NCBI GenBank assembly: GCA_963743885.1
Contig: CAVURJ010000002.1
Span: 241,706-305,705 of the forward strand
Length of the DNA: 64,000 nt
Origin: Candidatus Moraniibacteriota bacterium
GTDB taxonomy: Bacteria > Patescibacteriota > Minisyncoccia > Moranbacterales > UBA1568
Direction: 5' to 3'
Positions 1 through 64,000 of this stretch are shown in pieces. The position numbers were made by a program, and so were the translations under genes. Position 1 is the stretch's first letter, and every line of letters starts with the position of its first letter. The notes under the pieces were generated by a model. The model made no database searches. It was not told where the DNA came from and worked only from the letters and a program-made list of their open reading frames with translations.

Positions 1-13
1 GATCATTGTCCAG

Positions 14-1360
14 TTGGTATCACTCTCTGTTAGATTTTCTGCAAGCAATAAGACTGATTGGATAAGTATGGTAAAGCACACGGAAAACATGCAGCCGCTT
101 GCGGATCGGATGCGTCCGAAGACGATTGAGGAATTTTCCGGCCAGGAGAAGGTCTTGGGCGAGGGATCATTTCTCCGGCAGGCGATCGCAGCTGATCGGG
201 TGCCATCGCTCATCTTCTGGGGACCGCCCGGGAGCGGCAAGACGACCCTGGCGCTCCTCATCGCGCGCGAGACGGCGGCGGAATTTCATCAGCTCTCCGC
301 TGTCGGGAGCGGCGTGAAGGAGCTGCGCGCTGTCATTGAGCAAGCGGAGAAGAATAAGGCGGATGGCAAGAAGACTATTCTTTTCATCGATGAGATCCAT
401 CGCTGGAACAAGTCGCAGCAGGATGCGCTCTTGCCGCACGTCGAGCATGGGACGGTGATACTCATCGGCGCGACGACGGAGAATCCGAGTTTCGAGGTGA
501 ATGCCGCGCTCCTGTCGCGCTCGCGCGTCCTGGTGCTTGAGCGGCACAGCGAAGAGGCGCTTATCTCGCTTATGCAGCGGGCCGTAGAGTTTCTCAATCA
601 CCCATCTTCGAATGAAGGTCATTTCAATAACCCCTCACCATCGAAGACTCGGGAGCTCCCCTTGGAAAAGGGGAGCAGGATTGAAATAGATGATGCAGCG
701 ATCGCTTTTATCGCGGCGGTCTCCGGCGGCGATGCCCGGACGGCGCTCAATACACTCGAAGCCTGCGCACTCCATGCGGCGCATATCGATACAGCGGTCG
801 TCGAGAGCGTCGTCAAACGTTCGCATCTTCTCTACGATAAGGATGGCGAATGGCACTATGACATCATCTCGGCGTTCCACAAATCTATGCGCGGCGGCGA
901 TCATGATGCGGCGCTCTACTATCTCGCGCGCATGCTTGAAGCCGGGGAGGATCCGCTCTATGTCGCGCGGCGCTTGGTGCGGTTTGCATCCGAGGATGTC
1001 GGTCTCGCCAATTCATTCGCGTTGCCACAGGCGGTCGCGGCGTTTCAGGCGTGCCAGATGCTCGGGATGCCGGAGTGCGAGGTGCATCTTGCTCAGGCAG
1101 CTGTCTATCTCGCGAAGTCCAAGAAGTCCAATGCGCTCTATACCGGCTACGGCCAGGCCAAGGAGGATGTTCGGAATATGCCGAACGAACCGGTACCGAT
1201 GCATCTTCGCAATGCGCCGACCAAACTCATGAAGGGGCTCGGCTATGGCCAAGGGTACAAGTACACGCCGGACTTCAAGGATGCGAGTGAGGCAGCGCAG
1301 GAATATTTCCCGGAACGGCTCAAAGGAAGGAAATATATAGAGTTCGGCGAGGAGAAATAG
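14..1360 (+). CDS. rarA: Replication-associated recombination protein A (RarA/MgsA), AAA+ ATPase. The ORF opens with TTG at 14 and likely ATG starts are at 68 or 89. It carries an in-frame palindromic insertion at about 600-700.
   Basis: Translation has Walker A GPPGSGKTTLA, Walker B ILFIDEIHR and the MgsA C-terminal helical domain (YYLARML, GMPE), typical RarA architecture. Confidence 0.85.
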   Translation: MVSLSVRFSASNKTDWISMVKHTENMQPLADRMRPKTIEEFSGQEKVLGEGSFLRQAIAADRVPSLIFWGPPGSGKTTLALLIARETAAEFHQLSAVGSGVKELRAVIEQAEKNKADGKKTILFIDEIHRWNKSQQDALLPHVEHGTVILIGATTENPSFEVNAALLSRSRVLVLERHSEEALISLMQRAVEFLNHPSSNEGHFNNPSPSKTRELPLEKGSRIEIDDAAIAFIAAVSGGDARTALNTLEACALHAAHIDTAVVESVVKRSHLLYDKDGEWHYDIISAFHKSMRGGDHDAALYYLARMLEAGEDPLYVARRLVRFASEDVGLANSFALPQAVAAFQACQMLGMPECEVHLAQAAVYLAKSKKSNALYTGYGQAKEDVRNMPNEPVPMHLRNAPTKLMKGLGYGQGYKYTPDFKDASEAAQEYFPERLKGRKYIEFGEEK

Positions 1361-1365
1361 GTCGC

Positions 1366-1394
1366 TTGACGTATTTGAAAAAACGGTCTATACT
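1366..1394 (+). promoter_or_regulatory. Sigma70-like promoter: TTGACG, 17-bp spacer, TATACT.
   Basis: Read directly: ttgacg tatttgaaaaaacggtc tatact, just after the rarA stop and about 100 nt upstream of the 1495 ORF. Confidence 0.45.
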
Positions 1395-1494
1395 ATATTT
1401 CTGTAAGGTTTACGGACTTTGCAACGACCTATTCATATGAAAGGCCGTTTTGTTTTTCTAGTAGTAGTTTAACAACGAGAGAGGAGTAAGACCG

Positions 1495-1935
1495 ATGGAA
1501 AGAAATACTGGGTGTGTTTTGCGGAGCGGAACAGAGAAAGAGTTCCGCGAATGGCTGGACATGATGATGCGCCGAGGTGTGTGCGCGTTGAACGACATGA
1601 AAAGCGTCAGCAAGGCGCTTCCGGAAATCTACGGCATGTTGCGCGGCAGTCTGCGGAAGAATTACGGAGATGCGATCGCTGTTCAGATGACGATCAAGGC
1701 TTTGAAAGTCGCCGCCTCTGTCGATGGCAAGATGAATGCCACCAAGTTCTTTTTCGAGGATCTCGAGGAATGCTTGCGGCATGATCGCCCGGGCGTCATA
1801 TCGGCGCGATTGGTCATCCGAGCCGTCATGCGCAGTCGTGGGAGGATATCCTTTCCGCGCTCCCCAAGCGCCATAAGGCATCAGCATTTCAGGCAGGCAT
1901 CTGAGACGGCTTACCCGGCCAGGCTCGCGGCGTAA
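1495..1935 (+). CDS. Hypothetical protein, 146 aa.
   Basis: ATG at 1495 is preceded by the RBS gagaggag. A strong promoter lies upstream. No recognisable domain. Confidence 0.45.
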   Translation: MERNTGCVLRSGTEKEFREWLDMMMRRGVCALNDMKSVSKALPEIYGMLRGSLRKNYGDAIAVQMTIKALKVAASVDGKMNATKFFFEDLEECLRHDRPGVISARLVIRAVMRSRGRISFPRSPSAIRHQHFRQASETAYPARLAA

Positions 1936-2049
1936 CACCGCCGAAAGAGCCAATACATGAAACCCGCGAGTCCGAAAGGATTCCCGGGTTTTTTCTTTTT
2001 TCCGGATATGGTACGATACGGAGTCGGTAATATATTGGCGCTTTCTATT

Positions 2050-3444
2050 ATGCAGATCAGGATTTCTAAGGAAACTGTCGCTTATTGGCAGAAGAAGGGC
2101 GCACTCGCGTTCGTTTTTGAGAAGGATGGGAAGGATGGCATGCTCGCGGAGCGCGGTGAGAGAACGACGATGACGATCGCTGTTGATTTGGAAAAAATAA
2201 CGAGGCGCAAGCTCATATTGCTCGCGCGGCGTATCGTACGCGAAGCGATGGCGAAGAAGTACGGAAGCATCGTGATTGATTTCGCGCAGTTCCATTTTCC
2301 GGGGCTCGCGATGGAGGACGAGGATCTGGCTGAACTCATCGCGACTGAGTTCGTCATGGCTGGTTTCGAATTTCGCGATTTCCTCTCGGTACCGAAGGAA
2401 GGGTGGCCGGAAGTAAAGACAATCGTCCTTACTAGTGCCTCTGGCAAAGGTGTTCGCCAGGGCATCGAGCGTGGCATGGTCATTGGCGAAGAGACCAATC
2501 GTGCGCGGCATATCGCGAACATGCCTGGTGGCGAGATGACGCCGGAGATCCTGGCGCAGCATGCGAAGCGGTCAGTGAAGGGCCTGCCAGTGAAATGCAC
2601 GGTGCTCGATGAGACGGCGATGAAGCGTCTCAAGATGGGCGGCGTGCTTGGTGTGGGCAAGGGTTCGGAAGCGAAGTCATGTTTCATCGTGCTTGAGTAT
2701 CGCGGCACATCCGATAAGAAAGCACGACCAGTCGTACTGGTCGGCAAAGGCGTGACGTTCGATACCGGCGGGATCAACCTTAAACCGGAAGGGTCAATTC
2801 TCGGGATGAATATGGATATGTCGGGCGGGGCAGCAGTCATTCATGCAATCGCAGCTGTGGCTCGGCTTGGATTGAAGAAACATATCATCGCGCTCATCCC
2901 GGCAGCGGAGAATATGCCGAGCGGTTCGAGCTATCGCCCAGGTGATGTAATCCGTTCGATGTCCGGCAAGACGATTGAAGTCGCAAATACGGATGCAGAA
3001 GGGCGGATCATCCTCGCTGATGCGCTCCAGTATGCCAAGCGGTATCGTCCGTCGCTCGTCGTTGATGTAGCGACACTCACCGGCGCAGCGCTCGTCGCGC
3101 TTGGCGAGCGAGCAACAGCGCTCTTCACGCAGGATGAGAAGCTTGAGAAATCATTTCGTGAGCTCGGCGAAGAGAGCGGCGACTATGTGTGGCCGCTGCC
3201 GCTCTGGGATGAATATGATGCGGAGATCAAGGGGACAGTCGGTGATGTTGCGAATCTTGGCAAGACGCGCTGGGGCGGTGCGATCACGGCAGCTGCATTC
3301 CTCAAACAGTTCGTCGATCAGGCGTATCCGTGGGTCCATCTCGATATCGCGCCGCGCATGACGGCACTTTCGGACGAGTTCCTCGGCAAGGGTGCAGCTG
3401 GTGCACCGGTGCGTCTTCTCGTGAAGGTATTGGAGAAATTTTAA
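2050..3444 (+). CDS. pepA: Leucyl aminopeptidase, M17 family. An alternative upstream ATG sits at 1957.
   Basis: C-terminal catalytic domain motifs VGKGVTFDTGG, NTDAEGR and DVATLTGA. The N-terminal MQIRISKE... resembles the PepA N-domain. Confidence 0.85.
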   Translation: MQIRISKETVAYWQKKGALAFVFEKDGKDGMLAERGERTTMTIAVDLEKITRRKLILLARRIVREAMAKKYGSIVIDFAQFHFPGLAMEDEDLAELIATEFVMAGFEFRDFLSVPKEGWPEVKTIVLTSASGKGVRQGIERGMVIGEETNRARHIANMPGGEMTPEILAQHAKRSVKGLPVKCTVLDETAMKRLKMGGVLGVGKGSEAKSCFIVLEYRGTSDKKARPVVLVGKGVTFDTGGINLKPEGSILGMNMDMSGGAAVIHAIAAVARLGLKKHIIALIPAAENMPSGSSYRPGDVIRSMSGKTIEVANTDAEGRIILADALQYAKRYRPSLVVDVATLTGAALVALGERATALFTQDEKLEKSFRELGEESGDYVWPLPLWDEYDAEIKGTVGDVANLGKTRWGGAITAAAFLKQFVDQAYPWVHLDIAPRMTALSDEFLGKGAAGAPVRLLVKVLEKF

Positions 3445-3477
3445 TATTTTTGTAAGTTAAAATAACATTTTTTTGGT

Positions 3478-3995
3478 GGAAACATAGAAACCCGCCCAGC
3501 GTAAGCAAGTAATTTTTCCGTTAGGCCGCCGAACTCACGAGCCTTTCTGTAAGCGAAGGATTTCCCTCCCTCTCCACGACCAAAGCCTGCCTGCCAGTAG
3601 GCAGGGAAATCCTCCGATCAGAAAGGCTCGCTCAGACAGCAGCGACTCAAACGGAGAAAATTCTTGCTACGTCGGCGGGTTTCTTCCGTGGTATTTTGCA
3701 GGAGCTTCCTTTTGAAGTCTTTCCTGGGCCGAGTCTGGGCGCGGGAAGGATTTTACCATCAAGGCATTCCTTCTCCGGATTTCTTTTTTCTTCCCCTGGT
3801 TTCCGGCGGTCACATTTCTGATGAGTGAGCCGGTAACGGTCGAGCGTGGCGTTCGGGACTGTTTCAGCCCTCAGAACGAACAGCTCCCCGTTCGGCAGAG
3901 TGAGTCAGGAATGTTCGACGGAAATCATGGAATGAAAAAAGGAAACTGGGGAAGGAATACCATTAAGAGACCAGTACGGTTAGGCGGGTTTTAAA
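3478..3995. repeat. Intergenic composite repeat, family A copy 1 (A-left about 3481-3745 plus A-right about 3748-3992).
   Basis: About 90% identical over about 260 bp to the reverse complement of 10870-11133, and about 85% identical over about 240 bp to the reverse complement of 13115-13384. Contains a long imperfect palindrome centred on the hairpin cctgcctgccagtaggcagg. Confidence 0.6.
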
Positions 3996-4025
3996 CGCAG
4001 TAAAAAGGAAGCGTGAGTTTACATG

Positions 4026-4053
4026 AAAAACAGCTTGAAAAGGCTGTTTTTTT
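4026..4053 (+). terminator. Hairpin plus T-run (aaaaacagc ttgaaaag gctgttttttt), possibly bidirectional.
   Basis: Seen in sequence immediately after repeat A1. Confidence 0.35.
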
Positions 4054-4081
4054 GGTGCTGAAATGGTGCATAAGTAGAGTG

Positions 4082-4150
4082 TTGACGAGTGGTGCCTTGG
4101 TGGCGTAAAATGGGGACATGTTATACGAAAGTGGCAGAAAGTGGGGAAAA
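4082..4150 (+). promoter_or_regulatory. mraZ promoter (TTGACG, 18-bp spacer, TAAAAT) followed by direct GTGGC/GTGGG repeats that could be MraZ boxes.
   Basis: ttgacg...taaaat at 4082-4111. Repeats gtggcg, gtggca and gtgggg lie at about 10-bp spacing. E. coli MraZ is known to bind GTGGG direct repeats in its own promoter. Confidence 0.4.
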
Positions 4151-4263
4151 TAGAAAATACTCACGACGAACGACTTACTACTTACGACAGAGTGTTTTGT
4201 AGTGGGTAGAACATAGATTCTTTCTCGTTATCTGTCGTTAGTCGTCAGTTGTTAGTCAAAGAT

Positions 4264-4698
4264 ATGTTCATCGGCGAATACAACCACACGATTGATCCGA
4301 AGAAGCGCCTCGCGCTGCCTTCGAAGTTCCGCGGGGAGCTGGGGAGCAAGGTGATTGTGACGCGCGGACTCGATAGCTGTCTCTTCGTGTATCCGATCAA
4401 GGTATGGGAGGAGCTCGCGTCGAAGCTCGGGACTTTGCCGGTCGGCGAAGCGGGGACGCGCAGCTTCATCCGTGTCATGCTGGCCGGTGCGGCCGATGTG
4501 GAGCTTGATAGTCAGGGCCGCGTGCTCTTGCCTGAATATCTGAAGCATGATGGTGGACTGAAGAAGGACGTGACGGTCGTCGGTCTCTTCAATCGTCTCG
4601 AGATCTGGGATACCGCAAAGTGGAACCGCTACAAGAGCCAGGCGGAGAAGAATACCGGCAAGATTGCGGAAGAGCTCGGCAAGCTGGGCATATATTAG
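4264..4698 (+). CDS. mraZ: Transcriptional regulator MraZ.
   Basis: Starts MFIGEYNHTIDPKKRLALPSKFR with the duplicated MraZ/SpoVT-AbrB fold and is the first gene of the dcw cluster. ATG verified at 4264. Confidence 0.9.
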   Translation: MFIGEYNHTIDPKKRLALPSKFRGELGSKVIVTRGLDSCLFVYPIKVWEELASKLGTLPVGEAGTRSFIRVMLAGAADVELDSQGRVLLPEYLKHDGGLKKDVTVVGLFNRLEIWDTAKWNRYKSQAEKNTGKIAEELGKLGIY

Positions 4699-4805
4699 TT
4701 CATAAAGTTATAAAGTTTGTAAAGTTTAAAGTCTGGAGTAAAAGGTTGGGGGATTCAAAAATCAAACATCAAAAGTTTCAGGAAGTTTTCATGTTTGAGG
4801 GTTGA

Positions 4806-5816
4806 ATGAACGATATGGATGAAACGAGACATGTTTCCGTACTGCTTAAGGAAGCAGTAGACGGGTTGCACCTTAAGAAAGGGATGGTCGTCGTCGATGC
4901 GACGCTCGGTGGGGGTGGTCATGCGAGAGCGGTGCTCGAGCAGATTCTTCCTGCCCGAAATGCTGCGCATAACGCTGCAGGCGGGCCTGGCGGACGCCTG
5001 ATCGCTATCGATGCTGACGTACAGGCCCTCGAGCGTTTCAGGGAACGCGCTGAGACCGATAGTCTTTTCACGGATGCACTCCGTGATGGGACGCTCGTGC
5101 TCGTGCATGGGAATTATTCCGACCTGGGAGGGGCGCTTGAGGCAGCTGGTGTGACAGCTCTCGATGCGGTACTCGCTGATCTCGGATTTTCTTCCGATCA
5201 GATCGAATCGCCGGAACGTGGTTTCAGCTTCCAGAAGGACGGACCGCTTGATATGCGGCTCGATCAGGGAGGCGAGCTCACGGCAGAGGCTGTAGTGAAC
5301 GGATATGCTTCCGGTGAACTCGAAAGGATATTTCGGACATACGGCGAAGAATCGGAGAGCCGGCGGATTGCTCGGATGATCATCACAGAGAGGGAGAAGC
5401 AGCCGATCAAGACGACCAAGGAACTGGCTGATCTCATCTTGCGCGCGTATCCAGCAGGAAAGCGTCGTGCGATGAAGATCCATCCGGCTACCAAGGTATT
5501 CCAGGCACTCCGTATCGCGGTCAACCGCGAGTATGAGCATCTGGAGATGTTCCTTGAAGAGGCAGTTGAGCGTTTGAATCCAGGGGGAAGACTGGCGGTC
5601 ATCACGTTCCATTCTGGAGAAGACCGTATCGTCAAGCAGTTCTTCCGGGATCAGTCGCTCGGTTGTGTCTGTCCAGCTGGATTTCCGGTCTGCCGCTGCG
5701 GCCATGTCGCGACGGTGTCGGTCATCACGAAACGGCCGATTGTACCGGGCGATTCAGAGACGAGAGAGAATCCTCGGGCACGGAGCGCGAAGCTCCGGAT
5801 CGCCGAGAAGGCCTGA
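4806..5816 (+). CDS. rsmH: 16S rRNA (cytosine1402-N4)-methyltransferase RsmH (MraW).
   Basis: HVSVLLKEAV, DATLGGGGH, GFSSDQIE and AVITFHSGEDRIVK motifs. Follows mraZ. Confidence 0.9.
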   Translation: MNDMDETRHVSVLLKEAVDGLHLKKGMVVVDATLGGGGHARAVLEQILPARNAAHNAAGGPGGRLIAIDADVQALERFRERAETDSLFTDALRDGTLVLVHGNYSDLGGALEAAGVTALDAVLADLGFSSDQIESPERGFSFQKDGPLDMRLDQGGELTAEAVVNGYASGELERIFRTYGEESESRRIARMIITEREKQPIKTTKELADLILRAYPAGKRRAMKIHPATKVFQALRIAVNREYEHLEMFLEEAVERLNPGGRLAVITFHSGEDRIVKQFFRDQSLGCVCPAGFPVCRCGHVATVSVITKRPIVPGDSETRENPRARSAKLRIAEKA

Positions 5817-5855
5817 CGGCCGAAAAAAAGATACATATCAAAACACAATCTACTT

Positions 5856-6212
5856 ATGCGGATACAGCGCCGCCAAAACATTTCCTATCAGTCTGCCTGC
5901 TCGTTTCCGAAGCAGCAGGCGCATGGCCCGGCTGGATCGGTGCCGATGCTCGTGCTTGGCGTGCTGGCATTCGCTTTTATGCTCGGCGGCTATCATCTGT
6001 ATTCCGTCAATCGGAGTGCCGTGCAGGGGTATCATATGCGTTCTGCTGAGAAGGATATTGCTGTGCTGAGGCAGGAGAATGCCGATTTGAAGATCGAAGA
6101 AGCTGATCTCCGTTCACTCCGTCGTATCGAGGCGGCCGGCGAAGAGCTCCACATGCAGAAGGCTGCAGAGGAGCGATACCTTGAGGCGCGCGGACCGGTC
6201 GCGATGAGATAA
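5856..6212 (+). CDS. ftsL: FtsL-like cell division protein (single TM helix plus coiled coil).
   Basis: Position between rsmH and ftsI, TM segment MLVLGVLAFAFMLGG and coiled-coil LRQENADLKIEEADL. The N-terminus is uncertain and the true start may be about 5946. Confidence 0.5.
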   Translation: MRIQRRQNISYQSACSFPKQQAHGPAGSVPMLVLGVLAFAFMLGGYHLYSVNRSAVQGYHMRSAEKDIAVLRQENADLKIEEADLRSLRRIEAAGEELHMQKAAEERYLEARGPVAMR

Positions 6213-6234
6213 TAGGAAGATCCGGGTTCTAAGT

Positions 6235-6414
6235 AGCTATCTCAAATCTCATGTCTTGAGAAAACATCTGGATTTCGTGATAGAAACCATGAAAAGTGAG
6301 AAGGGCTATCGTGATATCCCGACGAGCTTTGAGGGGTTTCTAGCCGAAATCCAGATGTTTTATCAGACAAGCCCATGGTTTTTCCCTTATGTAGGCGGTG
6401 GGATTTGAGATAGT
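6235..6414. repeat. Intergenic structured repeat, family B copy 1.
   Basis: Perfect 12-bp terminal inverted repeat ctatctcaaatc/gatttgagatag and an inner 18-bp stem gagaaaacatctggatttcg/cgaaatccagatgttttatc. Shares core blocks (gggctatc, cgacgagctttga, ccgaaatc, gacaagcc) with 22905-23052. Confidence 0.55.
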
Positions 6415-6428
6415 TACTGGAGCGCACT

Positions 6429-8210
6429 ATGGTTGATACGGGACATATACGAACCAAAAGAATCGCAGACAAGAAGAAGCGGCCGTTCGCGGAGAGTGTC
6501 CTTCGCGAACGTTTGCTCGTTTCTGTCATACTGTTTGTCGGAGCCGTCCTGATCGTGCGGCTCTTTTTTGTGCAGGTCCTGTCGCATGAGCGATGGGTGG
6601 CAGTAGCAGAGGATCAGCACAATGCTTTCCAGCCGCTCTCTGCGGAGCGTGGCGGCATATTCATGCATGATACCGACCATCTCTATCCGCTCGCGATTAA
6701 CCGGGAATTCCCGACACTTTTTGTTTCGCCGAAGGATGTTGAGGAGAAGGATCGCGTTGCTCTCGAGCTTTCAGGTATTACTGGTGTCGATGCACAGGAG
6801 ATACGCGAGAAGCTCGGGAAGCCGGATGATCCTTTTGAGATCGTGAAGAAACACCTTTCTGATGATGAGGCGGATCGGGTGCGAGGGCTCGGTCTCCGCG
6901 GTGTGGGGCTCCGTCCGGAGCCGTACCGTTATTATCCTGCTGGCGAGCTTGCTTCGCAGGTGGTAGGGTTTGCGACGGTTGGTCAGGGCGAAGGCGCTGG
7001 TGGCTATGGCATCGAGGCGTCGCAGGAGAGTGTGCTCCGCGGCCAGACCGGGCAGGTGACGCAAGAGAAGGATGCAGCTGGGAGGTGGATACCGCTTTCT
7101 GATCGCCTTGTCGAACCAGCAAAGAACGGGGATGATATTGTGCTGACACTCGACCGCGTCGTCCAGTACGAGGCGGAGAAGATTCTTCGGGAATCCATTG
7201 AGAAATATGCGGCCGATCGTGCGACGGCAATCGTCATGGAGCCTAAGACTGGCAGCATCCTAGCGATGGCATCGGTGCCGGAGTTTGATCCGAATAAATA
7301 TTCGGAGGTTGAAGATTATGCGCTCTTTATGAATCCGGCCGTGAGCGTCTCGTATGAGCCAGGATCGATCATGAAGCCGCTTACGATGGCGATTGGCATC
7401 GAGGAAGGGAAGGTGTCACCGACGACAGAATATGTGGATACCGGCGTCATACACGAAGCTGGCTATGATATACACAATGCAGAGGGGAAATCATACGGTC
7501 GGAGCAACATGTACAAGGTCCTCGACCAGTCGATCAACACCGGCGTGATCTTCGTCGAGCGGCTGGTTGGTAATGCCCGCTTTTCGGAATATGTGAAGCG
7601 TTTCGGTTTTGGTGAGCGGACAGGTGCTGATCTGCCGGCTGAGCTGCCGGGCAATATCCGTAACCTTACTAATCTGAAATCGGACATCCAATTTTTCACG
7701 GCGTCTTTCGGTCAGGGCATCGCGACGACGCCGATGCAGATGGTCAATGCGTATGCAGCGCTTGCTAATGGCGGGACGCTCATGCGGCCGCGCATCATCG
7801 ATCGTATCGTGCACGCTGATGGAAGTGAGGAGGAGATGAGGCCGGAAGCAGTCCGGCGTGTAGTGAGCGAGGAGACAGCAGCAGCGATGGGCACGATGCT
7901 CCGGAGTGTCGTCGTGAATGGCCATGGCAAGCGGGCGGATGTGCCCGGATATCTGGTCGGGGGCAAGACTGGTACGGCGCAGGTGGCGAAGGGCAATGCC
8001 AAGGGGTATGAGGATGGTGTTTCCATCGGTTCGTTCGTCGGTTATGCGCCCATCAATGACCCGAAATTCGTCATATTGGTGAAGCTCGATAATCCGAAGA
8101 ATGTCGAGTGGGCGGAGTCGAGCGCCGCGCCGACATTCGGCGAAATCATGAAATTCCTGCTAGAATACGCGAAGATCAAGCCAACAGAGGAGATAAAAGA
8201 GAAGAAATGA
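6429..8210 (+). CDS. ftsI: Peptidoglycan D,D-transpeptidase FtsI (class B penicillin-binding protein).
   Basis: N-terminal TM, PBP dimerisation domain, and transpeptidase motifs STxK-like SIMKP, SxN and KTGTA. Confidence 0.9.
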   Translation: MVDTGHIRTKRIADKKKRPFAESVLRERLLVSVILFVGAVLIVRLFFVQVLSHERWVAVAEDQHNAFQPLSAERGGIFMHDTDHLYPLAINREFPTLFVSPKDVEEKDRVALELSGITGVDAQEIREKLGKPDDPFEIVKKHLSDDEADRVRGLGLRGVGLRPEPYRYYPAGELASQVVGFATVGQGEGAGGYGIEASQESVLRGQTGQVTQEKDAAGRWIPLSDRLVEPAKNGDDIVLTLDRVVQYEAEKILRESIEKYAADRATAIVMEPKTGSILAMASVPEFDPNKYSEVEDYALFMNPAVSVSYEPGSIMKPLTMAIGIEEGKVSPTTEYVDTGVIHEAGYDIHNAEGKSYGRSNMYKVLDQSINTGVIFVERLVGNARFSEYVKRFGFGERTGADLPAELPGNIRNLTNLKSDIQFFTASFGQGIATTPMQMVNAYAALANGGTLMRPRIIDRIVHADGSEEEMRPEAVRRVVSEETAAAMGTMLRSVVVNGHGKRADVPGYLVGGKTGTAQVAKGNAKGYEDGVSIGSFVGYAPINDPKFVILVKLDNPKNVEWAESSAAPTFGEIMKFLLEYAKIKPTEEIKEKK

Positions 8211-9523
8211 TTGTTACTATGAAAAGAAGGATGCTTGAAAAACTGCTCTGTCTGATGGCTCGTGGTGTGCTCTGGAAGTACCATCCGGCCGTAGTCGGCA
8301 TCACTGGTTCGGTGGGCAAGAGCTCGACCAAGGAGGCGATCGCGCTCGTGCTCGCACGCTCGTTTTTTGTGCGCGCGGCTGATGGCAATTATAACAATGA
8401 GATCGGCATTCCGCTTACGATCATCGGCGCGAGAAGCGGCGGTCGCTCGGTTTTCCGTTGGATCGGCATTTTGTGTCGTTGGTTTTTCCTCATGTTCTTT
8501 CCAGCGCGTTATCCAGAGATCCTTGTGCTCGAGATGGGCGTGGATCATCCGGGCGATATGAAGTATCTTCTCGGCTTCATCCCGGTGAAGGTTGGCGTGG
8601 TGACGCAAGTGTCTGGCAGTCATCTGGCGAATTTTGGTTCGATCGCCGGTATCGCGAAGGAGAAAGGTGAGCTGATCGCTGCGTTGCCTGAAGACGGTTT
8701 CGCTATCCTGAACGCTGATGATGCCCGGGTCGCCAAGATGGCCGAGAGGACGAAGGCGAAGGCGGTCACGTACGGTTTCGGTGGTGGTGCCCAGGTGCGC
8801 GCTGATAATATCATCTTTTACAGCGAGGCACGGCGCGTGGAGGGATTTAGCTTCAAGCTCGATTTCGACGGCAAGAGCGTCCCGGTCCGTCTGCCGAAGA
8901 TCGTCGCTCGCCATCATATACCGGCGGCACTTGCTGCGGTCGCGACTGGTCTCACGTTCCGCATGAACCTGGTGGATATTGCATCGGCACTCGAGGCGTT
9001 CGAGCCGCTGCCTGGTCGTCTGCGTCTCTTGCCTGGCCGGAACGACATGACGCTCATAGATGATACATACAATGCTTCGCCGGTCTCGATGCGCGCAGCG
9101 CTCGAAGCGCTCGGTGAGCTTTCTGCTCCTCGCAAGATCGCTGTTTTGGGGGATATGCTCGAGCTCGGTCCGGAAACAGAAAAGGAACATGCAGCGCTCG
9201 CCGATGCCGCAGCTGGGTCGGGAGTATCTCTCGTGGTCCTGGTCGGCCGGCACATGCGTGCGCTCCATGATGCACTTCTTGAGAGTGGGTATGCGCGCAA
9301 ACAATTGCTCTGGATGCCGGATCCGATCGCGGCATCCGAAGCACTGCTCCGGCTTGTCCGTCCCGAGGATCTGATCCTTATCAAGGGATCGCGCGGCATG
9401 CGCATGGAAAAGGTGACGGAGGCGCTCTTCGTCGATCCGGCTGAGGCTCATGATTTCCTTTGCTGCCAGTCTCCAGAGTGGCGGGCGCGGCCGTTCGTTC
9501 CGCCGGCCGAATGGATGGCGTGA
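8207..9523 (+). CDS. murF: UDP-N-acetylmuramoyl-tripeptide--D-alanyl-D-alanine ligase MurF.
   Basis: ATGA start/stop overlap with ftsI at 8207. Mur ligase motifs GITGSVGKSSTKE and DDTYNASP. Confidence 0.9.
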   Translation: MIVTMKRRMLEKLLCLMARGVLWKYHPAVVGITGSVGKSSTKEAIALVLARSFFVRAADGNYNNEIGIPLTIIGARSGGRSVFRWIGILCRWFFLMFFPARYPEILVLEMGVDHPGDMKYLLGFIPVKVGVVTQVSGSHLANFGSIAGIAKEKGELIAALPEDGFAILNADDARVAKMAERTKAKAVTYGFGGGAQVRADNIIFYSEARRVEGFSFKLDFDGKSVPVRLPKIVARHHIPAALAAVATGLTFRMNLVDIASALEAFEPLPGRLRLLPGRNDMTLIDDTYNASPVSMRAALEALGELSAPRKIAVLGDMLELGPETEKEHAALADAAAGSGVSLVVLVGRHMRALHDALLESGYARKQLLWMPDPIAASEALLRLVRPEDLILIKGSRGMRMEKVTEALFVDPAEAHDFLCCQSPEWRARPFVPPAEWMA

Positions 9524-9613
9524 CGTGCTTGCGCCTCGATGGGAAAAGCGGTATCATTTAGGGCGGAGGGGCATGGGCCGCTTCCGAATAAGTCAGCTTA
9601 ATCCGTACGTCTT

Positions 9614-9988
9614 ATGACAGACAATGTAAGGGACCAGGAGTTCATCGAGTACGTCGTGAAGATGCTCGTGGACAATCCTGAGGATGTGAAGGTAGAGCGG
9701 AAGATCGACGAGATGGGAGTACTGATCACGCTCGATGTGAACCAGAAGGATATGGGCATGGTGATTGGCCGCGAGGGCATGACCGCCAAGGCGCTCCGGA
9801 CGCTGCTTCGCGTCATCGGTGCTCGCAACAACGCCCGCGTCAACCTCAAGATCAACGAGCCGGAAGGTTCTGAACGTCCGCCGCGTGCTGAGCGCGCCGA
9901 GCAGCCGCAGCCGCGCATAGAGCACGCTGAGCGCGCTCCAGAAGAGAAGCGCTCGCTTGACGATGTGATGAGTGATATTCAGATCTGA
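9614..9988 (+). CDS. KH-domain RNA-binding protein (YlqC/UPF0109-like) with a charged C-terminal tail.
   Basis: The segment VIGREGMTAKALRTLL carries the GxxG KH signature. Confidence 0.7.
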   Translation: MTDNVRDQEFIEYVVKMLVDNPEDVKVERKIDEMGVLITLDVNQKDMGMVIGREGMTAKALRTLLRVIGARNNARVNLKINEPEGSERPPRAERAEQPQPRIEHAERAPEEKRSLDDVMSDIQI

Positions 9989-10090
9989 TCTCAGATTTTT
10001 ATGGCCGGTCCTTGTAAGGGGCCGGCTTTGCTTTTGCTTTAGCAATATTTTAGAATGGGGGAGAGCTGATCAATTCTGATGGAAAATCAT

Positions 10091-10660
10091 ATGAAGATTG
10101 AAAAGACAATATTGGAAGGCGCGGTGATCGTCGAGCCGGACGTATTTTCAGATGACCGTGGATTTTTTATAGAGACATTCCAGGAGGCGCGGTATCAGGA
10201 ATTGCTCGGGGCCGATGCGCATTTCGTCCAGGATAATCTGTCGTGTTCGAAGAAGGGGGTGCTTCGCGGATTGCACTATCAGGCGCCGCCATTCGAGCAG
10301 GGCAAGCTAGTGCAGGTCTTACGTGGCCGCGTGCTCGATGTAGCAGTGGATATTCGCACCGGTTCGTCGACCTATGGCAAGCATGTGACGGTCGAGCTTT
10401 CTGCTGAGAACAAGAAGCAGTTCTTCATTCCGGCTGGATTCGCGCATGGTTTCATGGCGCTTGAGGATGATACGGTCTTCTTGTACAAGTGCACGAATGT
10501 CTATTCCAAGGAGCATGATCGTGGCATGCGCTGGAACGATCCGGCGATTGGCATCACGTGGCCAGCCATCGAGGGTGCTGAGCCAATCGTTTCATCGAAG
10601 GACGCGGAAGCGCCGCTTCTTACGGATGCTGACAAGTGTTTCGTATTCGGCGATTACTAG
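10091..10660 (+). CDS. rfbC: dTDP-4-dehydrorhamnose 3,5-epimerase.
   Basis: Cupin epimerase motifs DDRGFF, RGLHYQ and AHGF. Confidence 0.9.
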   Translation: MKIEKTILEGAVIVEPDVFSDDRGFFIETFQEARYQELLGADAHFVQDNLSCSKKGVLRGLHYQAPPFEQGKLVQVLRGRVLDVAVDIRTGSSTYGKHVTVELSAENKKQFFIPAGFAHGFMALEDDTVFLYKCTNVYSKEHDRGMRWNDPAIGITWPAIEGAEPIVSSKDAEAPLLTDADKCFVFGDY

Positions 10661-10674
10661 ACACCGCTGTTTTG

Positions 10675-10726
10675 AGCCGCTAGAGGAAGGATGATATACT
10701 TTCTCTAGCGGTTTTTCTTTTTTAAT
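10675..10726 (+). terminator. Rho-independent terminator after rfbC.
   Basis: Stem gccgctagag/ctctagcgg followed by tttttcttttttaa. Confidence 0.7.
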
Positions 10727-10729
10727 TGA

Positions 10730-11133
10730 GTTTGTTTCTTCTCGCCTTCCCACTCGGACCAGCAACCTTCCGGAGAATCATGGTCCCGCCCCGGCGTGGC
10801 GGTCCCATTACCTTCCGTCCTCGCTCTCCGATGCTTCGCATCGGAACCGTGCCCGCTCGGACTCCAGAGTTTCTCCGGAAGATTCTGGCCTCGGGAAAGG
10901 CTTCAAAATGAAGATCCTACAAAATACCAAGGAAGAAACCCGACCCGTGCAAGAATTTTCTCCGTTTGAGCCGACGCTGTCTGAGCGAGCCTTTCTGATC
11001 GGAGGATTTCCCTGCCTACCGGCAGGCAGGCTTTGGTCGTGAAGAGGGAGGGAAATCCTTCGTTCACAGAAAGGCTCGTGAGTTCGGCGGCCTAACGGAA
11101 AAATTGCTTGTTTACGCTGGGCGGGCTTCATCC
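10730..11133. repeat. Family A repeat copy 2, inverted relative to copy 1. The 10870-11133 part matches A-left; 10730-10870 is a divergent module.
   Basis: The reverse complement aligns base for base with 3481-3745 at about 90%, with paired substitutions in stems. Sits between rfbC and rfbB. Confidence 0.6.
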
Positions 11134-11161
11134 TATAATTAATTTATTTGAAATATTGATT

Positions 11162-12163
11162 ATGAAGATTTTAGTCACTGGCGGGGCCGGATTTATCGGC
11201 AGCAATTTCATCCATCATATCCTCGGGACATATCCGGAGGATGAGGTGGTCAATCTCGATGCGCTGACCTATGCGGGCAACCTCGAAAATCTTGCGGCGT
11301 GGAAGGATGATGCGAGGTATCGTTTCGTGAAGGGCAGCATCACGGATGCTGCAGTCGTCGAGCCGCTCGTGGCCGAGTGCGATATCGTGGTGCATTTTGC
11401 GGCTGAGTCGCATGTCGACCGGTCCATCATGGATCCAGGGATCTTTCTCGAGACGAATGTGCGTGGGACGTATACGCTGCTTGAGGCAGCGAGGAAGCAC
11501 GGCAAGCGGTTCCATCATGTCTCGACCGATGAGGTGTTCGGCGCTTTGAAGCCGGAGGACCCGCCGTTCAACGAAGAGACACCGTACGATCCGAGGAGTC
11601 CGTACAGTGCATCCAAGGCCGCCTCAGACCATCTGGTGCGCGCGTATTTCCATACGTACGGATTGCCTATCACGATTTCTAATTGCTCCAATAATTACGG
11701 TCCGTACCATTTCCCGGAAAAGCTCATTCCGCTCGCAATCACCAATCTCATCGAAGGGAAGCAGGTGCCTGTCTATGGCGATGGCGTGCAAGTGCGTGAT
11801 TGGCTTCATGTGTCGGACCATTGCCGGGCGATCGATACGATCATCCGGAAGGGTATGATCGGCGAAACGTACTGCGTGGGTGGGAACGGCGAGCGCGAGA
11901 ATATCTGGATCGTGAAGCAGCTTCTTTCGGCGCTTGGCAAGGATGAGAGCGCGATCGAGTATGTGAAGGATCGGGCGGGGCATGACCGTCGTTATGCGAT
12001 CGACTACGGCAAGATCGAGCGTGAGCTTGGCTGGCATCCGACCGTGACGCTCGAGGAGGGCCTTAAGGATACAGTGACTTGGTTCAAAGAAAATGAAGCC
12101 TGGTGGAAGAGCGTGAAGAGCGGCGAGTATCAGCAGTATTATGAGAAACAATATGGAGCGTAG
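11162..12163 (+). CDS. rfbB: dTDP-glucose 4,6-dehydratase.
   Basis: Starts MKILVTGGAGFIGSNF with the SDR catalytic YSASK motif. Confidence 0.9.
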   Translation: MKILVTGGAGFIGSNFIHHILGTYPEDEVVNLDALTYAGNLENLAAWKDDARYRFVKGSITDAAVVEPLVAECDIVVHFAAESHVDRSIMDPGIFLETNVRGTYTLLEAARKHGKRFHHVSTDEVFGALKPEDPPFNEETPYDPRSPYSASKAASDHLVRAYFHTYGLPITISNCSNNYGPYHFPEKLIPLAITNLIEGKQVPVYGDGVQVRDWLHVSDHCRAIDTIIRKGMIGETYCVGGNGERENIWIVKQLLSALGKDESAIEYVKDRAGHDRRYAIDYGKIERELGWHPTVTLEEGLKDTVTWFKENEAWWKSVKSGEYQQYYEKQYGA

Positions 12164-13016
12164 GAAAGTCTTGATTCTCGGAGCGAAGGGGATGCTGGGG
12201 CAGGAGCTCGTGCGTGTCTATGGCGAGGATGAGGGCTATGAGGTCGCAGGCTGGGACTACGGTGATATCGATGTCACGGATTTCGCGGCGGCCGAGGAGA
12301 AGATCCGCGGCTTCGCACCGTCGGTTATCGTGAATGCGGTCGCCTATAATGCCGTCGACCAGTGTGAGGAGAGCGAGGAGGAATATGCGAAGGCGATGAA
12401 ACTCAATGCTGAGGTTCCGGGATTTCTCGCACGGCTCACGAAGGATCTTGATGCGACGCTCGTTCATTATTCTTCGGACTATATTTTCGATGGGGAAAGC
12501 GAGGAGAGCTATGCGGAAGACGCTCTGCCGCATCCGCTCTCGAAGTACGGCATGAGCAAATGGGAAGGGGAGAAGCGTGTGATCGCCGAAGGTGGGAAGT
12601 ACTATGTCGTCCGCCTCTCCAAGCTCTTCGGCAAGCCGGCGTCATCTGCCACAGGGAAGAAGAGTTTCTTCGAGAAGATGCTTGAGGTTGCTAAGGATAA
12701 GACTGAAGTCACGGTCGTCGATGATGAGAAGAGCTGCTTCACCTATGCGCCGGATCTTGCGCTTGCGACCAAGGTGCTCGAGATGTACCAGAAGCCGTAT
12801 GGTATCTATCATCTGGTCAATGAAGGAGTCGTGACGTGGTATGAGGCAGCCAAGGAGCTTTTCAAGGTCGCTGGCATCGATGTCGCTGTGAAGCCGGTCT
12901 CACCGGATGCTTTTCCGCGGCCTGCCAAGCGCCCGCATTTTTCCGCACTCAAGAACACTAAGTTCGTCGCCCTTCGGCCGTATACTGAGGCACTGGAAGA
13001 ATTCTTGAAGAAATAG
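12153..13016 (+). CDS. rfbD: dTDP-4-dehydrorhamnose reductase.
   Basis: RmlD-like sequence with LILGAKGMLG, HYSSDYIFDG and YGMSK. Overlaps the rfbB end. Confidence 0.85.
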   Translation: MERRKVLILGAKGMLGQELVRVYGEDEGYEVAGWDYGDIDVTDFAAAEEKIRGFAPSVIVNAVAYNAVDQCEESEEEYAKAMKLNAEVPGFLARLTKDLDATLVHYSSDYIFDGESEESYAEDALPHPLSKYGMSKWEGEKRVIAEGGKYYVVRLSKLFGKPASSATGKKSFFEKMLEVAKDKTEVTVVDDEKSCFTYAPDLALATKVLEMYQKPYGIYHLVNEGVVTWYEAAKELFKVAGIDVAVKPVSPDAFPRPAKRPHFSALKNTKFVALRPYTEALEEFLKK

Positions 13017-13029
13017 TTTTTATAAGTGT

Positions 13030-13400
13030 TTTTTTGTTATCTCCTACCCGGAAACTCCCTGTCTGCCGACAGGCAGGTTTTCTCGAGCAAAAGGAAACTC
13101 GAAGGGCTTGTTGTTCTGTATTCCTTCCCCAGTTTCCTTTTTTCATTCCATGGTCCCCAGCGAACATCCCTGACTCGCTCTGTCGAACGGAGGAGCCCCG
13201 CCCGACACGCTTGACGCGAGTCATGCGGGCGGGTGTCCGTTCTGAGGACTGAAGCAGTCCCGAACGCCACGCTCGACCGTTACCGACTCACTCATCGCAT
13301 CCGTGACCGACATCAACCAGAGGAAGAAAAAAGAAATCTGAAGAAGGAATGTCCGATCCGGAAATCGCGTCTCCTGTTAGGCGGGTTTTTTTGTTTTTTA
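13030..13400. repeat. Family A repeat copy 3, inverted. Contains the A-right module plus a variant of the central hairpin of A-left.
   Basis: The reverse complement of 13115-13384 aligns with 3748-3992. It carries an extra 44-nt hairpin insertion (cccgcccg...cgggcggg) and the hairpin cctgtctgccgacaggcagg. Confidence 0.55.
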
Positions 13401-13405
13401 GGAAA

Positions 13406-13470
13406 AAGAAAACGCCCCGGACACCTGTGCGTGTTGCACATGGTATTTGCGGGGCGGTGGTGGGGCTGAC
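13406..13470 (-). terminator. Probable terminator for the minus-strand gene 13474-13884.
   Basis: On the minus strand the stem ccgccccg/cggggcg is followed by ttttctttttcc. Confidence 0.4.
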
Positions 13471-13473
13471 GGA

Positions 13474-13884
13474 TCAGTTGACCTCGGCCAGCTTGTCGGG
13501 GCCGTGGAGGATGATGGTGACGATCTCATTCTCGCTACCGGCGTTTTTTACGGTCCGGAACTTACATTGCCAGTATGAGACCGTAAGAATCGGTAGGCCG
13601 TCCTTTTCGGTACGGATGGCGATCTGTTGTTCGAGTACGGTGCCGACGAGATGTTCTCCGTCGTTCTTGTCGACCAGGAACGCGCGTCGGACTTTCGGCC
13701 GAGAACCATCCTGGGTTTCGCAGAGGAGGAGATCCTTCGGCTGGGCCGACCGGAGCTCTTCCAGGTTCTGCGCCTGGTAGGATGGCGCCTTCGAGACATC
13801 GGCCGGCTTTGCGTACATATAGCCGGCGAGGAGGATGATTGCCGCGAGCATTGCGGAAAAAATCGTAATCAATCGGTTTTGCAC
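13474..13884 (-). CDS. Hypothetical membrane-anchored protein, 136 aa.
   Basis: N-terminal TM segment ITIFSAMLAAIILLAGYMY. No recognisable domain. Confidence 0.5.
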   Translation of the reverse strand: MQNRLITIFSAMLAAIILLAGYMYAKPADVSKAPSYQAQNLEELRSAQPKDLLLCETQDGSRPKVRRAFLVDKNDGEHLVGTVLEQQIAIRTEKDGLPILTVSYWQCKFRTVKNAGSENEIVTIILHGPDKLAEVN

Positions 13885-14063
13885 GGAAAGCTCCTTTCGA
13901 ATCAGGGTTGATTCCGGGTAGGGGTTGTTCAGGTACGATGTATCCAGAATAAATTCTGTAACGTGTATTATACACCTTTCTCGTCATTCTGTCAACTGTG
14001 CGGAAGAGGCGGATTTTTGGTATCATAGAGGCATTGCTAACCCGTGTTTGAGCTACCGATACT

Positions 14064-15305
14064 ATGAAGCACGATATCCTGAAGAAGGCGGATAAGGCGG
14101 TGTATGAGGCGGTGATGGGTGAGGAGAAGCGGCAGGAAGAGGGCTTGGAGATGATTGCTTCTGAGAACTACGTATCCAAGGCGGTGCTTGAGGCGCTTGG
14201 GACGGTCTTTACGAACAAGTATTCCGAAGGATATCCGGGCCGGCGCTACTACGGCGGACAGGAATGGACCGATGTTGTGGAGACGCTCGCGCTTGAACGC
14301 GTGAAGAAGCTCTTCGGCGCGGAGCATGCGAATGTGCAGCCGCACTCGGGCGCGCAGGCCAACCTTGCGGTGTATGCAGCGATCCTTGAGCCAGGGGACA
14401 CGGTGCTCGGCATGGATCTCTCTCATGGCGGTCATCTGACGCATGGGCATCCGGTGACGCTGCCAGCCAAGGTATACGACTTCGTGCGCTATAAGACGGA
14501 GGCTGACGGCACGATTGATTATAAGAAGCTTGAGAAACTGGCGAAAGAAGTGAAGCCGAAGCTGATGCTGGCGGGGTTCTCTTCGTATACCCGGCAGATC
14601 GACTATGCGAAGTTTGCAGCGATTGCGAAGAAAGTCGGTGCGATGACGATGATGGATATGGCACACATCGCCGGGCTGGTCGCAGGCCGTGCACTCCCCA
14701 ATCCGGTCGAGCATTTCGATATTGTGACGGCGACGACTCACAAGACGCTCCGTGGTCCGCGCGGCGGCATGATCCTCTGTCGCGAGGCGTTCGCGAAGGC
14801 GATCGACAAGGCGGTCTTCCCGGGCACACAGGGCGGTCCGCAGATGCATACGATCGCAGCCAAGGCAGTTGCGTTTGGTGAGGCGCTCCGGCCGGACTTC
14901 AAGAAGCATGCCAAGCAGATCTTGAAGAACGCGAAGGTTTTGGAGAAAGAGCTCACGAAGCGTGGGGCAGCGATCCTTTTTGGTGGGACAGAGAATCATA
15001 TGATTGTCGTCGACACGGTGATGAGCTATGGTATCGCTGGCAAGGACGCCGAGCGGTGGCTGGATGAAGCGGGTATTACGATCAATAAGAACGTTATTCC
15101 GGATGATCCGCGCGGGCCATTGGATCCTTCTGGTGTACGTATCGGCGTACCAGCTATCACGACACGTGGATTGAAGGAGCAGGAAGTGAAAGTGATCGCG
15201 GGCTGGATTGATGAGACGTTCCGCTCTGGCGGCAATGCGAAGATCCTTGCGAGTATCAAGAAGGAAGTGAAGGCGATGTGCAAGCAATTTCCTATATATA
15301 AATGA
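14064..15305 (+). CDS. glyA: Serine hydroxymethyltransferase.
   Basis: Canonical SHMT sequence with ASENY, the PLP lysine region TTHKTLRGPRGG and GGHLTHG. Confidence 0.95.
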   Translation: MKHDILKKADKAVYEAVMGEEKRQEEGLEMIASENYVSKAVLEALGTVFTNKYSEGYPGRRYYGGQEWTDVVETLALERVKKLFGAEHANVQPHSGAQANLAVYAAILEPGDTVLGMDLSHGGHLTHGHPVTLPAKVYDFVRYKTEADGTIDYKKLEKLAKEVKPKLMLAGFSSYTRQIDYAKFAAIAKKVGAMTMMDMAHIAGLVAGRALPNPVEHFDIVTATTHKTLRGPRGGMILCREAFAKAIDKAVFPGTQGGPQMHTIAAKAVAFGEALRPDFKKHAKQILKNAKVLEKELTKRGAAILFGGTENHMIVVDTVMSYGIAGKDAERWLDEAGITINKNVIPDDPRGPLDPSGVRIGVPAITTRGLKEQEVKVIAGWIDETFRSGGNAKILASIKKEVKAMCKQFPIYK

Positions 15306-15307
15306 AA

Positions 15308-15390
15308 GCGTAACTGGTAATTAGTAATTTGTAACTGGGAAGATCTCAGTGAACAAATCCCTAGTTACTGATTACGAGTTACTAATTACC
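15308..15390. promoter_or_regulatory. Long imperfect inverted repeat of GTAACTGGTAATTAGTAA-type arms between glyA and rfbA.
   Basis: Left arm gtaactggtaattagtaatttgtaactgg. The right arm is its near reverse complement, cctagttactgattacgagttactaattacc. Confidence 0.3.
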
Positions 15391-15398
15391 GAATGTTT

Positions 15399-16193
15399 AT
15401 GAAAGGCATCATTCTCGCGGGTGGTACGGGGACGAGGCTCCTGCCGCTCACAGCCGTCACTTCGAAGCAGCTTCTGCCGGTCTATGATCGGCCGATGATC
15501 TTCTATCCGCTCAATACGCTCATCCGGGCCGGCATCACGGATATCCTCATCATCGTCGCGCCGGACCATTCGGGGCATTTCCTGAACCTGCTCGGCTCCA
15601 TGTTCCGCAGGTTCGGCATCAATCTCTCGTTCGTGGTACAGAAATCACCGCGGGGACTCGCGGAAGCGTTCATTTTGGCGGAGGACTTCCTCGATGGCGA
15701 GCCGGCGACGCTCATCCTTGGCGACAATATTTTCGAGGATGATTTTGCGGAGGCAATCAAGAGTTTCGAACGGGGCGGCCGCATCTTTGCGAAACAGGTA
15801 GCTGATCCGGAACGGTTTGGTGTGGTGGAATTTGATGCTGATGGCAAGGTACTCTCCATCGAGGAGAAGCCGGCCCAGCCGAAGAGTCAGTTCGCTATCC
15901 CGGGCATCTATATCTTCGATGGTAGTGTCGTCGAGGTAGCCAAGGGTCTCGTACCGTCGGAGCGCGGGGAGCTTGAGATCACGGATCTGCACCGGCACTA
16001 TCTGGAGAAAGGGGTGCTCGATGTGCGCGTCATACAGGGGGCGTACTTCGATACTGGAACGCACGAGTCGCTCTTCGAGGCGAGTGCGTATGTCAGAGAG
16101 CATGACTTCAAGAGTCATTTCGATCCGCGCATCAATGAAGCAATCAGCGAATTTAATGTGGAGTTTAAGAAGATCGTCTCCATAAAAAAGTAG
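15399..16193 (+). CDS. rfbA: Glucose-1-phosphate thymidylyltransferase.
   Basis: Nucleotidyltransferase GIILAGGTGTRL signature and the RmlA sugar-binding region. Confidence 0.9.
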   Translation: MKGIILAGGTGTRLLPLTAVTSKQLLPVYDRPMIFYPLNTLIRAGITDILIIVAPDHSGHFLNLLGSMFRRFGINLSFVVQKSPRGLAEAFILAEDFLDGEPATLILGDNIFEDDFAEAIKSFERGGRIFAKQVADPERFGVVEFDADGKVLSIEEKPAQPKSQFAIPGIYIFDGSVVEVAKGLVPSERGELEITDLHRHYLEKGVLDVRVIQGAYFDTGTHESLFEASAYVREHDFKSHFDPRINEAISEFNVEFKKIVSIKK

Positions 16194-16219
16194 CAGCGTA
16201 ATCGTACAAGGAACATCCT

Positions 16220-17107
16220 ATGCATAATGCAGAGCCGAGGAAAATCAAGAAAGCCATATTGCCGGTCGCGGGTTTCGGGACACGCTTTTTGCCAGCCACT
16301 AAGGCGCAGCCGAAGGAGATGCTGCCGGTCGTCGATAAGCCGGTGGTGCAGTACTTGGTCGAGGAGGCGGTCGCTTCCGGTATCGAGGAGATCATCTTCG
16401 TCACGGGGCGCGGCAAGCGGGCGATCGAGGATCATTTTGATGTCTCGTATGAGCTTGAGGATACGCTCGTCGAGAAGAACAAGCATGACTTGCTTGATCT
16501 CGTGAAGAATATTTCTGGGTTGGCGAAGTTTTCCTATGTGCGTCAGCCGGTGCCACTCGGCGATGGCCACGCACTCCTCCAGGCGGCGCACCTCGTCGAT
16601 GATGATGAAGCGGTGCTCGTGATCTTCGGCGATTGTATTTACGATAGCGCTGTGCCGGCAGCCAAGCAGCTCATCGATGCGTATGAGAAGTATCAGGCGC
16701 CGATTATCGGCCTGACGGAAGTGGAGCGGTCGGAAGTCTCCAAGTTTGGTGTCATCGCGGGCGAGGCGCTCGGGGGCGGCGATTGGAAGATCTCCGGATT
16801 TGTGGAGAAGCCGAAGGCTGAGGAAGCTCCGTCGAATATCGTCGCGCCGGGAAAATATGTCATTACAAATGAAGTTTTCAAGATCCTTGAGGGGATGGAT
16901 TCCGGAAAGTCTGGAGAGATCCGGCTGGCGGATGCGTTTGATACCATGCTTGAGCGTGGTATGCCGCTTTATGGTCATACGCTCGAGGGCGAGTGGCTCG
17001 ATACTGGTGATAAGTTCAATTTCCTCCGTGCGACTATCCATTTCGGTCTCAAGCATCCGGAAGTCGGAGAGAAACTCCGCAACTATCTAAAGGGCTTGTC
17101 TCTCTAA
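16220..17107 (+). CDS. galU: UTP--glucose-1-phosphate uridylyltransferase.
   Basis: AILPVAGFGTRFLPATKAQPKEMLPVVDKP and VEKP motifs. Confidence 0.85.
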   Translation: MHNAEPRKIKKAILPVAGFGTRFLPATKAQPKEMLPVVDKPVVQYLVEEAVASGIEEIIFVTGRGKRAIEDHFDVSYELEDTLVEKNKHDLLDLVKNISGLAKFSYVRQPVPLGDGHALLQAAHLVDDDEAVLVIFGDCIYDSAVPAAKQLIDAYEKYQAPIIGLTEVERSEVSKFGVIAGEALGGGDWKISGFVEKPKAEEAPSNIVAPGKYVITNEVFKILEGMDSGKSGEIRLADAFDTMLERGMPLYGHTLEGEWLDTGDKFNFLRATIHFGLKHPEVGEKLRNYLKGLSL

Positions 17108-17142
17108 GCGATTCTTCCGGGGCCTCATTAAGGAACAGCGAT

Positions 17143-17838
17143 ATGTATTGGATTTATCTCTCCATCTTCGTGCTTGCGGTTCTTACCCCAGAGATCATCC
17201 AGGATGGCCAGTTTTATCTGAGCGAGGAAGATCTCGAATCGTTGCTCGTTCTCCTCTTCGGCACGTTCGGTATCGCTGTGTATTTCATCAAGGAAAAGGC
17301 CATCATCAGGCTTTTCCGCGATCGGTTGCGCCTCCAGAAGCAGGCAAATGTTATCACGAAGGATCTTTCCGATTCGTATTCTTATATCGGTGAGATGAAC
17401 CGTCGCTTCGATATCGTGCGCGATCTTATTTTTCGTCTGCCAGAGGAGACGGTGACTGCGCTTTCGGAAAAAAAAGGCGGGCGGCAGTCGGACATTCTTT
17501 ATGAGCCTATCATCGAAGCTGTTCGCCTTCTCTCCAGGGCCGAATCAGTATCGATACTCTTTTCTGACATTATGGATGGACACGTTATCCGGAGAATCGA
17601 TGATGGCCCAGGCGCATCAGAGATTCGCTTTTTTGGTAGTAAAAAGACATTTTCTGAGGATGGCGGGTATGTTTTAGTATGCGCGCGCGGACACGCTTGT
17701 GGAACTATGGTTTCTATCGCTTTTCCGAAGACCGCCAATCGCATCGAAGATGCCGATGTTTTCCGGATGGTCGCTTCGGAAGCGCTTTCGCTTTATTGCA
17801 TCGAGCAGAGGGTAACCAGCGAACATGCGAAGCGATGA
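17143..17838 (+). CDS. Hypothetical membrane protein, 231 aa.
   Basis: Two N-terminal TM helices. ATGA overlap with the downstream glycosyltransferase. Confidence 0.5.
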   Translation: MYWIYLSIFVLAVLTPEIIQDGQFYLSEEDLESLLVLLFGTFGIAVYFIKEKAIIRLFRDRLRLQKQANVITKDLSDSYSYIGEMNRRFDIVRDLIFRLPEETVTALSEKKGGRQSDILYEPIIEAVRLLSRAESVSILFSDIMDGHVIRRIDDGPGASEIRFFGSKKTFSEDGGYVLVCARGHACGTMVSIAFPKTANRIEDADVFRMVASEALSLYCIEQRVTSEHAKR

Positions 17839-18992
17839 GGATAGGCATAGACGCGCGCTTTTATGGCGCAATCGGCAAAGGGCTCGGCCGCTATACTGAG
17901 AAACTGATTGAGTATCTCGAGCGGATTGATACCAGGAATGAGTACGTGGTCTTCCTCCGTAAGGAGAATTTTTCTGCATACGAGCCGAGGAATCCGCGCT
18001 TTCGAAAGGTGCTTGCGGACTATCAGTGGTATAGCTTTTCCGAGCAGCTCTTCTTCCCGTTCTTTCTCCGCCGTTTCAGATTCGATCTCATCCATTTTCC
18101 GCATTTCAACGTCCCGCTTCTGTATCGAGGACGGTTCATCGTCACTATCCATGATCTGATTCTGGTCCGGTATCCGACCGTGCGCAACACGACCAGGTTG
18201 GCGGCGCTCTATTGGGCGAAGTTCGTGGCGTATCGCCTCGTCATCACTTCGGCGATCAGCCGCGCCTTACATATCGTTACGGTCTCGCAGTTTGCGAAGC
18301 ATGATATCGTCGAGCGTTACCCGGTTGCTTCTGGGAAGATATCCGTCACGTATGAGGCGGCCGATCCATTCTGTCGGTTCCTGTCACGCGAAGCGTCGGA
18401 GCAGCTGCTCGGGCGTCTCGGACTCCTCGCTCTGGATGGGGCGCGTGGTATACTGCGATCATACTTCCTGTATGTCGGGAATGCATATCCGCACAAACAT
18501 CTCGGGCTCCTGCTTGATGCCGCAAAGCGTCTGCCGGAAGAGCGGTTCGTCTTGGTTGGCAAGGAAGATTATTTTTATGCTCGGCTGCGTGAAGATGCAG
18601 AGCGGCGCGGTCTCGACAATGTCGTTTTCGCTGGGTTCCTTACGGATCAAGAGCTGTCTGTCCTATACCGCAATGCCGTGGCGTATACCTTCCCATCGCT
18701 CTATGAGGGTTTCGGGCTGCCGCCGCTTGAGGCGATGACTTTCGGATTACCGGTGGTCTCGTCCGATCGCGCGTCGCTTCCCGAGGTACTTGGGTCAGCT
18801 GCTCTGTATTTCGATCCCGAGAAGGATGGAGACTTGGAGCGCGTCCTCCGCGATATCATCAGCGATGAAGCTTTGCGGAAGCGGCTTTCTGAGCTCGGCT
18901 ATGGGCGGGCTGCGGGTTTCCGGTGGGATACTATGGCAGAAGAGACGCTTCGTATATATGAGGAGGAGATGACGAAAGAGAAATACACATAA
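17835..18992 (+). CDS. Glycosyltransferase family 4 (GT-B fold).
   Basis: Starts MRIGIDARFYG. C-terminal EGFGLPPLEAM sugar-donor binding motif. Confidence 0.8.
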   Translation: MRIGIDARFYGAIGKGLGRYTEKLIEYLERIDTRNEYVVFLRKENFSAYEPRNPRFRKVLADYQWYSFSEQLFFPFFLRRFRFDLIHFPHFNVPLLYRGRFIVTIHDLILVRYPTVRNTTRLAALYWAKFVAYRLVITSAISRALHIVTVSQFAKHDIVERYPVASGKISVTYEAADPFCRFLSREASEQLLGRLGLLALDGARGILRSYFLYVGNAYPHKHLGLLLDAAKRLPEERFVLVGKEDYFYARLREDAERRGLDNVVFAGFLTDQELSVLYRNAVAYTFPSLYEGFGLPPLEAMTFGLPVVSSDRASLPEVLGSAALYFDPEKDGDLERVLRDIISDEALRKRLSELGYGRAAGFRWDTMAEETLRIYEEEMTKEKYT

Positions 18993-18993
18993 G

Positions 18994-21219
18994 ATGCTTC
19001 ACGATCCATCGCAATATCATCGGCATATCCGGAGCGTGTCGGATATCCAGCCGTCCGGGCAGTCAAAGCCGGCCCAGTGGCCTCCGCGTCCGCTTCAGGA
19101 AGAGCGGGATGTTTTTGTGTCCGTCGCGGAACAGGAGGACCTGTCGGAGCAGAAGAAGCCAGAGATGTCTTTTCAGGGCCGTGACAGCCGCTGGCACGAG
19201 AGCGTCCTCCATGTGTATCCGAGAGAGGAAGCTGTTTCCGAGGGAAAGATCGTTTCACCGGGGCGTCGAGTAGGAGTGGTGTTCTTCATGATCGTTTGCG
19301 CCTCGCTTCTCGGTGCGGCTGCAGTTTCGAGGGGGCTTGAGATACGGGACAAGGTCGTAGAGCAGGGAGAGCTTGGATTCAGTGGTCTTTTGGCGGCTGC
19401 TGATAGCTTGAAAGGAGAACAGTATGGCGTTTCGGCAGAGCATTTCAACTCGGCATACCGGTCATTCGAGCAGGCGGAGTCTGATTTGACGCTTTTGGGG
19501 CGGACGCTTGCGGATGTTTCCGGGTTCATCCCGTTCCTTTCCCAGGCATCTTCTGGCAAGCATGCTATTGAGGCTGGCAAGCATTTCGCTCTTGCTGGCA
19601 TGCAGCTTTCTCGTGCTGCTACTGATATCTCGCTTTCCAGGCAGTCGCAGGCATCGGGCGGGCAGGTATCGATACTCGGTCTCATGGAGCGGGCCAAGGC
19701 ACCGCTTGATGCTGCGGTCGCAGAGCTCGAAGCTGCCGAACAGGAACTCTCGTCCGTCGATGCGGATGATATTCCTGAGGATAAGCGTGAACGCTTCATC
19801 ATGGTTCGTCGTGATCTGCCGATGCTTATCGGGCTCTTCAAGACCTTTCGGGAGCGAGAGACGCTCGTCGAGGAGCTTCTTGGTGGTAATGGCCCGCGCA
19901 AGTATCTCTTCTTGCTTCAGAATAACCACGAAGCCCGCGCTACGGGAGGTTTCATCGGAACGTATGCCCTTCTCGATGTGAACAATGGTTCGGTGCGGCG
20001 ATTCTTCGTCGATGGCATCTTCAATCCTGACGGACAGCTCCGGGAAAAGATCGTGCCACCGAAGCCTATCCAGAAGATCAGTGCCGCATGGAGCCTGCAT
20101 GATAGCAATTGGTTCCCAGATTTCCCTGAGTCAGCAGAGAAGGCGATCTTCTTCTATGAGAAGACTGGCGGGCCGACCGTGGATGGTGTGGTCGCGCTCA
20201 CGCCGACCGTGATGAAGAAGCTGCTTGCTGTCACCGGTCCGATCGACCTCCCGCAGTATGCACTTACGGTTGATGCGGACAATTTCATGACCGTCATTCA
20301 GGAACAGGTCGAGGTGAAGTATGACAAGGAGGAGAATAAGCCCAAGCAGATCTTGGCCGACCTCTCGACCGAGCTGCTTGAGCGGGTCTTCGCATCGCAA
20401 GACCGGGAGACGATTCTCGGGGTGGGGCAGGCGCTCGTAGAGGGGTTGAATGAGAAACATATCCTTCTCTATACCCGGTATCCGGAGACGGAAGCGCTCA
20501 TCGATGCGGCCGGCTGGTCGGGGCGCGTGCTTGAGACGGATAAGGATTATCTCTCGGTCATCCATACTAATATTAACGGGTATAAGACCGATGGAGTGAT
20601 CGATGAGACGATCCGGCATCGGGCCGAGATACAGGAAGACGGATCAGTCATTGATACAGTGACAGTCACGCGCGAGCACAAGGGTGGCGATACGCCGTAT
20701 GACTGGTGGAACAAGGTCAATGCTGACTATCTCCGCGTCTATGTACCACTCGGTTCCGAGCTTCTTTCGGCCAAGGGGGCGACGTGGGAATTTCCGGAAG
20801 CGCCGCTTGATTATGATGCGCTTGGTTTCAAGAGGGATGCCGATGTCGAGCGCGAAGAGGGACGGACGATCGTTGATGAGCGGACCGGTACTCGGATATC
20901 CGAGGATGCTGGCAAGACGGTTTTTGGTGCGTGGGCGTATGTCAGTCCCAAGGAATCCGTGACGGTGGAATACCGCTACCGGCTGCCGTTCCGTGTTGAT
21001 CTTTCTTCGGCTGCGGGCGCTGATTCGTACGCAGTCACCTATCAGAAACAGTCCGGATCAGAAGGGGGGCGGCTCTTCTCGGCGGTCGCGTTTCCTGTTG
21101 GGGCGGAGCCTGTTTGGCAGACTGGTCCGAATCTGGTACGGTATGGGGGAGAGCTCCGATCTGAGTCCGATCTCCGGATCGACCGGTATGTCGGAGCGGT
21201 TTTTCGCAAAAATCGTTAG
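18994..21219 (+). CDS. DUF4012-like envelope protein, 741 aa. Low-complexity N-terminus, one TM, then a large extracytoplasmic domain.
   Basis: Core LLQNNHEARATGGFIGTYALLDVNNG...DGVVALTPTVMKKLLAVTGPIDL is paralogous to the 29000-30370 ORF. The DUF4012 assignment is from memory of the family. Confidence 0.6.
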   Translation: MLHDPSQYHRHIRSVSDIQPSGQSKPAQWPPRPLQEERDVFVSVAEQEDLSEQKKPEMSFQGRDSRWHESVLHVYPREEAVSEGKIVSPGRRVGVVFFMIVCASLLGAAAVSRGLEIRDKVVEQGELGFSGLLAAADSLKGEQYGVSAEHFNSAYRSFEQAESDLTLLGRTLADVSGFIPFLSQASSGKHAIEAGKHFALAGMQLSRAATDISLSRQSQASGGQVSILGLMERAKAPLDAAVAELEAAEQELSSVDADDIPEDKRERFIMVRRDLPMLIGLFKTFRERETLVEELLGGNGPRKYLFLLQNNHEARATGGFIGTYALLDVNNGSVRRFFVDGIFNPDGQLREKIVPPKPIQKISAAWSLHDSNWFPDFPESAEKAIFFYEKTGGPTVDGVVALTPTVMKKLLAVTGPIDLPQYALTVDADNFMTVIQEQVEVKYDKEENKPKQILADLSTELLERVFASQDRETILGVGQALVEGLNEKHILLYTRYPETEALIDAAGWSGRVLETDKDYLSVIHTNINGYKTDGVIDETIRHRAEIQEDGSVIDTVTVTREHKGGDTPYDWWNKVNADYLRVYVPLGSELLSAKGATWEFPEAPLDYDALGFKRDADVEREEGRTIVDERTGTRISEDAGKTVFGAWAYVSPKESVTVEYRYRLPFRVDLSSAAGADSYAVTYQKQSGSEGGRLFSAVAFPVGAEPVWQTGPNLVRYGGELRSESDLRIDRYVGAVFRKNR

Positions 21220-21234
21220 CAAGTAGCTAGTATC

Positions 21235-22890
21235 ATGACGAAAAAGACTTTCGCTGATTTTTTCGCTCGTCTTGGCGGGCCGAGTCGGACGGTCGGTGCG
21301 GCCGCATTTCTTATTGCTGTTGCCGGTGTAGCGAGTCGGATCCTTGGCTTCTTCCGCGACCGCATCCTCGCGTCGCAGTTCGGAGCGGGCGATACGCTTG
21401 ATGCGTATTACGCCGCTTTCCGCATTCCTGATATACTCTACGGACTTTTGGTGGCCGGGGCGCTCTCGGCGGCGTTCATCCCGGTCTTTACGGAGTTTAT
21501 TGCTAAGAAAGATGAAGCCCGTGCTTGGCGCCTGGCTGATGGCGTGCTGCATCTCTTGATGGCTGCACTCGGCATCCTGGCGGTCTTCGGTATCATCTTC
21601 GCTTCTGAGCTCATGGCATGGATTGCTCCTGGGTTTTCCGACGAGAAGCGTGCTGCTGCTGCGGAACTGACGAGGATTATGCTCCTGTCACCCATCTTTC
21701 TTTCGGTGAGCGCGGTCTTTGGCGGCATTCTCATCTCCTTCAAGCGCTTTGCCGCCTATTCATTTGCGCCGATCTTCTACAATGCCGGCATCATCTTCGG
21801 CGCGGTCTTTCTTGTACCGTCTTTCGGCATCGTGGGTCTCGGCTGGGGCGTCGTGCTCGGCTCGTTCCTTCATATGCTCATCCAGGTGCCGTCGCTCATC
21901 CAGTCAGGCTTCCAGTACCGTTTCCAGTTGTCGTCGGCCTGGCGCGATCGGGATGTTCGGCGTGTGCTCAAGCTCATGATCCCGAGGAGTCTCGGTATGG
22001 CAGCCAATCAGATCGGCCTTCTCGTCATGACGGTCTTCGCGTCGCTTCTTGCTTCCGGCAGCTTGGCAGCCTTCACGCTGGCCAATAATATCCAGAGCGT
22101 CCCTTTGGGGCTCTTTGGCATCGCATTCTCGCTCGCGGCCTTCCCGTCGCTCTCGCTCCTGCTCGCTGAGAACAAGGAGAAGGATTTCTTCCTGATGCTT
22201 GCCGAGACGTCGCGGCGGATCCTTTTCTTTGTCGTGCCGCTTTCCGTCATCATGATCGTCTTTCGGGCGCAGTTCGTTCGTGTCATCCTCGGTGCCGGCG
22301 AGTTCGATTGGAATGATACCATCATGACGTTCGAGATCCTCAAGTGGCTCTCGGTGAGCCTCTTCGCACAGAGCCTGATCCCACTCTTTGCTCGCGCCTT
22401 CTTCGCGCTGCAGGATACTAAGACGCCGTTCTATATCGCGCTCGGGAGCGAGGCGCTCCATATCCTCCTCATACCGGTGCTCATCCCGTACTATTCCGCC
22501 GAGGCGTTGGCGATTGCCTTTTCGGCCGCGAGCATCCTCAATTGCGTACTGCTCTATGTCTTTTTGCGGCGGAGGATCGGCGTCTGGGATGATAGTCGGA
22601 TCTTCCTGCCGACGGCGAAGATCTTCCTAGCAGCCATCGCCGCGGGTCTCATCGCGCAGATCTCGAAATCCGTCTTCGCGCTTACGACCAATGAGCTCGA
22701 TACGTTCGTCGAGGTGTTCCTCCAGCTCGTGACTGGCCTTCTGATCGGTGGTGGCGCCTTCATCGCGCTGTGCTACTGGCTTGAAGTGGATGAGCTCCGC
22801 ATGATTCGCCGGTTCATCTTCTGCAAGATCCTGCGCCAGCCGGAGACGGCCGTGATAGCCGAAGACCATCCGGAGCGCGGCGACTGGTAG
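21235..22890 (+). CDS. murJ: Lipid II flippase MurJ (MviN).
   Basis: About 14 TM helices. The N-terminal GFFRDRILASQFGAGDTLDAYYAAFRIPD is the MurJ signature. Confidence 0.9.
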   Translation: MTKKTFADFFARLGGPSRTVGAAAFLIAVAGVASRILGFFRDRILASQFGAGDTLDAYYAAFRIPDILYGLLVAGALSAAFIPVFTEFIAKKDEARAWRLADGVLHLLMAALGILAVFGIIFASELMAWIAPGFSDEKRAAAAELTRIMLLSPIFLSVSAVFGGILISFKRFAAYSFAPIFYNAGIIFGAVFLVPSFGIVGLGWGVVLGSFLHMLIQVPSLIQSGFQYRFQLSSAWRDRDVRRVLKLMIPRSLGMAANQIGLLVMTVFASLLASGSLAAFTLANNIQSVPLGLFGIAFSLAAFPSLSLLLAENKEKDFFLMLAETSRRILFFVVPLSVIMIVFRAQFVRVILGAGEFDWNDTIMTFEILKWLSVSLFAQSLIPLFARAFFALQDTKTPFYIALGSEALHILLIPVLIPYYSAEALAIAFSAASILNCVLLYVFLRRRIGVWDDSRIFLPTAKIFLAAIAAGLIAQISKSVFALTTNELDTFVEVFLQLVTGLLIGGGAFIALCYWLEVDELRMIRRFIFCKILRQPETAVIAEDHPERGDW

Positions 22891-22904
22891 AGAGAATTAT
22901 GTAA

Positions 22905-23052
22905 GTAATTCTCTCAGATCTTATGTCTCAAGAAAATTTTCGGATTTCGAGGGGAAAACCTTTGAAGAAGCGAGGAGGGCTATCAAGATAACCTGACGAG
23001 CTTTGAAAGGTTTTACACCGAAATCTGAATATTTTATGAGACAAGCCGATTC
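22905..23052. repeat. Family B repeat copy 2.
   Basis: Same orientation as B1 and shares the conserved core blocks. Stem positions differ from B1 by paired substitutions, so the structure is conserved. Confidence 0.5.
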
Positions 23053-23143
23053 TTTCTTTTTTGGTGGCGGTGAGATTGAGAGAATTACTAAAAAAACATC
23101 CCCGGGACTATTCAAGTCTCGGGGTTTTTGATAAGGAGGTGAT

Positions 23144-23371
23144 TCAGCTGGCTGTAGAAAACGGCGCAAAGGCTTTGATGGGGCGTGCTTTGTGCTGTGC
23201 CGCACTGGCTGTTCTCGGCGGATCTATCGTCAGCTGTTGCTCGTGTCTGCAGTGGTCACAGTAGTAAACACGTGTGATGCGCGGACCCATCGGCGTGGAT
23301 ATCCGGGAGTTTTCCCGGAAATATTGCATGGGGATGCCGCAGTGACAGATGAGGTCAGAACCGGATGACAT
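23144..23371 (-). CDS. Small zinc-ribbon protein (CxxC...CxxC), 75 aa.
   Basis: RBS aaagga upstream of ATG at 23371. Four cysteines arranged CHCG...CDHC. Confidence 0.3.
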   Translation of the reverse strand: MSSGSDLICHCGIPMQYFRENSRISTPMGPRITRVYYCDHCRHEQQLTIDPPRTASAAQHKARPIKAFAPFSTAS

Positions 23372-23451
23372 GTATCGTCCTTTCGTAAGTGGTGATCAAA
23401 AAAAAGAACTGCAAAAATACTTTTCCAGTCTACGGAAAATTTGAATAACTG

Positions 23452-25566
23452 TCAAAGCTTCGCCTTGCTGATCCGGATGCGGGCATCGAGAACGCGGAAA
23501 TCATCTGCATCAGGGAAGGCGAGCAAGGGATTGATATCGAGCTCCTCGATCTCCGGGAAGTCCTCTGTGAGGCGCGAGAGGCGTCCGATGAAGCTCTCAA
23601 GCACCGGAAGGTCGACACCTTGCTTGCCGCGCGTGCCGGAGAGGAGCGGGAAGACACGGAGTTCATGGAGCATCTCGAAGGCGTCTTCGCGCGTGAGTGG
23701 GGAGAAGCGGAATGAGACGTCCTTGAAAGTCTCGACGTAGATGCCGCCGAGGCCTGCCATGACAAGGTTTCCGAGGCCTGGCTCTTTCTTCATGCCGAGG
23801 ATGATCTCACGTCCTCCGGCACGGGCCATCTCTACGATGAGCGCTCCTTCGAGTCTGGCACGTGGCGCGCGGTCCGCTACCTGGGACATGAGGCGTTCGT
23901 AGGCGCCTGCTGCTTGTCCGGGGGCGATATCGAGGATGACCCCACCCGCATCGGATTTGTGTGTGATATCTGGTGAGACGATCTTAAGTGCGACCTGGGT
24001 ACCGAGCTCTGTGGCTGCTGCTTCGGCCTCTTCGGGACTTCGGACGAAACAGCTCCGGAGCAGCGGGAACCCGTAGGCCTCGAGGACATCGTAGGCTTCG
24101 GATTCGGTGAGTGATGTACGGCCGTCTTTTTTTGTTTTGGCGAAGACGGCAGCAGCTCGCTCCCGGTCGATGTCATTGAAAGAGAAGCGGGTCTCAGCGA
24201 GGGACCGATGCCAGGAGGCTATCTGTGCGAGGGCGGCGCAGGCTCGGGCGCCGGCTTCTGGATATTGGAAGCGGGCGACGGAGCGTTTGTCGAGGATTGT
24301 GCTTCCTTCGGCGAGCGAGGCATCACCGGAGAAGATTGCAATGACGGGCTTTCCGGTTCGTTCTTTGGCGAGAGTGATCGCTTCGGCGGTCTTCGCTGCT
24401 TCGGTCATGGTCTGTGGTGTGACGATGACAAGGATCATATCAGCCTGTTCATCGGCCGTGACGGCCTCAAGCGCTGCCTGGTAGCGCTCGGCGAGTGCAT
24501 CCCCGAGAACGTCGACAGGATTGTGCGAGCTGGCAGCTCCCGGAAGTGCGGCGCGGAGCGCGGCCTCGGTCTCTTGGGAGAGCGCGGCCATGACGAGGCC
24601 GCTCTTCACGGCAGCGTCGGTGGCGAGTACACCCAAACCTCCGGCATTCGTGATGATCGCGAGCCGGTTCCCTTGAGGCAGAGGATTTTTTGAGAAGGCA
24701 GTGATGAGTTGGAGCAGGTGTTCCAGGTCGTCTGCGCGGAGCATTCTGGCTTGGTGGAAGAGGGCACGGTAGGCCTCATCGCTACCAGCGAGCGATCCGG
24801 TGTGTGAGCTTGAGGCACCAGCACCAGCAGCCGTTGTGCCGGACTTGAGCGCGATGACTGGTTTTGGATCGTTTTCGCGGATGAGATCTCGTCCTGTCCG
24901 GATGAGGGCGGCACCGTCGGTCAGGCCTTCGGTATAGAAGGCGATCGCCCGAGTAGCCTCATCATCGGCGAAGTGCCGGAGGAGTTCCTGCTCGCCGAGG
25001 ACGGCTTTGTTGCCATCGCTTACGAAATGCGAGAAGCCGACCGTGTCGCCGGCGAGGTCGAGGAGGGCAGTGCAGAGGGCGCCGCTCTGTGAGAAGAAGG
25101 CGGTCGAGCCTCCTTTCGGCATGCGTTTTGCGAATGAGGCATTGAGAGAGATTTCGGGCCGGAGGAAGCCGAGACAGTTTGGACCGAGGAGTGCCAAGTC
25201 GTGCTCGCGAGCGATTGCGATGATCTCTTCTTCGAGTTTCCGCCCGTTTTCGCCGGTCTCTTTAAATCCAGCAGAGATGATGATGGCGGCGCGCGCTCCT
25301 TTGGCGCAAGCGGCGCGGAGTACCGAAGGGACGATCGCGGCGGGGACGATGATGATGGCGAGTTCTATGTCTCCTGGTATCTCCGAGATATCCCCGTAAC
25401 AGGGGAGATCGAAGAGTGTATCGGCTTTCGGGTTGACCGGGTAGACCAGGCCGGCGTAGCCGCCTTTGACGATATTTTCGGTCAGGGTCCAGCCGACGGT
25501 ACCCGGCTTGGTCGAGGCACCGATGATGGCGATGGAGCGGGGGGAGAAGAGGGAATCAAGATGCAT
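23452..25566 (-). CDS. Acetyl-CoA synthetase (ADP-forming) / NDP-forming acyl-CoA synthetase with fused alpha and beta domains.
   Basis: CoA-binding N-terminus SIAIIGAS...GTVG, succinyl-CoA synthetase-like flavodoxin domain and C-terminal ATP-grasp. Start reassigned to MHLDSLF, with ATG at 25566. Confidence 0.85.
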   Translation of the reverse strand: MHLDSLFSPRSIAIIGASTKPGTVGWTLTENIVKGGYAGLVYPVNPKADTLFDLPCYGDISEIPGDIELAIIIVPAAIVPSVLRAACAKGARAAIIISAGFKETGENGRKLEEEIIAIAREHDLALLGPNCLGFLRPEISLNASFAKRMPKGGSTAFFSQSGALCTALLDLAGDTVGFSHFVSDGNKAVLGEQELLRHFADDEATRAIAFYTEGLTDGAALIRTGRDLIRENDPKPVIALKSGTTAAGAGASSSHTGSLAGSDEAYRALFHQARMLRADDLEHLLQLITAFSKNPLPQGNRLAIITNAGGLGVLATDAAVKSGLVMAALSQETEAALRAALPGAASSHNPVDVLGDALAERYQAALEAVTADEQADMILVIVTPQTMTEAAKTAEAITLAKERTGKPVIAIFSGDASLAEGSTILDKRSVARFQYPEAGARACAALAQIASWHRSLAETRFSFNDIDRERAAAVFAKTKKDGRTSLTESEAYDVLEAYGFPLLRSCFVRSPEEAEAAATELGTQVALKIVSPDITHKSDAGGVILDIAPGQAAGAYERLMSQVADRAPRARLEGALIVEMARAGGREIILGMKKEPGLGNLVMAGLGGIYVETFKDVSFRFSPLTREDAFEMLHELRVFPLLSGTRGKQGVDLPVLESFIGRLSRLTEDFPEIEELDINPLLAFPDADDFRVLDARIRISKAKL

Positions 25567-25660
25567 ATTTTTTTCGTTGTTTTTCTTTTTCAGAAGCCAA
25601 AAACATCTCTTATTGTAACGGAAAATCGGTCTCTTGACAAAATCGCTATAATTTGCTAGG

Positions 25661-26650
25661 ATGACAGGTCTAAAAATTGTCCTCATTACGTATATGTTTG
25701 ACCGCAAGTTTTGGCTTTCTAAAGAGGTTTTGCTGACGTTCGCTTTCGTTGCGCTTATCGTCGCGCCGTTGGCCGTTTTCGGCGGGCAGAAGACGATCTA
25801 TGTCGATAAGGACGCGTCTGGCGATCAGACCGGATCCGCTTCGCACCCGTACAAATCCATCTCCAAGGCGCTCAAGAACGCCGATGAGGGCGATGTAGTC
25901 CGCATCAAGGGTGGAGAGTACAAGGAAAACATCACTATCCCGAAGGAAGTGAAGGTCGTGAGCAGCAAGGGTGATCGGGATAAAGTGACTATCAAGGCCG
26001 ATAACAATGATCAGCCGACGATCGTGATGAAGCACGGTTCTGAGCTTGAGTCTGTCACTGTGAAGGGTGGGCGCTATGGCATCCGTATCGCGGAAGACGC
26101 CAAAGCGCACATCTATGATGTGACCGTTAAGGATAGCTCGCGCGATGGTATCCATATTGATGCAGCCAAGACTGACAAGAAACATCGCGTGATCATCGAC
26201 AAGACGACCGTCAAGAATAATGCCCGTGCCGGTGTCTATTCTGAGAAGCGCGATATCGTGATCGTGAACAGTGATATCATCAGCAATGGTTCTGATGGCA
26301 TCGATTTCGCAGCTGGTACCGAGGCGTGGTTCGAGGATAGCCGTTTCAATAGCAACAAGGGTAGCGGCATGAAGCTTGTGATTGACGGTTCTTCCATCTG
26401 GGGCAAGAAGAATAGCATCCGCTATAACGGTCGCGAGGGCGTCGAGGTGAATGCGTACGGAGCAGCCGGCGATGTCGGCTTCAAGAGGACTGCGTTCATC
26501 GATAACGGGCACTATGGTGTTTCCAAGGTGGCTCGTACAGCGGCTGCGCTCACATCATTCGGCAACGTGTCCTTTGGGACAGGTGTCAATGTCGATCGTT
26601 TCGAGAGCAATGCATTTGGCAACACTTCTCGGATTATCCGCGGTTTTTAA
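25661..26650 (+). CDS. Secreted or membrane-anchored right-handed parallel beta-helix repeat protein.
   Basis: N-terminal signal/TM, then repetitive G-x-G and IxI-rich beta-helix repeats (GGRYGIRI, DGIHID, NARAGVYS, SDGIDF). Confidence 0.6.
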   Translation: MTGLKIVLITYMFDRKFWLSKEVLLTFAFVALIVAPLAVFGGQKTIYVDKDASGDQTGSASHPYKSISKALKNADEGDVVRIKGGEYKENITIPKEVKVVSSKGDRDKVTIKADNNDQPTIVMKHGSELESVTVKGGRYGIRIAEDAKAHIYDVTVKDSSRDGIHIDAAKTDKKHRVIIDKTTVKNNARAGVYSEKRDIVIVNSDIISNGSDGIDFAAGTEAWFEDSRFNSNKGSGMKLVIDGSSIWGKKNSIRYNGREGVEVNAYGAAGDVGFKRTAFIDNGHYGVSKVARTAAALTSFGNVSFGTGVNVDRFESNAFGNTSRIIRGF

Positions 26651-26686
26651 CCCGCCGTCAGCTCGAGCTGGCATAACAAGGAGGAT

Positions 26687-27853
26687 ATGCGAATAGCGTT
26701 CATCGGCCAGAAGGGGATTCCGGCGGTGTCCGGCGGTGTCGAGAGGCACGTCGAGAAGCTTTCGACGCGTCTCGCCGCTCAAGGGCACGAGGTCTTCGTC
26801 TATGTCCGGTCCCACTATACCGATCCGCAGCTCGCGGAATATGACGGCGTGAAGCTCGTCCATATCCCGAGTATCCGCACCAAGCACCTGGATGCCATCT
26901 CGCACGCGTTCCTGTCGACTGTGCACGTGCTCTTCCAGAATTACGATGTCGTCCATTACCAGTCGATCGGACCGAGCGTCCTTTCGATCATTCCGAGGAT
27001 CTTCCGTCCTGGTATGCGGGTCATCGCGACGTTCCACAGCCGCGATTATTTCCATAAGAAGTGGGGGCTTTTTGCTCGGCTTTGTCTGCGTTTCGGCGAG
27101 CGCGCTACGTGCTCTTTCCCAGAGCGGACGATTGCTATCAGTGAGACGCTCACGGCGCATGCCAAGCGGGCTTATGGCTGCGATGCGGTTTTCATCCCGA
27201 ATGGAGCTGAAGTCGATCATGAGGCTGATCCGGCCTTGCTGCGGAAGTTCGGGCTTCGTCCGGAGCGTTACATCCTGTCGGTGAGCCGCCTGGTTCAGCA
27301 CAAGGGCATCCACTATCTCATCAAGGCATTCCGCGAGCTTGAGGATTTGAATAAGCTTCCGAATAACACGAAGCTGGTCATTGTCGGCACGCACGCCGAG
27401 ACGCCGGAATACGAGCAGTATCTCAAGGTGATGGCCGAGGGCCATCCAAATATCCTCCTTGTTGGTGAGCAGAAGGGTAAGGAGCTCGCAGCGCTCTTCG
27501 CGCATGCAGCGCTCTTCGTCCAGCCGTCCGAAGATGAGGGTCTTTCGATCGCACTTCTCGAAGCCATGAACTACGGGCTGCCGGCGATCGTGAGCGATAT
27601 TCCTGCCAATATGGAAGCGGTGCGCGGCGATGCCGGTATCTCGTTTAAATCAGAAGATGTCGAGGATCTCAAGCGCCAGCTCGCGTACTATATGAATCGT
27701 CTCGAAGAAGCGGCTATCATCGGTCGTGTCGCCCGCGAACGGGCTGAGGAACGCTACAGCTGGGATGCTATCGCGCTTCAGACTGAGGAAGTCTACCAGG
27801 AACTCGTTATGAATGGAGGAGCCAAACGCTATGCGCATGTCCGTACGAAATAA
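26687..27853 (+). CDS. Glycosyltransferase family 4.
   Basis: Starts MRIAFIGQKGIPAVSGGVERHV. Carries EDEGLSIALLEAM. RBS aaggagg. Confidence 0.85.
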   Translation: MRIAFIGQKGIPAVSGGVERHVEKLSTRLAAQGHEVFVYVRSHYTDPQLAEYDGVKLVHIPSIRTKHLDAISHAFLSTVHVLFQNYDVVHYQSIGPSVLSIIPRIFRPGMRVIATFHSRDYFHKKWGLFARLCLRFGERATCSFPERTIAISETLTAHAKRAYGCDAVFIPNGAEVDHEADPALLRKFGLRPERYILSVSRLVQHKGIHYLIKAFRELEDLNKLPNNTKLVIVGTHAETPEYEQYLKVMAEGHPNILLVGEQKGKELAALFAHAALFVQPSEDEGLSIALLEAMNYGLPAIVSDIPANMEAVRGDAGISFKSEDVEDLKRQLAYYMNRLEEAAIIGRVARERAEERYSWDAIALQTEEVYQELVMNGGAKRYAHVRTK

Positions 27854-28901
27854 CATCTCATTGTTCGCGAGGGCGTGGGGGAAGATTTTCCTCATCACGT
27901 TGTTTTTCGTGTGCGCCGCATCCGCGCTCTTTTTCCTGGATATGTTCCGCAGCTATGAGGCTGATGTTCGCATCTTGGTCGTCAGCCGTTCGGCATCGGT
28001 CAATCCGGAGCAGGCAGCTGCCAATCTGGCTGCGCTCGTCGGGACACTTCCGTTCCATGATCGTGTGGTCGCGGACGATCTGCTTGGTGATCCACTCGAA
28101 GGCTATCCGCAGGCTGATCGCCGCGCCCGTTGGAATGATGCGGTCCGTGCTGAGCATGAGGTGGGGAATAGCGTCATTGTCGTGACAGCCGCTGGAGAGG
28201 ATCCTGAGGAGGCGCGGCAGCTCGCTGCCCACGTCTCGAAGACGCTCTTCGGGATGGCTGGTCTGTATTATGATGTGAAGGCGGATATCGATGTCCGTGC
28301 TATCGATGGGCCGATCGCCGAGACGGTGGTCACACAGCCGTTCGCTTATGCGGCAGTGAGTTTCCTTTCTGCGTTTCTGGTGACAGCTGGTTTCTTCGGT
28401 ATCCTTATCATGCTTCCAGGCATGTTTGGCCGTGCACGGGAGAACCGGAGTGCGGAACCGGCGCATGATGGCGCATACCATGTCGTCTCTGAATATGGAG
28501 TCGGCGATGCTGTGCCGTATATTGATCCGCGCAAGTTTATCCCGACGCGGCCGACGTCATTGCCGTTTGAGAACGCTTATCCGGAGACGCATGCAGCGCC
28601 TGTCGCGCCGGCTGCCAAGGCGGCTGCGCCGGCCAATCTGCCGATCGCGGACGACGCTTTCGATCTGCCAGTGTCTGATGAACCGCTCCCGTTCACGTTT
28701 GAAGAGACTGGTTCTTCGGAAGAATATCCGGTAGCTGATCTTCCGTTCCGCGGCGAACACGAAGTGGACGAAGAGGCGGCTTCGGAGAATATGATTATGG
28801 GCGGAGAGGAATTCCATGCCCATGAGGCGGAAGAGCGGGGTGAGCCGACTGTCGAGGAATACAAGCGCCGGCTGAATGAACTCCTTGGAGGAGGTCGCTA
28901 A
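27813..28901 (+). CDS. Wzz/PCP-like polysaccharide chain-length determinant candidate with an acidic low-complexity C-terminal tail.
   Basis: Two TM helices flank a roughly 150-aa extracytoplasmic domain, which matches polysaccharide co-polymerase topology. The start may be 27831. Confidence 0.4.
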   Translation: MEEPNAMRMSVRNNISLFARAWGKIFLITLFFVCAASALFFLDMFRSYEADVRILVVSRSASVNPEQAAANLAALVGTLPFHDRVVADDLLGDPLEGYPQADRRARWNDAVRAEHEVGNSVIVVTAAGEDPEEARQLAAHVSKTLFGMAGLYYDVKADIDVRAIDGPIAETVVTQPFAYAAVSFLSAFLVTAGFFGILIMLPGMFGRARENRSAEPAHDGAYHVVSEYGVGDAVPYIDPRKFIPTRPTSLPFENAYPETHAAPVAPAAKAAAPANLPIADDAFDLPVSDEPLPFTFEETGSSEEYPVADLPFRGEHEVDEEAASENMIMGGEEFHAHEAEERGEPTVEEYKRRLNELLGGGR

Positions 28902-28999
28902 TAAATTTTAAATTTCCAATTTTAAATTTTTAAAATTCAGAAATTGGGGATTATTTTAAAATTAAGAATTTAAAATTTAAAATTAGCATCGGAAATCCT
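28902..28999. promoter_or_regulatory. AT-rich array of AATTTTAAAT-type palindromic motifs upstream of the second DUF4012 gene.
   Basis: aaattttaaattt, ccaattttaaattt and aatttaaaatttaaaatt. Strongly palindromic and far below the local GC content. Confidence 0.3.
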
Positions 29000-30370
29000 A
29001 TGAAGCATTACTCGTACAAATTTTGGATCGCATTTGTCGTCGCGTCGGCTGTTTTCCTGACGGGCTGGTTCGTTTTCTGGGAGCTCAAGAACGGGCATCT
29101 ATCGAGCCTGCGCAGCATGGTAGGACTTCTGCCAGTCTCAGAAGAGACGAAGACCGATCTCGATACAGTCGTCTACCTCGCCGAATCCCTCATGGATACC
29201 GATGGCGAAGAGAAGACGTTCCTCATCCTCTTCCAGAATGATCTCGAGCTCCGTCCGGGCGGCGGTTTCATCGGCAGCTTTGGCATCCTCAAGGTGCGCG
29301 ATGGTCATGGGACGCATTTCGCTGTGCATGATACCGGCAATTTCGATGGCCGTATCCCTGATACTGTCTTGCCGCCGTATCCGATGAAGGAGACACTCGG
29401 TATCCCGTCGTGGAAATTCCGCGATTCGAACTATGCACCGGACTTTGCGACCAATGCCAAGCAGGCTGAGGATTTCTATCACATGGGCCAGGGTGCCGAG
29501 CAGTTCGATGGCGTCGTCGGTATCACGACCGATGTGCTCGAGTCGTTCCTCTCTGTGACTGGGCCGATCGAGATTGAAGGCTTCCCGGGCACGTACGGTG
29601 CGGACAATGCTGTCATCGACCTTGAGCGTCAGGTGGAGCAAGACTACGTGAAGCAGGGGATCGCATTCGGCGAGCGCAAGACCGTCATGGGTATCCTCGG
29701 GTCTGAGATCATCGGCCGCGTGAAGGCGATGCCGCTCTCCCAGAAATATGAGCTGTTCAGGGTGTTGCTCGTCGATCTCCATGAGAAGAGTATCCAGATC
29801 ATGCTCCGCGATGAGGCGCTCCAGGGCGCGGTGGTTGCGGCTGGCTGGGATGGTGCGTTTGATGCACAGTGGAAGGATGATTATCTCTTCCTCGTCGATG
29901 CCAACCTCAACTCTTTCAAGAGTGATTACTTCGTGAAGCGTTCGTATGACTATACGGTCGATCTCACAGGGGAGGTCCCGCAGGCGACACTCGCCGTGAC
30001 GTACAAGCATACAGCGACGGCTCGCGATTGGCTCACCAAGGACTACCAGACCTTCCTCCGTGTCTATGTGCCGAAGGGGAGTTATCTCGCGTCGATCGAG
30101 GGCAACAGCAAGCCGCAGGTCTATGGCGAGTTCATGGGCAAGAAGTACTTTGGTGTTCTCATGCAGGTGCCGATCAATACGGAAAAGACCGTGACCTTCC
30201 GGTATGCTCTGCCGAAGGATATCGAACGCGATTGGTACGATCTCGAATGGCAGAAGCAGCCAGGTCTCGACGGGGTGCCAGTCCGCGTGACCGTCATCGC
30301 GAAGGACGGATCGAAGACAGAAAAGGAGTTCGCACTCGACCGTGATACTGTCCTGTCAGAAGTGAAATAG
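29000..30370 (+). CDS. DUF4012-like envelope protein paralog, 456 aa.
   Basis: N-terminal TM. FLILFQNDLELRPGGGFIGSFGIL...DGVVGITTDVLESFLSVTGPIEI is homologous to 18994-21219. Confidence 0.6.
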   Translation: MKHYSYKFWIAFVVASAVFLTGWFVFWELKNGHLSSLRSMVGLLPVSEETKTDLDTVVYLAESLMDTDGEEKTFLILFQNDLELRPGGGFIGSFGILKVRDGHGTHFAVHDTGNFDGRIPDTVLPPYPMKETLGIPSWKFRDSNYAPDFATNAKQAEDFYHMGQGAEQFDGVVGITTDVLESFLSVTGPIEIEGFPGTYGADNAVIDLERQVEQDYVKQGIAFGERKTVMGILGSEIIGRVKAMPLSQKYELFRVLLVDLHEKSIQIMLRDEALQGAVVAAGWDGAFDAQWKDDYLFLVDANLNSFKSDYFVKRSYDYTVDLTGEVPQATLAVTYKHTATARDWLTKDYQTFLRVYVPKGSYLASIEGNSKPQVYGEFMGKKYFGVLMQVPINTEKTVTFRYALPKDIERDWYDLEWQKQPGLDGVPVRVTVIAKDGSKTEKEFALDRDTVLSEVK

Positions 30371-30377
30371 GCGCTCT

Positions 30378-30452
30378 CTCGGAAGCGGAAGCTTCCGTGC
30401 AGAGAAAAGGGGATGCCACTTGCATGTGCGGCCAGGCATCCCTTTTTCTCTG
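30378..30452 (+). terminator. Tandem hairpins with T-run after the DUF4012 paralog.
   Basis: cggaagc ggaa gcttccg, then aaaaggggatgcc...ggcatccctttttctc. Confidence 0.6.
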
Positions 30453-30504
30453 CCAACCGGTAGAAAGAGTTGTTTTCCAATCTGAAGAGAAAGAGAGGGG
30501 AATC

Positions 30505-31095
30505 ATGGAATCGTTTTTGTTGCTTCATCTGTATTTCTTCGGTATGACGACCGCGTTTGCTTTTTGCATGTGGTTCGTCTGGAACGGGGCGCGGAGTCTC
30601 GTGAAACATGAAGCGCTTCGCAAGGAGTTCAAGACAGCTTCCATGCTTCGGGATGTTGCGGTCATCATGTTTGCTGGCGTTGCAGCTTCGGTGACGCTTG
30701 TTCTCGCAGAGACATTCTTTGAGTACATCGCTCTGGAATCTGACAGTATCCTGTATGGCCTCGTGCTGGTCATGACGTCGGCGTTCATCCTGATCGCCAT
30801 AGTTTCGAGGGTTCATGGGGTCTTCTCGAAGCTCAAGTGGGCCATCGAGATGGACCGGCTCCAGAAGCTTTCCGGCATCCTCATGACTTCCGCGCAACCT
30901 ACCGGGACTTCGTCCAAGATGTTCTCTGTTTATCGGGAAGACAATCATGAACCGCGGAGCTTCACTATCCGTGATGAATCGGTAGTGGAAAAGCTTAGGA
31001 TTCTTTTGGATCAGCGCGTGGTAGTCTTTTATGCCGCGCCGTCCGGAGAAGGGAATCTGTCCGTCGCCTGTTTTGTTGCTTCGGCTGAACGATGA
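30505..31095 (+). CDS. Hypothetical membrane protein, 196 aa.
   Basis: RBS gagagggg before ATG at 30505. Four predicted TM helices. Confidence 0.5.
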   Translation: MESFLLLHLYFFGMTTAFAFCMWFVWNGARSLVKHEALRKEFKTASMLRDVAVIMFAGVAASVTLVLAETFFEYIALESDSILYGLVLVMTSAFILIAIVSRVHGVFSKLKWAIEMDRLQKLSGILMTSAQPTGTSSKMFSVYREDNHEPRSFTIRDESVVEKLRILLDQRVVVFYAAPSGEGNLSVACFVASAER

Positions 31096-31123
31096 CCGTT
31101 TCTGAATCCTCTTTGATCGATTG

Positions 31124-31166
31124 TCCGCTGCCGTGGTAACACTCATGGCAGCGGATTTTCTTTTTC
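31124..31166 (+). terminator. Rho-independent terminator.
   Basis: ccgctgcc...ggcagcgg followed by attttctttttc. Confidence 0.65.
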
Positions 31167-31297
31167 AGAGCCGTTTTTTCTAAAAAATGCTATACTTATA
31201 TGTAGCCGAATCGGGTGTCCGGCCCGGTTTCTTGTATGTCCGATTTCTGTTTTTATACTTGATACAAGATGCATAATACTTGATACAGAGCATTCCT

Positions 31298-31987
31298 ATG
31301 CGTTTCGACATCATCTCCATCTTTCCAGAGAGCTTCACATCGTATTTTGGCGTGTCGATGCTCAAGCGCGCACAGGAGGATGGGCTGATCGAGATCGCAG
31401 CTCATGATCTACGTGACTATGCGCATGATGCCCGCCGGACGGTCGATGATACGCCGTATGGCGGTGGAGCCGGTATGGTGTTGAAGCCTGAGCCGCTCGC
31501 AGAAGCCCTGGAACAGGTGTTAGGGGATAGTGGACAGGATAGAGGAAGAGAGAAGACGAGAACTATACTTTTTTCGGCGAAGGGCAAGCCGTTCACACAA
31601 GCGGATGCGCGGAGGCTCCGTGAGTATGACCGTCTCATCATGGTCTGTGGACGCTATGAGGGCATCGATGAGCGGATCGCGGAGCATATGATCGATGAAG
31701 AGCTTTCGATCGGCGAGTACGTGCTGACGGGCGGCGAGCTCGCGGCTATGATCGTGACGGATGCGGTGGCGCGGCTCATCCCTGGGGTGCTCGGCAACGC
31801 GGAGAGCGCGGAGACGGAGTCTCATAGCGAAGAGGGCGTGGTGGAGTATCCACAGTACACCAAGCCGGAAGAGTTCCGTGGTTGGAAGGTGCCGGAAGTA
31901 CTCCTGTCTGGGCATCATGCGGAGATTGAGAAGTGGCGGAAGGAGATGTCGGAAAAGAATAGTAGGGAAAGGAATTCCGCCAAGTGA
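31298..31987 (+). CDS. trmD: tRNA (guanine37-N1)-methyltransferase TrmD.
   Basis: MRFDIISIFPE, DTPYGGGAGMVL, CGRYEGIDER and LTGGEL motifs. Confidence 0.9.
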   Translation: MRFDIISIFPESFTSYFGVSMLKRAQEDGLIEIAAHDLRDYAHDARRTVDDTPYGGGAGMVLKPEPLAEALEQVLGDSGQDRGREKTRTILFSAKGKPFTQADARRLREYDRLIMVCGRYEGIDERIAEHMIDEELSIGEYVLTGGELAAMIVTDAVARLIPGVLGNAESAETESHSEEGVVEYPQYTKPEEFRGWKVPEVLLSGHHAEIEKWRKEMSEKNSRERNSAK

Positions 31988-32100
31988 ATTTTCAATGTAC
32001 GAATTTTCAATTTTCAATCAATTACCCAATCTCGCAATTTTCAATGTTTGAAATATTGAATCATTGAAAATTCAATGAAAATTGTGAATTGATAATTGGA
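31988..32100. promoter_or_regulatory. Array of ATTTTCAAT / ATTGAAAAT 9-mers upstream of ftsW (at least five direct and two inverted copies).
   Basis: gaattttcaatg, gaattttcaattttcaatc, gcaattttcaatg, cattgaaaattcaatgaaaattg. Confidence 0.35.
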
Positions 32101-33231
32101 AATTTTTTAGCAGATTTTTTTAAAGTGATTGTGAAAAACCCATTCGATCGCCCATTATTCACCGCTATCCTGATTCTGCTCGGCATCGGTCTCATGATGG
32201 TCGCGTCCGCTGGCGTGGTCTATGGCCAGGTGCGCTTCGGCGACGGGTACTACTTCCTCAAACAGCAGCTGCTCGGCCTTGGTGTGGGACTCGTGTTTCT
32301 CTATGTTCTCCAGCGCATCGATTATCATTTTTGGCAGAAGCTGGTCGTGCCGATTTTCCTTACGGCGCTTGGGCTTCTCGTCCTTGTCTTCGTTCCTGGT
32401 TTCGGCACCACGGTCTATGGCGCGGCGCGCTGGGTGGAGATCGGGCCAGTGTCGTTCCAGCCGTCTGAGGTCATGAAGCTCGCCATCATCCTCTATCTCG
32501 CGGCCTGGTTCGCGAGTAAGGGGCGGGCCAGAGCAGCCGACTTCTTTGAGGGATTCGTGCCGTTCCTCGCGCTCCTCTCCGTCGTCGGTTTCCTCATCAT
32601 CAAGCAGCCAGATACTGGAACGCTCGGCCTCATCTTCCTCATTGCGCTCTCAATATTCTTCGTTTCCGGCGCGAGTATCAGGCATATCGTCTATCTCTTT
32701 CTCGGCGGACTCGCTTTCCTCGGTATCCTTATCAAGGCGGCGCCGTACCGCATGCAGCGCTTTCTCGTCTTCGTCAATCCAGAACATGATCCGCAGGGGT
32801 TCGGCTATCAGATGACTCAGGCACTAGTCGCTATCGGGTCGGGAGGATTCTTCGGTCTCGGCTTGGGACAGAGCCGGCAGAAATTCAACTATCTGCCTGA
32901 GCCGGTCACCGACTCCATCTATGCGGTGCTCGGCGAGGAGCTCGGCTTCATCGGCTGCGCTATCGTGGTCGCGCTCTTCCTCTATATCGCCTGGCGCGGC
33001 CTCCGGATAGCAGCTGGGGCTCCGGATGCCTTCGGGCGATTCGTCGCGGTCGGCATCGTCTCTTGGATTGTCTTCCAGGCGCTCATCAATATGTCGGCGA
33101 TCACCGGTTTGGTGCCGCTCACCGGTATTCCGCTCCCGTTTGTGAGCTATGGTGGAACGTCGCTTGCCGTGCTTCTCTCCGCGGTCGGAATCTTGCTCAA
33201 TATAAGCAAACATTCTACACTGAAGGCGTAG
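32089..33231 (+). CDS. ftsW: Peptidoglycan glycosyltransferase FtsW (SEDS family).
   Basis: Ten-TM SEDS architecture with GxxVxGAxRW and DTGTLG-type motifs. Precedes murG. Start codon is non-ATG (TTG 32089 or a downstream GTG). Confidence 0.85.
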   Translation: MIIGNFLADFFKVIVKNPFDRPLFTAILILLGIGLMMVASAGVVYGQVRFGDGYYFLKQQLLGLGVGLVFLYVLQRIDYHFWQKLVVPIFLTALGLLVLVFVPGFGTTVYGAARWVEIGPVSFQPSEVMKLAIILYLAAWFASKGRARAADFFEGFVPFLALLSVVGFLIIKQPDTGTLGLIFLIALSIFFVSGASIRHIVYLFLGGLAFLGILIKAAPYRMQRFLVFVNPEHDPQGFGYQMTQALVAIGSGGFFGLGLGQSRQKFNYLPEPVTDSIYAVLGEELGFIGCAIVVALFLYIAWRGLRIAAGAPDAFGRFVAVGIVSWIVFQALINMSAITGLVPLTGIPLPFVSYGGTSLAVLLSAVGILLNISKHSTLKA

Positions 33232-33351
33232 ATAAGTCCTTAAAGTTTATAAAGTTTTTCAAGTTCATAAAGCAAGAATCGCTTCGCGATGCTTTCTGAT
33301 GAATTTACGGCTTGATGGACTTTACGGACTTTATAACCTGATAGACTCCCT

Positions 33352-34488
33352 ATGTCTGATACTCCTAGAATCGTTCTCACCGGTGGCATCTCTGGCGGTC
33401 ACACGTTTCCACTCGTGGCTGTTTCGCGTGCGCTCCGGAAGCGGTTTCCAGAGGGTGTTGAGTTTCTTTTCCTCGGGCCGCAGGGCCGTTTCGAAGTCGA
33501 GGCGATGGCCAAGGAAAACATCCCGACCCATCATATCGCGACCGGCAAATGGCGCCGCTATTTCTCATTCCAGAATTTTTCTGATCTCTTCCGTCTCCCG
33601 GTTGGCTTCGTCCAAGCGCTCTGGCAGCTCTATGTCTTCATGCCGGAAGTAGTCTTTTCGAAGGGTGGGGCGGCGTCGGTGCCGGTCGTTCTGGCAGCGC
33701 GGGTGCTCCGTATTCCGGTCGTAATGCATGATTCCGATGCAGTGGCCGGACGGGCCAACCGGTTCCTCGCGCGCTTCGCGGAGCGTATCGCTATCGCCTA
33801 TCCGAGCGCTGGGAAATATTTTCCAGAAAGGAAGACAGCTCTTACCGGTAATCCTGTCCGCGAAGAGATCTTGGCGGGGGATGCTGATCGGGCCGCCGCG
33901 GCGTACGGCTTGTCCCGCGAGCGGCAGACGCTGCTCGTGCTTGGTGGTAGCCAAGGCGCATATTTCCTCAATGCTGCGATTCTCAAGACTCTGCCTGAGC
34001 TGCTTTCCCGCGATGTTCAGGTGATCCATCAGTCTGGTGCGGATAATTATGAGGCTATACAGCAGGCAATCGCCACTCATGACGAAGCGCTGCCCAATTC
34101 TTCTCGCTATGTGCTCAAGCCGTTCTTCCAGGCAGAGGAACTTGCTGATGCTCTCGCACTCTCGACGCTCGTCTTGTCGCGCGCTGGTGCGGGATCGATT
34201 GCCGAGATCGCCGCGGTGAAGAAGCCGGCTATCCTCGTGCCGCTCGCGAGCGCAGCCAATGATGAACAGCGCATGAATGCCTATGATGTGGCGGAGGTTG
34301 GCGGTGCGCTCGTCCTTGAAGAGGCGAACATGGGCAAGAACATGCTGTTCGAGAATATTCTCGAACTGCTCGGTCATCCGGAGACGCTCGCTTCGATGAG
34401 CGAGAAGATCAGTGCGTTCCATCATCCTGATGCTGCCGATACGATCGCATCTGGTCTTTATGAGATTGTCGTGAAACGTAACGTTTGA
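33352..34488 (+). CDS. murG: UDP-N-acetylglucosamine--N-acetylmuramyl-(pentapeptide) pyrophosphoryl-undecaprenol N-acetylglucosamine transferase MurG.
   Basis: Starts LTGGISGGHTFP. GT28 C-terminal domain. Confidence 0.9.
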   Translation: MSDTPRIVLTGGISGGHTFPLVAVSRALRKRFPEGVEFLFLGPQGRFEVEAMAKENIPTHHIATGKWRRYFSFQNFSDLFRLPVGFVQALWQLYVFMPEVVFSKGGAASVPVVLAARVLRIPVVMHDSDAVAGRANRFLARFAERIAIAYPSAGKYFPERKTALTGNPVREEILAGDADRAAAAYGLSRERQTLLVLGGSQGAYFLNAAILKTLPELLSRDVQVIHQSGADNYEAIQQAIATHDEALPNSSRYVLKPFFQAEELADALALSTLVLSRAGAGSIAEIAAVKKPAILVPLASAANDEQRMNAYDVAEVGGALVLEEANMGKNMLFENILELLGHPETLASMSEKISAFHHPDAADTIASGLYEIVVKRNV

Positions 34489-34544
34489 ATCGCATTCTCA
34501 GCTTGGGAGGGCTAAGAAGTGGATGAAGCTAAAAGCTACCCCAT

Positions 34545-35957
34545 ATGTCTGATAAGAAACTGTCGAACTGGAAGAAGATTCATATGATCGGCATTAAGGG
34601 TGCCGGCATGACGGCGCTTGCTGAGTTGCTCGCGCGCCAGGGGGCGACGGTCACTGGTTCCGATACATCGGAAGTCTTCTTCACTGATGCCATTCTCAAG
34701 GGGCTCGATATCCGTTTTTCGGAGAGCTTTGATCCGGCCAATATCCCGAAAGGCACCCAGGTGGTCGTCTATTCGACGGCCTATTCCCGGGAGAAGAATC
34801 CCGAGCTCGAAGCTGCCTATGCTCTCGGTGTACCGGTGATGAGCTATCCCGAGGCGCTCGGATCGCTTTCGCGTGAGAAGCTGACGCTTGCGGTCTGCGG
34901 CACACATGGCAAGACGACGACCTCCGCGCTCCTCGCTGATACACTCAAGTTCTGCGGCAAGGACCCGTCGGCTATCGTCGGCAGCCGCATCATGAGCTGG
35001 TCAGGCAATGCGCTTGCTGGATCGGGCGAACATCTCGTTATCGAGGCGGACGAATATCAGAACAAGCTCGCGCTCTATCATCCGTTCGCAGTCATCCTCA
35101 CGTCTGTCGATTGGGATCATCCTGATTTCTTTCCAGATACGGCGAGTTATGAGCAGGTCTTTCGTGATTTCATCGCGCGCATACCCAAGCACGGCGTCCT
35201 GGTCTACTGCGCTGATTCTTCAGCGGTCGCTCGTGTGGCTGAGGCAGCGGTATGTCGGAAGATCGGGTATGGATTCCTTGATGGTGCCGAGTTTCGCATC
35301 GGGGGATATGCGCCGGAGCAGCCCGGATTCGTCCCAGAGAAGGATGCTATCAGGCAGCGCTTCACGGTCACGGCAGGAGAAGAATCGCTCGGTGGCTTCA
35401 CGCTTCGGCTCGCTGGCGAACACAATGCGCAGAATGCAGCCGCCGTCATCGCGCTCGCGTCGTTTCTCAAGCTCGATATGGAGCGGGTACGCTCGGCACT
35501 CGGTAGGTTCTCTGGCACGGAGCGGCGTTTCGAGCTTATCGGCGAACGCTATGGTGCACCGATCTACGATGATTATGCCCATCATCCTGAGGAGATCCGC
35601 GTGACGCTCAAGGCATTCCGCGAGCTCTATCCCGATCGGCGCCTGCGCGTCATCTTTCATCCACATACGTTCACTCGTACCCGTGCGCTCCTATCTGATT
35701 TTGCTCAGAGTTTCGATGATGCTGATGAAGTGGTGCTGCTCGATATCTATGGTAGCGCGCGCGAAGAGCAAGGTGGCGTCTCATCTGCCGATCTCGCTCT
35801 GCTCATCAATCAGATCTTCCCGAGCAAGGCCCGTGTCGCGGAGAGCCATGAATCTATCCTTGCCGAGCTCGAGGAGACAGCGGGTCGTCAGGATGTTATT
35901 ATTACGCTAGGTGCTGGTAACGTCTGGGAGATATCGCACAAGCTGGCACGTATTTAG
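34545..35957 (+). CDS. murC: UDP-N-acetylmuramate--L-alanine ligase MurC.
   Basis: HMIGIKGAGMTALAELL and GTHGKTTTSALLA motifs. Confidence 0.9.
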   Translation: MSDKKLSNWKKIHMIGIKGAGMTALAELLARQGATVTGSDTSEVFFTDAILKGLDIRFSESFDPANIPKGTQVVVYSTAYSREKNPELEAAYALGVPVMSYPEALGSLSREKLTLAVCGTHGKTTTSALLADTLKFCGKDPSAIVGSRIMSWSGNALAGSGEHLVIEADEYQNKLALYHPFAVILTSVDWDHPDFFPDTASYEQVFRDFIARIPKHGVLVYCADSSAVARVAEAAVCRKIGYGFLDGAEFRIGGYAPEQPGFVPEKDAIRQRFTVTAGEESLGGFTLRLAGEHNAQNAAAVIALASFLKLDMERVRSALGRFSGTERRFELIGERYGAPIYDDYAHHPEEIRVTLKAFRELYPDRRLRVIFHPHTFTRTRALLSDFAQSFDDADEVVLLDIYGSAREEQGGVSSADLALLINQIFPSKARVAESHESILAELEETAGRQDVIITLGAGNVWEISHKLARI

Positions 35958-35997
35958 GAAGAGATAGAGGTAGGAGGCAAGAGGAAGGGGATAAGAG

Positions 35998-36975
35998 ATG
36001 AGAGATAAAAGAGAGAAGAGATACAAAATACTAGATACAAAAAGTATGCATCTAAGAGAACACGTGCCGCTCGCGCCACTCACGACCTTCAAGGTCGGTG
36101 GTTCGGCTGACTATTTTGCTGAGGTAGCAGGGACGCTCGAGCTTGCTGAAGCGTTCGAGTATGCAGAGGCGCACCATATACCGTTCTGTGTCTTGGGTGG
36201 CGGTAGCAACGTGCTTTTTTCTGACCAGGGTTTCCGTGGTATAGTGATCCATATCAATGATGGTGGCGTGCACGCATCCGGTGACAAGCTGCTTTGTGGT
36301 GCGGGGATGCCGCTTTTCGATGCGGTTTGGGCGGCCAAGGACGCCGAGCTCGCGGGTATCGAGAAGCTCGCCGGTATCCCGGGGTCTATCGGTGGTGCGG
36401 TGCGCGGCAATGCCGGAGCGTTCGGTACAGAGATGAAAGATGTCGTCTCGAAAGTCAAAGCATTCGTCCGCGATACCGGGATGGTCAAGGAATATGATAA
36501 CGAGCAGTGCGGTTTCGGCTATCGGACGAGCATCTTCAAGCGCGATCCGAAGCTGATCATTCTTTCGGCAGAGCTCAAGCTTCAGCCGGGGGGTAGTAAG
36601 AAGGAACTCGAGCGCGTCATCAAGGAGACCGTCGCGAAACGTGAGGCGAAGCATCCGCAGGATGCGCGTTGCGCCGGATCGTTCTTCACTAATCCAGTCG
36701 TGACGGACGAGCATCTCCGATCGGAGTTTGAGAAGGATACCGGTATGGCTCCGAAAGATGACAAGTTACCAGCCGGCTGGGTGATCGATCACGCGGGGCT
36801 CCGCGGTAAGCGGGTAGGAGGGGCGATGGTGAGTATGATTCATCCGAACTACCTCATCAATGCCGGCGATGCGACTGCAGAGGATGTCCTTATGCTCGCG
36901 AGCGTCGTTAAGCAGCGTGTGCGTGATGAGCTCGGCGTGCGACTTATAGAGGAAGTTCAGATGATCGGGTTCTGA
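35998..36975 (+). CDS. murB: UDP-N-acetylenolpyruvoylglucosamine reductase MurB.
   Basis: FAD-binding LTTFKVGG, GGGSNVLF and C-terminal GSFF motifs. The start may be 36046. The N-terminus is encoded by a polypurine tract. Confidence 0.85.
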   Translation: MRDKREKRYKILDTKSMHLREHVPLAPLTTFKVGGSADYFAEVAGTLELAEAFEYAEAHHIPFCVLGGGSNVLFSDQGFRGIVIHINDGGVHASGDKLLCGAGMPLFDAVWAAKDAELAGIEKLAGIPGSIGGAVRGNAGAFGTEMKDVVSKVKAFVRDTGMVKEYDNEQCGFGYRTSIFKRDPKLIILSAELKLQPGGSKKELERVIKETVAKREAKHPQDARCAGSFFTNPVVTDEHLRSEFEKDTGMAPKDDKLPAGWVIDHAGLRGKRVGGAMVSMIHPNYLINAGDATAEDVLMLASVVKQRVRDELGVRLIEEVQMIGF

Positions 36976-37025
36976 GACGTCTGACAGTGGCAGCTCGGCA
37001 TGTGCCGATACATATATATATCGAC

Positions 37026-37067
37026 CGGGAGACAGTGATGTTGTCTCCCGTTTTCTTTTGTTTTTTC
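37026..37067 (+). terminator. Rho-independent terminator after murB.
   Basis: cgggagaca...tgtctcccg followed by ttttcttttgtttttt. Confidence 0.7.
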
Positions 37068-37107
37068 GGTGGTATAATGAAGGTATAATCGGATAATACG
37101 GAAAATC

Positions 37108-37305
37108 ATGGAACAGGAAATATTGAAGAAGCTTGAGGAGCAGGAGAAGAAGATTGATCTGATCTATGCGTCGGTGGAGAAGACTCGCGCGTATTTCCTA
37201 TGGACGCTGATTATTTCGGTCGCACTCTTCGTTCTTCCGCTTGTAGGGCTCATATTTGCTGTCCCATTCTTCTTATCCACACTTTCGGCTGCTTATGGCA
37301 TTTGA
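37108..37305 (+). CDS. Small membrane protein, 65 aa.
   Basis: Tandem TATAAT boxes upstream. One TM, ISVALFVLPLVGLIFAVPFFL. Confidence 0.35.
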   Translation: MEQEILKKLEEQEKKIDLIYASVEKTRAYFLWTLIISVALFVLPLVGLIFAVPFFLSTLSAAYGI

Positions 37306-37357
37306 CGGGGAGTGGTATAATAGAAGTATAAAAGGGTAATAATTAAAAACTACTATC

Positions 37358-37708
37358 ATGAACGTGCGATTCTTGTCGAAGGGGCTGGAGATGGATGATC
37401 GGACGAAAGACTATATCCTGAAGCGTCTCGAACGCTTGGAAAAACTGGTAGATCCTGTGAGTGAATTCGAAGTCGAGGTGGACATGGACAAGAAGGGCAA
37501 GTTCCGCGTAGAAGTGATGATCAAGACCCCGCATACTCTGTATCGGGCCGAGGATACGACGGAGAGCGTCGAGGGTTCGATCGATATTGCTGTCGATGAG
37601 CTCGAGATCCAGATCGTGAGAGGCAAGAACCGTTTCCGCGATCTCATCCGCCGTGGCGCCCGCTCCATCAAGAAGCGCCTCGCCATTGATAAGGATGCAA
37701 GATTCTAG
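37358..37708 (+). CDS. hpf: Ribosome hibernation promoting factor (HPF/RaiA family).
   Basis: Length and beta-alpha-beta pattern of HPF, with ...TDYILKRLERLEK...KFRVEVMIKTP...AEDTTESVEGSIDIAVDELEIQI. Confidence 0.85.
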   Translation: MNVRFLSKGLEMDDRTKDYILKRLERLEKLVDPVSEFEVEVDMDKKGKFRVEVMIKTPHTLYRAEDTTESVEGSIDIAVDELEIQIVRGKNRFRDLIRRGARSIKKRLAIDKDARF

Positions 37709-37718
37709 TGAAGATTTC

Positions 37719-37754
37719 CACCCCGCACTTTCCGAAAGTGCGGGGTTTCTTTTG
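37719..37754 (+). terminator. Rho-independent terminator after hpf.
   Basis: 11-bp stem ccccgcacttt/gaaagtgcgggg followed by tttctttt. Confidence 0.75.
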
Positions 37755-37841
37755 ACACGGCGGATATTTCATGGTATCCTTTTTGGTCCGGAATTCCGGG
37801 TGCAGTAGCTTGAAAACTTCAACAGAAGGAGGGTAGGAACC

Positions 37842-38084
37842 ATGAGCGATTTTGTAGTGGCAAGCAAGGAAGAGGTCGCGAGAGCGATGGAATTAGCCAA
37901 GAGCTCATATCGACCGAAGGAAATCCTTGAACTCCAGCAAGAGATTGAGGGGGAAACCAGGGCAGCAGAGATCTTCGCTGCTGTCACGGGCAAGGCTGAC
38001 CCGGCAAAGATTCAACAAATCGTTGAGATGAAGTTAAAGCTTGACGGCTTGTATTCCAAATGGCTCGCCGGCTGTATCGCCTGA
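37842..38084 (+). CDS. Hypothetical small protein, 80 aa.
   Basis: RBS aaggaggg before ATG at 37842. Confidence 0.4.
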   Translation: MSDFVVASKEEVARAMELAKSSYRPKEILELQQEIEGETRAAEIFAAVTGKADPAKIQQIVEMKLKLDGLYSKWLAGCIA

Positions 38085-38210
38085 CACCTCCCGCACGCAA
38101 GCCGCATCCTCAGACCAAACGGTCCAGGGTGCGGTTTTTTCTTTGTTTTGGACCGTATTTGAGCCGTTTTTCATACATACCACACGATACATGATACCCA
38201 ATACGCCACT

Positions 38211-38239
38211 TTGACTCCCTGTGGTTTCTCTGATAAAAT
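38211..38239 (+). promoter_or_regulatory. Sigma70-like promoter for secA (TTGACT, 17-bp spacer, TAAAAT).
   Basis: Seen in sequence. A tgttcactgttcactg direct repeat lies downstream. Confidence 0.4.
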
Positions 38240-38325
38240 TGAGAGGAAATTGGCTTTATTAAAAGGAAAACGATGAATTGTTTTCCGTTAGTTGCTGACT
38301 GTTAATTGTTCACTGTTCACTGATT

Positions 38326-41022
38326 ATGTCTTTTCTTCAGAAACTCTTCGGGTCGAATGAACGCGAGGTGAATAAGCTTAAGCCGATCGTCGAGGAGATC
38401 AATGCATTTGCAGGAGCGATAGAGAAGCTTTCCGATGAAGAGCTCCGCGGTAAGACGGGAGAGTTCAAGGAACGCTTCACGAAGGGTGAAACGCTTGATG
38501 ACCTCTTGCCGGAAGCATACGCAGTCGTCCGCGAAGCAGCCAAGCGCGCTATCGGCGAGCGGCACTACGATGTGCAGCTCATGGGCGGCATCGCGCTTCA
38601 TCAGGGCAAGATCGCTGAGATGAAGACTGGTGAAGGCAAGACGCTCACGTCGACCCTCCCGATCTATCTCAATGCGCTCTCGGGCAAGGGTGTGCATGTG
38701 GTCACGGTGAACGACTACCTCGCCAAGCGCGACTGCAACTGGATGAGCCGGGTCTATGATTTCCTCGGTCTGTCTTCGGCTTGTATCGTGGGTCAGGGTG
38801 TGTCGTACCGGTATACTCCTGTCGTCTCTGATGACAACGAAGTGACGATCGAGATGGAAAATCTGGTGCCGGTCTCGCGCCGCGAGGCCTATGCCGCCGA
38901 TATCACCTACGGGACCAACAATGAGTTTGGCTTTGACTATCTCCGCGACAACATGGTTGCGGAAGAAGGCCAGATGTCGCAGCGCGAGCTGAACTTTGCC
39001 ATCGTCGACGAAGTGGACTCTATCTTGATCGATGAGGCCCGCACACCGCTCATCATTTCTGCACCGGATGCGGAGTCGACCAAAATGTACGAGCAGTTCG
39101 CACGTATCGTGCCACAACTCAAGCCTGGGAAACCTGCCCGAAACGCTTCGGAGGCGTCTTCGCCGAACGATGCGGGCGGGGACTACGTCGTCGATGAGAA
39201 GATGAAGGCGGTGACGCTCACCGACGAAGGCATGAATCATGTCGAGCAGCTCCTCGGCATGGGCAATATCTATGCGTCTGGCAATGTGCAGTACGTGCAC
39301 CATCTGGAGCAGTCGCTCAAGGCGCAGATCATCTTCAAGCTCGACCGCGACTATGTGGTGAAGGATGGTGAGGTGATCATCGTGGATGACTTCACTGGCC
39401 GCCTTATGCCGGGACGCCGCTACAGCGATGGTCTGCATCAGGCGATTGAGGCTAAGGAAGGCGTCACGGTGCAGAAGGAATCCCGTACACTTGCGACTAT
39501 CACATTCCAGAACTATTTCCGCCTCTACAACAAGCTCGCCGGCATGACCGGTACGGCGACGACGTCGGCTGAGGAGCTCGCCAAGGTGTACAAGCTCGAT
39601 GTGCTCGAGATCCCGACCAACCGTCCGATGGTTCGCCGCGATCTGGGAGATATCATCTACAAGACCGAGGAAGGCAAGTTCCGCGCGATCGTCGAGCGCG
39701 TGAAGGAGGTCAATGCGACCGGCCAGCCGATGCTCATCGGTACAGTGGCGATCGAGAAGTCCGAGTACCTTCATGAGCTCTTGCTCCGCGAAGGTGTGCC
39801 GCACGAGGTGCTCAATGCTAAGAATCATGAGAAGGAAGCTGCGATCGTGGCCAATGCCGGCCAGCAAGGCGCGGTGACTATCGCGACCAACATGGCTGGC
39901 CGCGGCACTGACATCAAGCTGGGGATCGGCGTGCGCGAGCTCGGTGGCCTCTTCATCGTTGGTACAGAACGACATGAGGCGCGACGCATCGACAACCAGC
40001 TCCGCGGCCGCGCGGGACGCCAGGGCGATCCGGGCATGTCGCAGTTCTATGTGTCGCTCGAGGATGAGTTGATGCGGCGGTTCGGCGGGGACAAGATGAA
40101 GAGCATGATGACGACCCTCGGCCTACCGGAGGATGAACCGATCGTGAACAGCCTCATCTCGAGGACGATCGAGAGTGCACAGTCCAAGATCGAAGGTTTC
40201 AACTTCGATATCCGCAAGCACGTGCTTGAGTATGACGACGTGATGAACAAGCAGCGCGAGGTGGTCTATCGCAAGCGCCGCACGATGCTCACACTCGCCG
40301 ATTTCCGCGATGAGACGCTGCGTCTTATCTCCGAAGAGCTCGATCATGTGATCAGTTTTCATACGGCCATGGAGGAGCATGAGTGGAACGTAGCGACTAT
40401 CGCTGCCGAGGCCAATGGCATGTATCCGTCGCTTGATGCGGCAGTAGCCGAGAAGAAGCTTGAGAGTATCCGCGACGACCGGTCCAAGGATGAGATCGAG
40501 AAGCGTACGCTCATGCTCGAGTACTTGGTCGGAGAGGCGAAGGTGACGTATAGCAGCAAGGAAGAGGGATTCGGCAAGCCGATTTGGAATATGCTCCAGA
40601 AGTCGGTCTATCTTCGCTCGCTCGATACGCTTTGGATGAACCATCTCGATGAGATCGATTATCTGCGCCAGGGTATCGGACTGCGCGGCTACGGCCAGCG
40701 CGATCCGCTCATCGAGTACAAGCGCGAGGCGTATGATATGTTCCTCGGGCTCATGGATACTGTGCGCAAGACCTATCTCATGACGATCCTCAAGCTCACG
40801 CCAGAGATGGCGGCACCGGCACAGGAGGAAGCTCCGAAGGCGATGGAGTTCCGCGGAGCAGATGAGAATATGGAACAGTTTAGCGGTGTACAGGCGACGG
40901 GAGGATCAAATGCGGGCGATGCACCAGCACAGAAGCCGATTGTGAATCAGAACGTCATCGGCCGCAATGATCCCTGCCCGTGCGGCAGCGGTAAGAAGTA
41001 CAAGAAATGCCATGGAGCGTGA
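38326..41022 (+). CDS. secA: Preprotein translocase ATPase SecA.
   Basis: DEAD motor motifs, preprotein cross-linking domain and a C-terminal zinc finger, [14 protein letters not shown]. Confidence 0.95.
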
Positions 41023-41030
41023 TTAGTGCT

Positions 41031-41372
41031 ATGAAGATCATTCATAAAAATCAAGCAGAAAGATTCCAAAATGGGGATCATTGCGTAGCGATTGAATATT
41101 CCTTGGGGGATAAGGATATAAATGGCGCTGTCATAGAATTGTCTGGCAGGTACCCGGAAAGTGGGCGGGCGGTGAATATGGAGTGCAAAGAACTCGTGTA
41201 TGTGATTCGCGGTTCTGGAAAAGTCGCTGTGGAAGATGAAGAAACCAGTCTTGAAGAAGGTGATGTATTGCTTATTCAACCAGGCGAGAGATATTTTTGG
41301 GAGGGCGATTTGACTATGTTTATGCCATGTACGCCGGCCTGGCATCCGGAGCAGCACAAAGAGGTTGAGTAG
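41031..41372 (+). CDS. Cupin-domain protein.
   Basis: Small beta-barrel pattern with GDVLLIQPGERYFWEG. Confidence 0.6.
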   Translation: MKIIHKNQAERFQNGDHCVAIEYSLGDKDINGAVIELSGRYPESGRAVNMECKELVYVIRGSGKVAVEDEETSLEEGDVLLIQPGERYFWEGDLTMFMPCTPAWHPEQHKEVE

Positions 41373-41391
41373 TGTATAGAAAAACATTCTT

Positions 41392-41622
41392 ATGCAGCTC
41401 GGCATCTACGAACATTACAAGAAGAAACGCTATCAGGTGATTGGGGTGGCTCGGCACAGTGAGACCCTGGAAGAGATGGTCGTGTACCGCGCGCTGTATG
41501 ATTCCGAGGAATTCGGTGACCAGGCGCTCTGGGTCCGCCCGAAAGAGATGTTTCTCGAGGAAGTGGAAATAGACGGGAAGCATGTCCCTCGTTTCCGATA
41601 TATAGGTGAGGAAAATTTATGA
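41392..41622 (+). CDS. DUF1653-like small protein.
   Basis: YEHYKKKRYQVIGVARHSETLEEMVVYRALY pattern. Confidence 0.5.
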   Translation: MQLGIYEHYKKKRYQVIGVARHSETLEEMVVYRALYDSEEFGDQALWVRPKEMFLEEVEIDGKHVPRFRYIGEENL

Positions 41623-41945
41623 AAACATTAAAATTTGCGGAAAATCTGGTGCCGCTCGTGCTCTCGGGAGAGAAGACTTCGACGTGGCGCATGTTCGATG
41701 ACAAAGATCTCGCGGTCGGGGACGAGCTTTCGTTCATCAATCGTGCGACGAGCAAGGAATTCGCCAAAGCGAGGATCACAGCTGTTGAGATGAAGACCTT
41801 CGGCAAGATTGATGCGGCTGATCTCGTGGGTCATGAGCGCTATACGAGCCGCGACGAGATGATCGCGGTCTATCGGTCGTACTATGGCGACCAGGTAGAT
41901 GAGGAGACCCCGGTCAAGATGATCGATTTCGAACTTGTGAAATGA
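41619..41945 (+). CDS. ASCH-domain protein.
   Basis: PUA-like ASCH pattern (K..TWR...). ATGA overlap with the upstream gene. Confidence 0.6.
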   Translation: MKTLKFAENLVPLVLSGEKTSTWRMFDDKDLAVGDELSFINRATSKEFAKARITAVEMKTFGKIDAADLVGHERYTSRDEMIAVYRSYYGDQVDEETPVKMIDFELVK

Positions 41946-41951
41946 TCTGCT

Positions 41952-42605
41952 ATGGATGACAGGGAAGTTATCCTAGAGACGGAAGCATTCGTAAAAGAGA
42001 CGCTCGCTGGCGCTGAAGGTGCGCATGATTTTTGGCATATCCGTCGTGTCCATACGATGGCCAGGCGTATAGCGGCTGAGGAGAGCGCAGACATGCTTGT
42101 TGTCGAACTTGGAGCACTGCTTCATGATATCGCTGATGCGAAATTCCATGGCGGCGATGAGGAGATTGGGCCGCGGAAAGCGAAAGAGTTTCTTGAGAGT
42201 ATCGGTGTCGAGCAGAGAGTGATTGGTCATGTCGAGCAGATTATTCGGAACATCTCGTTTCGGAAGAGCCTCGAAGGTCAGGAGTTTCATTCGCTTGAGC
42301 TTGATGTCGTACAGGATGCGGATCGTCTCGATGCGCTCGGTGCTATCGGCATCGCGCGGACATTTGCATACAACGGAGCCAAGGGGCGGCAGCTGTATGA
42401 TCCTTCGGTCAAGCCGAATCTTCACATGACCAAGGAGGAATACAAGGCGAGCACAGCACCGACGATCAATCATTTCTATGAGAAGCTGCTTCTTCTCAAG
42501 GATCGGATGAATACAGCCACGGGCCGGCGGCTCGCGGAGGGCCGGCATGTCTTCATGGAGCGGTATCTTGAGGAGTTCTATGATGAATGGGAAGGAAAAG
42601 TATGA
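41952..42605 (+). CDS. HD-domain phosphohydrolase.
   Basis: HD motif (HIRRVH...LLHDIAD) and a downstream DADRLDALGAIG. Confidence 0.8.
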   Translation: MDDREVILETEAFVKETLAGAEGAHDFWHIRRVHTMARRIAAEESADMLVVELGALLHDIADAKFHGGDEEIGPRKAKEFLESIGVEQRVIGHVEQIIRNISFRKSLEGQEFHSLELDVVQDADRLDALGAIGIARTFAYNGAKGRQLYDPSVKPNLHMTKEEYKASTAPTINHFYEKLLLLKDRMNTATGRRLAEGRHVFMERYLEEFYDEWEGKV

Positions 42606-43018
42606 ATATGGATCTGCCACAGCACCCGCTCTTTGATGAATTGAAAAAGCTCGGTCTACCAGAGGGTGATTGGGCGGTGTTTGGGAGTGGCCCGATGTGG
42701 GTGCGCGGCATCCGTGAGTCGGAGGATATCGATATCATTGCCCGCGGCGCGGCGTGGGAGTGGACGAAGACGCATGGCAAGACCGGCATCAAGGAAAGCT
42801 CTGGTTTGGAATACGTGCAGTTCGCGAATGATAGTATCGAGGTCTACCGCGCTTGGTATCCGGGGGAATGGGATATCGATCAGTTGATTGATACGGCAGA
42901 GGTGGTCGGCGGCGTGCCGTTCGTAGGATTGGATCATGTCATCGCATGGAAGAAGATCATGGGCCGGGAGAAGGATGCGAAGGATCTGGTTCTGATTGAA
43001 AAGTATTTGAAGAAATAA
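42602..43018 (+). CDS. Minimal nucleotidyltransferase-fold protein.
   Basis: GSG...D-I-D signature FGSGPMWVRGIRESEDIDII. ATGA overlap with the HD gene. Confidence 0.5.
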   Translation: MNMDLPQHPLFDELKKLGLPEGDWAVFGSGPMWVRGIRESEDIDIIARGAAWEWTKTHGKTGIKESSGLEYVQFANDSIEVYRAWYPGEWDIDQLIDTAEVVGGVPFVGLDHVIAWKKIMGREKDAKDLVLIEKYLKK

Positions 43019-43020
43019 GT

Positions 43021-43464
43021 ATGAAGATCACATTGTGCGGGAGCATTGCGTTTATCGATGAGATGGATGCGGTGCGGAAGGAGCTCGAAGGGATGGGGCA
43101 TGAGGTACAGATGCCGCCTCTTGAGATCGTAGGGGAGGATGGTAGCATGATGCCAGTCAAGGAATATTATGCGCTCCGCAAGTCTGCTGCGGATGATCAG
43201 ACATGGATTTGGAAAAAGAAAGCGGAAGCGATGCGCGGACATTTCGATAAGGTAGCCTGGGCGGATGTGACGCTCGTGTGTAATTATGATAAGAACGGCA
43301 TTGTGGGATATGTTGGTGCTAATACGCTCATGGAAATGGGATTGGCATTCCATCTGAAGCAGCCGATTTATCTTTTGGGTCCGATTCCGGAGATTTCATA
43401 CAAGGAAGAGATTCTTGGTATGTGGCCGATTGTGATCAATGGTGATCTGAAGAAGATAGCATAA
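43021..43464 (+). CDS. Hypothetical protein, 147 aa, possibly a nucleoside 2-deoxyribosyltransferase-like Rossmann fold.
   Basis: MKITLCGSIAF N-terminus. Function is inferred only. Confidence 0.4.
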   Translation: MKITLCGSIAFIDEMDAVRKELEGMGHEVQMPPLEIVGEDGSMMPVKEYYALRKSAADDQTWIWKKKAEAMRGHFDKVAWADVTLVCNYDKNGIVGYVGANTLMEMGLAFHLKQPIYLLGPIPEISYKEEILGMWPIVINGDLKKIA

Positions 43465-43720
43465 GAAAGAAAAAGCCCTCGGCCGGATGGTCGGGGGTTT
43501 TCGTTTGCGCTTGGGCGCTTTCGAAGGGAGAGCGAGGAGGGGAGTGGGGGAGTGAAAAGGTGAAATCGTTGTTTCTATGAGGTATCCGGTGGATACCAGC
43601 GCTCCCAAATGTCCCCTATCCTCGCATCTCTATGATACACCCATATTGTCCGGGAGCGCAAGGAGGTAGAAAAAGGCAAGAAAAAAGGAAGGATCGCTTG
43701 GCGTTCCTTCCCTTGGCTGG

Positions 43721-44401
43721 CTATTCCTCTTCTTGTGATCGTTCGGAAATGCGGCCGAAAAGATTCTCGATGTCGTCTTGGACGAGCGCCTCCAGGTCTT
43801 CCGGGCTGCCGTGACAACTCTTCTTGATAAGCGCGGCCGCTTCTGGGAAGAGCACTCCATGGTAGACTTCGATTGAGATGTGGCCGAAGATGGTGCCAGG
43901 CATCTGGTTTTCCCACCATTCGATGTCGTCGGCGATGGCGTCGCCATGCGAGACCTCAACAAAAGTGCCGGGGCTAATGCATGGGATGCCGTCTGGCAGC
44001 TCGAAGATGTGGAACTCGAACTTTTCGGTCTCAGTGCTATGGTTGCCTTCCGGAGCTCGTATGAGCTTCTGGATAAGGCTGACGGCTGGCCTCTCAGCGA
44101 GGGAGAGTAGCTGATCTGGGATGCCGGCGGAGTATTCCCTCAGGAGTTTCAGCGAGCGTCTCGAAATCAGGTCATCGATGGTCTCGATTGTGATGAAGGC
44201 ACAGGCATGCATGCTCGAGACGACGTCTCCAGAAGAGATCGTTCTGGGAAACGGACCCAATGCCCTGGTCCATTCCGAGACATCCCTTAGTGATTCGATG
44301 CTCCTCATCGTGGAAGGGGCTTCCAGGTAGGTTTTTGGCGCAGCATCTGGAAACGTAGCATGGAGAACAGAAAAGCTGATGCGGCGGCTATCGGACGGCA
44401 T
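43721..44401 (-). CDS. Hypothetical protein, 226 aa.
   Basis: RBS agaaaggg before ATG at 44401. Convergent with the upstream genes. No recognised domain. Confidence 0.5.
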   Translation of the reverse strand: MPSDSRRISFSVLHATFPDAAPKTYLEAPSTMRSIESLRDVSEWTRALGPFPRTISSGDVVSSMHACAFITIETIDDLISRRSLKLLREYSAGIPDQLLSLAERPAVSLIQKLIRAPEGNHSTETEKFEFHIFELPDGIPCISPGTFVEVSHGDAIADDIEWWENQMPGTIFGHISIEVYHGVLFPEAAALIKKSCHGSPEDLEALVQDDIENLFGRISERSQEEE

Positions 44402-44490
44402 GATGAGCCCTTTCTCTTGGTTGCAGGTTAAGGAACGATAGGCTAGACTTTCAGGGTAAGGATAGCGGAAAAGCCCGTATTGTCAATACT

Positions 44491-44964
44491 ATGACCATGA
44501 GAAAACTTCTGACATTGTGTCTGGCGGTGGAAGATGGGAAGGTGCTCCTCGGCATGAAGAAGCGTGGTTTCGGCGCGGGCCGGTGGAACGGCTTCGGTGG
44601 CAAGGTGGAGCCGGGTGAGACGATCGAGGCGGCGGCGAAGCGTGAGATGCTTGAGGAGTGTGGCGTGTCGATCGAAGAGATGGAGAAGGTCGGCATTCAT
44701 GAGTTTGAGTTCGAGAAGAATAGAGGCGAGATCCTCGAGGTACATGTCTTCCGCGTCGGTATATGGAGCGGCGAGCCGGAGGAGACGGAAGAGATGAGGC
44801 CAGAGTGGTTCGCGTTTTCTGATATCCCGTACGATGAGATGTGGCCGGATGACCGCTATTGGCTGCCGATTTTCTTCGAAGGCAAACGGTTCCGTACGAG
44901 GTTCCTCTTCGGCGAGGGAGACGCCGTCCTTGAGAAGGATATTCGTGAAGGAGTATCACCGTGA
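44491..44964 (+). CDS. Nudix hydrolase (MutT-like).
   Basis: Nudix box GGKVEPGETIEAAAKREMLEECGV. Confidence 0.85.
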   Translation: MTMRKLLTLCLAVEDGKVLLGMKKRGFGAGRWNGFGGKVEPGETIEAAAKREMLEECGVSIEEMEKVGIHEFEFEKNRGEILEVHVFRVGIWSGEPEETEEMRPEWFAFSDIPYDEMWPDDRYWLPIFFEGKRFRTRFLFGEGDAVLEKDIREGVSP

Positions 44965-45010
44965 GCATCGGTGGAGGCCTATATTTTGTGTTGTTATTTT
45001 GGTATTTCAC

Positions 45011-45050
45011 GTGTACATATTTTCCTACGACCGTGGGAAAATATGTACAC
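45011..45050. promoter_or_regulatory. Perfect 15-bp inverted repeat, gtgtacatattttcc-N10-ggaaaatatgtacac, upstream of the L,D-transpeptidase gene.
   Basis: Seen directly. No T-run follows, so it is more likely an operator than a terminator. Confidence 0.35.
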
Positions 45051-45111
45051 AAAGAATGAGGTCTTGATGATATATTGGTATGTGGTTCGTGATTGATCTG
45101 ATATTATCGGA

Positions 45112-46014
45112 ATGAGTATGGGAAATATCCTCCGTATCAGTGTGTTCGTCATCGCTATCCTCGCCGCCGGGGCGCTTTTTCTGCGTTCGATGCCGCACGG
45201 ATCCAGTATGAGTGGCATCTCTGCTCAGTCGGCGATTTCTCAGACCGACCTCCGCCAATTCTTGCCGCCGCGTATCGTCTCGGTGGCGCCGGCTGACGGA
45301 GCCAAGGACGTGTTGCTTGGTATCGAGGATCCAATCATCGTGCGTTTCGATCATTCAGCCAGTCGCTTCTTTATCGATTTCCGATTGGATCCGCCAGTCG
45401 AGGTGGCGTATGAGAATAATGCGGAAAAGACGGAGTTCCGGGTCGTGCCGAAAGAGCCGCTTCGGGATGGGACAGAGTATACGCTTTCGGTGGCATATCG
45501 ACTGCGGACCGATGCTTCGGCTGAGGCGAAGGAGCTCGTGAAGGAACATTTCACGACGCTGCCGCCGCAGCCGACGGTGTGGAGCAAGGACACGGCAGTG
45601 CGCCTTGATGAGGCCAAGCGTTTGACCCGGGCCAAGGTCCGCGAGGGGAGGTATATTGATATCAATCTGGCGAGCCAGGTGATGACGATTTTCGAAGACG
45701 GCAAGGCATTTGATAGCTTCCTCGTCTCTTCTGGCAAACCGGGCATGGATACACCCCGGGGTACGTATCAGATTCGCAACAAAGCGCCTCGTCCATGGTC
45801 CAAGGCATATAGTCTTTTCATGCCGCATTGGATGGCGCTGGTGCCGGATGGGAAATACGGTATCCATGAATTGCCGGAATGGCCGGGCGGATACAAGGAG
45901 GGCGCGGCCCATTTGGGGCGGCCGGTCTCGCATGGCTGCGTGCGCCTCGGAGTAGGCGCCGCGAAGCGTGTCTATGAGTGGGCCGAAATCGGCACAAATG
46001 TGGTGGTGTATTAG
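45112..46014 (+). CDS. L,D-transpeptidase (YkuD domain) with an N-terminal membrane anchor.
   Basis: The catalytic motif HGCVRL lies in the C-terminal YkuD domain. Confidence 0.85.
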   Translation: MSMGNILRISVFVIAILAAGALFLRSMPHGSSMSGISAQSAISQTDLRQFLPPRIVSVAPADGAKDVLLGIEDPIIVRFDHSASRFFIDFRLDPPVEVAYENNAEKTEFRVVPKEPLRDGTEYTLSVAYRLRTDASAEAKELVKEHFTTLPPQPTVWSKDTAVRLDEAKRLTRAKVREGRYIDINLASQVMTIFEDGKAFDSFLVSSGKPGMDTPRGTYQIRNKAPRPWSKAYSLFMPHWMALVPDGKYGIHELPEWPGGYKEGAAHLGRPVSHGCVRLGVGAAKRVYEWAEIGTNVVVY

Positions 46015-46276
46015 ACTTGCTTTTTCCCTTATCCTGGGCTAGACTGAGCCTTGTCATATGGGCCTGTACCTGCCCGAATCGCTACGAGAGCAATTCTCTT
46101 GCGAATCGTTGCCCGCCCGCATCGTTACACGAGGCGTTTCGGGCAGGCGGGTGGGGTAAAGCTTGCCCTGTGTGATTCCGCTTTGCGGACCGGTGAAGCC
46201 GGATCACACGGGGTAAATATTACGCGGCATTCGTCCCTCACTTGGAAAACATTATTAGGTTCAAAGTAAATGGTTA

Positions 46277-47878
46277 TTATATAGCATACGTTTTGTTAGA
46301 TAATATGGGCCTGTAGTAAAGTGGTATTACGCGGCATTCGCATTGCCGAGTCGGGAGTTCGATTCTCCCCAGGTCCACCAAATCGGATTTTTTATCGCCA
46401 AAGGTCTCACTTATCTCAAAGATAAGCCCCAATTTGGCAGTTCCAAATCCTACACCTTTCGTATAGCGTATTCCCTCGGGAAAAACCAGTTTTTGGAACC
46501 GAGGATACAGATGCGGGGGTAAATCCGTCCATTGTCTTCCTAAATCGCTTATGTAGCGTTCTGCATAGGCTACCGAGGCTTCTGCATCGAATTGTTCTAT
46601 CCGAGCCTCACTTCGCGAAATACGCGAAGCTATGAGTTCGTTTTCTACTTCGGCTTTCCGTTCGGTAAATTCTTCCTTTGTATAGGAGCCGTCTTCTCGC
46701 ATCTCGAAAATCCGTTTACGCTTCTCTTCCAAAAGGGCGATTGTCTTATCGTATCGTTTCGCCTCGGCTTCAAAATGTCCGCCTTTGTCTTTCCAGATAC
46801 TCACAATGGTCGAGTTGATGAGGTCGCGAACTTTCTTCTTAGGGATGATTTTTTGGAGCTTCTTTACGAAGTCTTCTGCTACCTTGTCCACGGAAAGACT
46901 TTTGCAATACATAGAGCAACCCTTGGTGAAGCAATGATAGTAGGGGTATGCTCCACCTGTTCCGTGGGAAATACTCGCGGTTACTGCTTTACCGCACTCT
47001 CCGCAGAGGATTGTTTTCCGCAAAGGAAAGGTTGGATTTACCTTGTGGCGGAGGATTTTCACGCCCTTACCCGCCATTCGTTGTTTGATTTGATAGTGTT
47101 CTTCTTCTGTAATCATCGGTTTGTGCAATCCTTTGACTTCTTCTTTCGCCCACGGATTGACGATGATACCTGCATAAAAGTTCAAATGCCTGAAAAGCAA
47201 TCCGCTCACGAATTGCACTCGTGTTTTGCTTCCTCGGTATTTATCAAGCCCCCACTCATTGAACAAACGAGCAAGCTCTGTTTGAGAGACTTGCCCGCGA
47301 GCGTATTCTTTCAATCCGCGTTGAATAATAGGAAAGATGTTTTCGTCTGGCTTGTCGGGTTCGTTTTTCTTTTCGCCTCGTTTCTTGGCTTGTCCGCAAA
47401 TGTAGCCGATAGGAGGCTTCCACGGAAAGATGCCTTGGTTTATTCGTGAAATCATTCCGTCCACGCAACGCTGACGACGAACGGCATTATCAAATTCAGC
47501 ACTGCCCGCCAACACGGTCTCGATGAACTTTTCGGTCGGGTTGTTTCCAATTGGTTCCGTTACGGAATGGAGGGTTACGCCATAATCAAGAAGCACCTTG
47601 CGGACATAGAAATGGTCTTCGGTATTTCTGGCGAACCTGTCTACTTTGGCAACTACAAACGCATCCATTTCCCCTTTATTCTTTCGGCAAAGTTCGATAG
47701 CTCGCAGGAACTCCTTGCGGTCGGCAGATTTTGCCGAAGCTCCCTCCTCACGGAAAACGGCTACGATTTCGATGCCTCGGTCTTTGCAATAGTTTCGGCA
47801 AATCTCTTCTTGAAAATCAAGAGAAGTGCCTTTGATTTGTTCGTCGCTTGATACGCGTGTATAGATTATTCCTTTCAT
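46277..47878 (-). CDS. Large serine recombinase (resolvase/invertase N-domain, recombinase domain and zinc ribbon).
   Basis: Starts MKGIIYTRVSSDEQ with the catalytic Ser, then ...VAKVDRFARN and CGECGK..YYHC zinc ribbon. The open frame runs antisense through the tRNA, so the true C-terminus is probably shorter. Confidence 0.85.
   Translation of the reverse strand: MKGIIYTRVSSDEQIKGTSLDFQEEICRNYCKDRGIEIVAVFREEGASAKSADRKEFLRAIELCRKNKGEMDAFVVAKVDRFARNTEDHFYVRKVLLDYGVTLHSVTEPIGNNPTEKFIETVLAGSAEFDNAVRRQRCVDGMISRINQGIFPWKPPIGYICGQAKKRGEKKNEPDKPDENIFPIIQRGLKEYARGQVSQTELARLFNEWGLDKYRGSKTRVQFVSGLLFRHLNFYAGIIVNPWAKEEVKGLHKPMITEEEHYQIKQRMAGKGVKILRHKVNPTFPLRKTILCGECGKAVTASISHGTGGAYPYYHCFTKGCSMYCKSLSVDKVAEDFVKKLQKIIPKKKVRDLINSTIVSIWKDKGGHFEAEAKRYDKTIALLEEKRKRIFEMREDGSYTKEEFTERKAEVENELIASRISRSEARIEQFDAEASVAYAERYISDLGRQWTDLPPHLYPRFQKLVFPEGIRYTKGVGFGTAKLGLIFEISETFGDKKSDLVDLGRIELPTRQCECRVIPLYYRPILSNKTYAI
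46307..46380 (+). tRNA. tRNA-Ala (anticodon CGC) with genome-encoded CCA.
   Basis: Cloverleaf folded by hand: 7-bp acceptor stem with G3:U70, D stem gtaa/ttac, anticodon stem cggca/tgccg with loop ttCGCat, T arm gggag-TTCGATT-ctccc, discriminator A plus CCA. Confidence 0.85.
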
Positions 47879-48108
47879 AATTTTGTAGTTAGAAAAACCC
47901 AAAAGGCGGTTCTGGCACCCAACTAAACGGCCAAAGCTGTTTTCGTCGGCAGAACCGCCTTTTGGGCGTACGAAAACAAAAAATTTGGCAGTATATTATA
48001 GTTGGGTGCATCTATATTATGCCTCATTTTTCGCTTTCTGCCAACTCCTTTTTGAGGATTTTTGCGAGCTTTTTTATCGCTGTATCGCTCATATCTCCTA
48101 TGACAGGC

Positions 48109-49164
48109 TCAATTTCTGAATTGCCCAAACTTGATACCACGGATGATTTCTGTTTGCCTGTCCGTAGAGATTTTCCCGTAGCCGTAAGAACCAAAGGTTG
48201 TCCCCACGTCTGTATGTCCGAGATTTTGACTGATAGCTTTCTTTTCTTCTTCCGTCAGTCGCGTCTTGATGAACTCTTTGACGATGAGATGCCGAAAGGT
48301 ATGCGGATGAAAATAGGGGATGCCTGCACCCTTGAAACGTTTCTCAAATATCTTTCGGGCGGGCGATGCGTTACTCCAAAAGATAGGCTCGACCACTCCC
48401 GAACTGTAATAGCTGATATTTTCTTTCCCTTGTTCCAATTTGGTGGCAGGAAAAAGCGGGTCGCCTGAAGAAAACTTCCGCTTCTGCTCAAGATAGTCGA
48501 ACCATTCCAGAAAGTAGGAAAGTGGCTTTGGGTCTGGCATTGGGAAGAGGGCGGTTGTAATCATCTTGGAAAACTTGGTTTTCACTCCCGAGGCAGGGTC
48601 TTGCTCCAAGATGAGCCTTCGTTTATCAAAGCTCTTCATTCGTAGGCTGGAAATAGCGGAAATTCTTGCTCCCGTGAGGAGCGTGAGGGCGATGAGAGCT
48701 TTATCGCGTTTTTCCACCTCGGTTTCTCCATTGATACTCTCAAGCACTTTTAGGACTTCCTCGAAAGTCGGAGCATCCACTGTCCTTGCTCGGGTGGCTA
48801 TCTGGCTTTCTTTCCGCGAGAGGTTCAGGAAGCCTATATGGGTAGCGTTGATTTTGGATTTCGGCTGTTGGGCAAGCCACTCGAAGAACTTCCGCAGATA
48901 GCGGAGAATATCGTAGCAATAGCTCAAGCTGATGGAGTTTTTGGAACCCTTCTTTTCCTTTCCCTTGAGCCAGTCTCTGAAAGCGATTGCCTGCTTATCG
49001 TTGAATAGGCTGAAATCTTCCGTCTTGGTAAAGTCTTCCCAGTAGAGCAAGGCTTTCTCGAAAGACCCTATGGAATTAGCTGAAAATTGCTCTGAATTTT
49101 TGAGGAAGGCGAAGAACTCACGCTTCGTCATTTCATTCTTGTAATTGGCTTTTTGCATATACAT
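48109..49164 (-). CDS. Tyrosine-type site-specific recombinase/integrase.
   Basis: C-terminal catalytic box HPHTFRH...LGHTDVGTTFGSYGY (H-x-x-R ... Y) and an N-terminal SAM-like domain. Confidence 0.85.
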   Translation of the reverse strand: MYMQKANYKNEMTKREFFAFLKNSEQFSANSIGSFEKALLYWEDFTKTEDFSLFNDKQAIAFRDWLKGKEKKGSKNSISLSYCYDILRYLRKFFEWLAQQPKSKINATHIGFLNLSRKESQIATRARTVDAPTFEEVLKVLESINGETEVEKRDKALIALTLLTGARISAISSLRMKSFDKRRLILEQDPASGVKTKFSKMITTALFPMPDPKPLSYFLEWFDYLEQKRKFSSGDPLFPATKLEQGKENISYYSSGVVEPIFWSNASPARKIFEKRFKGAGIPYFHPHTFRHLIVKEFIKTRLTEEEKKAISQNLGHTDVGTTFGSYGYGKISTDRQTEIIRGIKFGQFRN

Positions 49165-49242
49165 TTAGGCGTTATTGATGATTTACCCGTAAAGAGACAT
49201 TCAGGAGAGAGTTACTGGAACCTGTTAGTCCTTTTGGAAGTC

Positions 49243-49626
49243 TCATACGAGGCGATTTACTTTTGTCTCGCATCGCTCGCATTTTCCTCGTTGTAAGAAT
49301 TGCTTACGCGAATTTTTACCAATTGTTTTTCCTGTCGGCACGGTCTCTTCCGTTCCTGATTTGGCACGGGTCGGCACTCGGCATTTCAGGCAATAATACT
49401 CGCCTTCTTTGAGTGATACTTTCCGCTTCTTCATTTTTTCAGAAAGGAAGTGGCGGAGTTCGTCGCCCATAATGAGGAGGGGACGAGTGTTTTTTTCAAG
49501 GGGATGGAGACCATCCCCAAGCCATCGGAAAATCGTTTTCTTATTGATGTGAAAGAGCGTGGCAATTTCTTCGGGTGTGTAGCTATGGCGAGACGTGATA
49601 AGTCTCGGATTATATCGTCGTGTCAT
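49243..49626 (-). CDS. Excisionase-like HTH DNA-binding protein with a C-terminal zinc ribbon.
   Basis: YTPEEIATLFHINKKTIFRWL helix-turn-helix and CLKC...CERC. Start reassigned to the internal Met at 49626. Lies immediately upstream of the tyrosine recombinase. Confidence 0.45.
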   Translation of the reverse strand: MTRRYNPRLITSRHSYTPEEIATLFHINKKTIFRWLGDGLHPLEKNTRPLLIMGDELRHFLSEKMKKRKVSLKEGEYYCLKCRVPTRAKSGTEETVPTGKTIGKNSRKQFLQRGKCERCETKVNRLV

Positions 49627-49656
49627 ATGTGAGTAATTATGGATTTCAAGCTGGCT

Positions 49657-49829
49657 ATACTTCTTTGGGCGGAAGTGCTCCACCTTGAGCGGTAGCCTTC
49701 CTTTCGGAAAGCCACTGCTCAAAGATAATTTCTCCAAGGATTTGAACGGCATCTCTGATTTCGGCTACTTCCTCATCGGAAAGCGTATCGTCGTCCAAAA
49801 GCTGTCTTGCTTCTTCGATGGTTAGCATA
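49657..49829 (-). CDS. Small hypothetical protein (57 aa) translationally coupled to the upstream DUF5659 gene by an ATGCTAA overlap.
   Basis: Translated by hand: MLTIEEARQLLDDDTLSDEEVAEIRDAVQILGEIIFEQW... It is not in the supplied ORF track because it falls under 60 aa. Confidence 0.3.
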
Positions 49830-50109
49830 CAGCTTCATCCGAATAGAGGCGGTTCTTTATCATCTTTTGGCTATCAAAAAGCGTCCGTGCATTGAGTTGC
49901 AAACGGTCGTTCCAGTAGTCGTTGGTGCTCGTCTCGATAGTCGGGACGCGTCGAAAGATGAACCGAGCTTTCTTCGGGTTTACGGTTCGCTCAAGGGTAT
50001 GTAGCTCATACCCCAAAGCCACGAGAGAAGAAGCCAAGCCAAGGTCGGTCGTGGCATACTTCGCTTCTTCAGATAGTTCTGCTGTCTCCTTTAGATGTTT
50101 GGTAATCAT
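49822..50109 (-). CDS. DUF5659-like protein.
   Basis: DLGLASSLVALGYELHTLER...ARFIFRR...DYWNDRLQLNARTLFDSQKMIKNRL matches the remembered DUF5659 pattern common on mobile elements. Confidence 0.45.
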   Translation of the reverse strand: MITKHLKETAELSEEAKYATTDLGLASSLVALGYELHTLERTVNPKKARFIFRRVPTIETSTNDYWNDRLQLNARTLFDSQKMIKNRLYSDEAVC

Positions 50110-50285
50110 AAAGATTGATTGTGAATGATGATTACCAATCGCGATTGGATTTTGGAGGTCTCCTACCTCATATGGCGAATTTCACCCTCACCGTGTATGA
50201 AAAAGAAAAAATCCCTTATTAGAGGGACTTTTTTACGCTTCAGTATTGTGTAGACCAACTGGTGAATTTCACCGAGGCAGTTTTC

Positions 50286-51833
50286 CTATAAATTTGGGGC
50301 TACGTCTTCCATATAATCACCAATATCAGAGTAGGGGTCGCTCTGTCCTTTTTTATCATCGACATAGGCTTTGTTTTTCTCCGTCGCCATTTCGCTAAAC
50401 AAGGTAAATCTCGTTCTATAGGAGTTATTTTCCTTGTAGGGATGAAATGGGTCGCTCTCCATACTGAAATAGTTTTTTAGTATATCGGAGACTTGCTGTT
50501 TTTGCTTTTTATACTGCACCTTAGCTGTTTCGTCAGGAATGGATATTTCTCCATTTTGTATCGCTAAAACTTTGAAAAAATCCCATAGGACACTCGGATT
50601 TCCATCGTGCTTCCCAAACCCCATCTCTTCGTATGTTGCAGTATGTTCCTTAGAGGGGAGTTTTATATGTATCTTTTCATCTTTCAAAACCTTCATTGAT
50701 ACCTGCCTCCACTCTGTTCCTGCTGGGATAGTAGAGGGGAACTTATGCTTTGTTTTGCTGGCGTTTCGCTTATCATCAATGCTGATGGCAATCTCTTTTT
50801 CCTGAATACTGTTCTGAAAGGTATGGATATGCTCGTGTTTGATTACCGTTCCTTTCGGTTCTGTAGCATCATCTTTTTTGGTGTCCGTCTTTTTATCAGA
50901 AGAGAATTTTTGGAAAAAATCCTTTTCTTTTTCCAACATAATACTTTTGAGACCTGCTACTTCCTCTTTGATAGTCCCCAACAATAAGGCGACGCTTTTA
51001 TCGAACGGATGGATTTCTGAATTGTTCTCAAACAAATCTTTGTCAGCCACTGTTTCCCTGAAATCAATAAGATATTGTTCTACACCGTCCGACCAAGTTC
51101 CATCAAGAAAATCAGGGGCGGAATAAAGGCTGGTTATTGGCTCGATAAGACCTTGGTAGCATTGGCTTTCTTTCAATCCTTCAAACGACGGTTCACTAAG
51201 AACAACCTCCATCAATTTTCTTCGCAATACCTTGAAAGAAACATTGAGTTCATCAATGCCCGACCTCAAGAAAATAAGTCCGTTGCCATAGTAAGCCCGT
51301 ATAATCGCCTCATAATACGAATACAGTATGCTCAAGAGATAAATCTTCTTATTGAGGGAGAAATCACTAAACTGAAAAGTGTTGAAATCTCTGATTATCT
51401 TTGATTTTTCCAAAACTGTTTTTGCTTCAGCTTGGAAGGAAACAGAGCTGGGAGCCGATACCAACCTCGCGGCAATATCCTTCACTTTTTGTATAAGCAA
51501 CAAATCGGTTGGAGATATTTCTTTGCCATTCAGCATAGAACTTACCTCCATATACTCAATCAAGGCGTATAGAGTTTTTCCGACGGTCAAATCATCTTCA
51601 TCTTCCCAGATAGTCCGCAATCTATTGGCTTTGGATGCCGAAAGGTTTTCTCTATCGTATTTCGGACTATAAATCTCTATACCGAAGTGTTCCTGAAAAA
51701 ACTCTTCTATTGTCCGATTGGAAAAATCCAGAACGTATCCTTGGCTCATTCCAAAAAGCGTTTCGATGATTTTCCTTTCACTCCCATTGAATTTTATACT
51801 CATTCTCATTTGAGAAGCATTTCCTCTGCCCAT
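50286..51833 (-). CDS. Large hypothetical protein (515 aa), possibly defence- or abortive-infection-related.
   Basis: No domain confidently recognised. A weak Rx6H motif (RNASKTKH) is present. Heads an operon that ends in the tyrosine integrase. Confidence 0.45.
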   Translation of the reverse strand: MGRGNASQMRMSIKFNGSERKIIETLFGMSQGYVLDFSNRTIEEFFQEHFGIEIYSPKYDRENLSASKANRLRTIWEDEDDLTVGKTLYALIEYMEVSSMLNGKEISPTDLLLIQKVKDIAARLVSAPSSVSFQAEAKTVLEKSKIIRDFNTFQFSDFSLNKKIYLLSILYSYYEAIIRAYYGNGLIFLRSGIDELNVSFKVLRRKLMEVVLSEPSFEGLKESQCYQGLIEPITSLYSAPDFLDGTWSDGVEQYLIDFRETVADKDLFENNSEIHPFDKSVALLLGTIKEEVAGLKSIMLEKEKDFFQKFSSDKKTDTKKDDATEPKGTVIKHEHIHTFQNSIQEKEIAISIDDKRNASKTKHKFPSTIPAGTEWRQVSMKVLKDEKIHIKLPSKEHTATYEEMGFGKHDGNPSVLWDFFKVLAIQNGEISIPDETAKVQYKKQKQQVSDILKNYFSMESDPFHPYKENNSYRTRFTLFSEMATEKNKAYVDDKKGQSDPYSDIGDYMEDVAPNL

Positions 51834-51917
51834 TGCAGGGAAAATACGACGTTTGGCGTAATTGTAATCGTGTAGTATAGTTATGGTAACTTATATAGGG
51901 CGTGAAATCAAGCTTTT

Positions 51918-52109
51918 ATGGAAAGAAAAGAACTGCCAGATATTCTAACTTTGAAGCAAGCCTGTGCGGTTTTGAATTGCCATCCCAATACGCTTAGGCT
52001 ATGGGATAAAAAAGGTATTTTAGTAGCTATACGCCTCGGCAAGAGACGCGATAGACGTTATAGGAAAGACCAAATCTTTGCTTTGTTAGAAACATCTCAT
52101 AAAGGGTAA
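51918..52109 (+). CDS. Helix-turn-helix (AlpA/MerR-type) DNA-binding protein.
   Basis: LTLKQACAVLNCHPNTLRLWDKKGIL. Confidence 0.6.
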   Translation: MERKELPDILTLKQACAVLNCHPNTLRLWDKKGILVAIRLGKRRDRRYRKDQIFALLETSHKG

Positions 52110-52133
52110 AGTATCCGTAACAATATAATTACT

Positions 52134-53852
52134 ATGTCAGAAAATTCACTCAAAAAAGGTCGCTACACGAAATACAGCAATAAAATTGGATTGTATAGCA
52201 ATAGCAAAGGGGGATTTATCAAAAACGATACTGACGTAGTTCTGAACTTCCCGTTCAAAGATACTGTGCTTGAAGCGGGGATGAACAAAGAGGATGTAGG
52301 GCGTGATGAGCGTTTTTTACATTTGGAAATTGATAGTAAAGACATCGACACATTGGAAGAACCGAAAGTGCTTACTGACTTCCTCTACTTTGATAAAGAT
52401 GGCGAGAAGGCGTTAGACGCAAATAGTGATATTGAGTTTTTTGATATTGAAGGCAATCTCAAACAAAACTTACTCATCAAGGGCAATAACTTACTGGCAC
52501 TCTATACTCTTCGAGAAAAACTCGCTGGAAGGGTGAAAGCGATTTATATTGACCCACCCTACAATCCTCCGAGTAAGTCAAACACATTTATTTACAATAA
52601 TAACTTCAACCATTCCTCTTGGTTGGTATTTATGAGAAATCGCCTTGAAATGGCGAAACAGCTACTAACGGACGATGGTGTTCTTATTTGTGCCATTGAT
52701 GAAAACGAACTTGCGTATTTGGGAGTTTTGATTGACGAAGTTTTTGGCAGTGAAAAGGAAAGTCATTTCATTACTATTGTTCATAATCCACGAGGTATTC
52801 AAGGCACTAACTTCTCTTACACTCACGAATACGCAATCTTTGTTATTCCAAAGGGGCTGAAAACTATTGGAAACCGAAAAATTGAAGCTGAAGATATCTC
52901 TTGGCGTAACTTGCGAGATAACGGCGGAGAGTCGTTGCGCACAGACGCAAAAAACTGTTTTTACCCAATGGTGGTAAAAGACGGTGAAGTTATAGGCTTT
53001 GGTGATATAGCAAAAGATGAAATACACCCTAATGCCAATGAACCGCAAACAGATGGCTCGATATACATATACCCAATCGACCCAAGTGGAATTGAGCGTA
53101 AATGGCGATACGCACGACAAAGCGTTGATAAAATAAAAAATTTGTTGCGAGCAAAAGAGTCAAAGGGGGTTTGGCAGATAGAAATTGGTAAAGACTTTGG
53201 TCAATATAGAACAGTTTGGCAAGACCCCAGATATGACGCTAACGAGTACGGCACTAAATTGGTAAAAAGTCTTGTGCCAAGTTCGGAGTTTGATTTTCCA
53301 AAATCTCTGTGGAATGTATACGACTGTCTTTATGCGGTTGTTGCAGATGACCCAAATGCTATCATCTTAGATTTCTTTGGTGGAAGTGGCACTACCGCAC
53401 ACGCTACACTGGAACTGAATAAGGATGGCGGTAGTAGGAAGTTTGTCATAGTAGAACAAATGGGCTACATCGCATCCGTAACTCTCCCAAGAATTGAAGC
53501 TGTGATAAAGAAAGACACCCTAAAAGAGTCTTTCGTGTATTTTGAACTCAAAAAATACAACCAAGAATACATCGACCGTATTGCGAAAACTACAAGTCTC
53601 TCTGAACTGGAAGAAATCTATGTGGATATGCGAAACAACGCTTTTCTCAAGTTTTGGTTTGACCGCAAAGAGTTTGAAAAGGATGAGAATTTCCGTAATC
53701 TCGACATTGAGGGTCGGAAGCAAAAGCTCGTGGATGTATTGGATGAAAATCAGCTCTATCTGAACTATGCCGATATGGGCGATACACGGCACAAAGTAAC
53801 TGCCGACGAAAAAACACTAACGGACAAGTTCTATGGCTCGGAAAAAAACTAA
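52134..53852 (+). CDS. mod: Type III restriction-modification Mod subunit (beta-class DNA methyltransferase).
   Basis: Motif IV IYIDPPYN precedes motif I FFGGSGTT, which is beta-class order. Overlaps the downstream res gene. Confidence 0.8.
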   Translation: MSENSLKKGRYTKYSNKIGLYSNSKGGFIKNDTDVVLNFPFKDTVLEAGMNKEDVGRDERFLHLEIDSKDIDTLEEPKVLTDFLYFDKDGEKALDANSDIEFFDIEGNLKQNLLIKGNNLLALYTLREKLAGRVKAIYIDPPYNPPSKSNTFIYNNNFNHSSWLVFMRNRLEMAKQLLTDDGVLICAIDENELAYLGVLIDEVFGSEKESHFITIVHNPRGIQGTNFSYTHEYAIFVIPKGLKTIGNRKIEAEDISWRNLRDNGGESLRTDAKNCFYPMVVKDGEVIGFGDIAKDEIHPNANEPQTDGSIYIYPIDPSGIERKWRYARQSVDKIKNLLRAKESKGVWQIEIGKDFGQYRTVWQDPRYDANEYGTKLVKSLVPSSEFDFPKSLWNVYDCLYAVVADDPNAIILDFFGGSGTTAHATLELNKDGGSRKFVIVEQMGYIASVTLPRIEAVIKKDTLKESFVYFELKKYNQEYIDRIAKTTSLSELEEIYVDMRNNAFLKFWFDRKEFEKDENFRNLDIEGRKQKLVDVLDENQLYLNYADMGDTRHKVTADEKTLTDKFYGSEKN

Positions 53853-56664
53853 AGTCAATGAAACACTTGGCGACTTTCTGTTTAACCAGATAGAGAGCGA
53901 CCCTGATTTTCAGCAGTGGGCGGTATATTATAGCATTCCTGAATATATTACCGACAACCTACACCCGACGAAACGCTTGCGAGAGTATCAAAAGCAGGCT
54001 TTGAAGCACTTTATCTGGCTTTATGAACACGATAGGGCGAAGGCGAAGCATCTTTTGTTCAATATGGCGACGGGAACGGGCAAAACCCTCATAATGGCGT
54101 CCGTGGTGCTATTTCTGTATGAAAATGGCTATAGGAATTTCCTCTTTCTCGTGCATCAGATACAAATCAAAGACCAAGCCGTAAAGAACTTTACGGACTA
54201 CAAGTTTGAGAAGTATCTGTTCAATCCAAAGGGTATCAAAATCAATGGGCGAAATGTGGACGTCAAAACGGTTGAGAGCGTGGCTGATGCCAATCGCAAC
54301 GCCATAAACTTTATGTTCTTCAGCACTTCACTCCTCTACAATCGCCTCAAAGAAGACCGAGAAAATGGATTGACTGCCGATGACTTCGCAAATCACGATG
54401 TCGTGATAATTGCTGACGAAGCCCATAGGCTCAATGTGGATACGCGGAGCAAAAATAAGAAAGACCAAGAAGAAATACTCAACTGGGAAACAGCCGTAAT
54501 GTCGGCTATCAAGGCTCGGGAAGAAAATATACTGTTGGAGTTTACCGCTACGGTTGATTTGGCGAATGAGGCTATCCACAGTAAGTATGAGGACAAGATT
54601 GTCCATCGCTATGATTTTCTTGAGTTCAATAAAGACGGTTATAGCAAAGACGTAAAGTTTCTCTTCAATCAAGAGGTGCATACCGAAGACCAAAAACGCT
54701 TGTTGATTATCAATGCCGTTGTTTTGAGTGAATACCGAAGGTTACTTGCCGAGCGTGAAATGGACGTGTTTATCAGTCCAATTGTGCTTATCAAGTCAGT
54801 GAAAATTGCCCAAAGTGAAGAAGACCGAAAGTTTTTTGACAGCGTGATTGGTTCTTTGCGACCAGATGATTTGAGCCGTCTCAAAGAACTCAGTAAGGGA
54901 GGGGAAAATCGTGAACACGAGATTTTGAGTGATATGTTCGACTGGCTCGCTTCTCCAAAAGCTGGACTTGTATCGCAAGGAGACTGGGATGGTTTGAAGG
55001 CATTTACCGCCGAAATACGCGGGAGCTTTGCCCACGAAAACACACTTATTTATAACAGTCAGAAAAAGGAAAAAGCGGAATTATTGCCATTATTGGATAG
55101 CCCACGAAACACTATCCGTGCCATCTTTTCAGTCAATGCGTTGAATGAGGGTTGGGATGTGCTTGGTTTGTATGACATTGTTCACTTTGATATTTCCGAA
55201 GCCAAAAAGGTATCTCTCCAAGATATTCAATTGATTGGTCGTGGTGCGAGATATTGCCCCTATGAACTGCCAAAGCTCTACAAGCAGGATGAGGACGATG
55301 GTATGTCGAGCCTGTTTTCTGGTCGCAATCTTGAGTTTGATAAATACAAGCGGAAGTTCGACAACGACCCATTCGATAAGGGACGGGTGCTGGAAACGTT
55401 CGTCTATCATTTCGTAAAGACGGGGACATTCCTTGAAAACCTTCAACGTGATTTGCTTGGTGAGGGCATTATTAGTGAGGGTATTGAAAAGAAGACTATT
55501 GCAATGAAGCAAAAGTTCCTCGAAAGCGAGACCTACAAGAAGGGATTCGTTCTTGTAAATCATACGGAGCAAAGAACTAAGACGAAAGATGATGAGATTG
55601 ATACGACATTCAAGCGTGTCATAAAGGCTGGCTCGTATAATTTACGGGCGAGGGGTCTATCGGATTTTGAACAAAACCAAATTATCGCAGGACAAAAAGT
55701 TGATGTTATTAGTATCACTGAAGAATACTTCCCACTGCCTGTCATTCGTAAAGCGTTGGTTTCTGCCGAGGGTAACTTTTTCCGTTTCAGTAATTTGAGC
55801 AAGCATATTGTCGGTATCAGCACGATTGATGAGCTCATTGAAAAATACCTGCCACTCTACAAAATCAGTTATACCTACGAAGAGGGAAAAGGCATCAGTC
55901 AGCTCAACCCGATAGAAAAGCTACAATTGTTGGTTGGCGTGATATTGCTAGAAGTGCGTAAGGCGATTGATATAAATATGCCCCGCGTAACGGGTAGCAA
56001 AAAATTCCGCCCAGTCTCATTGTCGGTTGTTTTTGGCAAGGAAAAGAATATCTATCTGATGTCGTTTCCAGTCGAAGATGCGGTTACTGGGAAGAAGGTG
56101 TTTATGAGTAACGATGAACGTGCCAAAGCACAGTCCAACCACGACAATCCAGAACTGCAATACGATATTCAGTCCGCCAATTGGTATGCCTATGATGAGA
56201 ACTACGGCACGAGCGAGGAAAAACGCTTTGTGAAGTATATAGCGAGCCAAATTGACGATTTACGTGCGAAATATCAGGGAGCGGAGATTTATCTGATACG
56301 TAACGAGCTTGATTACTGGCTCTTTAGCCCGCAAGACGGACGCAGGTTCAGTCCTGACTATATGCTGATAGTGAATGATGTCGCCAATGGTGAGATGTAT
56401 TACCAGTGTTTGATTGAGCCAAAGGGCGGGCATTTGCTCGAACACGATGCTTGGAAGGAAGAAGCCTTGATAAGCCTGAATGATGATAGCGAGGTGGTAT
56501 TTGATGCACAGGACGGTGATACCCGCAATTACCGTGAATACTTGGCAGAAATCAGTAAGCACGGCTACAAAGAAATAAAGTCGCTTGGCTTGAAGTTCTA
56601 CAATTCCGACACTCGCGGTGAAGCCGATTTCGCATTGGATTTTCAAGAAAAGTTACTATCTTAG
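53833..56664 (+). CDS. res: Type III restriction enzyme Res subunit (SF2 helicase plus endonuclease).
   Basis: Helicase motif I MATGTGKT and motif II IIADEAHRL. About 940 aa. Follows mod with overlap. Confidence 0.8.
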   Translation: MARKKTKVNETLGDFLFNQIESDPDFQQWAVYYSIPEYITDNLHPTKRLREYQKQALKHFIWLYEHDRAKAKHLLFNMATGTGKTLIMASVVLFLYENGYRNFLFLVHQIQIKDQAVKNFTDYKFEKYLFNPKGIKINGRNVDVKTVESVADANRNAINFMFFSTSLLYNRLKEDRENGLTADDFANHDVVIIADEAHRLNVDTRSKNKKDQEEILNWETAVMSAIKAREENILLEFTATVDLANEAIHSKYEDKIVHRYDFLEFNKDGYSKDVKFLFNQEVHTEDQKRLLIINAVVLSEYRRLLAEREMDVFISPIVLIKSVKIAQSEEDRKFFDSVIGSLRPDDLSRLKELSKGGENREHEILSDMFDWLASPKAGLVSQGDWDGLKAFTAEIRGSFAHENTLIYNSQKKEKAELLPLLDSPRNTIRAIFSVNALNEGWDVLGLYDIVHFDISEAKKVSLQDIQLIGRGARYCPYELPKLYKQDEDDGMSSLFSGRNLEFDKYKRKFDNDPFDKGRVLETFVYHFVKTGTFLENLQRDLLGEGIISEGIEKKTIAMKQKFLESETYKKGFVLVNHTEQRTKTKDDEIDTTFKRVIKAGSYNLRARGLSDFEQNQIIAGQKVDVISITEEYFPLPVIRKALVSAEGNFFRFSNLSKHIVGISTIDELIEKYLPLYKISYTYEEGKGISQLNPIEKLQLLVGVILLEVRKAIDINMPRVTGSKKFRPVSLSVVFGKEKNIYLMSFPVEDAVTGKKVFMSNDERAKAQSNHDNPELQYDIQSANWYAYDENYGTSEEKRFVKYIASQIDDLRAKYQGAEIYLIRNELDYWLFSPQDGRRFSPDYMLIVNDVANGEMYYQCLIEPKGGHLLEHDAWKEEALISLNDDSEVVFDAQDGDTRNYREYLAEISKHGYKEIKSLGLKFYNSDTRGEADFALDFQEKLLS

Positions 56665-56682
56665 TTATGAGGGTGTCGATAT

Positions 56683-58215
56683 ATGAAGATATTATTAGCT
56701 GGACCAGGAACTGGGAAAACAACAAATATAGGAAATATCATCAAGGGCAAAGAAAGTCTCGATGGTATTTTAGTAATCTCATTTACCAATGCCACTGTTG
56801 AAGACTTGAAAAAATCACTTTCTCAAGTAGGGTTGCCTCTGGAGAATTGTATGACACTTCATAAGCTTGCCGTGAAGTATAACCACGATAAATCAAGGCA
56901 CGTTCTTGAGGTGATGGAGGCTAATGAACTTTACAAAATATCTAAATCAACCGAAATTGGTTTCAATGAGCTGTGTGATTTTCTATCAGCCACAACTTTC
57001 GACCAAATGATTGGTCGTTTTGTTGCCTATGCGAAATCAAATCCAGAGTATCTCAAAGAAAAGCTCTCAAGATATTCCGTGTTGATAGTTGATGAGTATC
57101 AAGACTTCAACAAAAACGAACAGGAACTCATTGATTTACTTGTTGGGATAATGCCTGATACTTATATCCTTGGAGATGATGACCAGTGTATATATGACTT
57201 CAAAGATGCGGATAATGATAAAATTATCTCTCTTTACTCGGATGCTTCACACGAAAAAATTGAACACGAGCATAAATGTTACAGATGCCCCGATGTGGTT
57301 GTTGATAGTGCTACAAAACTTATAAAAAAGAATACTAAACGAGTTGATAAGAAGTGGGAAAAAAATGGTAACGTAGGAAACCTTGTTCAGAGGCAATTCG
57401 CGTCAAATACCAATACGGCGGATTACATTTTAGAAGAAGTAAAAAAAATACTCGAAGACAATGCAGATGATAAGGTTTTGATTTTGAGCCCTGTTGGTTT
57501 TCTTGTGGAAACCCTTACAAATGTATTGGATGGTTCGGGAATTGAATACAGGAACTATTTTATTGCAAAAGTAGACCCAGAACTTGTTATAAAGTCTTGG
57601 GTTTTGAGAGCTTGTTTTGGTAGGCATAAATACTTGAACCTAATGCTCATTGGATACAGAGTTCTTTCATCAAGAAAAAAATTCTACGAAACAATCAAGA
57701 AACACTATGCTTCGGGGCAGGACTTTGATGAGCTTTTCAAAGTGGTTGCAAGCAAGTTGCCAGATGAAGGGAAAAAAACTTATGATAGCGTTGCTATCGC
57801 TCTACAAGAGCCATATTTTCAGGGTCTTACTGATTTTTTCAATAACGCTGAAGGCGGGAGTGAGGATGAAAAACTGGAGAACCTGTTTGTTTTGGTAGAC
57901 GAGAATGTTGAAAAACGAGTGAATATAATGTCTATCCATAAGTCAAAGGGTCTTGGTGCAGAACACGTTTTTATGATTGGATTGGTTGAAGGTATCATCC
58001 CGAACCGTGCAAAAGGAAATGATACAATCGAGAGCCAGAGGAGACTTTTCTATGTTGGTATGACCAGAGCAAAAAAGAACCTACATCTCATCTCAAGCAT
58101 CAATTTTGAGGGTAGATACGTGAATACTGTAAACAAGGACGACTTCAGGTTTGATGTTAGGTCTCGTCTGTGGAAGGGTAAATCTTCTCGATTTATTGAG
58201 GAAATAAACGCATAG
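56683..58215 (+). CDS. Short UvrD/Rep-like SF1 helicase with no nuclease domain.
   Basis: Walker A GPGTGKTT, motif II VLIVDEYQDFN, motif V/VI SIHKSKGLGAEHVFMIG and YVGMTRAKKNLHL. Confidence 0.75.
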   Translation: MKILLAGPGTGKTTNIGNIIKGKESLDGILVISFTNATVEDLKKSLSQVGLPLENCMTLHKLAVKYNHDKSRHVLEVMEANELYKISKSTEIGFNELCDFLSATTFDQMIGRFVAYAKSNPEYLKEKLSRYSVLIVDEYQDFNKNEQELIDLLVGIMPDTYILGDDDQCIYDFKDADNDKIISLYSDASHEKIEHEHKCYRCPDVVVDSATKLIKKNTKRVDKKWEKNGNVGNLVQRQFASNTNTADYILEEVKKILEDNADDKVLILSPVGFLVETLTNVLDGSGIEYRNYFIAKVDPELVIKSWVLRACFGRHKYLNLMLIGYRVLSSRKKFYETIKKHYASGQDFDELFKVVASKLPDEGKKTYDSVAIALQEPYFQGLTDFFNNAEGGSEDEKLENLFVLVDENVEKRVNIMSIHKSKGLGAEHVFMIGLVEGIIPNRAKGNDTIESQRRLFYVGMTRAKKNLHLISSINFEGRYVNTVNKDDFRFDVRSRLWKGKSSRFIEEINA

Positions 58216-58234
58216 GGCTAATTCGGGTTAGATT

Positions 58235-58798
58235 ATGTATCATCCTATTCAACCACCAGAAGGAAGTATTGAATGGATGAAGGAGATGGTAAAGAAGAAT
58301 GAGGGGCGTGAGTTGACTGACCAAGAGGCTCACGAAGCGGCTTACAACTATCTCAACTTCTTCAATATGCTTATCTACCTGGATAAGAAGCAACACCCTA
58401 TGAAAAAACTTTACCTTGATATTGACGGGGTGCTTCTTACCAAACAGGGGGTTCCCGCCTCGCATATTGTAGAATTTCTTCAATTTGCTACGAGCCATTT
58501 TGATTGCTACTGGCTCACGACCCATTGCGATGGAGACGCAACCACCGCATTCTTGTATCTGGTAGGAAAACTTCCACCTGAAGCCGTTCCATATTTTGAA
58601 AAGATAAAGCCTACCAAATGGAAGCTCTGGAAGCCCGAGGGGATAGATTTTTCAAGCGATTTCTTCTGGCTCGATGATTACGCCTTTGATGGGGACAAGA
58701 AAGTTTTGGAAGAGCATAAGGCGTTAGAGAAGCTAATCACCGTAGACCTCAATAATAATCCAAATCAGCTACGAGACTTGGTAAATATCTTGAAATGA
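58235..58798 (+). CDS. HAD-like hydrolase candidate.
   Basis: DxDGV motif I (LYLDIDGVLLT). 20 bp downstream of the helicase gene. Confidence 0.4.
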   Translation: MYHPIQPPEGSIEWMKEMVKKNEGRELTDQEAHEAAYNYLNFFNMLIYLDKKQHPMKKLYLDIDGVLLTKQGVPASHIVEFLQFATSHFDCYWLTTHCDGDATTAFLYLVGKLPPEAVPYFEKIKPTKWKLWKPEGIDFSSDFFWLDDYAFDGDKKVLEEHKALEKLITVDLNNNPNQLRDLVNILK

Positions 58799-59793
58799 AC
58801 AAGGAGAAAAAACCGACCAAGGGAAATCACTTTCTGCCTATTACTTACTTGAGGCATTTTCTTCACGATGACAAATTGGTGATGTATAAAAAGGGAGAAA
58901 AATTCTTTACAGGGGCAAGTAAGCCCGCCGATAGAATAGTTGTTGTTTCTGGAGAGGGTGGCTTGAAGGCAATTGCCAAGCAGAACAACTTGTATACTCT
59001 CAAGGGTGTTGAAGGCGTTGAGAGTGATTTTATGGAGAAGTTTTTCGTTGATTTGATTGAAGGGGAGCTGAATTACCTTATTGAGGAAATAGATAAACTT
59101 CCATTTGGGTCTCCTATCGTAGACGAGCTAAAACAAAAAGTTTGCATCCTAATGGCTTCTATGGTGGTGAGGGTGCCTGGAGCCAAGCAAGAAACAGAGG
59201 AGCTATATACGGAATTTTTCAAAATGCACTTCCAACACGCACCAATGTCCGAAGAAGAAAAAGTCGCTATAAAGGAACAAGTGAAGAAAGAAGAGGGGAG
59301 AGAAATAAACGATAAGGATTTTGAGGATGCTATTCAAGCTTTCGCTGATGGAAAGCTCAAATTGAGTGTATCAAGCAATCATTTTGTAAAAGACATTCTT
59401 TCCAGAATTGACGATTTTGCTAACATCTTCTACGGAATGAAAATGTGCATTCTTAGGGGGGATGGAACAAATTTCTTTATTACATCAGATAATCCAGTTG
59501 CATACTTTGTGCCAAAAGATAAAGCTGATTATCACCTCAACGCCGCACGAAGTCTGATGAGTAAATATACGGAGGTCAATTTTCCGCTTACAAAAGACTA
59601 TTGTGTTGTTATGACGAGGATGGACGATATGCACGAGATGATGCTACCTACCACCCAAGAGATATTCGATAGGCTGGAAAACACCCTATCCTGCTTCTCC
59701 AAAGACTATATCTTTTCGCCTGTTCAAAAACCGATTTTGGATGATTTTGCCAATGAGTATATCCCATATCCTTTCAAGCTGGTAAGAAGATAG
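58795..59793 (+). CDS. DUF4238-like protein.
   Basis: N-terminal GNHFLPITYLRHF matches the DUF4238 NHYxPxxYLxxF signature. ATGA overlap with the upstream gene. Confidence 0.55.
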   Translation: MNKEKKPTKGNHFLPITYLRHFLHDDKLVMYKKGEKFFTGASKPADRIVVVSGEGGLKAIAKQNNLYTLKGVEGVESDFMEKFFVDLIEGELNYLIEEIDKLPFGSPIVDELKQKVCILMASMVVRVPGAKQETEELYTEFFKMHFQHAPMSEEEKVAIKEQVKKEEGREINDKDFEDAIQAFADGKLKLSVSSNHFVKDILSRIDDFANIFYGMKMCILRGDGTNFFITSDNPVAYFVPKDKADYHLNAARSLMSKYTEVNFPLTKDYCVVMTRMDDMHEMMLPTTQEIFDRLENTLSCFSKDYIFSPVQKPILDDFANEYIPYPFKLVRR

Positions 59794-59795
59794 CT

Positions 59796-59996
59796 ATGAT
59801 TTCCAATGAACATATTCAGGAGTTCAAAAGGCTCTACAAAAACCGCTTTGGGAAGGAGCTTACTGATGTCGAAGCCCGAGAGAAAGGTTCAGCTTTGGTG
59901 CGTTTTCTGAAAATCATCTACAAGCCAATGACGAAAGAGGAGTTTGATGAACTGGCGAAAAGGAACCCGTCTATACCGCTTGAGCCTGCTCAATAG
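59796..59996 (+). CDS. Small hypothetical protein (66 aa), last gene of the operon.
   Basis: Starts 3 bp after the DUF4238 stop. Confidence 0.35.
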   Translation: MISNEHIQEFKRLYKNRFGKELTDVEAREKGSALVRFLKIIYKPMTKEEFDELAKRNPSIPLEPAQ

Positions 59997-60160
59997 CCAT
60001 CCCAAGTGATTGCCACTCCTGCAATTCTCGGGTAAGATAGTTCCAATTGAGTAGGAGGTAGTCCACACTTCGACTCGCTTCGCTCGCTCAGTGTAAACAC
60101 GAAATACTGAGAAGCGAGGTGAAGTACCCTGAGCCTGTCGAAGGGCATCATAGCTCCTGT

Positions 60161-60415
60161 ATGGCTTGGTACACATATATTGCGAAAGCGAGAACCGGCC
60201 GGTACTATACCGGTATTACGAATGATCCTTGTAAAAGAATTGAGAAACACAATTCTGGAAAAGGTTCTCTCATGGCGGTTCAACAGGGGCCATTTGATCT
60301 CGTGTATGTTTCGAATGAATTTCCAGGAAAATCAGAAGCTAGAAAACGGGAAGAACAGATTAAGGGCTGGAGCAGAGAAAAGAAAGAGAAGTTGATTTTT
60401 GGTGAATGGGTATAG
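60161..60415 (+). CDS. GIY-YIG nuclease family protein.
   Basis: WYTYIAKARTGRYYTGITNDPCKRIEKHNSG is the GIY-YIG/URI signature. The ORF opens with GTG at 60119 and ATG at 60161 is the more likely start. Confidence 0.7.
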   Translation: MAWYTYIAKARTGRYYTGITNDPCKRIEKHNSGKGSLMAVQQGPFDLVYVSNEFPGKSEARKREEQIKGWSREKKEKLIFGEWV

Positions 60416-60440
60416 TCGTTAATAACGAGCAGTGAGATAT

Positions 60441-60455
60441 CTCCCCAGGTCCACA
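60441..60455 (+). repeat. attR core: direct repeat of the tRNA-Ala 3' end (tctccccaggtccac).
   Basis: 15/15 identity with 46366-46380. Confidence 0.55.
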
Positions 60456-60464
60456 CTAAAACCA

Positions 60465-60502
60465 GACTCCTCGCACTTCCCGTGTCGAGGAGTTTGTTTT
60501 TC
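60465..60502 (+). terminator. Rho-independent terminator just outside attR.
   Basis: gactcctcg...cgaggagt followed by ttgttttt. Confidence 0.6.
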
Positions 60503-60600
60503 CGGCTGATGATTGACGTGCAGCTGTTCTGGGGCTAAGATTCGGTCAGATATCTCTCGGAGATATCTTGGTGGGTTTGTGAACACTAAAACATATTTTT

Positions 60601-61146
60601 ATGAGCGCAGAGCAACGCCCGCAGACTCTTGACGAGTGTGCCGAGGAGCGGGAGAAGTTTGAGATGTTGACTGAGGCATCTCCGGATTGCATAAAGCTGT
60701 TTGATCTCGAGAATAAGCTCCTCTTCATGTCGAAGGGCGGTCTGGAAGAACACAGCTTCAAGACGATGGGGGAGGCAATCGGTTTTGATTGGACCGAGAC
60801 AGTCGTGCCGGAGCAGCGGGAAGAGATACGTCAGAAGATCAAGGAGAGCATCGAAGAGAGGAAGATCGTTTCTCTTGATGTGAAGCATCTGCCGGAATTC
60901 GCTAATCGTGAATGGTGCCATCTGCTCATATGCCCTGTATTCGATGATGCCGGGAAGGTGAAGTATTTCGTCGGTATTTCTCGCGATATTTCCGATCGCA
61001 AGCATTCCGAGGAACAGATGAAGCGATATATCGAGGAACTCGAGCTTTTCAATAAGGTGACTGTTGGGCGTGAGCTGAAGATGGCCGAATTGAAGAAAGA
61101 GAATGAGGAGCTCAAGAAAGATACGGGTGGAAAGGCTGAAGGATGA
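60601..61146 (+). CDS. PAS-domain (S-box) protein with a C-terminal coiled coil.
   Basis: PAS core (...DCIKLFDLENKLLFMSKGGLEEHSF...VGISRDISDRKHSEEQ). A palindromic operator-like site lies upstream. Confidence 0.7.
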   Translation: MSAEQRPQTLDECAEEREKFEMLTEASPDCIKLFDLENKLLFMSKGGLEEHSFKTMGEAIGFDWTETVVPEQREEIRQKIKESIEERKIVSLDVKHLPEFANREWCHLLICPVFDDAGKVKYFVGISRDISDRKHSEEQMKRYIEELELFNKVTVGRELKMAELKKENEELKKDTGGKAEG

Positions 61147-62369
61147 ATTTTTCCGATCTCAAGAATTATGAGTATACCCTCCCGCCGGAATTGATCCGGA
61201 AGGAGGGGGTGGAGCCGCGAGACAGCGCGCGCCTGTTTGTTTATGACACGCGGACGGATACCGTGACATTTGATACGTTCGCTCATATAGCACAGTATCT
61301 GCCGGAGCGATCGCTTCTGACGCTCAACGATACCAAAGTACTGCCGGCGCGGCTCTGGCTCAAGAAGGAGACCGGCGGCAAGATCGAAGTCTTCGTGTTG
61401 GCTAATGAGATTAGTCAGTCACCACCTCCCCTTTCCAAGGGGAGGGTAGGGAGGGGTGAGAGTGAGAGTATCAAGAACCCCTCAGTCTCGCAGACTCGAC
61501 AGCTCCCCTTGGAAAGGGGGGCGAGAGAGATAGTTCCGGCTTTGGTCGATCGGAAGACCGAGGTCGGGCAGAAGCTCATCTTCCCGACGGGGGAATATTT
61601 CGAAGTGGTTGGACAAGAAGAGAATGTCTTCTTCCTCGAGCTGTTCACGTACGCGGACCGTACGCTTCCGCTTCTGCTTGATCTCTTTGGCGAGACACCG
61701 CTCCCGCACTATCTTGAAGGAGCAGAGACGCCAGAGGATACCTTGCGCAAGCGGTATCAGACGGTCTTCGCAGCCGCTGGGGCATCGGTCGCGGCGCCGA
61801 CGGCCTCGCTTCACTTCACTGAGGCCGTGTTTGAGTCTCTGGATGAGAAGGGGATTGAGACGGCGCGGCTCACGCTCAATGTGGGCCTCGGGACCTTCGC
61901 TCCGCTCCGTGAGGAGAGCTTCGTGACGGGTAGGCTCCATGCAGAATACGTCTCGGTCTCGGAAGAGACGGCTGAGCGGATCAATGCGGCAAAGAGCGAG
62001 GAGAGAGGTATCGTCGCGGTCGGCACGACGGTGGCTCGGACGCTCGAGTCGGTCGCATCAAAGTCTTACAACTTAAGCAATTGCTCAAATTGTAAGACTG
62101 ATGGTGGCAAGGATGACGGAGCAGAGATGCTAGGAAAAATGATGGCCTATGCTGGCAAGACGGATATCTTCATCTACCCACCGTATAAGTTCCAGGTAGT
62201 CGATCATCTCATTACGAATTTTCATTTGCCAGAGACGTCGCTCATGCTTCTGGTGGATGCCTTCCTCGCGCACAAGGGTGCCAAGCGCCGCATCATGGAC
62301 CTCTACTCTATCGCCATCAAGGAGCAGTTCGCCTTCTATTCTTTCGGTGATAGCATGCTGATTTTGTAG
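61143..62369 (+). CDS. queA: S-adenosylmethionine:tRNA ribosyltransferase-isomerase QueA, carrying in-frame insertions.
   Basis: TLPPELI, NDTKVLPARL, GGKIEVFVL, GTTVARTLES, VTNFHLPETSLMLLV and FFSYGDSMLI motifs. Carries extra segments at about 61405-61545 and 62058-62130 relative to QueA as I remember it. Confidence 0.85.
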   Translation: MNFSDLKNYEYTLPPELIRKEGVEPRDSARLFVYDTRTDTVTFDTFAHIAQYLPERSLLTLNDTKVLPARLWLKKETGGKIEVFVLANEISQSPPPLSKGRVGRGESESIKNPSVSQTRQLPLERGAREIVPALVDRKTEVGQKLIFPTGEYFEVVGQEENVFFLELFTYADRTLPLLLDLFGETPLPHYLEGAETPEDTLRKRYQTVFAAAGASVAAPTASLHFTEAVFESLDEKGIETARLTLNVGLGTFAPLREESFVTGRLHAEYVSVSEETAERINAAKSEERGIVAVGTTVARTLESVASKSYNLSNCSNCKTDGGKDDGAEMLGKMMAYAGKTDIFIYPPYKFQVVDHLITNFHLPETSLMLLVDAFLAHKGAKRRIMDLYSIAIKEQFAFYSFGDSMLIL

Positions 62370-62453
62370 GGTTGACAAAAATATTGTTTTATGACATCAT
62401 GACCAATCAGTTCTTTTTCACAATGTTGTTCCCAGACAAAGGAGGAAGCAAAG

Positions 62454-63056
62454 ATGGTAAGCCCTTCCAGAAAACACCAGGCTGTTACTGCTGATCCGGA
62501 AAAGTGGTTGGTGTTCCAGAAAAGCCTGTTTGATTTGCTCAAGCGGGCCGATGCTACCGTGACCGATACGGGTGATCTCGTGTTGGGTTCGGCGCTTGCC
62601 GATATGCTTTCAGATCAAGAATCCGCTCGAGTGTTCGTCAATCCGCTTGTCGATATCTACAAGGCATACGATCGCAAGGTCGATACCGTCATCGGTTTCG
62701 GCGAATCCGGTACTGTTTTCGCACAGCTGGTCGCTCAAGAGTTCAGGGACTTCTACAAAGGGAGGCACCAAGTGACTCCTCTTGTGTTCAAGAGTATCGA
62801 TCTCAAGAAGCGTAAGGCAGAATTTGTGGGTGGCAGTTGCAATTTTCTTCGTAATCGCCGCACGCTCTTCGTGACCCCGGTGCTCAATCCGTCGATGTGG
62901 CCGCTTTTCCAGATCGGCGCTACGGCCGTCAAAGATGGCCATAACATTGGTAGCGTATTCGGTATTGCGACGATCATCCAGTATGGTCGGCGTCCGCCGG
63001 GCATCCTGATCGGATGCGAGGTCGAATCGCTCATGGATATGCAGTTTCCGATGTGA
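62454..63056 (+). CDS. Hypothetical protein, possibly a phosphoribosyltransferase-like fold.
   Basis: RBS aaggagg before ATG at 62454. Weak PRTase-like VDTVIGFGESGTVFAQLVA. Confidence 0.35.
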   Translation: MVSPSRKHQAVTADPEKWLVFQKSLFDLLKRADATVTDTGDLVLGSALADMLSDQESARVFVNPLVDIYKAYDRKVDTVIGFGESGTVFAQLVAQEFRDFYKGRHQVTPLVFKSIDLKKRKAEFVGGSCNFLRNRRTLFVTPVLNPSMWPLFQIGATAVKDGHNIGSVFGIATIIQYGRRPPGILIGCEVESLMDMQFPM

Positions 63057-63067
63057 CAAGACAGTGT

Positions 63068-63103
63068 TCCCGTACCAGTATCATTGGTACGGGGATTTTT
63101 TTA
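63068..63103 (+). terminator. Rho-independent terminator.
   Basis: cccgtacc...ggtacggg followed by gattttttt. Confidence 0.7.
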
Positions 63104-63276
63104 TGAAAAAAAGTTGACCCCCACGAGGAACGTGTCCAAGTGAGGGTCGGTTGCGCCTGTCGCGTTGACAGACTGGTTGGAGCGAGATGCTCAGGGGCGG
63201 CGTGCAGGGCGATCGGAGGCCGTTGCTTATTTAGGATAGCAACTATGCCGGTAAACTGTCAAATTCGCTAGTATTC

Positions 63277-63305
63277 TTGCCAAGAGGGGCTTCCTGGGCT
63301 ATACT
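63277..63305 (+). promoter_or_regulatory. Sigma70-like promoter for rplI (TTGCCA, 17-bp spacer, TATACT).
   Basis: Seen in sequence. Confidence 0.45.
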
Positions 63306-63333
63306 GGGACGGTAAATCAGTGATGATGGATGT

Positions 63334-63774
63334 ATGAAGGTTATCCTTTTGGAAAGCGTCGGCGGCCTGGGAAAGGCGGGCGATATCAAGGAAGTGAAGA
63401 ACGGATACGGGCTGAACTATCTCCTCCCTGAGGGGCTGGCAGAGCTCGCGACGCCGCAGATGATCAAGCAGGCTGAGCGGTTCATCGCGAAGCGCGCGGC
63501 CGAGCTCGAGAAGGTGTCGGCAGAGCTCCGGACGATGGCGCAGGGCGTCGAGGGACGTCAGGTGAAGATCAAGACCAAGGCCGAGAACGGCAAGTTGTTC
63601 GGATCGGTCGGGCGCGAGGAGATCGCAGCTGCTTTGACCGCAGTCGGCGCATCTGTAGAAGCGAAGATGGTCGTCATCGAGAAGCCAATCAAGGAAGTCG
63701 GGACCTTTCCGGTCACGGTGGATTTTGGTCATGGAGTGAAAGCGTCTTGCGAAGCGGTCATCGAGGCTGAGTAG
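63334..63774 (+). CDS. rplI: 50S ribosomal protein L9.
   Basis: Starts MKVILLESVGGLGKAGDIKEVKNGYGLNYLLP, typical of L9. Confidence 0.9.
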   Translation: MKVILLESVGGLGKAGDIKEVKNGYGLNYLLPEGLAELATPQMIKQAERFIAKRAAELEKVSAELRTMAQGVEGRQVKIKTKAENGKLFGSVGREEIAAALTAVGASVEAKMVVIEKPIKEVGTFPVTVDFGHGVKASCEAVIEAE

Positions 63775-63876
63775 CCGGACCATCCAAAGCACATTGACAG
63801 AGAGCCGCTTCACTACTGATGGCGGCTCTTTCTCTGTAAAAATATTTTTTACGTAATAAACATAGAGACATTCGGT

Positions 63877-64000
63877 ATGGCCAAGACCAAATACATATTT
63901 GTGGTAGGAGGCGTGATGAGCGGGGTCGGCAAAGGCATCACGACATCGTCGATCGGCAAGATCCTGCAGGCCAAGGGCTTCCGGGTGACGGCGCTCAAGA
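63877..64000 (+). CDS. pyrG: CTP synthase, N-terminal fragment running off the window.
   Basis: [30 protein letters not shown] is the PyrG N-terminus. Confidence 0.8.

What the first reader, a model, noticed from the sequence alone, without database searches (positions are those of the whole stretch)
56683..59996. Candidate undescribed defence operon: short UvrD-like helicase, HAD-like protein, DUF4238 and a 66-aa protein
Four genes with 20-bp, 4-bp-overlap and 3-bp junctions lie immediately after a Type III R-M pair on a mobile island. The helicase is an SF1 UvrD/Rep core (about 510 aa, no nuclease domain), reminiscent of GajB, but no GajA/OLD partner is present. DUF4238 is a defence-island-enriched domain of unknown mechanism. 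The HAD-like DxDGV protein could be a nucleotide phosphatase. To my knowledge this gene combination does not match Gabija, Hachiman, DISARM or Zorya.
Basis: inference. Interest (0 to 1): 0.75.

Follow-up and report, generated by a model that had tools for sequence, protein, structure and literature searches.

The report
Mosaic defence cargo behind restriction genes
The four genes are real, but they are separately swappable cargo genes at the end of a mobile island in an uncultured Moranbacteria-type bacterium, not one new anti-phage machine; the parts are a helicase that often sits in restriction operons, a small phosphatase, a distant relative of a known single-gene anti-phage protein, and a tiny helical protein.

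Summary
Four co-directional, tightly packed ORFs (56683-59996) follow a Type III Mod/Res pair. They lie on a ~14-kb low-GC island integrated at tRNA-Ala.

The domain calls are right:
- a compact UvrD-like SF1 helicase;
- a cap-less HAD phosphatase, fused to a small helical domain;
- a DUF4238 protein;
- a 66-aa protein.

The reading as one undescribed four-gene system fails its own refutation test. Sister islands with 96%-identical Res carry every sub-combination:
- helicase + HAD + 66-aa, without DUF4238;
- DUF4268 in place of the helicase;
- DUF4238 + 66-aa, with neither helicase nor HAD domain.

None of 67 metagenomic DUF4238 loci has a UvrD-like helicase. Among the other 20 helicase-ortholog loci in reference genomes, only one has DUF4238, and the HAD occurs only in the window's own island lineage.

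DUF4238 is already a validated single-gene defence (Rousset 2022). The window protein is a full-length but remote homolog (22% identity).

The most interesting residue is the helicase family. In 8 of 21 loci it sits inside or beside Type I or Type III R-M operons, in several phyla. That fits the known pattern of independent defence genes embedded in R-M loci.

Overall this is a new member of a known kind (a variable defence-cargo hotspot). Interest is modest.

The parts
46307..46380 (+). tRNA-Ala(CGC); integration site (attL side) of the island
   Evidence: ARAGORN. Its last 15 nt, TCTCCCCAGGTCCAC, recur at 60440-60454.
46277..47902 (-). Large serine recombinase (island backbone)
   Evidence: ORF. 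96% identical over residues 7-165 to the partial (locus-edge) Resolvase-family gene of sister island L001.
48109..49164 (-). Tyrosine recombinase (island backbone)
   Evidence: Pfam Phage_integrase 2.4e-10. 84% identical in L001.
50286..51833 (-). 515-aa backbone protein with no family hit
   Evidence: No hit in Pfam, PADLOC or NCBIfam. Conserved in L085 (57%) and L001 (40%, C-terminal part).
51918..52109 (+). MerR/excisionase-like HTH that opens the + strand gene string
   Evidence: NCBIfam excise domain and PHROG excisionase. The same position in L001, L085 and L161 holds HTH_17/MerR.
52134..53852 (+). Type III R-M Mod methyltransferase
   Evidence: Pfam N6_N4_Mtase; PADLOC MTase_III 1.3e-89.
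53833..56664 (+). Type III R-M Res subunit; overlaps Mod by 20 nt
   Evidence: Pfam ResIII 4e-29; PADLOC REase_III 3.9e-95. 96% aa identity in L001 and L004.
56683..58215 (+). Compact (510 aa) UvrD/PcrA-like SF1 helicase with no nuclease domain; swappable cassette 1
   Evidence: Pfam and PADLOC hits. Walker A GPGTGKT, DEYQD, GDDDQ and VGMTRAK are invariant in the family. The closest solved relatives by sequence are UvrD, Rep and PcrA. L001 has a DUF4268 gene in this position.
58235..58399 (+). N-terminal helical-hairpin domain of ORF2 (aa 1-55), paralogous to ORF4
   Evidence: BLASTP against ORF4 gives E 3e-6 and jackhmmer from ORF4 recovers it. It is a free-standing 62-aa ORF in L087. The AF2 model shows helices 11-23 and 29-53.
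58400..58798 (+). Cap-less HAD phosphatase domain of ORF2 (aa 56-187); elsewhere a free-standing ~133-aa protein
58795..59793 (+). DUF4238 protein; swappable cassette 2; remote homolog of the validated single-gene defence
   Evidence: PF14022 3.9e-26. hhalign to the E. coli TA007 pFR101 protein: probability 98.8, E 8.8e-17, 275 columns, 22% identity. The gene is absent from L001 and L004 with clean junctions.
59796..59996 (+). 66-aa helical protein; the constant last gene of the cargo string
   Evidence: Present at 53-89% identity in L001, L004, L085 and L086/L087 whatever precedes it.
59998..60067 (+). Conserved non-coding element resembling a degenerate tRNA 3' half, ending in GTAGTCCAC; end of the sequence shared among sister islands
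   Evidence: Alignment A4. The blastn matches of L001 and L085-L087 all stop at 60066/60067.
60119..60415 (+). Small GIY-YIG protein between the conserved element and the exact att repeat
   Evidence: Pfam GIY-YIG 3.9e-16. No detectable counterpart in the L001, L004 or L085-L087 loci.
60440..60454 (+). Exact 15-nt repeat of the tRNA-Ala 3' end (attR)
   Evidence: Repeat family D20.

Best explanation
The 3.3-kb stretch is the variable cargo end of a ~14-kb integrative island. The island sits at tRNA-Ala in a Moranbacteria (candidate phyla radiation) genome and carries serine and tyrosine recombinases. Behind a complete Type III restriction-modification pair lie slots that different island copies fill with different, functionally independent genes.

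In this copy the slots hold four things:
1. A compact UvrD/PcrA-like helicase. Its family moves between contexts and is repeatedly found inside or next to Type I and Type III R-M operons.
2. A cap-less HAD phosphatase, fused here to a small helical domain.
3. A DUF4238 protein. It is a remote full-length homolog of the E. coli protein that on its own blocks phage T7.
4. A 66-aa helical protein that closes the string in every copy.

Shown:
- the gene content;
- the independent presence or absence of each module;
- the homologies and folds.

Inferred:
- The six + strand genes are co-transcribed from upstream of Mod, given gaps of 19 nt or less.
- R-M cleaves unmodified incoming DNA.
- DUF4238 adds a separate layer of protection whose chemistry is unknown; its predicted fold matches nothing solved.
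- The helicase, an intact ATPase by its motifs, most likely loads on DNA ends or nicks such as those left by restriction. It would then unwind them or burn (d)NTPs there, as reported for GajB. That would make it an optional booster or second layer, not a subunit.
- The HAD enzyme is a Mg-dependent phosphatase acting on a macromolecular substrate, such as a phosphoprotein or a nucleic-acid end. It probably serves the mobile element as much as defence.
For: Mosaic structure:
- L001 matches the window at 91% nt identity through Res. It then has DUF4268 instead of the helicase, resumes at ORF2 (87% nt) and runs straight into ORF4 (86% nt) with no DUF4238.
- L004 has Res 96%, Hel 96%, ORF2 89% and ORF4 81%. 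It has no DUF4238, and its Mod is only 51% identical.
- L086/L087/L094 have Res, a 62-aa ORF equal to the ORF2 N-terminus only, DUF4238 at 77% and ORF4 at 85%.
- L085 has Mod, Res, a remnant of the ORF2 N-terminus, DUF4238 and ORF4.
- L084 has DUF4238 alone.

DUF4238 has no partner:
- None of 67 metagenomic loci has a hit to the helicase HMM.
- The HAD appears only in L143, a contig of the window's own lineage (90% identity).
- The only recurring neighbours are serine recombinases.
- Single-gene anti-T7 activity of DUF4238 is published, and homology to that very protein was measured.

The helicase is mobile between contexts:
- HsdM-HsdS-HEL-HsdR in L007 and L009.
- HsdM-HEL-HsdS-HsdR in L008.
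- HsdM-HsdS-HsdR-HEL in L011.
- Mod-Res-HEL in L010 and L004.
- Mod-HEL-Res in L018.
- Directly after a CBASS patatin + CD-NTase pair in L163.
- Beside a Shedu-like gene in L016.
- With no recognised defence neighbour in L005, L006, L013, L015, L017, L023, L047 and L162.

- R-M-linked members are scattered over the helicase tree.

The HAD family recurs in mobile elements:
- After Type III Res in L090 and L092.
- Near a reverse transcriptase, Fic and IS200 in L088.
- Beside FtsK/SpoIIIE in IMG/VR contigs.

Against: - The tight spacing and the 4-nt overlap would also fit a single system.
- One distant Bacteroidota locus (L014) again places DUF4238 75 nt downstream of a helicase ortholog. A loose functional affinity of these two genes is therefore not excluded.
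- The comparison rests on few independent lineages per module, and many metagenomic contigs are short.
- My neighbour gene calls are crude longest-ORF calls.
- No expression or phenotype data exist for any of these genes in CPR bacteria.
- The window DUF4238 protein is only 22% identical to the tested E. coli protein, and no PADLOC model recognises it.
Confidence: 0.75

Rival explanations
1. The helicase (alone or with the HAD protein) is a functional accessory or 'guardian' of ATP-dependent restriction enzymes. It would act on the products or the stalled state of Type I/III enzymes, so the real unit here is Mod-Res-helicase. This overlaps in part with the best explanation.
For: - R-M genes lie in the same gene string in 8 of 21 helicase-ortholog loci, against 5 of 59 loci with other UvrD-like helicases (Fisher p = 0.004).
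- In four loci the helicase lies between R-M subunits.
- These cases are polyphyletic on the helicase tree.
- In L004, Res and the helicase stayed 96% identical while Mod was exchanged (51%).
Against: - L001 keeps a 96%-identical Res with no helicase.
- About half of the orthologs have no R-M nearby; one follows CBASS.
- The enrichment test used R-M queries taken from the ortholog loci themselves, which biases it.
- Independent defence genes embedded in R-M loci are a known pattern and need no coupling (PrrC, TgvAB and the embedded candidates of Payne et al.).
Confidence: 0.25
2. The four genes (or helicase + HAD + DUF4238) are one new multi-gene defence system.
For: - Co-directional genes with gaps of 19 nt, -4 nt and 2 nt.
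- The L143 and L129 contigs of the same lineage repeat the HAD-DUF4238 and DUF4238-ORF4 junctions.
- The helicase-DUF4238 adjacency recurs once, in Bacteroidota (L014).
Against: - Every sub-combination exists in sister islands.
- None of 67 DUF4238 loci has a helicase.
- The HAD is absent from all helicase loci outside the window's lineage.
- DUF4238 works alone in E. coli.
Confidence: 0.07
3. The helicase, the HAD protein and the small ORFs serve the island itself (replication, transfer, excision control) and are not defence genes.
For: - All sit on integrative elements.
- HAD relatives lie beside FtsK/SpoIIIE DNA translocases and small terminase-like genes.
- L161 and L162 carry TraG/TrwB-like genes near the helicase.
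- The helicase hits PHROG 1967, 'DNA helicase'.
Against: - No helicase ortholog was found in 2.9 million viral contigs (best about 24% identity). None was found in 72,556 plasmids at E<=1e-20.
- The helicase is dispensable for the otherwise identical island L001.
- Its position inside R-M operons is hard to explain by a mobility role.
Confidence: 0.12

Closest known systems
Rst_DUF4238 (single-protein anti-phage system from the E. coli P2-prophage hotspot, Rousset et al. 2022)
   Same: - One protein carrying PF14022 over its whole length.
- Shared N-terminal HHFL..YLKxF-type motif and an identical FITSDNPV motif.
- No conserved partner gene.
- Located in a variable cargo slot of a mobile element.

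   Different: - Only 22% identity to the tested protein.
- Not recognised by any PADLOC model.
- The host is a CPR bacterium.
- Here it is flanked by small helical ORFs.
GajB of Gabija, and housekeeping UvrD/Rep/PcrA
   Same: SF1A helicase core with intact ATPase motifs, similar in size to GajB. The best PADLOC models are GajB.
   Different: - No GajA (OLD ATPase-TOPRIM) neighbour.
- GajB model coverage is partial (residues 106-486).
- By sequence the nearest solved structures are UvrD, Rep and PcrA (profile search down to E 7e-39); no chain named GajB is among the matches at E<=1e-5.
- It is about 150-200 residues shorter than UvrD, with a reduced N-terminal region.
Independent defence genes embedded in R-M loci (PrrC in EcoprrI, TgvAB in the V. 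cholerae Type I locus, RloF, and the embedded candidates of Payne et al. 2024)
   Same: A non-R-M gene inserted between or directly after hsdM/S/R or mod/res, recurring across taxa.
   Different: - The embedded gene here is a nuclease-less UvrD-like helicase.
- I found no paper that describes this helicase family in that role.
- No functional test exists.
Hotspots of variable anti-phage cargo in P2/P4 and other integrative elements
   Same: A conserved backbone with one or two slots in which unrelated defence genes replace each other between close relatives.
   Different: - The element is a tRNA-Ala island of CPR bacteria with a serine plus a tyrosine recombinase.
- The slots lie downstream of a Type III R-M and are bracketed by paralogous small helical ORFs.
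Cap-less (C0) HAD phosphatases of the FCP/SCP type (Scp1, UBLCP1, CTDNEP1, TIM50 fold)
   Different: - No sequence-level hit to any Pfam or NCBIfam HAD model or to any PDB chain.
- Extra invariant C91, H97 and C98.
- Only about 133 aa.
- Bacterial and borne on mobile elements.
- Substrate unknown.

Membership tests
Gabija | GajB: UvrD-like SF1 helicase | tested here: met
   Pfam UvrD-helicase and UvrD_C; PADLOC GajB PDLC00117 4.8e-40, covering residues 106-486 only.
Gabija | Adjacent GajA: OLD-family ATPase + TOPRIM nuclease | tested here: not met
   The neighbours are Res and the HAD protein. No island ORF submitted to PADLOC hits GajA. None of the ortholog loci showed a conserved GajA-like partner.
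Rst_DUF4238 single-gene defence | Protein consisting of a DUF4238 (PF14022) domain | tested here: met
   92.6 bits against a cut-off of 27; residues 12-279.
Rst_DUF4238 single-gene defence | Homology to the experimentally tested protein (E. coli TA007, pFR101) | tested here: met
   hhalign probability 98.8, E 8.8e-17, 275 of 309 residues aligned, 22% identity. Pairwise BLASTP gives only E 7e-6.
Rst_DUF4238 single-gene defence | Acts without a conserved partner gene | tested here: met
   No conserved neighbour in 67 metagenomic loci apart from recombinases. It stands alone in L084.
Rst_DUF4238 single-gene defence | Protects against phage when expressed alone | not testable with these tools
   Needs plaque assays. 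Published only for the E. coli protein.
Type III restriction-modification | Mod (N6/N4 methyltransferase) followed by Res (SF2 ResIII ATPase-nuclease) in one operon | tested here: met
   PADLOC MTase_III 1.3e-89 and REase_III 3.9e-95; the genes overlap by 20 nt.
Type III restriction-modification | The helicase is a required third subunit | tested here: not met
   L001 has a 96%-identical Res without the helicase. Classical Type III enzymes need only Mod and Res (established knowledge).
HAD superfamily phosphatase | Four catalytic motifs (DxD, S/T, K, DD/ED) | tested here: met
   D62, D64, T95/T96, K133 and D147/D148 are invariant or nearly invariant in 60 sequences.
HAD superfamily phosphatase | Rossmannoid HAD fold | tested here: met
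HAD superfamily phosphatase | Recognised by a curated HAD sequence model | tested here: not met
   No Pfam, NCBIfam or PDB-sequence hit.
A single multi-gene defence system (any) | Component genes co-conserved across lineages | tested here: not met
   All sub-combinations are found in sister islands. None of 67 DUF4238 loci has a helicase. Among 20 other helicase loci, 1 has DUF4238, and the HAD occurs only in the same lineage.
Hachiman / DISARM / Zorya | Signature partners (HamA; DrmA-C/E plus a methylase; ZorA/B) | tested here: inconclusive
   ORF2, ORF3 and ORF4 hit no PADLOC model at all, even at E<=10. For the helicase only the best 25 of 45 PADLOC hits were shown: 24 GajB models and one RTasHel (DRT) model.

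The most novel reading that the evidence does not exclude
The ~510-aa nuclease-less UvrD-like helicase family may be a dedicated, portable partner of ATP-dependent (Type I and Type III) restriction enzymes. It would load on the ends or stalled complexes these enzymes create and turn a single cut into destruction of the invader or into nucleotide depletion. This would be a helicase-type 'R-M guardian' spread across CPR, Elusimicrobia, Bacteroidota and Chloroflexi. The cap-less HAD phosphatase could be a second recurrent rider on Type III loci that edits DNA-end phosphates.
Probability: 0.15. Interest if true: 0.6.

Novelty: new member of a known kind. Interest (0 to 1): 0.33.

Why it matters
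As proposed (a new four-gene defence system) it would have mattered, but the comparative data argue against it. Three things remain useful.

First, this is a clear worked example showing that tight operon-like packing in a defence island does not imply one system. Here the same backbone carries every sub-combination of the genes.

Second, there is a concrete, testable candidate: a compact helicase family found in or beside Type I/III restriction operons in 8 of 21 loci across several phyla. This extends the 'guilt by embedding' idea to a helicase and to the little-studied CPR bacteria.

Third, it shows that the DUF4238 defence family reaches into CPR genomes. Its predicted fold has no solved relative, so its mechanism remains an open question.

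Tried and rejected
- PADLOC, Pfam, NCBIfam and PHROGs gave nothing for ORF2 and ORF4.
- A profile search of ORF2 against PDB sequences gave only noise.
- tblastn of DUF4238 against 50,697 phage records, and of the helicase against 72,556 plasmids (E<=1e-20), found nothing.
- The IMG/VR scan found no helicase ortholog.
- Plain tblastn missed the L014 DUF4238 neighbour. Only Pfam and my own HMM found it.
- I first thought the 57-aa ORF at 49655-49828 shared the ELTD..EA motif of ORF2-N and ORF4. jackhmmer did not recover it, so I dropped the idea.
- Promoter and terminator consensus scans were no better than shuffled sequence. They say nothing about transcription units.
- Literature searches for a described UvrD-like helicase inside R-M operons found none.
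- The exhaustive representative-protein search was not run. It returns neither context nor names, so it could not bear on co-conservation.
Full report
**1. What is in the sequence**

The gaps are 19 nt, -4 nt and 2 nt, and the first ORF starts 18 nt after the preceding gene.

That preceding pair is a Type III R-M. Mod (52134-53852) hits PADLOC MTase_III at 1.3e-89. Res (53833-56664) hits REase_III at 3.9e-95.

The whole block lies on a low-GC segment, about 0.40 against about 0.55 in the flanks. The segment starts at a tRNA-Ala gene (46307-46380). It carries a large serine recombinase, a tyrosine recombinase, HTH proteins and an excisionase-like gene. It ends with an exact 15-nt copy of the tRNA 3' end at 60440-60454.

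**2. What the four proteins are**

ORF1 is an SF1A UvrD/Rep/PcrA-type helicase (Pfam UvrD-helicase, UvrD_C, AAA_19).
- Its Walker A, DEYQD, GDDDQ and motif VI residues are invariant across orthologs.
- PADLOC's best models are GajB, but they cover only residues 106-486.
- By sequence the nearest solved structures are UvrD, Rep and PcrA. No chain named GajB appears at E<=1e-5.

ORF2 hits no HMM library but has 369 homologs.
- Most are 131-136 aa and align only to its residues ~56-187.
- In that part the four HAD catalytic motifs are invariant (D62xD64, T95/96, K133, D147D148).
- Residues 1-55 form a helical hairpin paralogous to ORF4 (BLASTP E 3e-6; jackhmmer).

ORF3 is a DUF4238 protein (PF14022, 92.6 bits).
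- A single DUF4238 protein from an E. coli P2-like prophage hotspot gives strong resistance to T7 (Rousset et al. 2022, PMC9122126). It is catalogued as 'Rst_DUF4238' with unknown mechanism.
- I took the tested protein's sequence from that paper's supplement and compared it with a profile of the window protein. The result was probability 98.8, E 8.8e-17, 275 aligned columns and 22% identity, with an identical FITSDNPV motif.
- The window protein is therefore a remote, full-length homolog.

ORF4 has no family assignment.

**3. Are the four genes one unit?**

No. The closest relatives of the island show every sub-combination.

| Locus | Content after Res |
|---|---|
| L001-L003 | Same backbone (Res 91% nt, 96% aa); a DUF4268 gene instead of the helicase; ORF2 (87% nt) running straight into ORF4 (86% nt); no DUF4238 |
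| L004 (Moranbacteria MAG) | Res 96%, helicase 96%, ORF2 89%, ORF4 81%; no DUF4238; Mod only 51% identical |
| L086/L087/L094 | A 62-aa ORF equal to the ORF2 N-terminus alone (no HAD domain); DUF4238 (77%); ORF4 (85%) |
| L085 | Mod-Res; a remnant of that small ORF; DUF4238 (73%); ORF4 |
| L084 | DUF4238 (77%) alone among housekeeping genes |

Relative to these islands, three segments of the window behave as clean cassette differences. They are the helicase (56656-58234), the HAD segment (58372-58793) and DUF4238 (58785-59795).

Wider surveys agree.
- A metagenome scan with a DUF4238 alignment gave 67 loci. 49 of them have at least 2.2 kb of flank on at least one side.
- None contains anything matching a helicase HMM that would catch any UvrD-like protein.
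- The HAD appears only in L143, a short contig of the window's own lineage.
- The only recurring neighbours are serine recombinases.
- From the helicase side, 21 ortholog loci in species-representative genomes (38-96% identity) contain the HAD only in L004. They contain DUF4238 only in L014, a Bacteroidota MAG where it lies 75 nt downstream.

That single recurrence is noted but does not amount to a partnership.

**4. What the helicase family does show**

Its neighbours are strikingly often R-M genes:
- HsdM-HsdS-HEL-HsdR (L007, L009);
- HsdM-HEL-HsdS-HsdR (L008);
- HsdM-HsdS-HsdR-HEL (L011);
- Mod-Res-HEL (L010, L004 and the window);
- Mod-HEL-Res (L018);
- a Type IIG-like methylase with a KAP NTPase (L012).

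These were verified by Pfam for representative members.

R-M genes are present in 8 of 21 ortholog loci, against 5 of 59 loci with other UvrD-like helicases (p = 0.004). The caveat is that my R-M queries came from the ortholog loci themselves.

On a rough NJ tree these cases are scattered among members with other contexts:
- one directly after a CBASS patatin + CD-NTase pair (L163);
- one beside a Shedu-like gene (L016);
- one after a GTP-cyclohydrolase-methyltransferase fusion (L161);
- several with no recognisable defence neighbour.

No ortholog was found in IMG/VR or in plasmids.

The pattern matches the known class of independent defence genes embedded in R-M and other multi-gene loci. Examples are PrrC, TgvAB, RloF and the candidates of Payne et al.. 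I found no paper describing this helicase family in that role. Because a 96%-identical Res exists without it (L001), it is not a subunit.

**5. The HAD and small-ORF modules**

Free-standing ~133-aa HAD homologs again sit on mobile or defence segments:
- after Type III Res genes (L090, L092);
- near a reverse transcriptase, Fic and IS200 (L088);
- in IMG/VR contigs next to FtsK/SpoIIIE translocases, DUF2779 and a Type IIG R-M.

The cap-less architecture suggests a macromolecular substrate. The substrate itself is not known.

ORF4-like small proteins close the cargo string in all sister islands. They also occur after DUF4238 in L111 and near the helicase in L012 and L163. Their role is unknown.

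**6. Most likely mechanism**

Shown: a Type III R-M followed by independently exchangeable cargo.

Inferred:
- The six + strand genes are co-transcribed.
- R-M cuts unmodified DNA.
- DUF4238 gives a separate, single-protein layer of protection.
- The helicase acts on DNA ends or nicks as an optional enhancer or second layer, by analogy with the (d)NTP hydrolysis at DNA termini reported for GajB (PMC10681800, listed; this reading of that paper is from my own knowledge).
- The HAD enzyme dephosphorylates a protein or a nucleic-acid end.

I put 0.75 on the mosaic reading, about 0.25 on real functional coupling of the helicase with R-M (compatible with the mosaic), 0.07 on a true four-gene system and 0.12 on a purely mobility-related role.

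**7. Verdict**

The finding is a correct description with an over-reaching interpretation. It is a new member of a known kind, a variable defence-cargo hotspot on an integrative island, here in a CPR bacterium. It contains a remote homolog of a known single-gene system and one worthwhile lead, the R-M-embedded helicase family. Interest 0.33.

Noticed in passing
window 59998-60067 (also L001 10939-11042 and 12584-12652; L004, L085, L087 after ORF4): A conserved ~70-nt non-coding element follows ORF4 in every sister island. It ends in AGTTCCAATTGAGTAGGAGGTAGTCCAC and looks like a degenerate copy of the tRNA-Ala 3' half (T-arm plus acceptor). L001 has two copies bracketing an extra 312-aa + DUF805 segment. 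This suggests old att sites and tandem accretion of modules.
   Followed up: partly
window 60119-60415: A 98-aa stand-alone GIY-YIG protein lies between that conserved element and the exact att repeat at 60440-60454. No counterpart was detected in the L001, L004 or L085-L087 loci, so it is probably a separate small insertion at the same site.
   Followed up: partly
window 46218-46233 and 46325-46340: An exact 16-nt repeat, TATTACGCGGCATTCG, occurs once inside tRNA-Ala and once 107 nt upstream of that copy. It may be a remnant of an earlier tRNA-targeted integration.
   Followed up: no
window 46277-46380: The serine-recombinase ORF on the - strand runs through the tRNA-Ala gene on the + strand. 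Its last ~25 codons are therefore antisense to the tRNA, and the true C-terminus is uncertain.
   Followed up: no
window 58235-58798 versus L087 5087-5275: ORF2 is a gene fusion. The first 55 aa are a free-standing 62-aa ORF in L087 and are paralogous to ORF4. The HAD part is a free-standing ~133-aa protein in most genomes.
   Followed up: yes
window 50286-51833 (- strand): A 515-aa island backbone protein has no hit in any library. It is conserved in L085 (57%) and in part in L001 (40%).
   Followed up: no
L163 4076-7527: A helicase ortholog (63% identity) follows a CBASS-type patatin + CD-NTase pair with a 24-nt gap, on an element with a serine recombinase and an rve transposase.
   Followed up: partly
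L014 7001-9618: In a Bacteroidota MAG a helicase ortholog (40% identity) is followed after 74 nt by a DUF4238 protein (PF14022, 3.3e-41). This is the only recurrence of the pairing outside the window's lineage.
   Followed up: partly
L019, L020, L022 (helicase at 7001 onwards): The helicase orthologs in these Chloroflexi, Bacteroidota and Blastocatellia MAGs are split into fragments. In L019 a 401-aa ORF on the opposite strand interrupts the gene. They look like decaying copies.
   Followed up: no
L223 5664-8918, L224 5247-7399: In IMG/VR contigs the HAD-like gene is directly adjacent to an FtsK/SpoIIIE-type translocase gene; in L224 the two ORFs overlap by 4 nt. This hints at a role linked to DNA transfer by the element.
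   Followed up: partly
L161 3956-5971: A 671-aa fusion of GTP cyclohydrolase II with a methyltransferase domain sits behind a MerR-like HTH and directly before an 85%-identical helicase. It occupies the position that Mod-Res holds in the window.
   Followed up: no

Follow-up and report, generated by a model that had tools for sequence, protein, structure and literature searches.

The queA gene of this Candidatus Moraniibacteriota bacterium appears to have acquired short palindromic repeat DNA in two surface loops and yet to code for the whole enzyme, and the inserted units are best regarded as non-autonomous repeats at the DNA level. We assign this reading a probability of roughly 70%. It is based on the comparative analysis of 64,000 nucleotides of contig CAVURJ010000002.1 (hereafter the window), in which queA lies close to the end and a second carrier gene, rarA, close to the beginning (Table 1).

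Table 1. Positions of the host genes, inserts and repeat units in the window
Feature	Positions	Strand	Description
queA ORF	61143..62369	+	408 aa, PF02547; uninterrupted across both inserts
Site-1 insert	61413..61532	+	net +105 nt / +35 aa relative to P0003, after VFVLANEI; codon alignments
Unit A, short-spacer, inverted orientation	61419..61458	-	covariance-model match 46.1 bits, E 4e-10; holds hairpin 61425-61445
Variable spacer between units A and B	61459..61475	+	loop of the long hairpin; differs in the window, P0048 and glycosyltransferase copies
Unit B, long-spacer	61476..61528	+	covariance-model match 70.7 bits; holds hairpin 61502-61522 and a small AGTCT-cgc-AGACT hairpin
Site-4 insert-bearing loop	62058..62144	+	net +69 nt / +23 aa relative to P0003, after RTLESVA; codon alignments
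AT-rich palindrome AGTCTTAC-N22-GTAAGACT	62062..62099	.	38 nt, 17/19 pairs
Unit B singlet in rarA (ORF 68-1360)	629..681	+	covariance-model match 76.3 bits; in-frame; perfect 9-bp hairpin 655-676

Inserts in the QueA protein

The best protein matches of the window queA are QueAs of Candidatus Moranbacteria and Patescibacteria, and a Foldseek search with the AlphaFold model of the protein returned the QueA structures 1wdi, 1yy3 and 1vky as best matches. Small GIY-YIG genes adjoin queA. The window QueA is 58 residues longer than its closest relatives (P0003, P0004 and P0005; 350 aa, about 85% identity over core columns), and the extra residues are confined to two loop sites, designated site 1 and site 4. 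An ortholog alignment had been proposed as a check on the original prediction of hairpin insertions in queA, and it came out in favour of that prediction, with both inserts missing from these three closest QueAs. The solved QueAs of T. maritima, T. thermophilus and B. subtilis are likewise devoid of the extra segments and could be aligned on either side of them, not across.

The AlphaFold model, built with 118 homologues as input, reached a mean pLDDT of 84, with values above 90 in the core. In blocks of 10 residues, the site-1 region (residues 91-130) was predicted as coil with a pLDDT of 42-68, and the site-4 region (residues 311-330), placed between a predicted helix (295-307) and a predicted strand (336-342), showed a pLDDT of 51-60. 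Both inserts are predicted in this model to form low-confidence coil loops between conserved secondary-structure elements, which agrees with a location in surface loops, the point that had been proposed for checking. QueA is presumably still active despite the inserts. The inserts are probably translated, because the frame is kept in all copies of the repeat units, including four loci that were found from the DNA pattern alone. The peptides predicted from the site-1 and site-4 inserts (61413-61532 and 62058-62144) include GRVGRGESESIK and SYNLSNCSNCK. The description of queA as an essential gene, which accompanied the original prediction, does not stand, as the gene is non-essential in E. coli.

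An inverted doublet of a GC-rich unit at site 1

Site 1 holds two GC-rich hairpins, both evaluated by folding as single-stranded DNA with z scores against dinucleotide shuffles. The hairpin at 61425-61445, CCTCCCCTT-tcc-AAGGGGAGG, has a perfect 9-bp stem (-9.7 kcal/mol, z -3.1), and that at 61502-61522, GCTCCCCTT-gga-AAGGGGGGC, is formed by eight Watson-Crick pairs and one G.T pair (-7.7 kcal/mol, z -2.7). The latter is the reverse complement of the former, with a 17-nt perfect inverted repeat (61428-61444 and 61503-61519), so the hairpin reported earlier at 61418-61447 is indeed a flipped copy. The motif CCCCTTTCCAAGGGG, with up to two mismatches, is found three times in the window, the third copy lying in rarA, versus 0.15 expected, a count reached in none of 100 shuffles. 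The whole doublet (123 nt) folds into one long stem at -30.4 kcal/mol (z -5.25, single-stranded DNA). Site 1 is best taken as one composite, namely an inverted doublet of a GC-rich unit. Of the initial claim that queA carries at least three in-frame hairpin insertions, the three hairpins within one 408-aa ORF were recovered, but they occupy two insertion sites, since the GC-rich pair is one composite.

The same composite stands at the same site and in the same block order in the queA of P0048, the protein of which shares about 61% identity with the window QueA. Units A and B are 92% and 96% identical between the two genes, versus just 65-70% for the flanking queA DNA. The frame in which unit B is read differs between them (NPSVSQTRQLPLERGA in the window and KPLSLEDSTAPLGKGG in P0048). 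As unit B is kept at the DNA level and yet read in different frames, it is the DNA and not the peptide that is conserved.

The site-1 doublet was present in three QueA sequences and required three changes on the neighbour-joining tree. The elements of the window and P0048 are 82% identical in hosts of about 61% identity, and those of P0048 and P0116 are 66% identical in hosts of 76% identity; judged by these comparisons, the similarity of the elements is incongruent with the host phylogeny. The diverged copy in P0116 has kept the hairpin and changed its loop. P0114, which is 85% identical to P0048, is devoid of the doublet; in its place at site 1 stands GCCAAGGGGGAT, possibly left behind by a deletion of the element. 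When the flanks of nine copies of the GC-rich unit were inspected by eye, no consistent target-site duplication emerged; on the two sides of the copy in the window, GAGAT(T)AGT and GAGATAGTT are weakly similar.

Architecture and dispersal of the GC-rich unit

The element proposed to be common to queA and rarA was confirmed, positions 61471-61520 and 624-673 being 84% identical over 50 nt. RarA of the window exceeds in length by 21 aa its closest homologues (409 aa, 83-85% identity), which do not carry the unit. A similar NPSVPKTEQLPF... segment was seen at this site in just one of 120 RarA homologues, P0209 (about 70% identity), and P0199 has different inserts there. With one unit in rarA and two in queA, the 64-kb window contains only three units.

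The unit comprises 40-53 nt of GC-rich sequence and consists of a head (ACCCCTC), a spacer of 5-16 nt, the stem arms sCTCCCCTT and AAGGGGAGs on either side of a loop, and a tail (AGG). Nine copies of unit B from six host gene families could be aligned with sharp edges (ACCCCTCA ... GCAGGA). Block A, taken as its reverse complement, shows the architecture of block B with a shorter spacer, and because this architecture is common to both, A and B are considered two variants of one unit. In the nine-copy alignment of unit B the 5' arm of the main stem was invariant and the 3' arm showed single changes only; structure-preserving covariation was not demonstrated in this alignment.

Scans with DNA patterns and the covariance model revealed 15 units from at least six assemblies, arranged as singlets or doublets and hosted by QueA (sites 1, 2 and 4), RarA, an ABC/SufC-like ATPase, a class-I aminoacyl-tRNA synthetase (IleS-like), MnmA and a GT4 glycosyltransferase. 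Pfam analysis confirmed the host families, the domains of which run on at both sides of the element. All 15 units are intragenic in long ORFs with the frame kept. Since CPR genomes are about 90% coding, the genic location alone shows no preference. The four loci that were identified from the DNA pattern alone were all in-frame, an outcome with a chance of (1/3)^4.

Among 185,579 representative genomes, the source genome not being one of them, the block-B pattern gave two matches, both in Moranbacteria RIFCSPLOWO2_12_FULL_48_12, where a glycosyltransferase gene carries an antisense A+B composite and a SufC-like ABC ATPase gene carries B alone. Strict block-B patterns detected about five distinct loci in JGI metagenomes, among them the glycosyltransferase and SufC-like loci again, in three further samples each, and genes for an IleS-like class-I aminoacyl-tRNA synthetase and MnmA, each found with B alone in the pattern scan. 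Three other JGI matches were rejected as chance, the rest of the element being missing. An assembly artefact is excluded, because the glycosyltransferase and SufC-like loci each come from four assemblies. A-type singlets were as well present at QueA site 2 of P0048 and P0116, and a B-type singlet in reverse orientation at QueA site 4 of P0107. Run over 166 kb, the covariance model recovered 14 of the 14 copies on which it was trained. It also revealed a further A-type unit in the MnmA gene, which thus has two units, one on either side of the conserved ATGHYA motif.

Three sense frames and one antisense frame are used across the copies, and five of the six frames of the translated unit-B consensus are free of stops. 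Rfam contained no matching family; one sub-threshold miRNA-precursor-like match merely mirrors the long hairpin. A multi-frame pseudo-protein compared with 5.8 billion proteins found the SufC-like protein only (E 1.7), in a search by a word-index method that is unsuited to segments of 17 aa. The sequence evidence supports the view that the GC-rich hairpins are DNA elements of a gene-invading repeat family and not protein features. A conserved protein feature with no palindromic DNA elsewhere, which had been named as the opposite outcome, does not describe these hairpins, given that their frames differ and copies are found elsewhere. The more ambitious proposal of an active gene-invading family holds for the GC-rich unit as regards its presence in six gene families; its word "active" finds no backing in three units per 64 kb and the lack of a consistent duplication, and the copies found of the AT-rich palindrome lend the proposal no support.

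The AT-rich palindrome at site 4

The core of the site-4 palindrome (62063-62098) is formed by a perfect 9-bp stem, GTCTTACAA...TTGTAAGAC, which encloses AGCAATTGCT and encodes SYNLSNCSNCKT. An AT-rich perfect 9-bp stem had been placed at 62058-62095; the stem is real, and only its coordinates were about 4 nt off. Folded as single-stranded DNA, the palindrome 62062-62099 gave -9.9 kcal/mol (z -4.2). Homologous palindromes were found at the same QueA site in P0002 (L002 3836-3873) and in P0029 (L004 8809-8846), the latter being perfect (-17 kcal/mol, z -8.3). Comparison of the three showed no change in the outer 8 nt of either arm, and differences among the inner 11 pairs. Three two-sided arm changes preserve the pairing, and 89.5% of the cells are paired versus 27-39% with the partners slid; with three sequences the observed value was reached by 73 of 500 shuffles, and the covariation is not significant. 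For the whole AT-rich insert segments the folding energy (MFE) did not differ significantly from that of other windows of the same gene, because the A-T stems are weak and the tails are not palindromic; the palindrome alone is significant against shuffles.

The three carriers are not a clade in the tree, P0003, P0004 and P0005 standing between P0001 and P0002, and P0029 being distant. All three QueAs share the SY...SKT ends of the peptide encoded at site 4. Neither the window nor the contigs of the three carriers contained a further copy of the palindrome. Eight matches to AGTCTTAC-N22-GTAAGACT on viral contigs were attributed to chance, with 2-4 of the 11 inner pairs formed. The idea that the right arm derives from the GKTD codons downstream of it was abandoned, the match of 5-6 nt being probably due to chance. 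The site-4 palindrome appears to be separate from the GC-rich unit and is known only at QueA site 4, in three lineages. For this palindrome, a local origin by template switching and arm homogenisation is a live alternative.

Insert turnover and the origin of the inserts

A census of inserts of at least 5 aa among the 120 best Moranbacteria homologues of QueA revealed four loop sites, occupied in 16, 18, 12 and 23 sequences. Many of the insert peptides are typical of translated GC-rich hairpins (...DSRLRGNDK, ...IPRQARND..., ...GMT..., VIPGETRNPG, PLLRKGEGE). Parsimony on the neighbour-joining tree of core columns required at least 9 + 11 + 9 + 13 = 42 gains or losses. Many different hairpin inserts thus seem to come and go at the four QueA loops.

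In the favoured reading, the units would be non-autonomous repeats at the DNA level, selfish or neutral, that are copied to new places and lost again. A unit would survive only where its added length preserves the frame, where it is free of stops in the frame used and where the extra peptide falls within a disordered, solvent-exposed loop, the encoded peptides being passengers. The units may move by themselves, by hairpin-dependent transposition or recombination, as suggested by their dispersal to unrelated genes, their sharp boundaries and their incongruence with the host tree. The low copy number in the source genome (three units in 64 kb) and the few pattern matches in other genomes and metagenomes count against mobility, as do the absence of a consistent target-site duplication and of a GTAG or CGTC tag. 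The same unit was found at the same site in distant orthologues, with closer ones devoid of it, at QueA site 1 (window and P0048) and in RarA (window and P0209). A stronger version, by which hairpin repeats of CPR bacteria (Moranbacteria) re-invade the same loop-coding positions as loop-homing, REPIN-like elements adapted to in-frame insertion, and coding palindromes shape CPR proteomes generally, seems unlikely. The hot spots are better explained by the tolerance of these loops for extra residues than by strict sequence-specific homing, because the inserts belong to several families, lie in both orientations and occupy several sites.

Four other explanations were weighed against the uptake of dispersed repeats. 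The palindromes could have been made in place, where fragile sequence that codes for loops undergoes template switching during replication or repair primed by a hairpin, with the arms kept symmetrical in the same way and the products spread solely by descent or by homologous recombination from one lineage to another. The AT-rich palindrome would suit this origin, as it occupies one position only in three QueAs with no copy elsewhere, is perfect in P0029 and decaying in P0002, and has kept its symmetry through the three two-sided changes; the possible GCCAAGGGGGAT remnant at site 1 of P0114 also suggests local deletion. The explanation fails for the 50-nt unit B, which has sharp boundaries and stands in six unrelated gene families in both orientations, and as a general account we regard it as quite unlikely. 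Selection by the host for functional DNA or mRNA hairpins (for example to pause translation while the protein folds, to bind RNase or other proteins, or to act in supercoiling as REPs do), which would not be selfish, is difficult to reconcile with the absence of the inserts from the closest orthologues, their high turnover, the many unrelated sequence families in the same loops, the occurrence of both orientations and the lack of an Rfam match. It can draw on DNA-level conservation that exceeds that of the host gene, on the hairpin kept with a changed loop in P0116 and on insert positions that fall between folded protein elements; on balance it is improbable.

Lineage-specific functional protein loops, for which the palindromic nature of the DNA would be incidental, are very improbable. 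On the supporting side, the frame is preserved, the inserts are predicted to lie at the surface, and the SY...SKT peptide ends are common to the three QueAs; these ends, however, are the conserved arms of the palindrome, identical DNA is read in four frames into unrelated peptides, the nearest relatives have no inserts, and the segments are coil of low predicted confidence. As regards site 1, the idea is largely refuted. Ribosomal bypass has precedents in the byp elements of yeast mitochondria and in phage T4 gene 60, and the stable hairpins within the coding sequence of queA might recall them. That mRNA splicing or ribosomal bypass keeps the inserts out of the protein is nevertheless scarcely credible: every copy keeps the frame and has no stops in the frame used, which is unexpected for a skipped segment, and neither intron-like nor take-off and landing features were seen, Rfam again giving nothing.

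Comparison with known systems

By analogy, the queA elements may be described as coding palindromes of an RPE-like or REPIN-like kind, here hosted by a CPR lineage. Our literature search found no report of such elements for CPR or Patescibacteria, which is not proof of their absence. As summarised in PMC10969869 (citing Ogata et al. 2000, 2002), RPEs are palindromic repeat DNA inserted in-frame and compatibly with the fold in unrelated housekeeping genes. The likeness to the Rickettsia RPEs, for which no transposase is known, extends to the intact ORF, the patchy distribution among orthologues and the presence in several unrelated genes (six host families for the GC-rich unit), to hairpin-forming DNA (z from -2.7 to -5.3 for the window copies and -8.3 for the P0029 palindrome) and to an insertion loop that is compatible with the predicted AlphaFold fold. 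The AT-rich palindrome of site 4 differs in that it was not found in other genes. RPEs measure about 100-150 bp, and each family encodes one conserved peptide, whereas the Moranbacteria unit has 40-53 nt (about 105 nt as a doublet) and the copies of unit B use three sense frames and one antisense frame; the copy number here is apparently far below the 44 RPE copies reported for R. conorii. The host phylum, CPR/Moranbacteria, differs from that of RPEs, and the likeness drawn here is one of architecture.

Like REP, REPIN and BIME sequences, the units are short imperfect palindromes that occur as singlets and as inverted doublets forming one long hairpin; REPINs are REP doublets. REPs are extragenic by definition, usually number hundreds of copies and are linked to RAYT (Y1) transposases, whereas 15 of the 15 units here are intragenic and in-frame, and three units in 64 kb argue against a high copy number. 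The GTAG or CGTC tags carried by REPs (PMC3733652) are not conserved in our units, which end in ACCCCTC and GCAGG, GTAG being found only in the spacer of unit A in the window.

Intragenic MITEs of bacteria have been described as QMITE1 in Coxiella (PMC5896051) and as RU/ERIC in enterobacteria (PMC2759123). As in these, non-autonomous inverted repeats overlap ORFs and can add peptides, and the two ends of the site-1 doublet form a perfect inverted repeat of 17 nt that resembles the terminal inverted repeats of MITEs. MITEs, however, have 100-400 bp and target-site duplications and are often related to IS elements; the units here are much shorter and showed no consistent duplication in the flanks of nine copies, and no parent IS was seen. 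Hairpin elements of mitochondrial genes are also represented by the GC clusters and byps of yeast and the DHEs of Allomyces, the byps being bypassed and not translated. Hairpin sequence tolerated in coding genes, with the arms of site 4 staying symmetrical, is a feature that our elements share with mitochondrial coding palindromes. In those of Nematomorpha both arms encode conserved protein regions (PMC6649704), unlike the QueA palindromes, which lie in dispensable loops; the organellar genetic context is different as well.

Implications

To our knowledge, in-frame palindromic selfish DNA has hitherto been treated as a peculiarity of Rickettsia. The present analysis places such DNA in an unrelated uncultured phylum, in the form of shorter REP-like units, doublets and several sequence families, and with a clear hot-spot pattern at four loops of one enzyme. 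If the pattern proves general, it would account for some of the variation in length among CPR proteins that has lacked an explanation, and would alert annotators and structure predictors to the repeat-DNA nature of such loops. The inserts would then also serve as natural maps of insertion-tolerant sites in conserved enzymes, and could provide a tractable system for the spread of hairpin repeats without a recognisable transposase.

Inserts in other QueA homologues

Our alignment of QueA homologues (P0002-P0120) revealed a number of recurrent insert peptides in many other QueA proteins, e.g., DSRLRGNDK, IPRQARND, ...GMT..., VIPGETRNPG, LRQAQGD and PLPTSPLAGG, and the inserts bearing these signatures occupy the same four loops. 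These peptides look like the products of other GC-rich hairpin families of the ATTCC...GGAAT type, read in different frames. The queA gene of P0114 (L018), the nearest relative of the doublet-bearing P0048, is devoid of the doublet at site 1 and carries GCCAAGGGGGAT there, which may be the leftover of an element deletion.

At site 4 of the window's queA, the AT-rich palindrome has AGTCT (62062-62066) and AGACT (62095-62099) as its outermost 5 nt on either side, and the same two arms form a small hairpin, AGTCT-cgc-AGACT, inside unit B (61485-61497); this identity may be due to chance.

Structured stretches and the GIY-YIG gene in the window

Two perfect hairpins are the longest of their kind in the 64-kb window, and no convincing long ORF was found around either of them. 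The stretch 58004-58103 matched Rfam RF03531 (n00280, 'C. difficile sRNA included into helicase gene') below threshold, scoring 37 bits (E 0.002) where the gathering score is 65. It is located downstream of a methyltransferase/ResIII/UvrD-like helicase cluster.

Copies of the 9-nt sequence GTCCACACT flank the GIY-YIG nuclease gene as an exact direct repeat (60061-60069 and 60449-60457; 0.16 expected), and the start of the gene is overlapped by a GC-rich structured stretch. Together with the flanking repeats (60061-60457), this gene may represent a small mobile cassette. The neighbourhood extending from the GIY-YIG gene to queA is also present at the queA locus of P0002 (L002).

Positions of the nuclease gene, perfect hairpins and MnmA units
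Feature	Location	Description
GIY-YIG nuclease ORF	window 60119-60415	small, stand-alone; just upstream of PAS gene and queA
Perfect hairpin	window 37720-37746	12-bp stem, ACCCCGCACTTT-ccg-AAAGTGCGGGGT
Perfect hairpin	window 45013-45048	13-bp stem, GTACATATTTTCC...GGAAAATATGTAC
Two units of the queA-type hairpin family	L016 4656-4695 and 4763-4815	direct orientation; metagenome MnmA gene

Hairpin units in IleS-like and MnmA genes

Unit B was also detected at approximately residue 222 of an IleS-like ORF (L012). The C-terminal part of this protein contains, around CHSREVGNPGSTDS, a segment typical of another hairpin-peptide family. The two units of the MnmA gene occupy two loops, on either side of the conserved ATGHYA motif. 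MnmA of L016 is a second case, after queA, of a single tRNA-modification gene invaded more than once.
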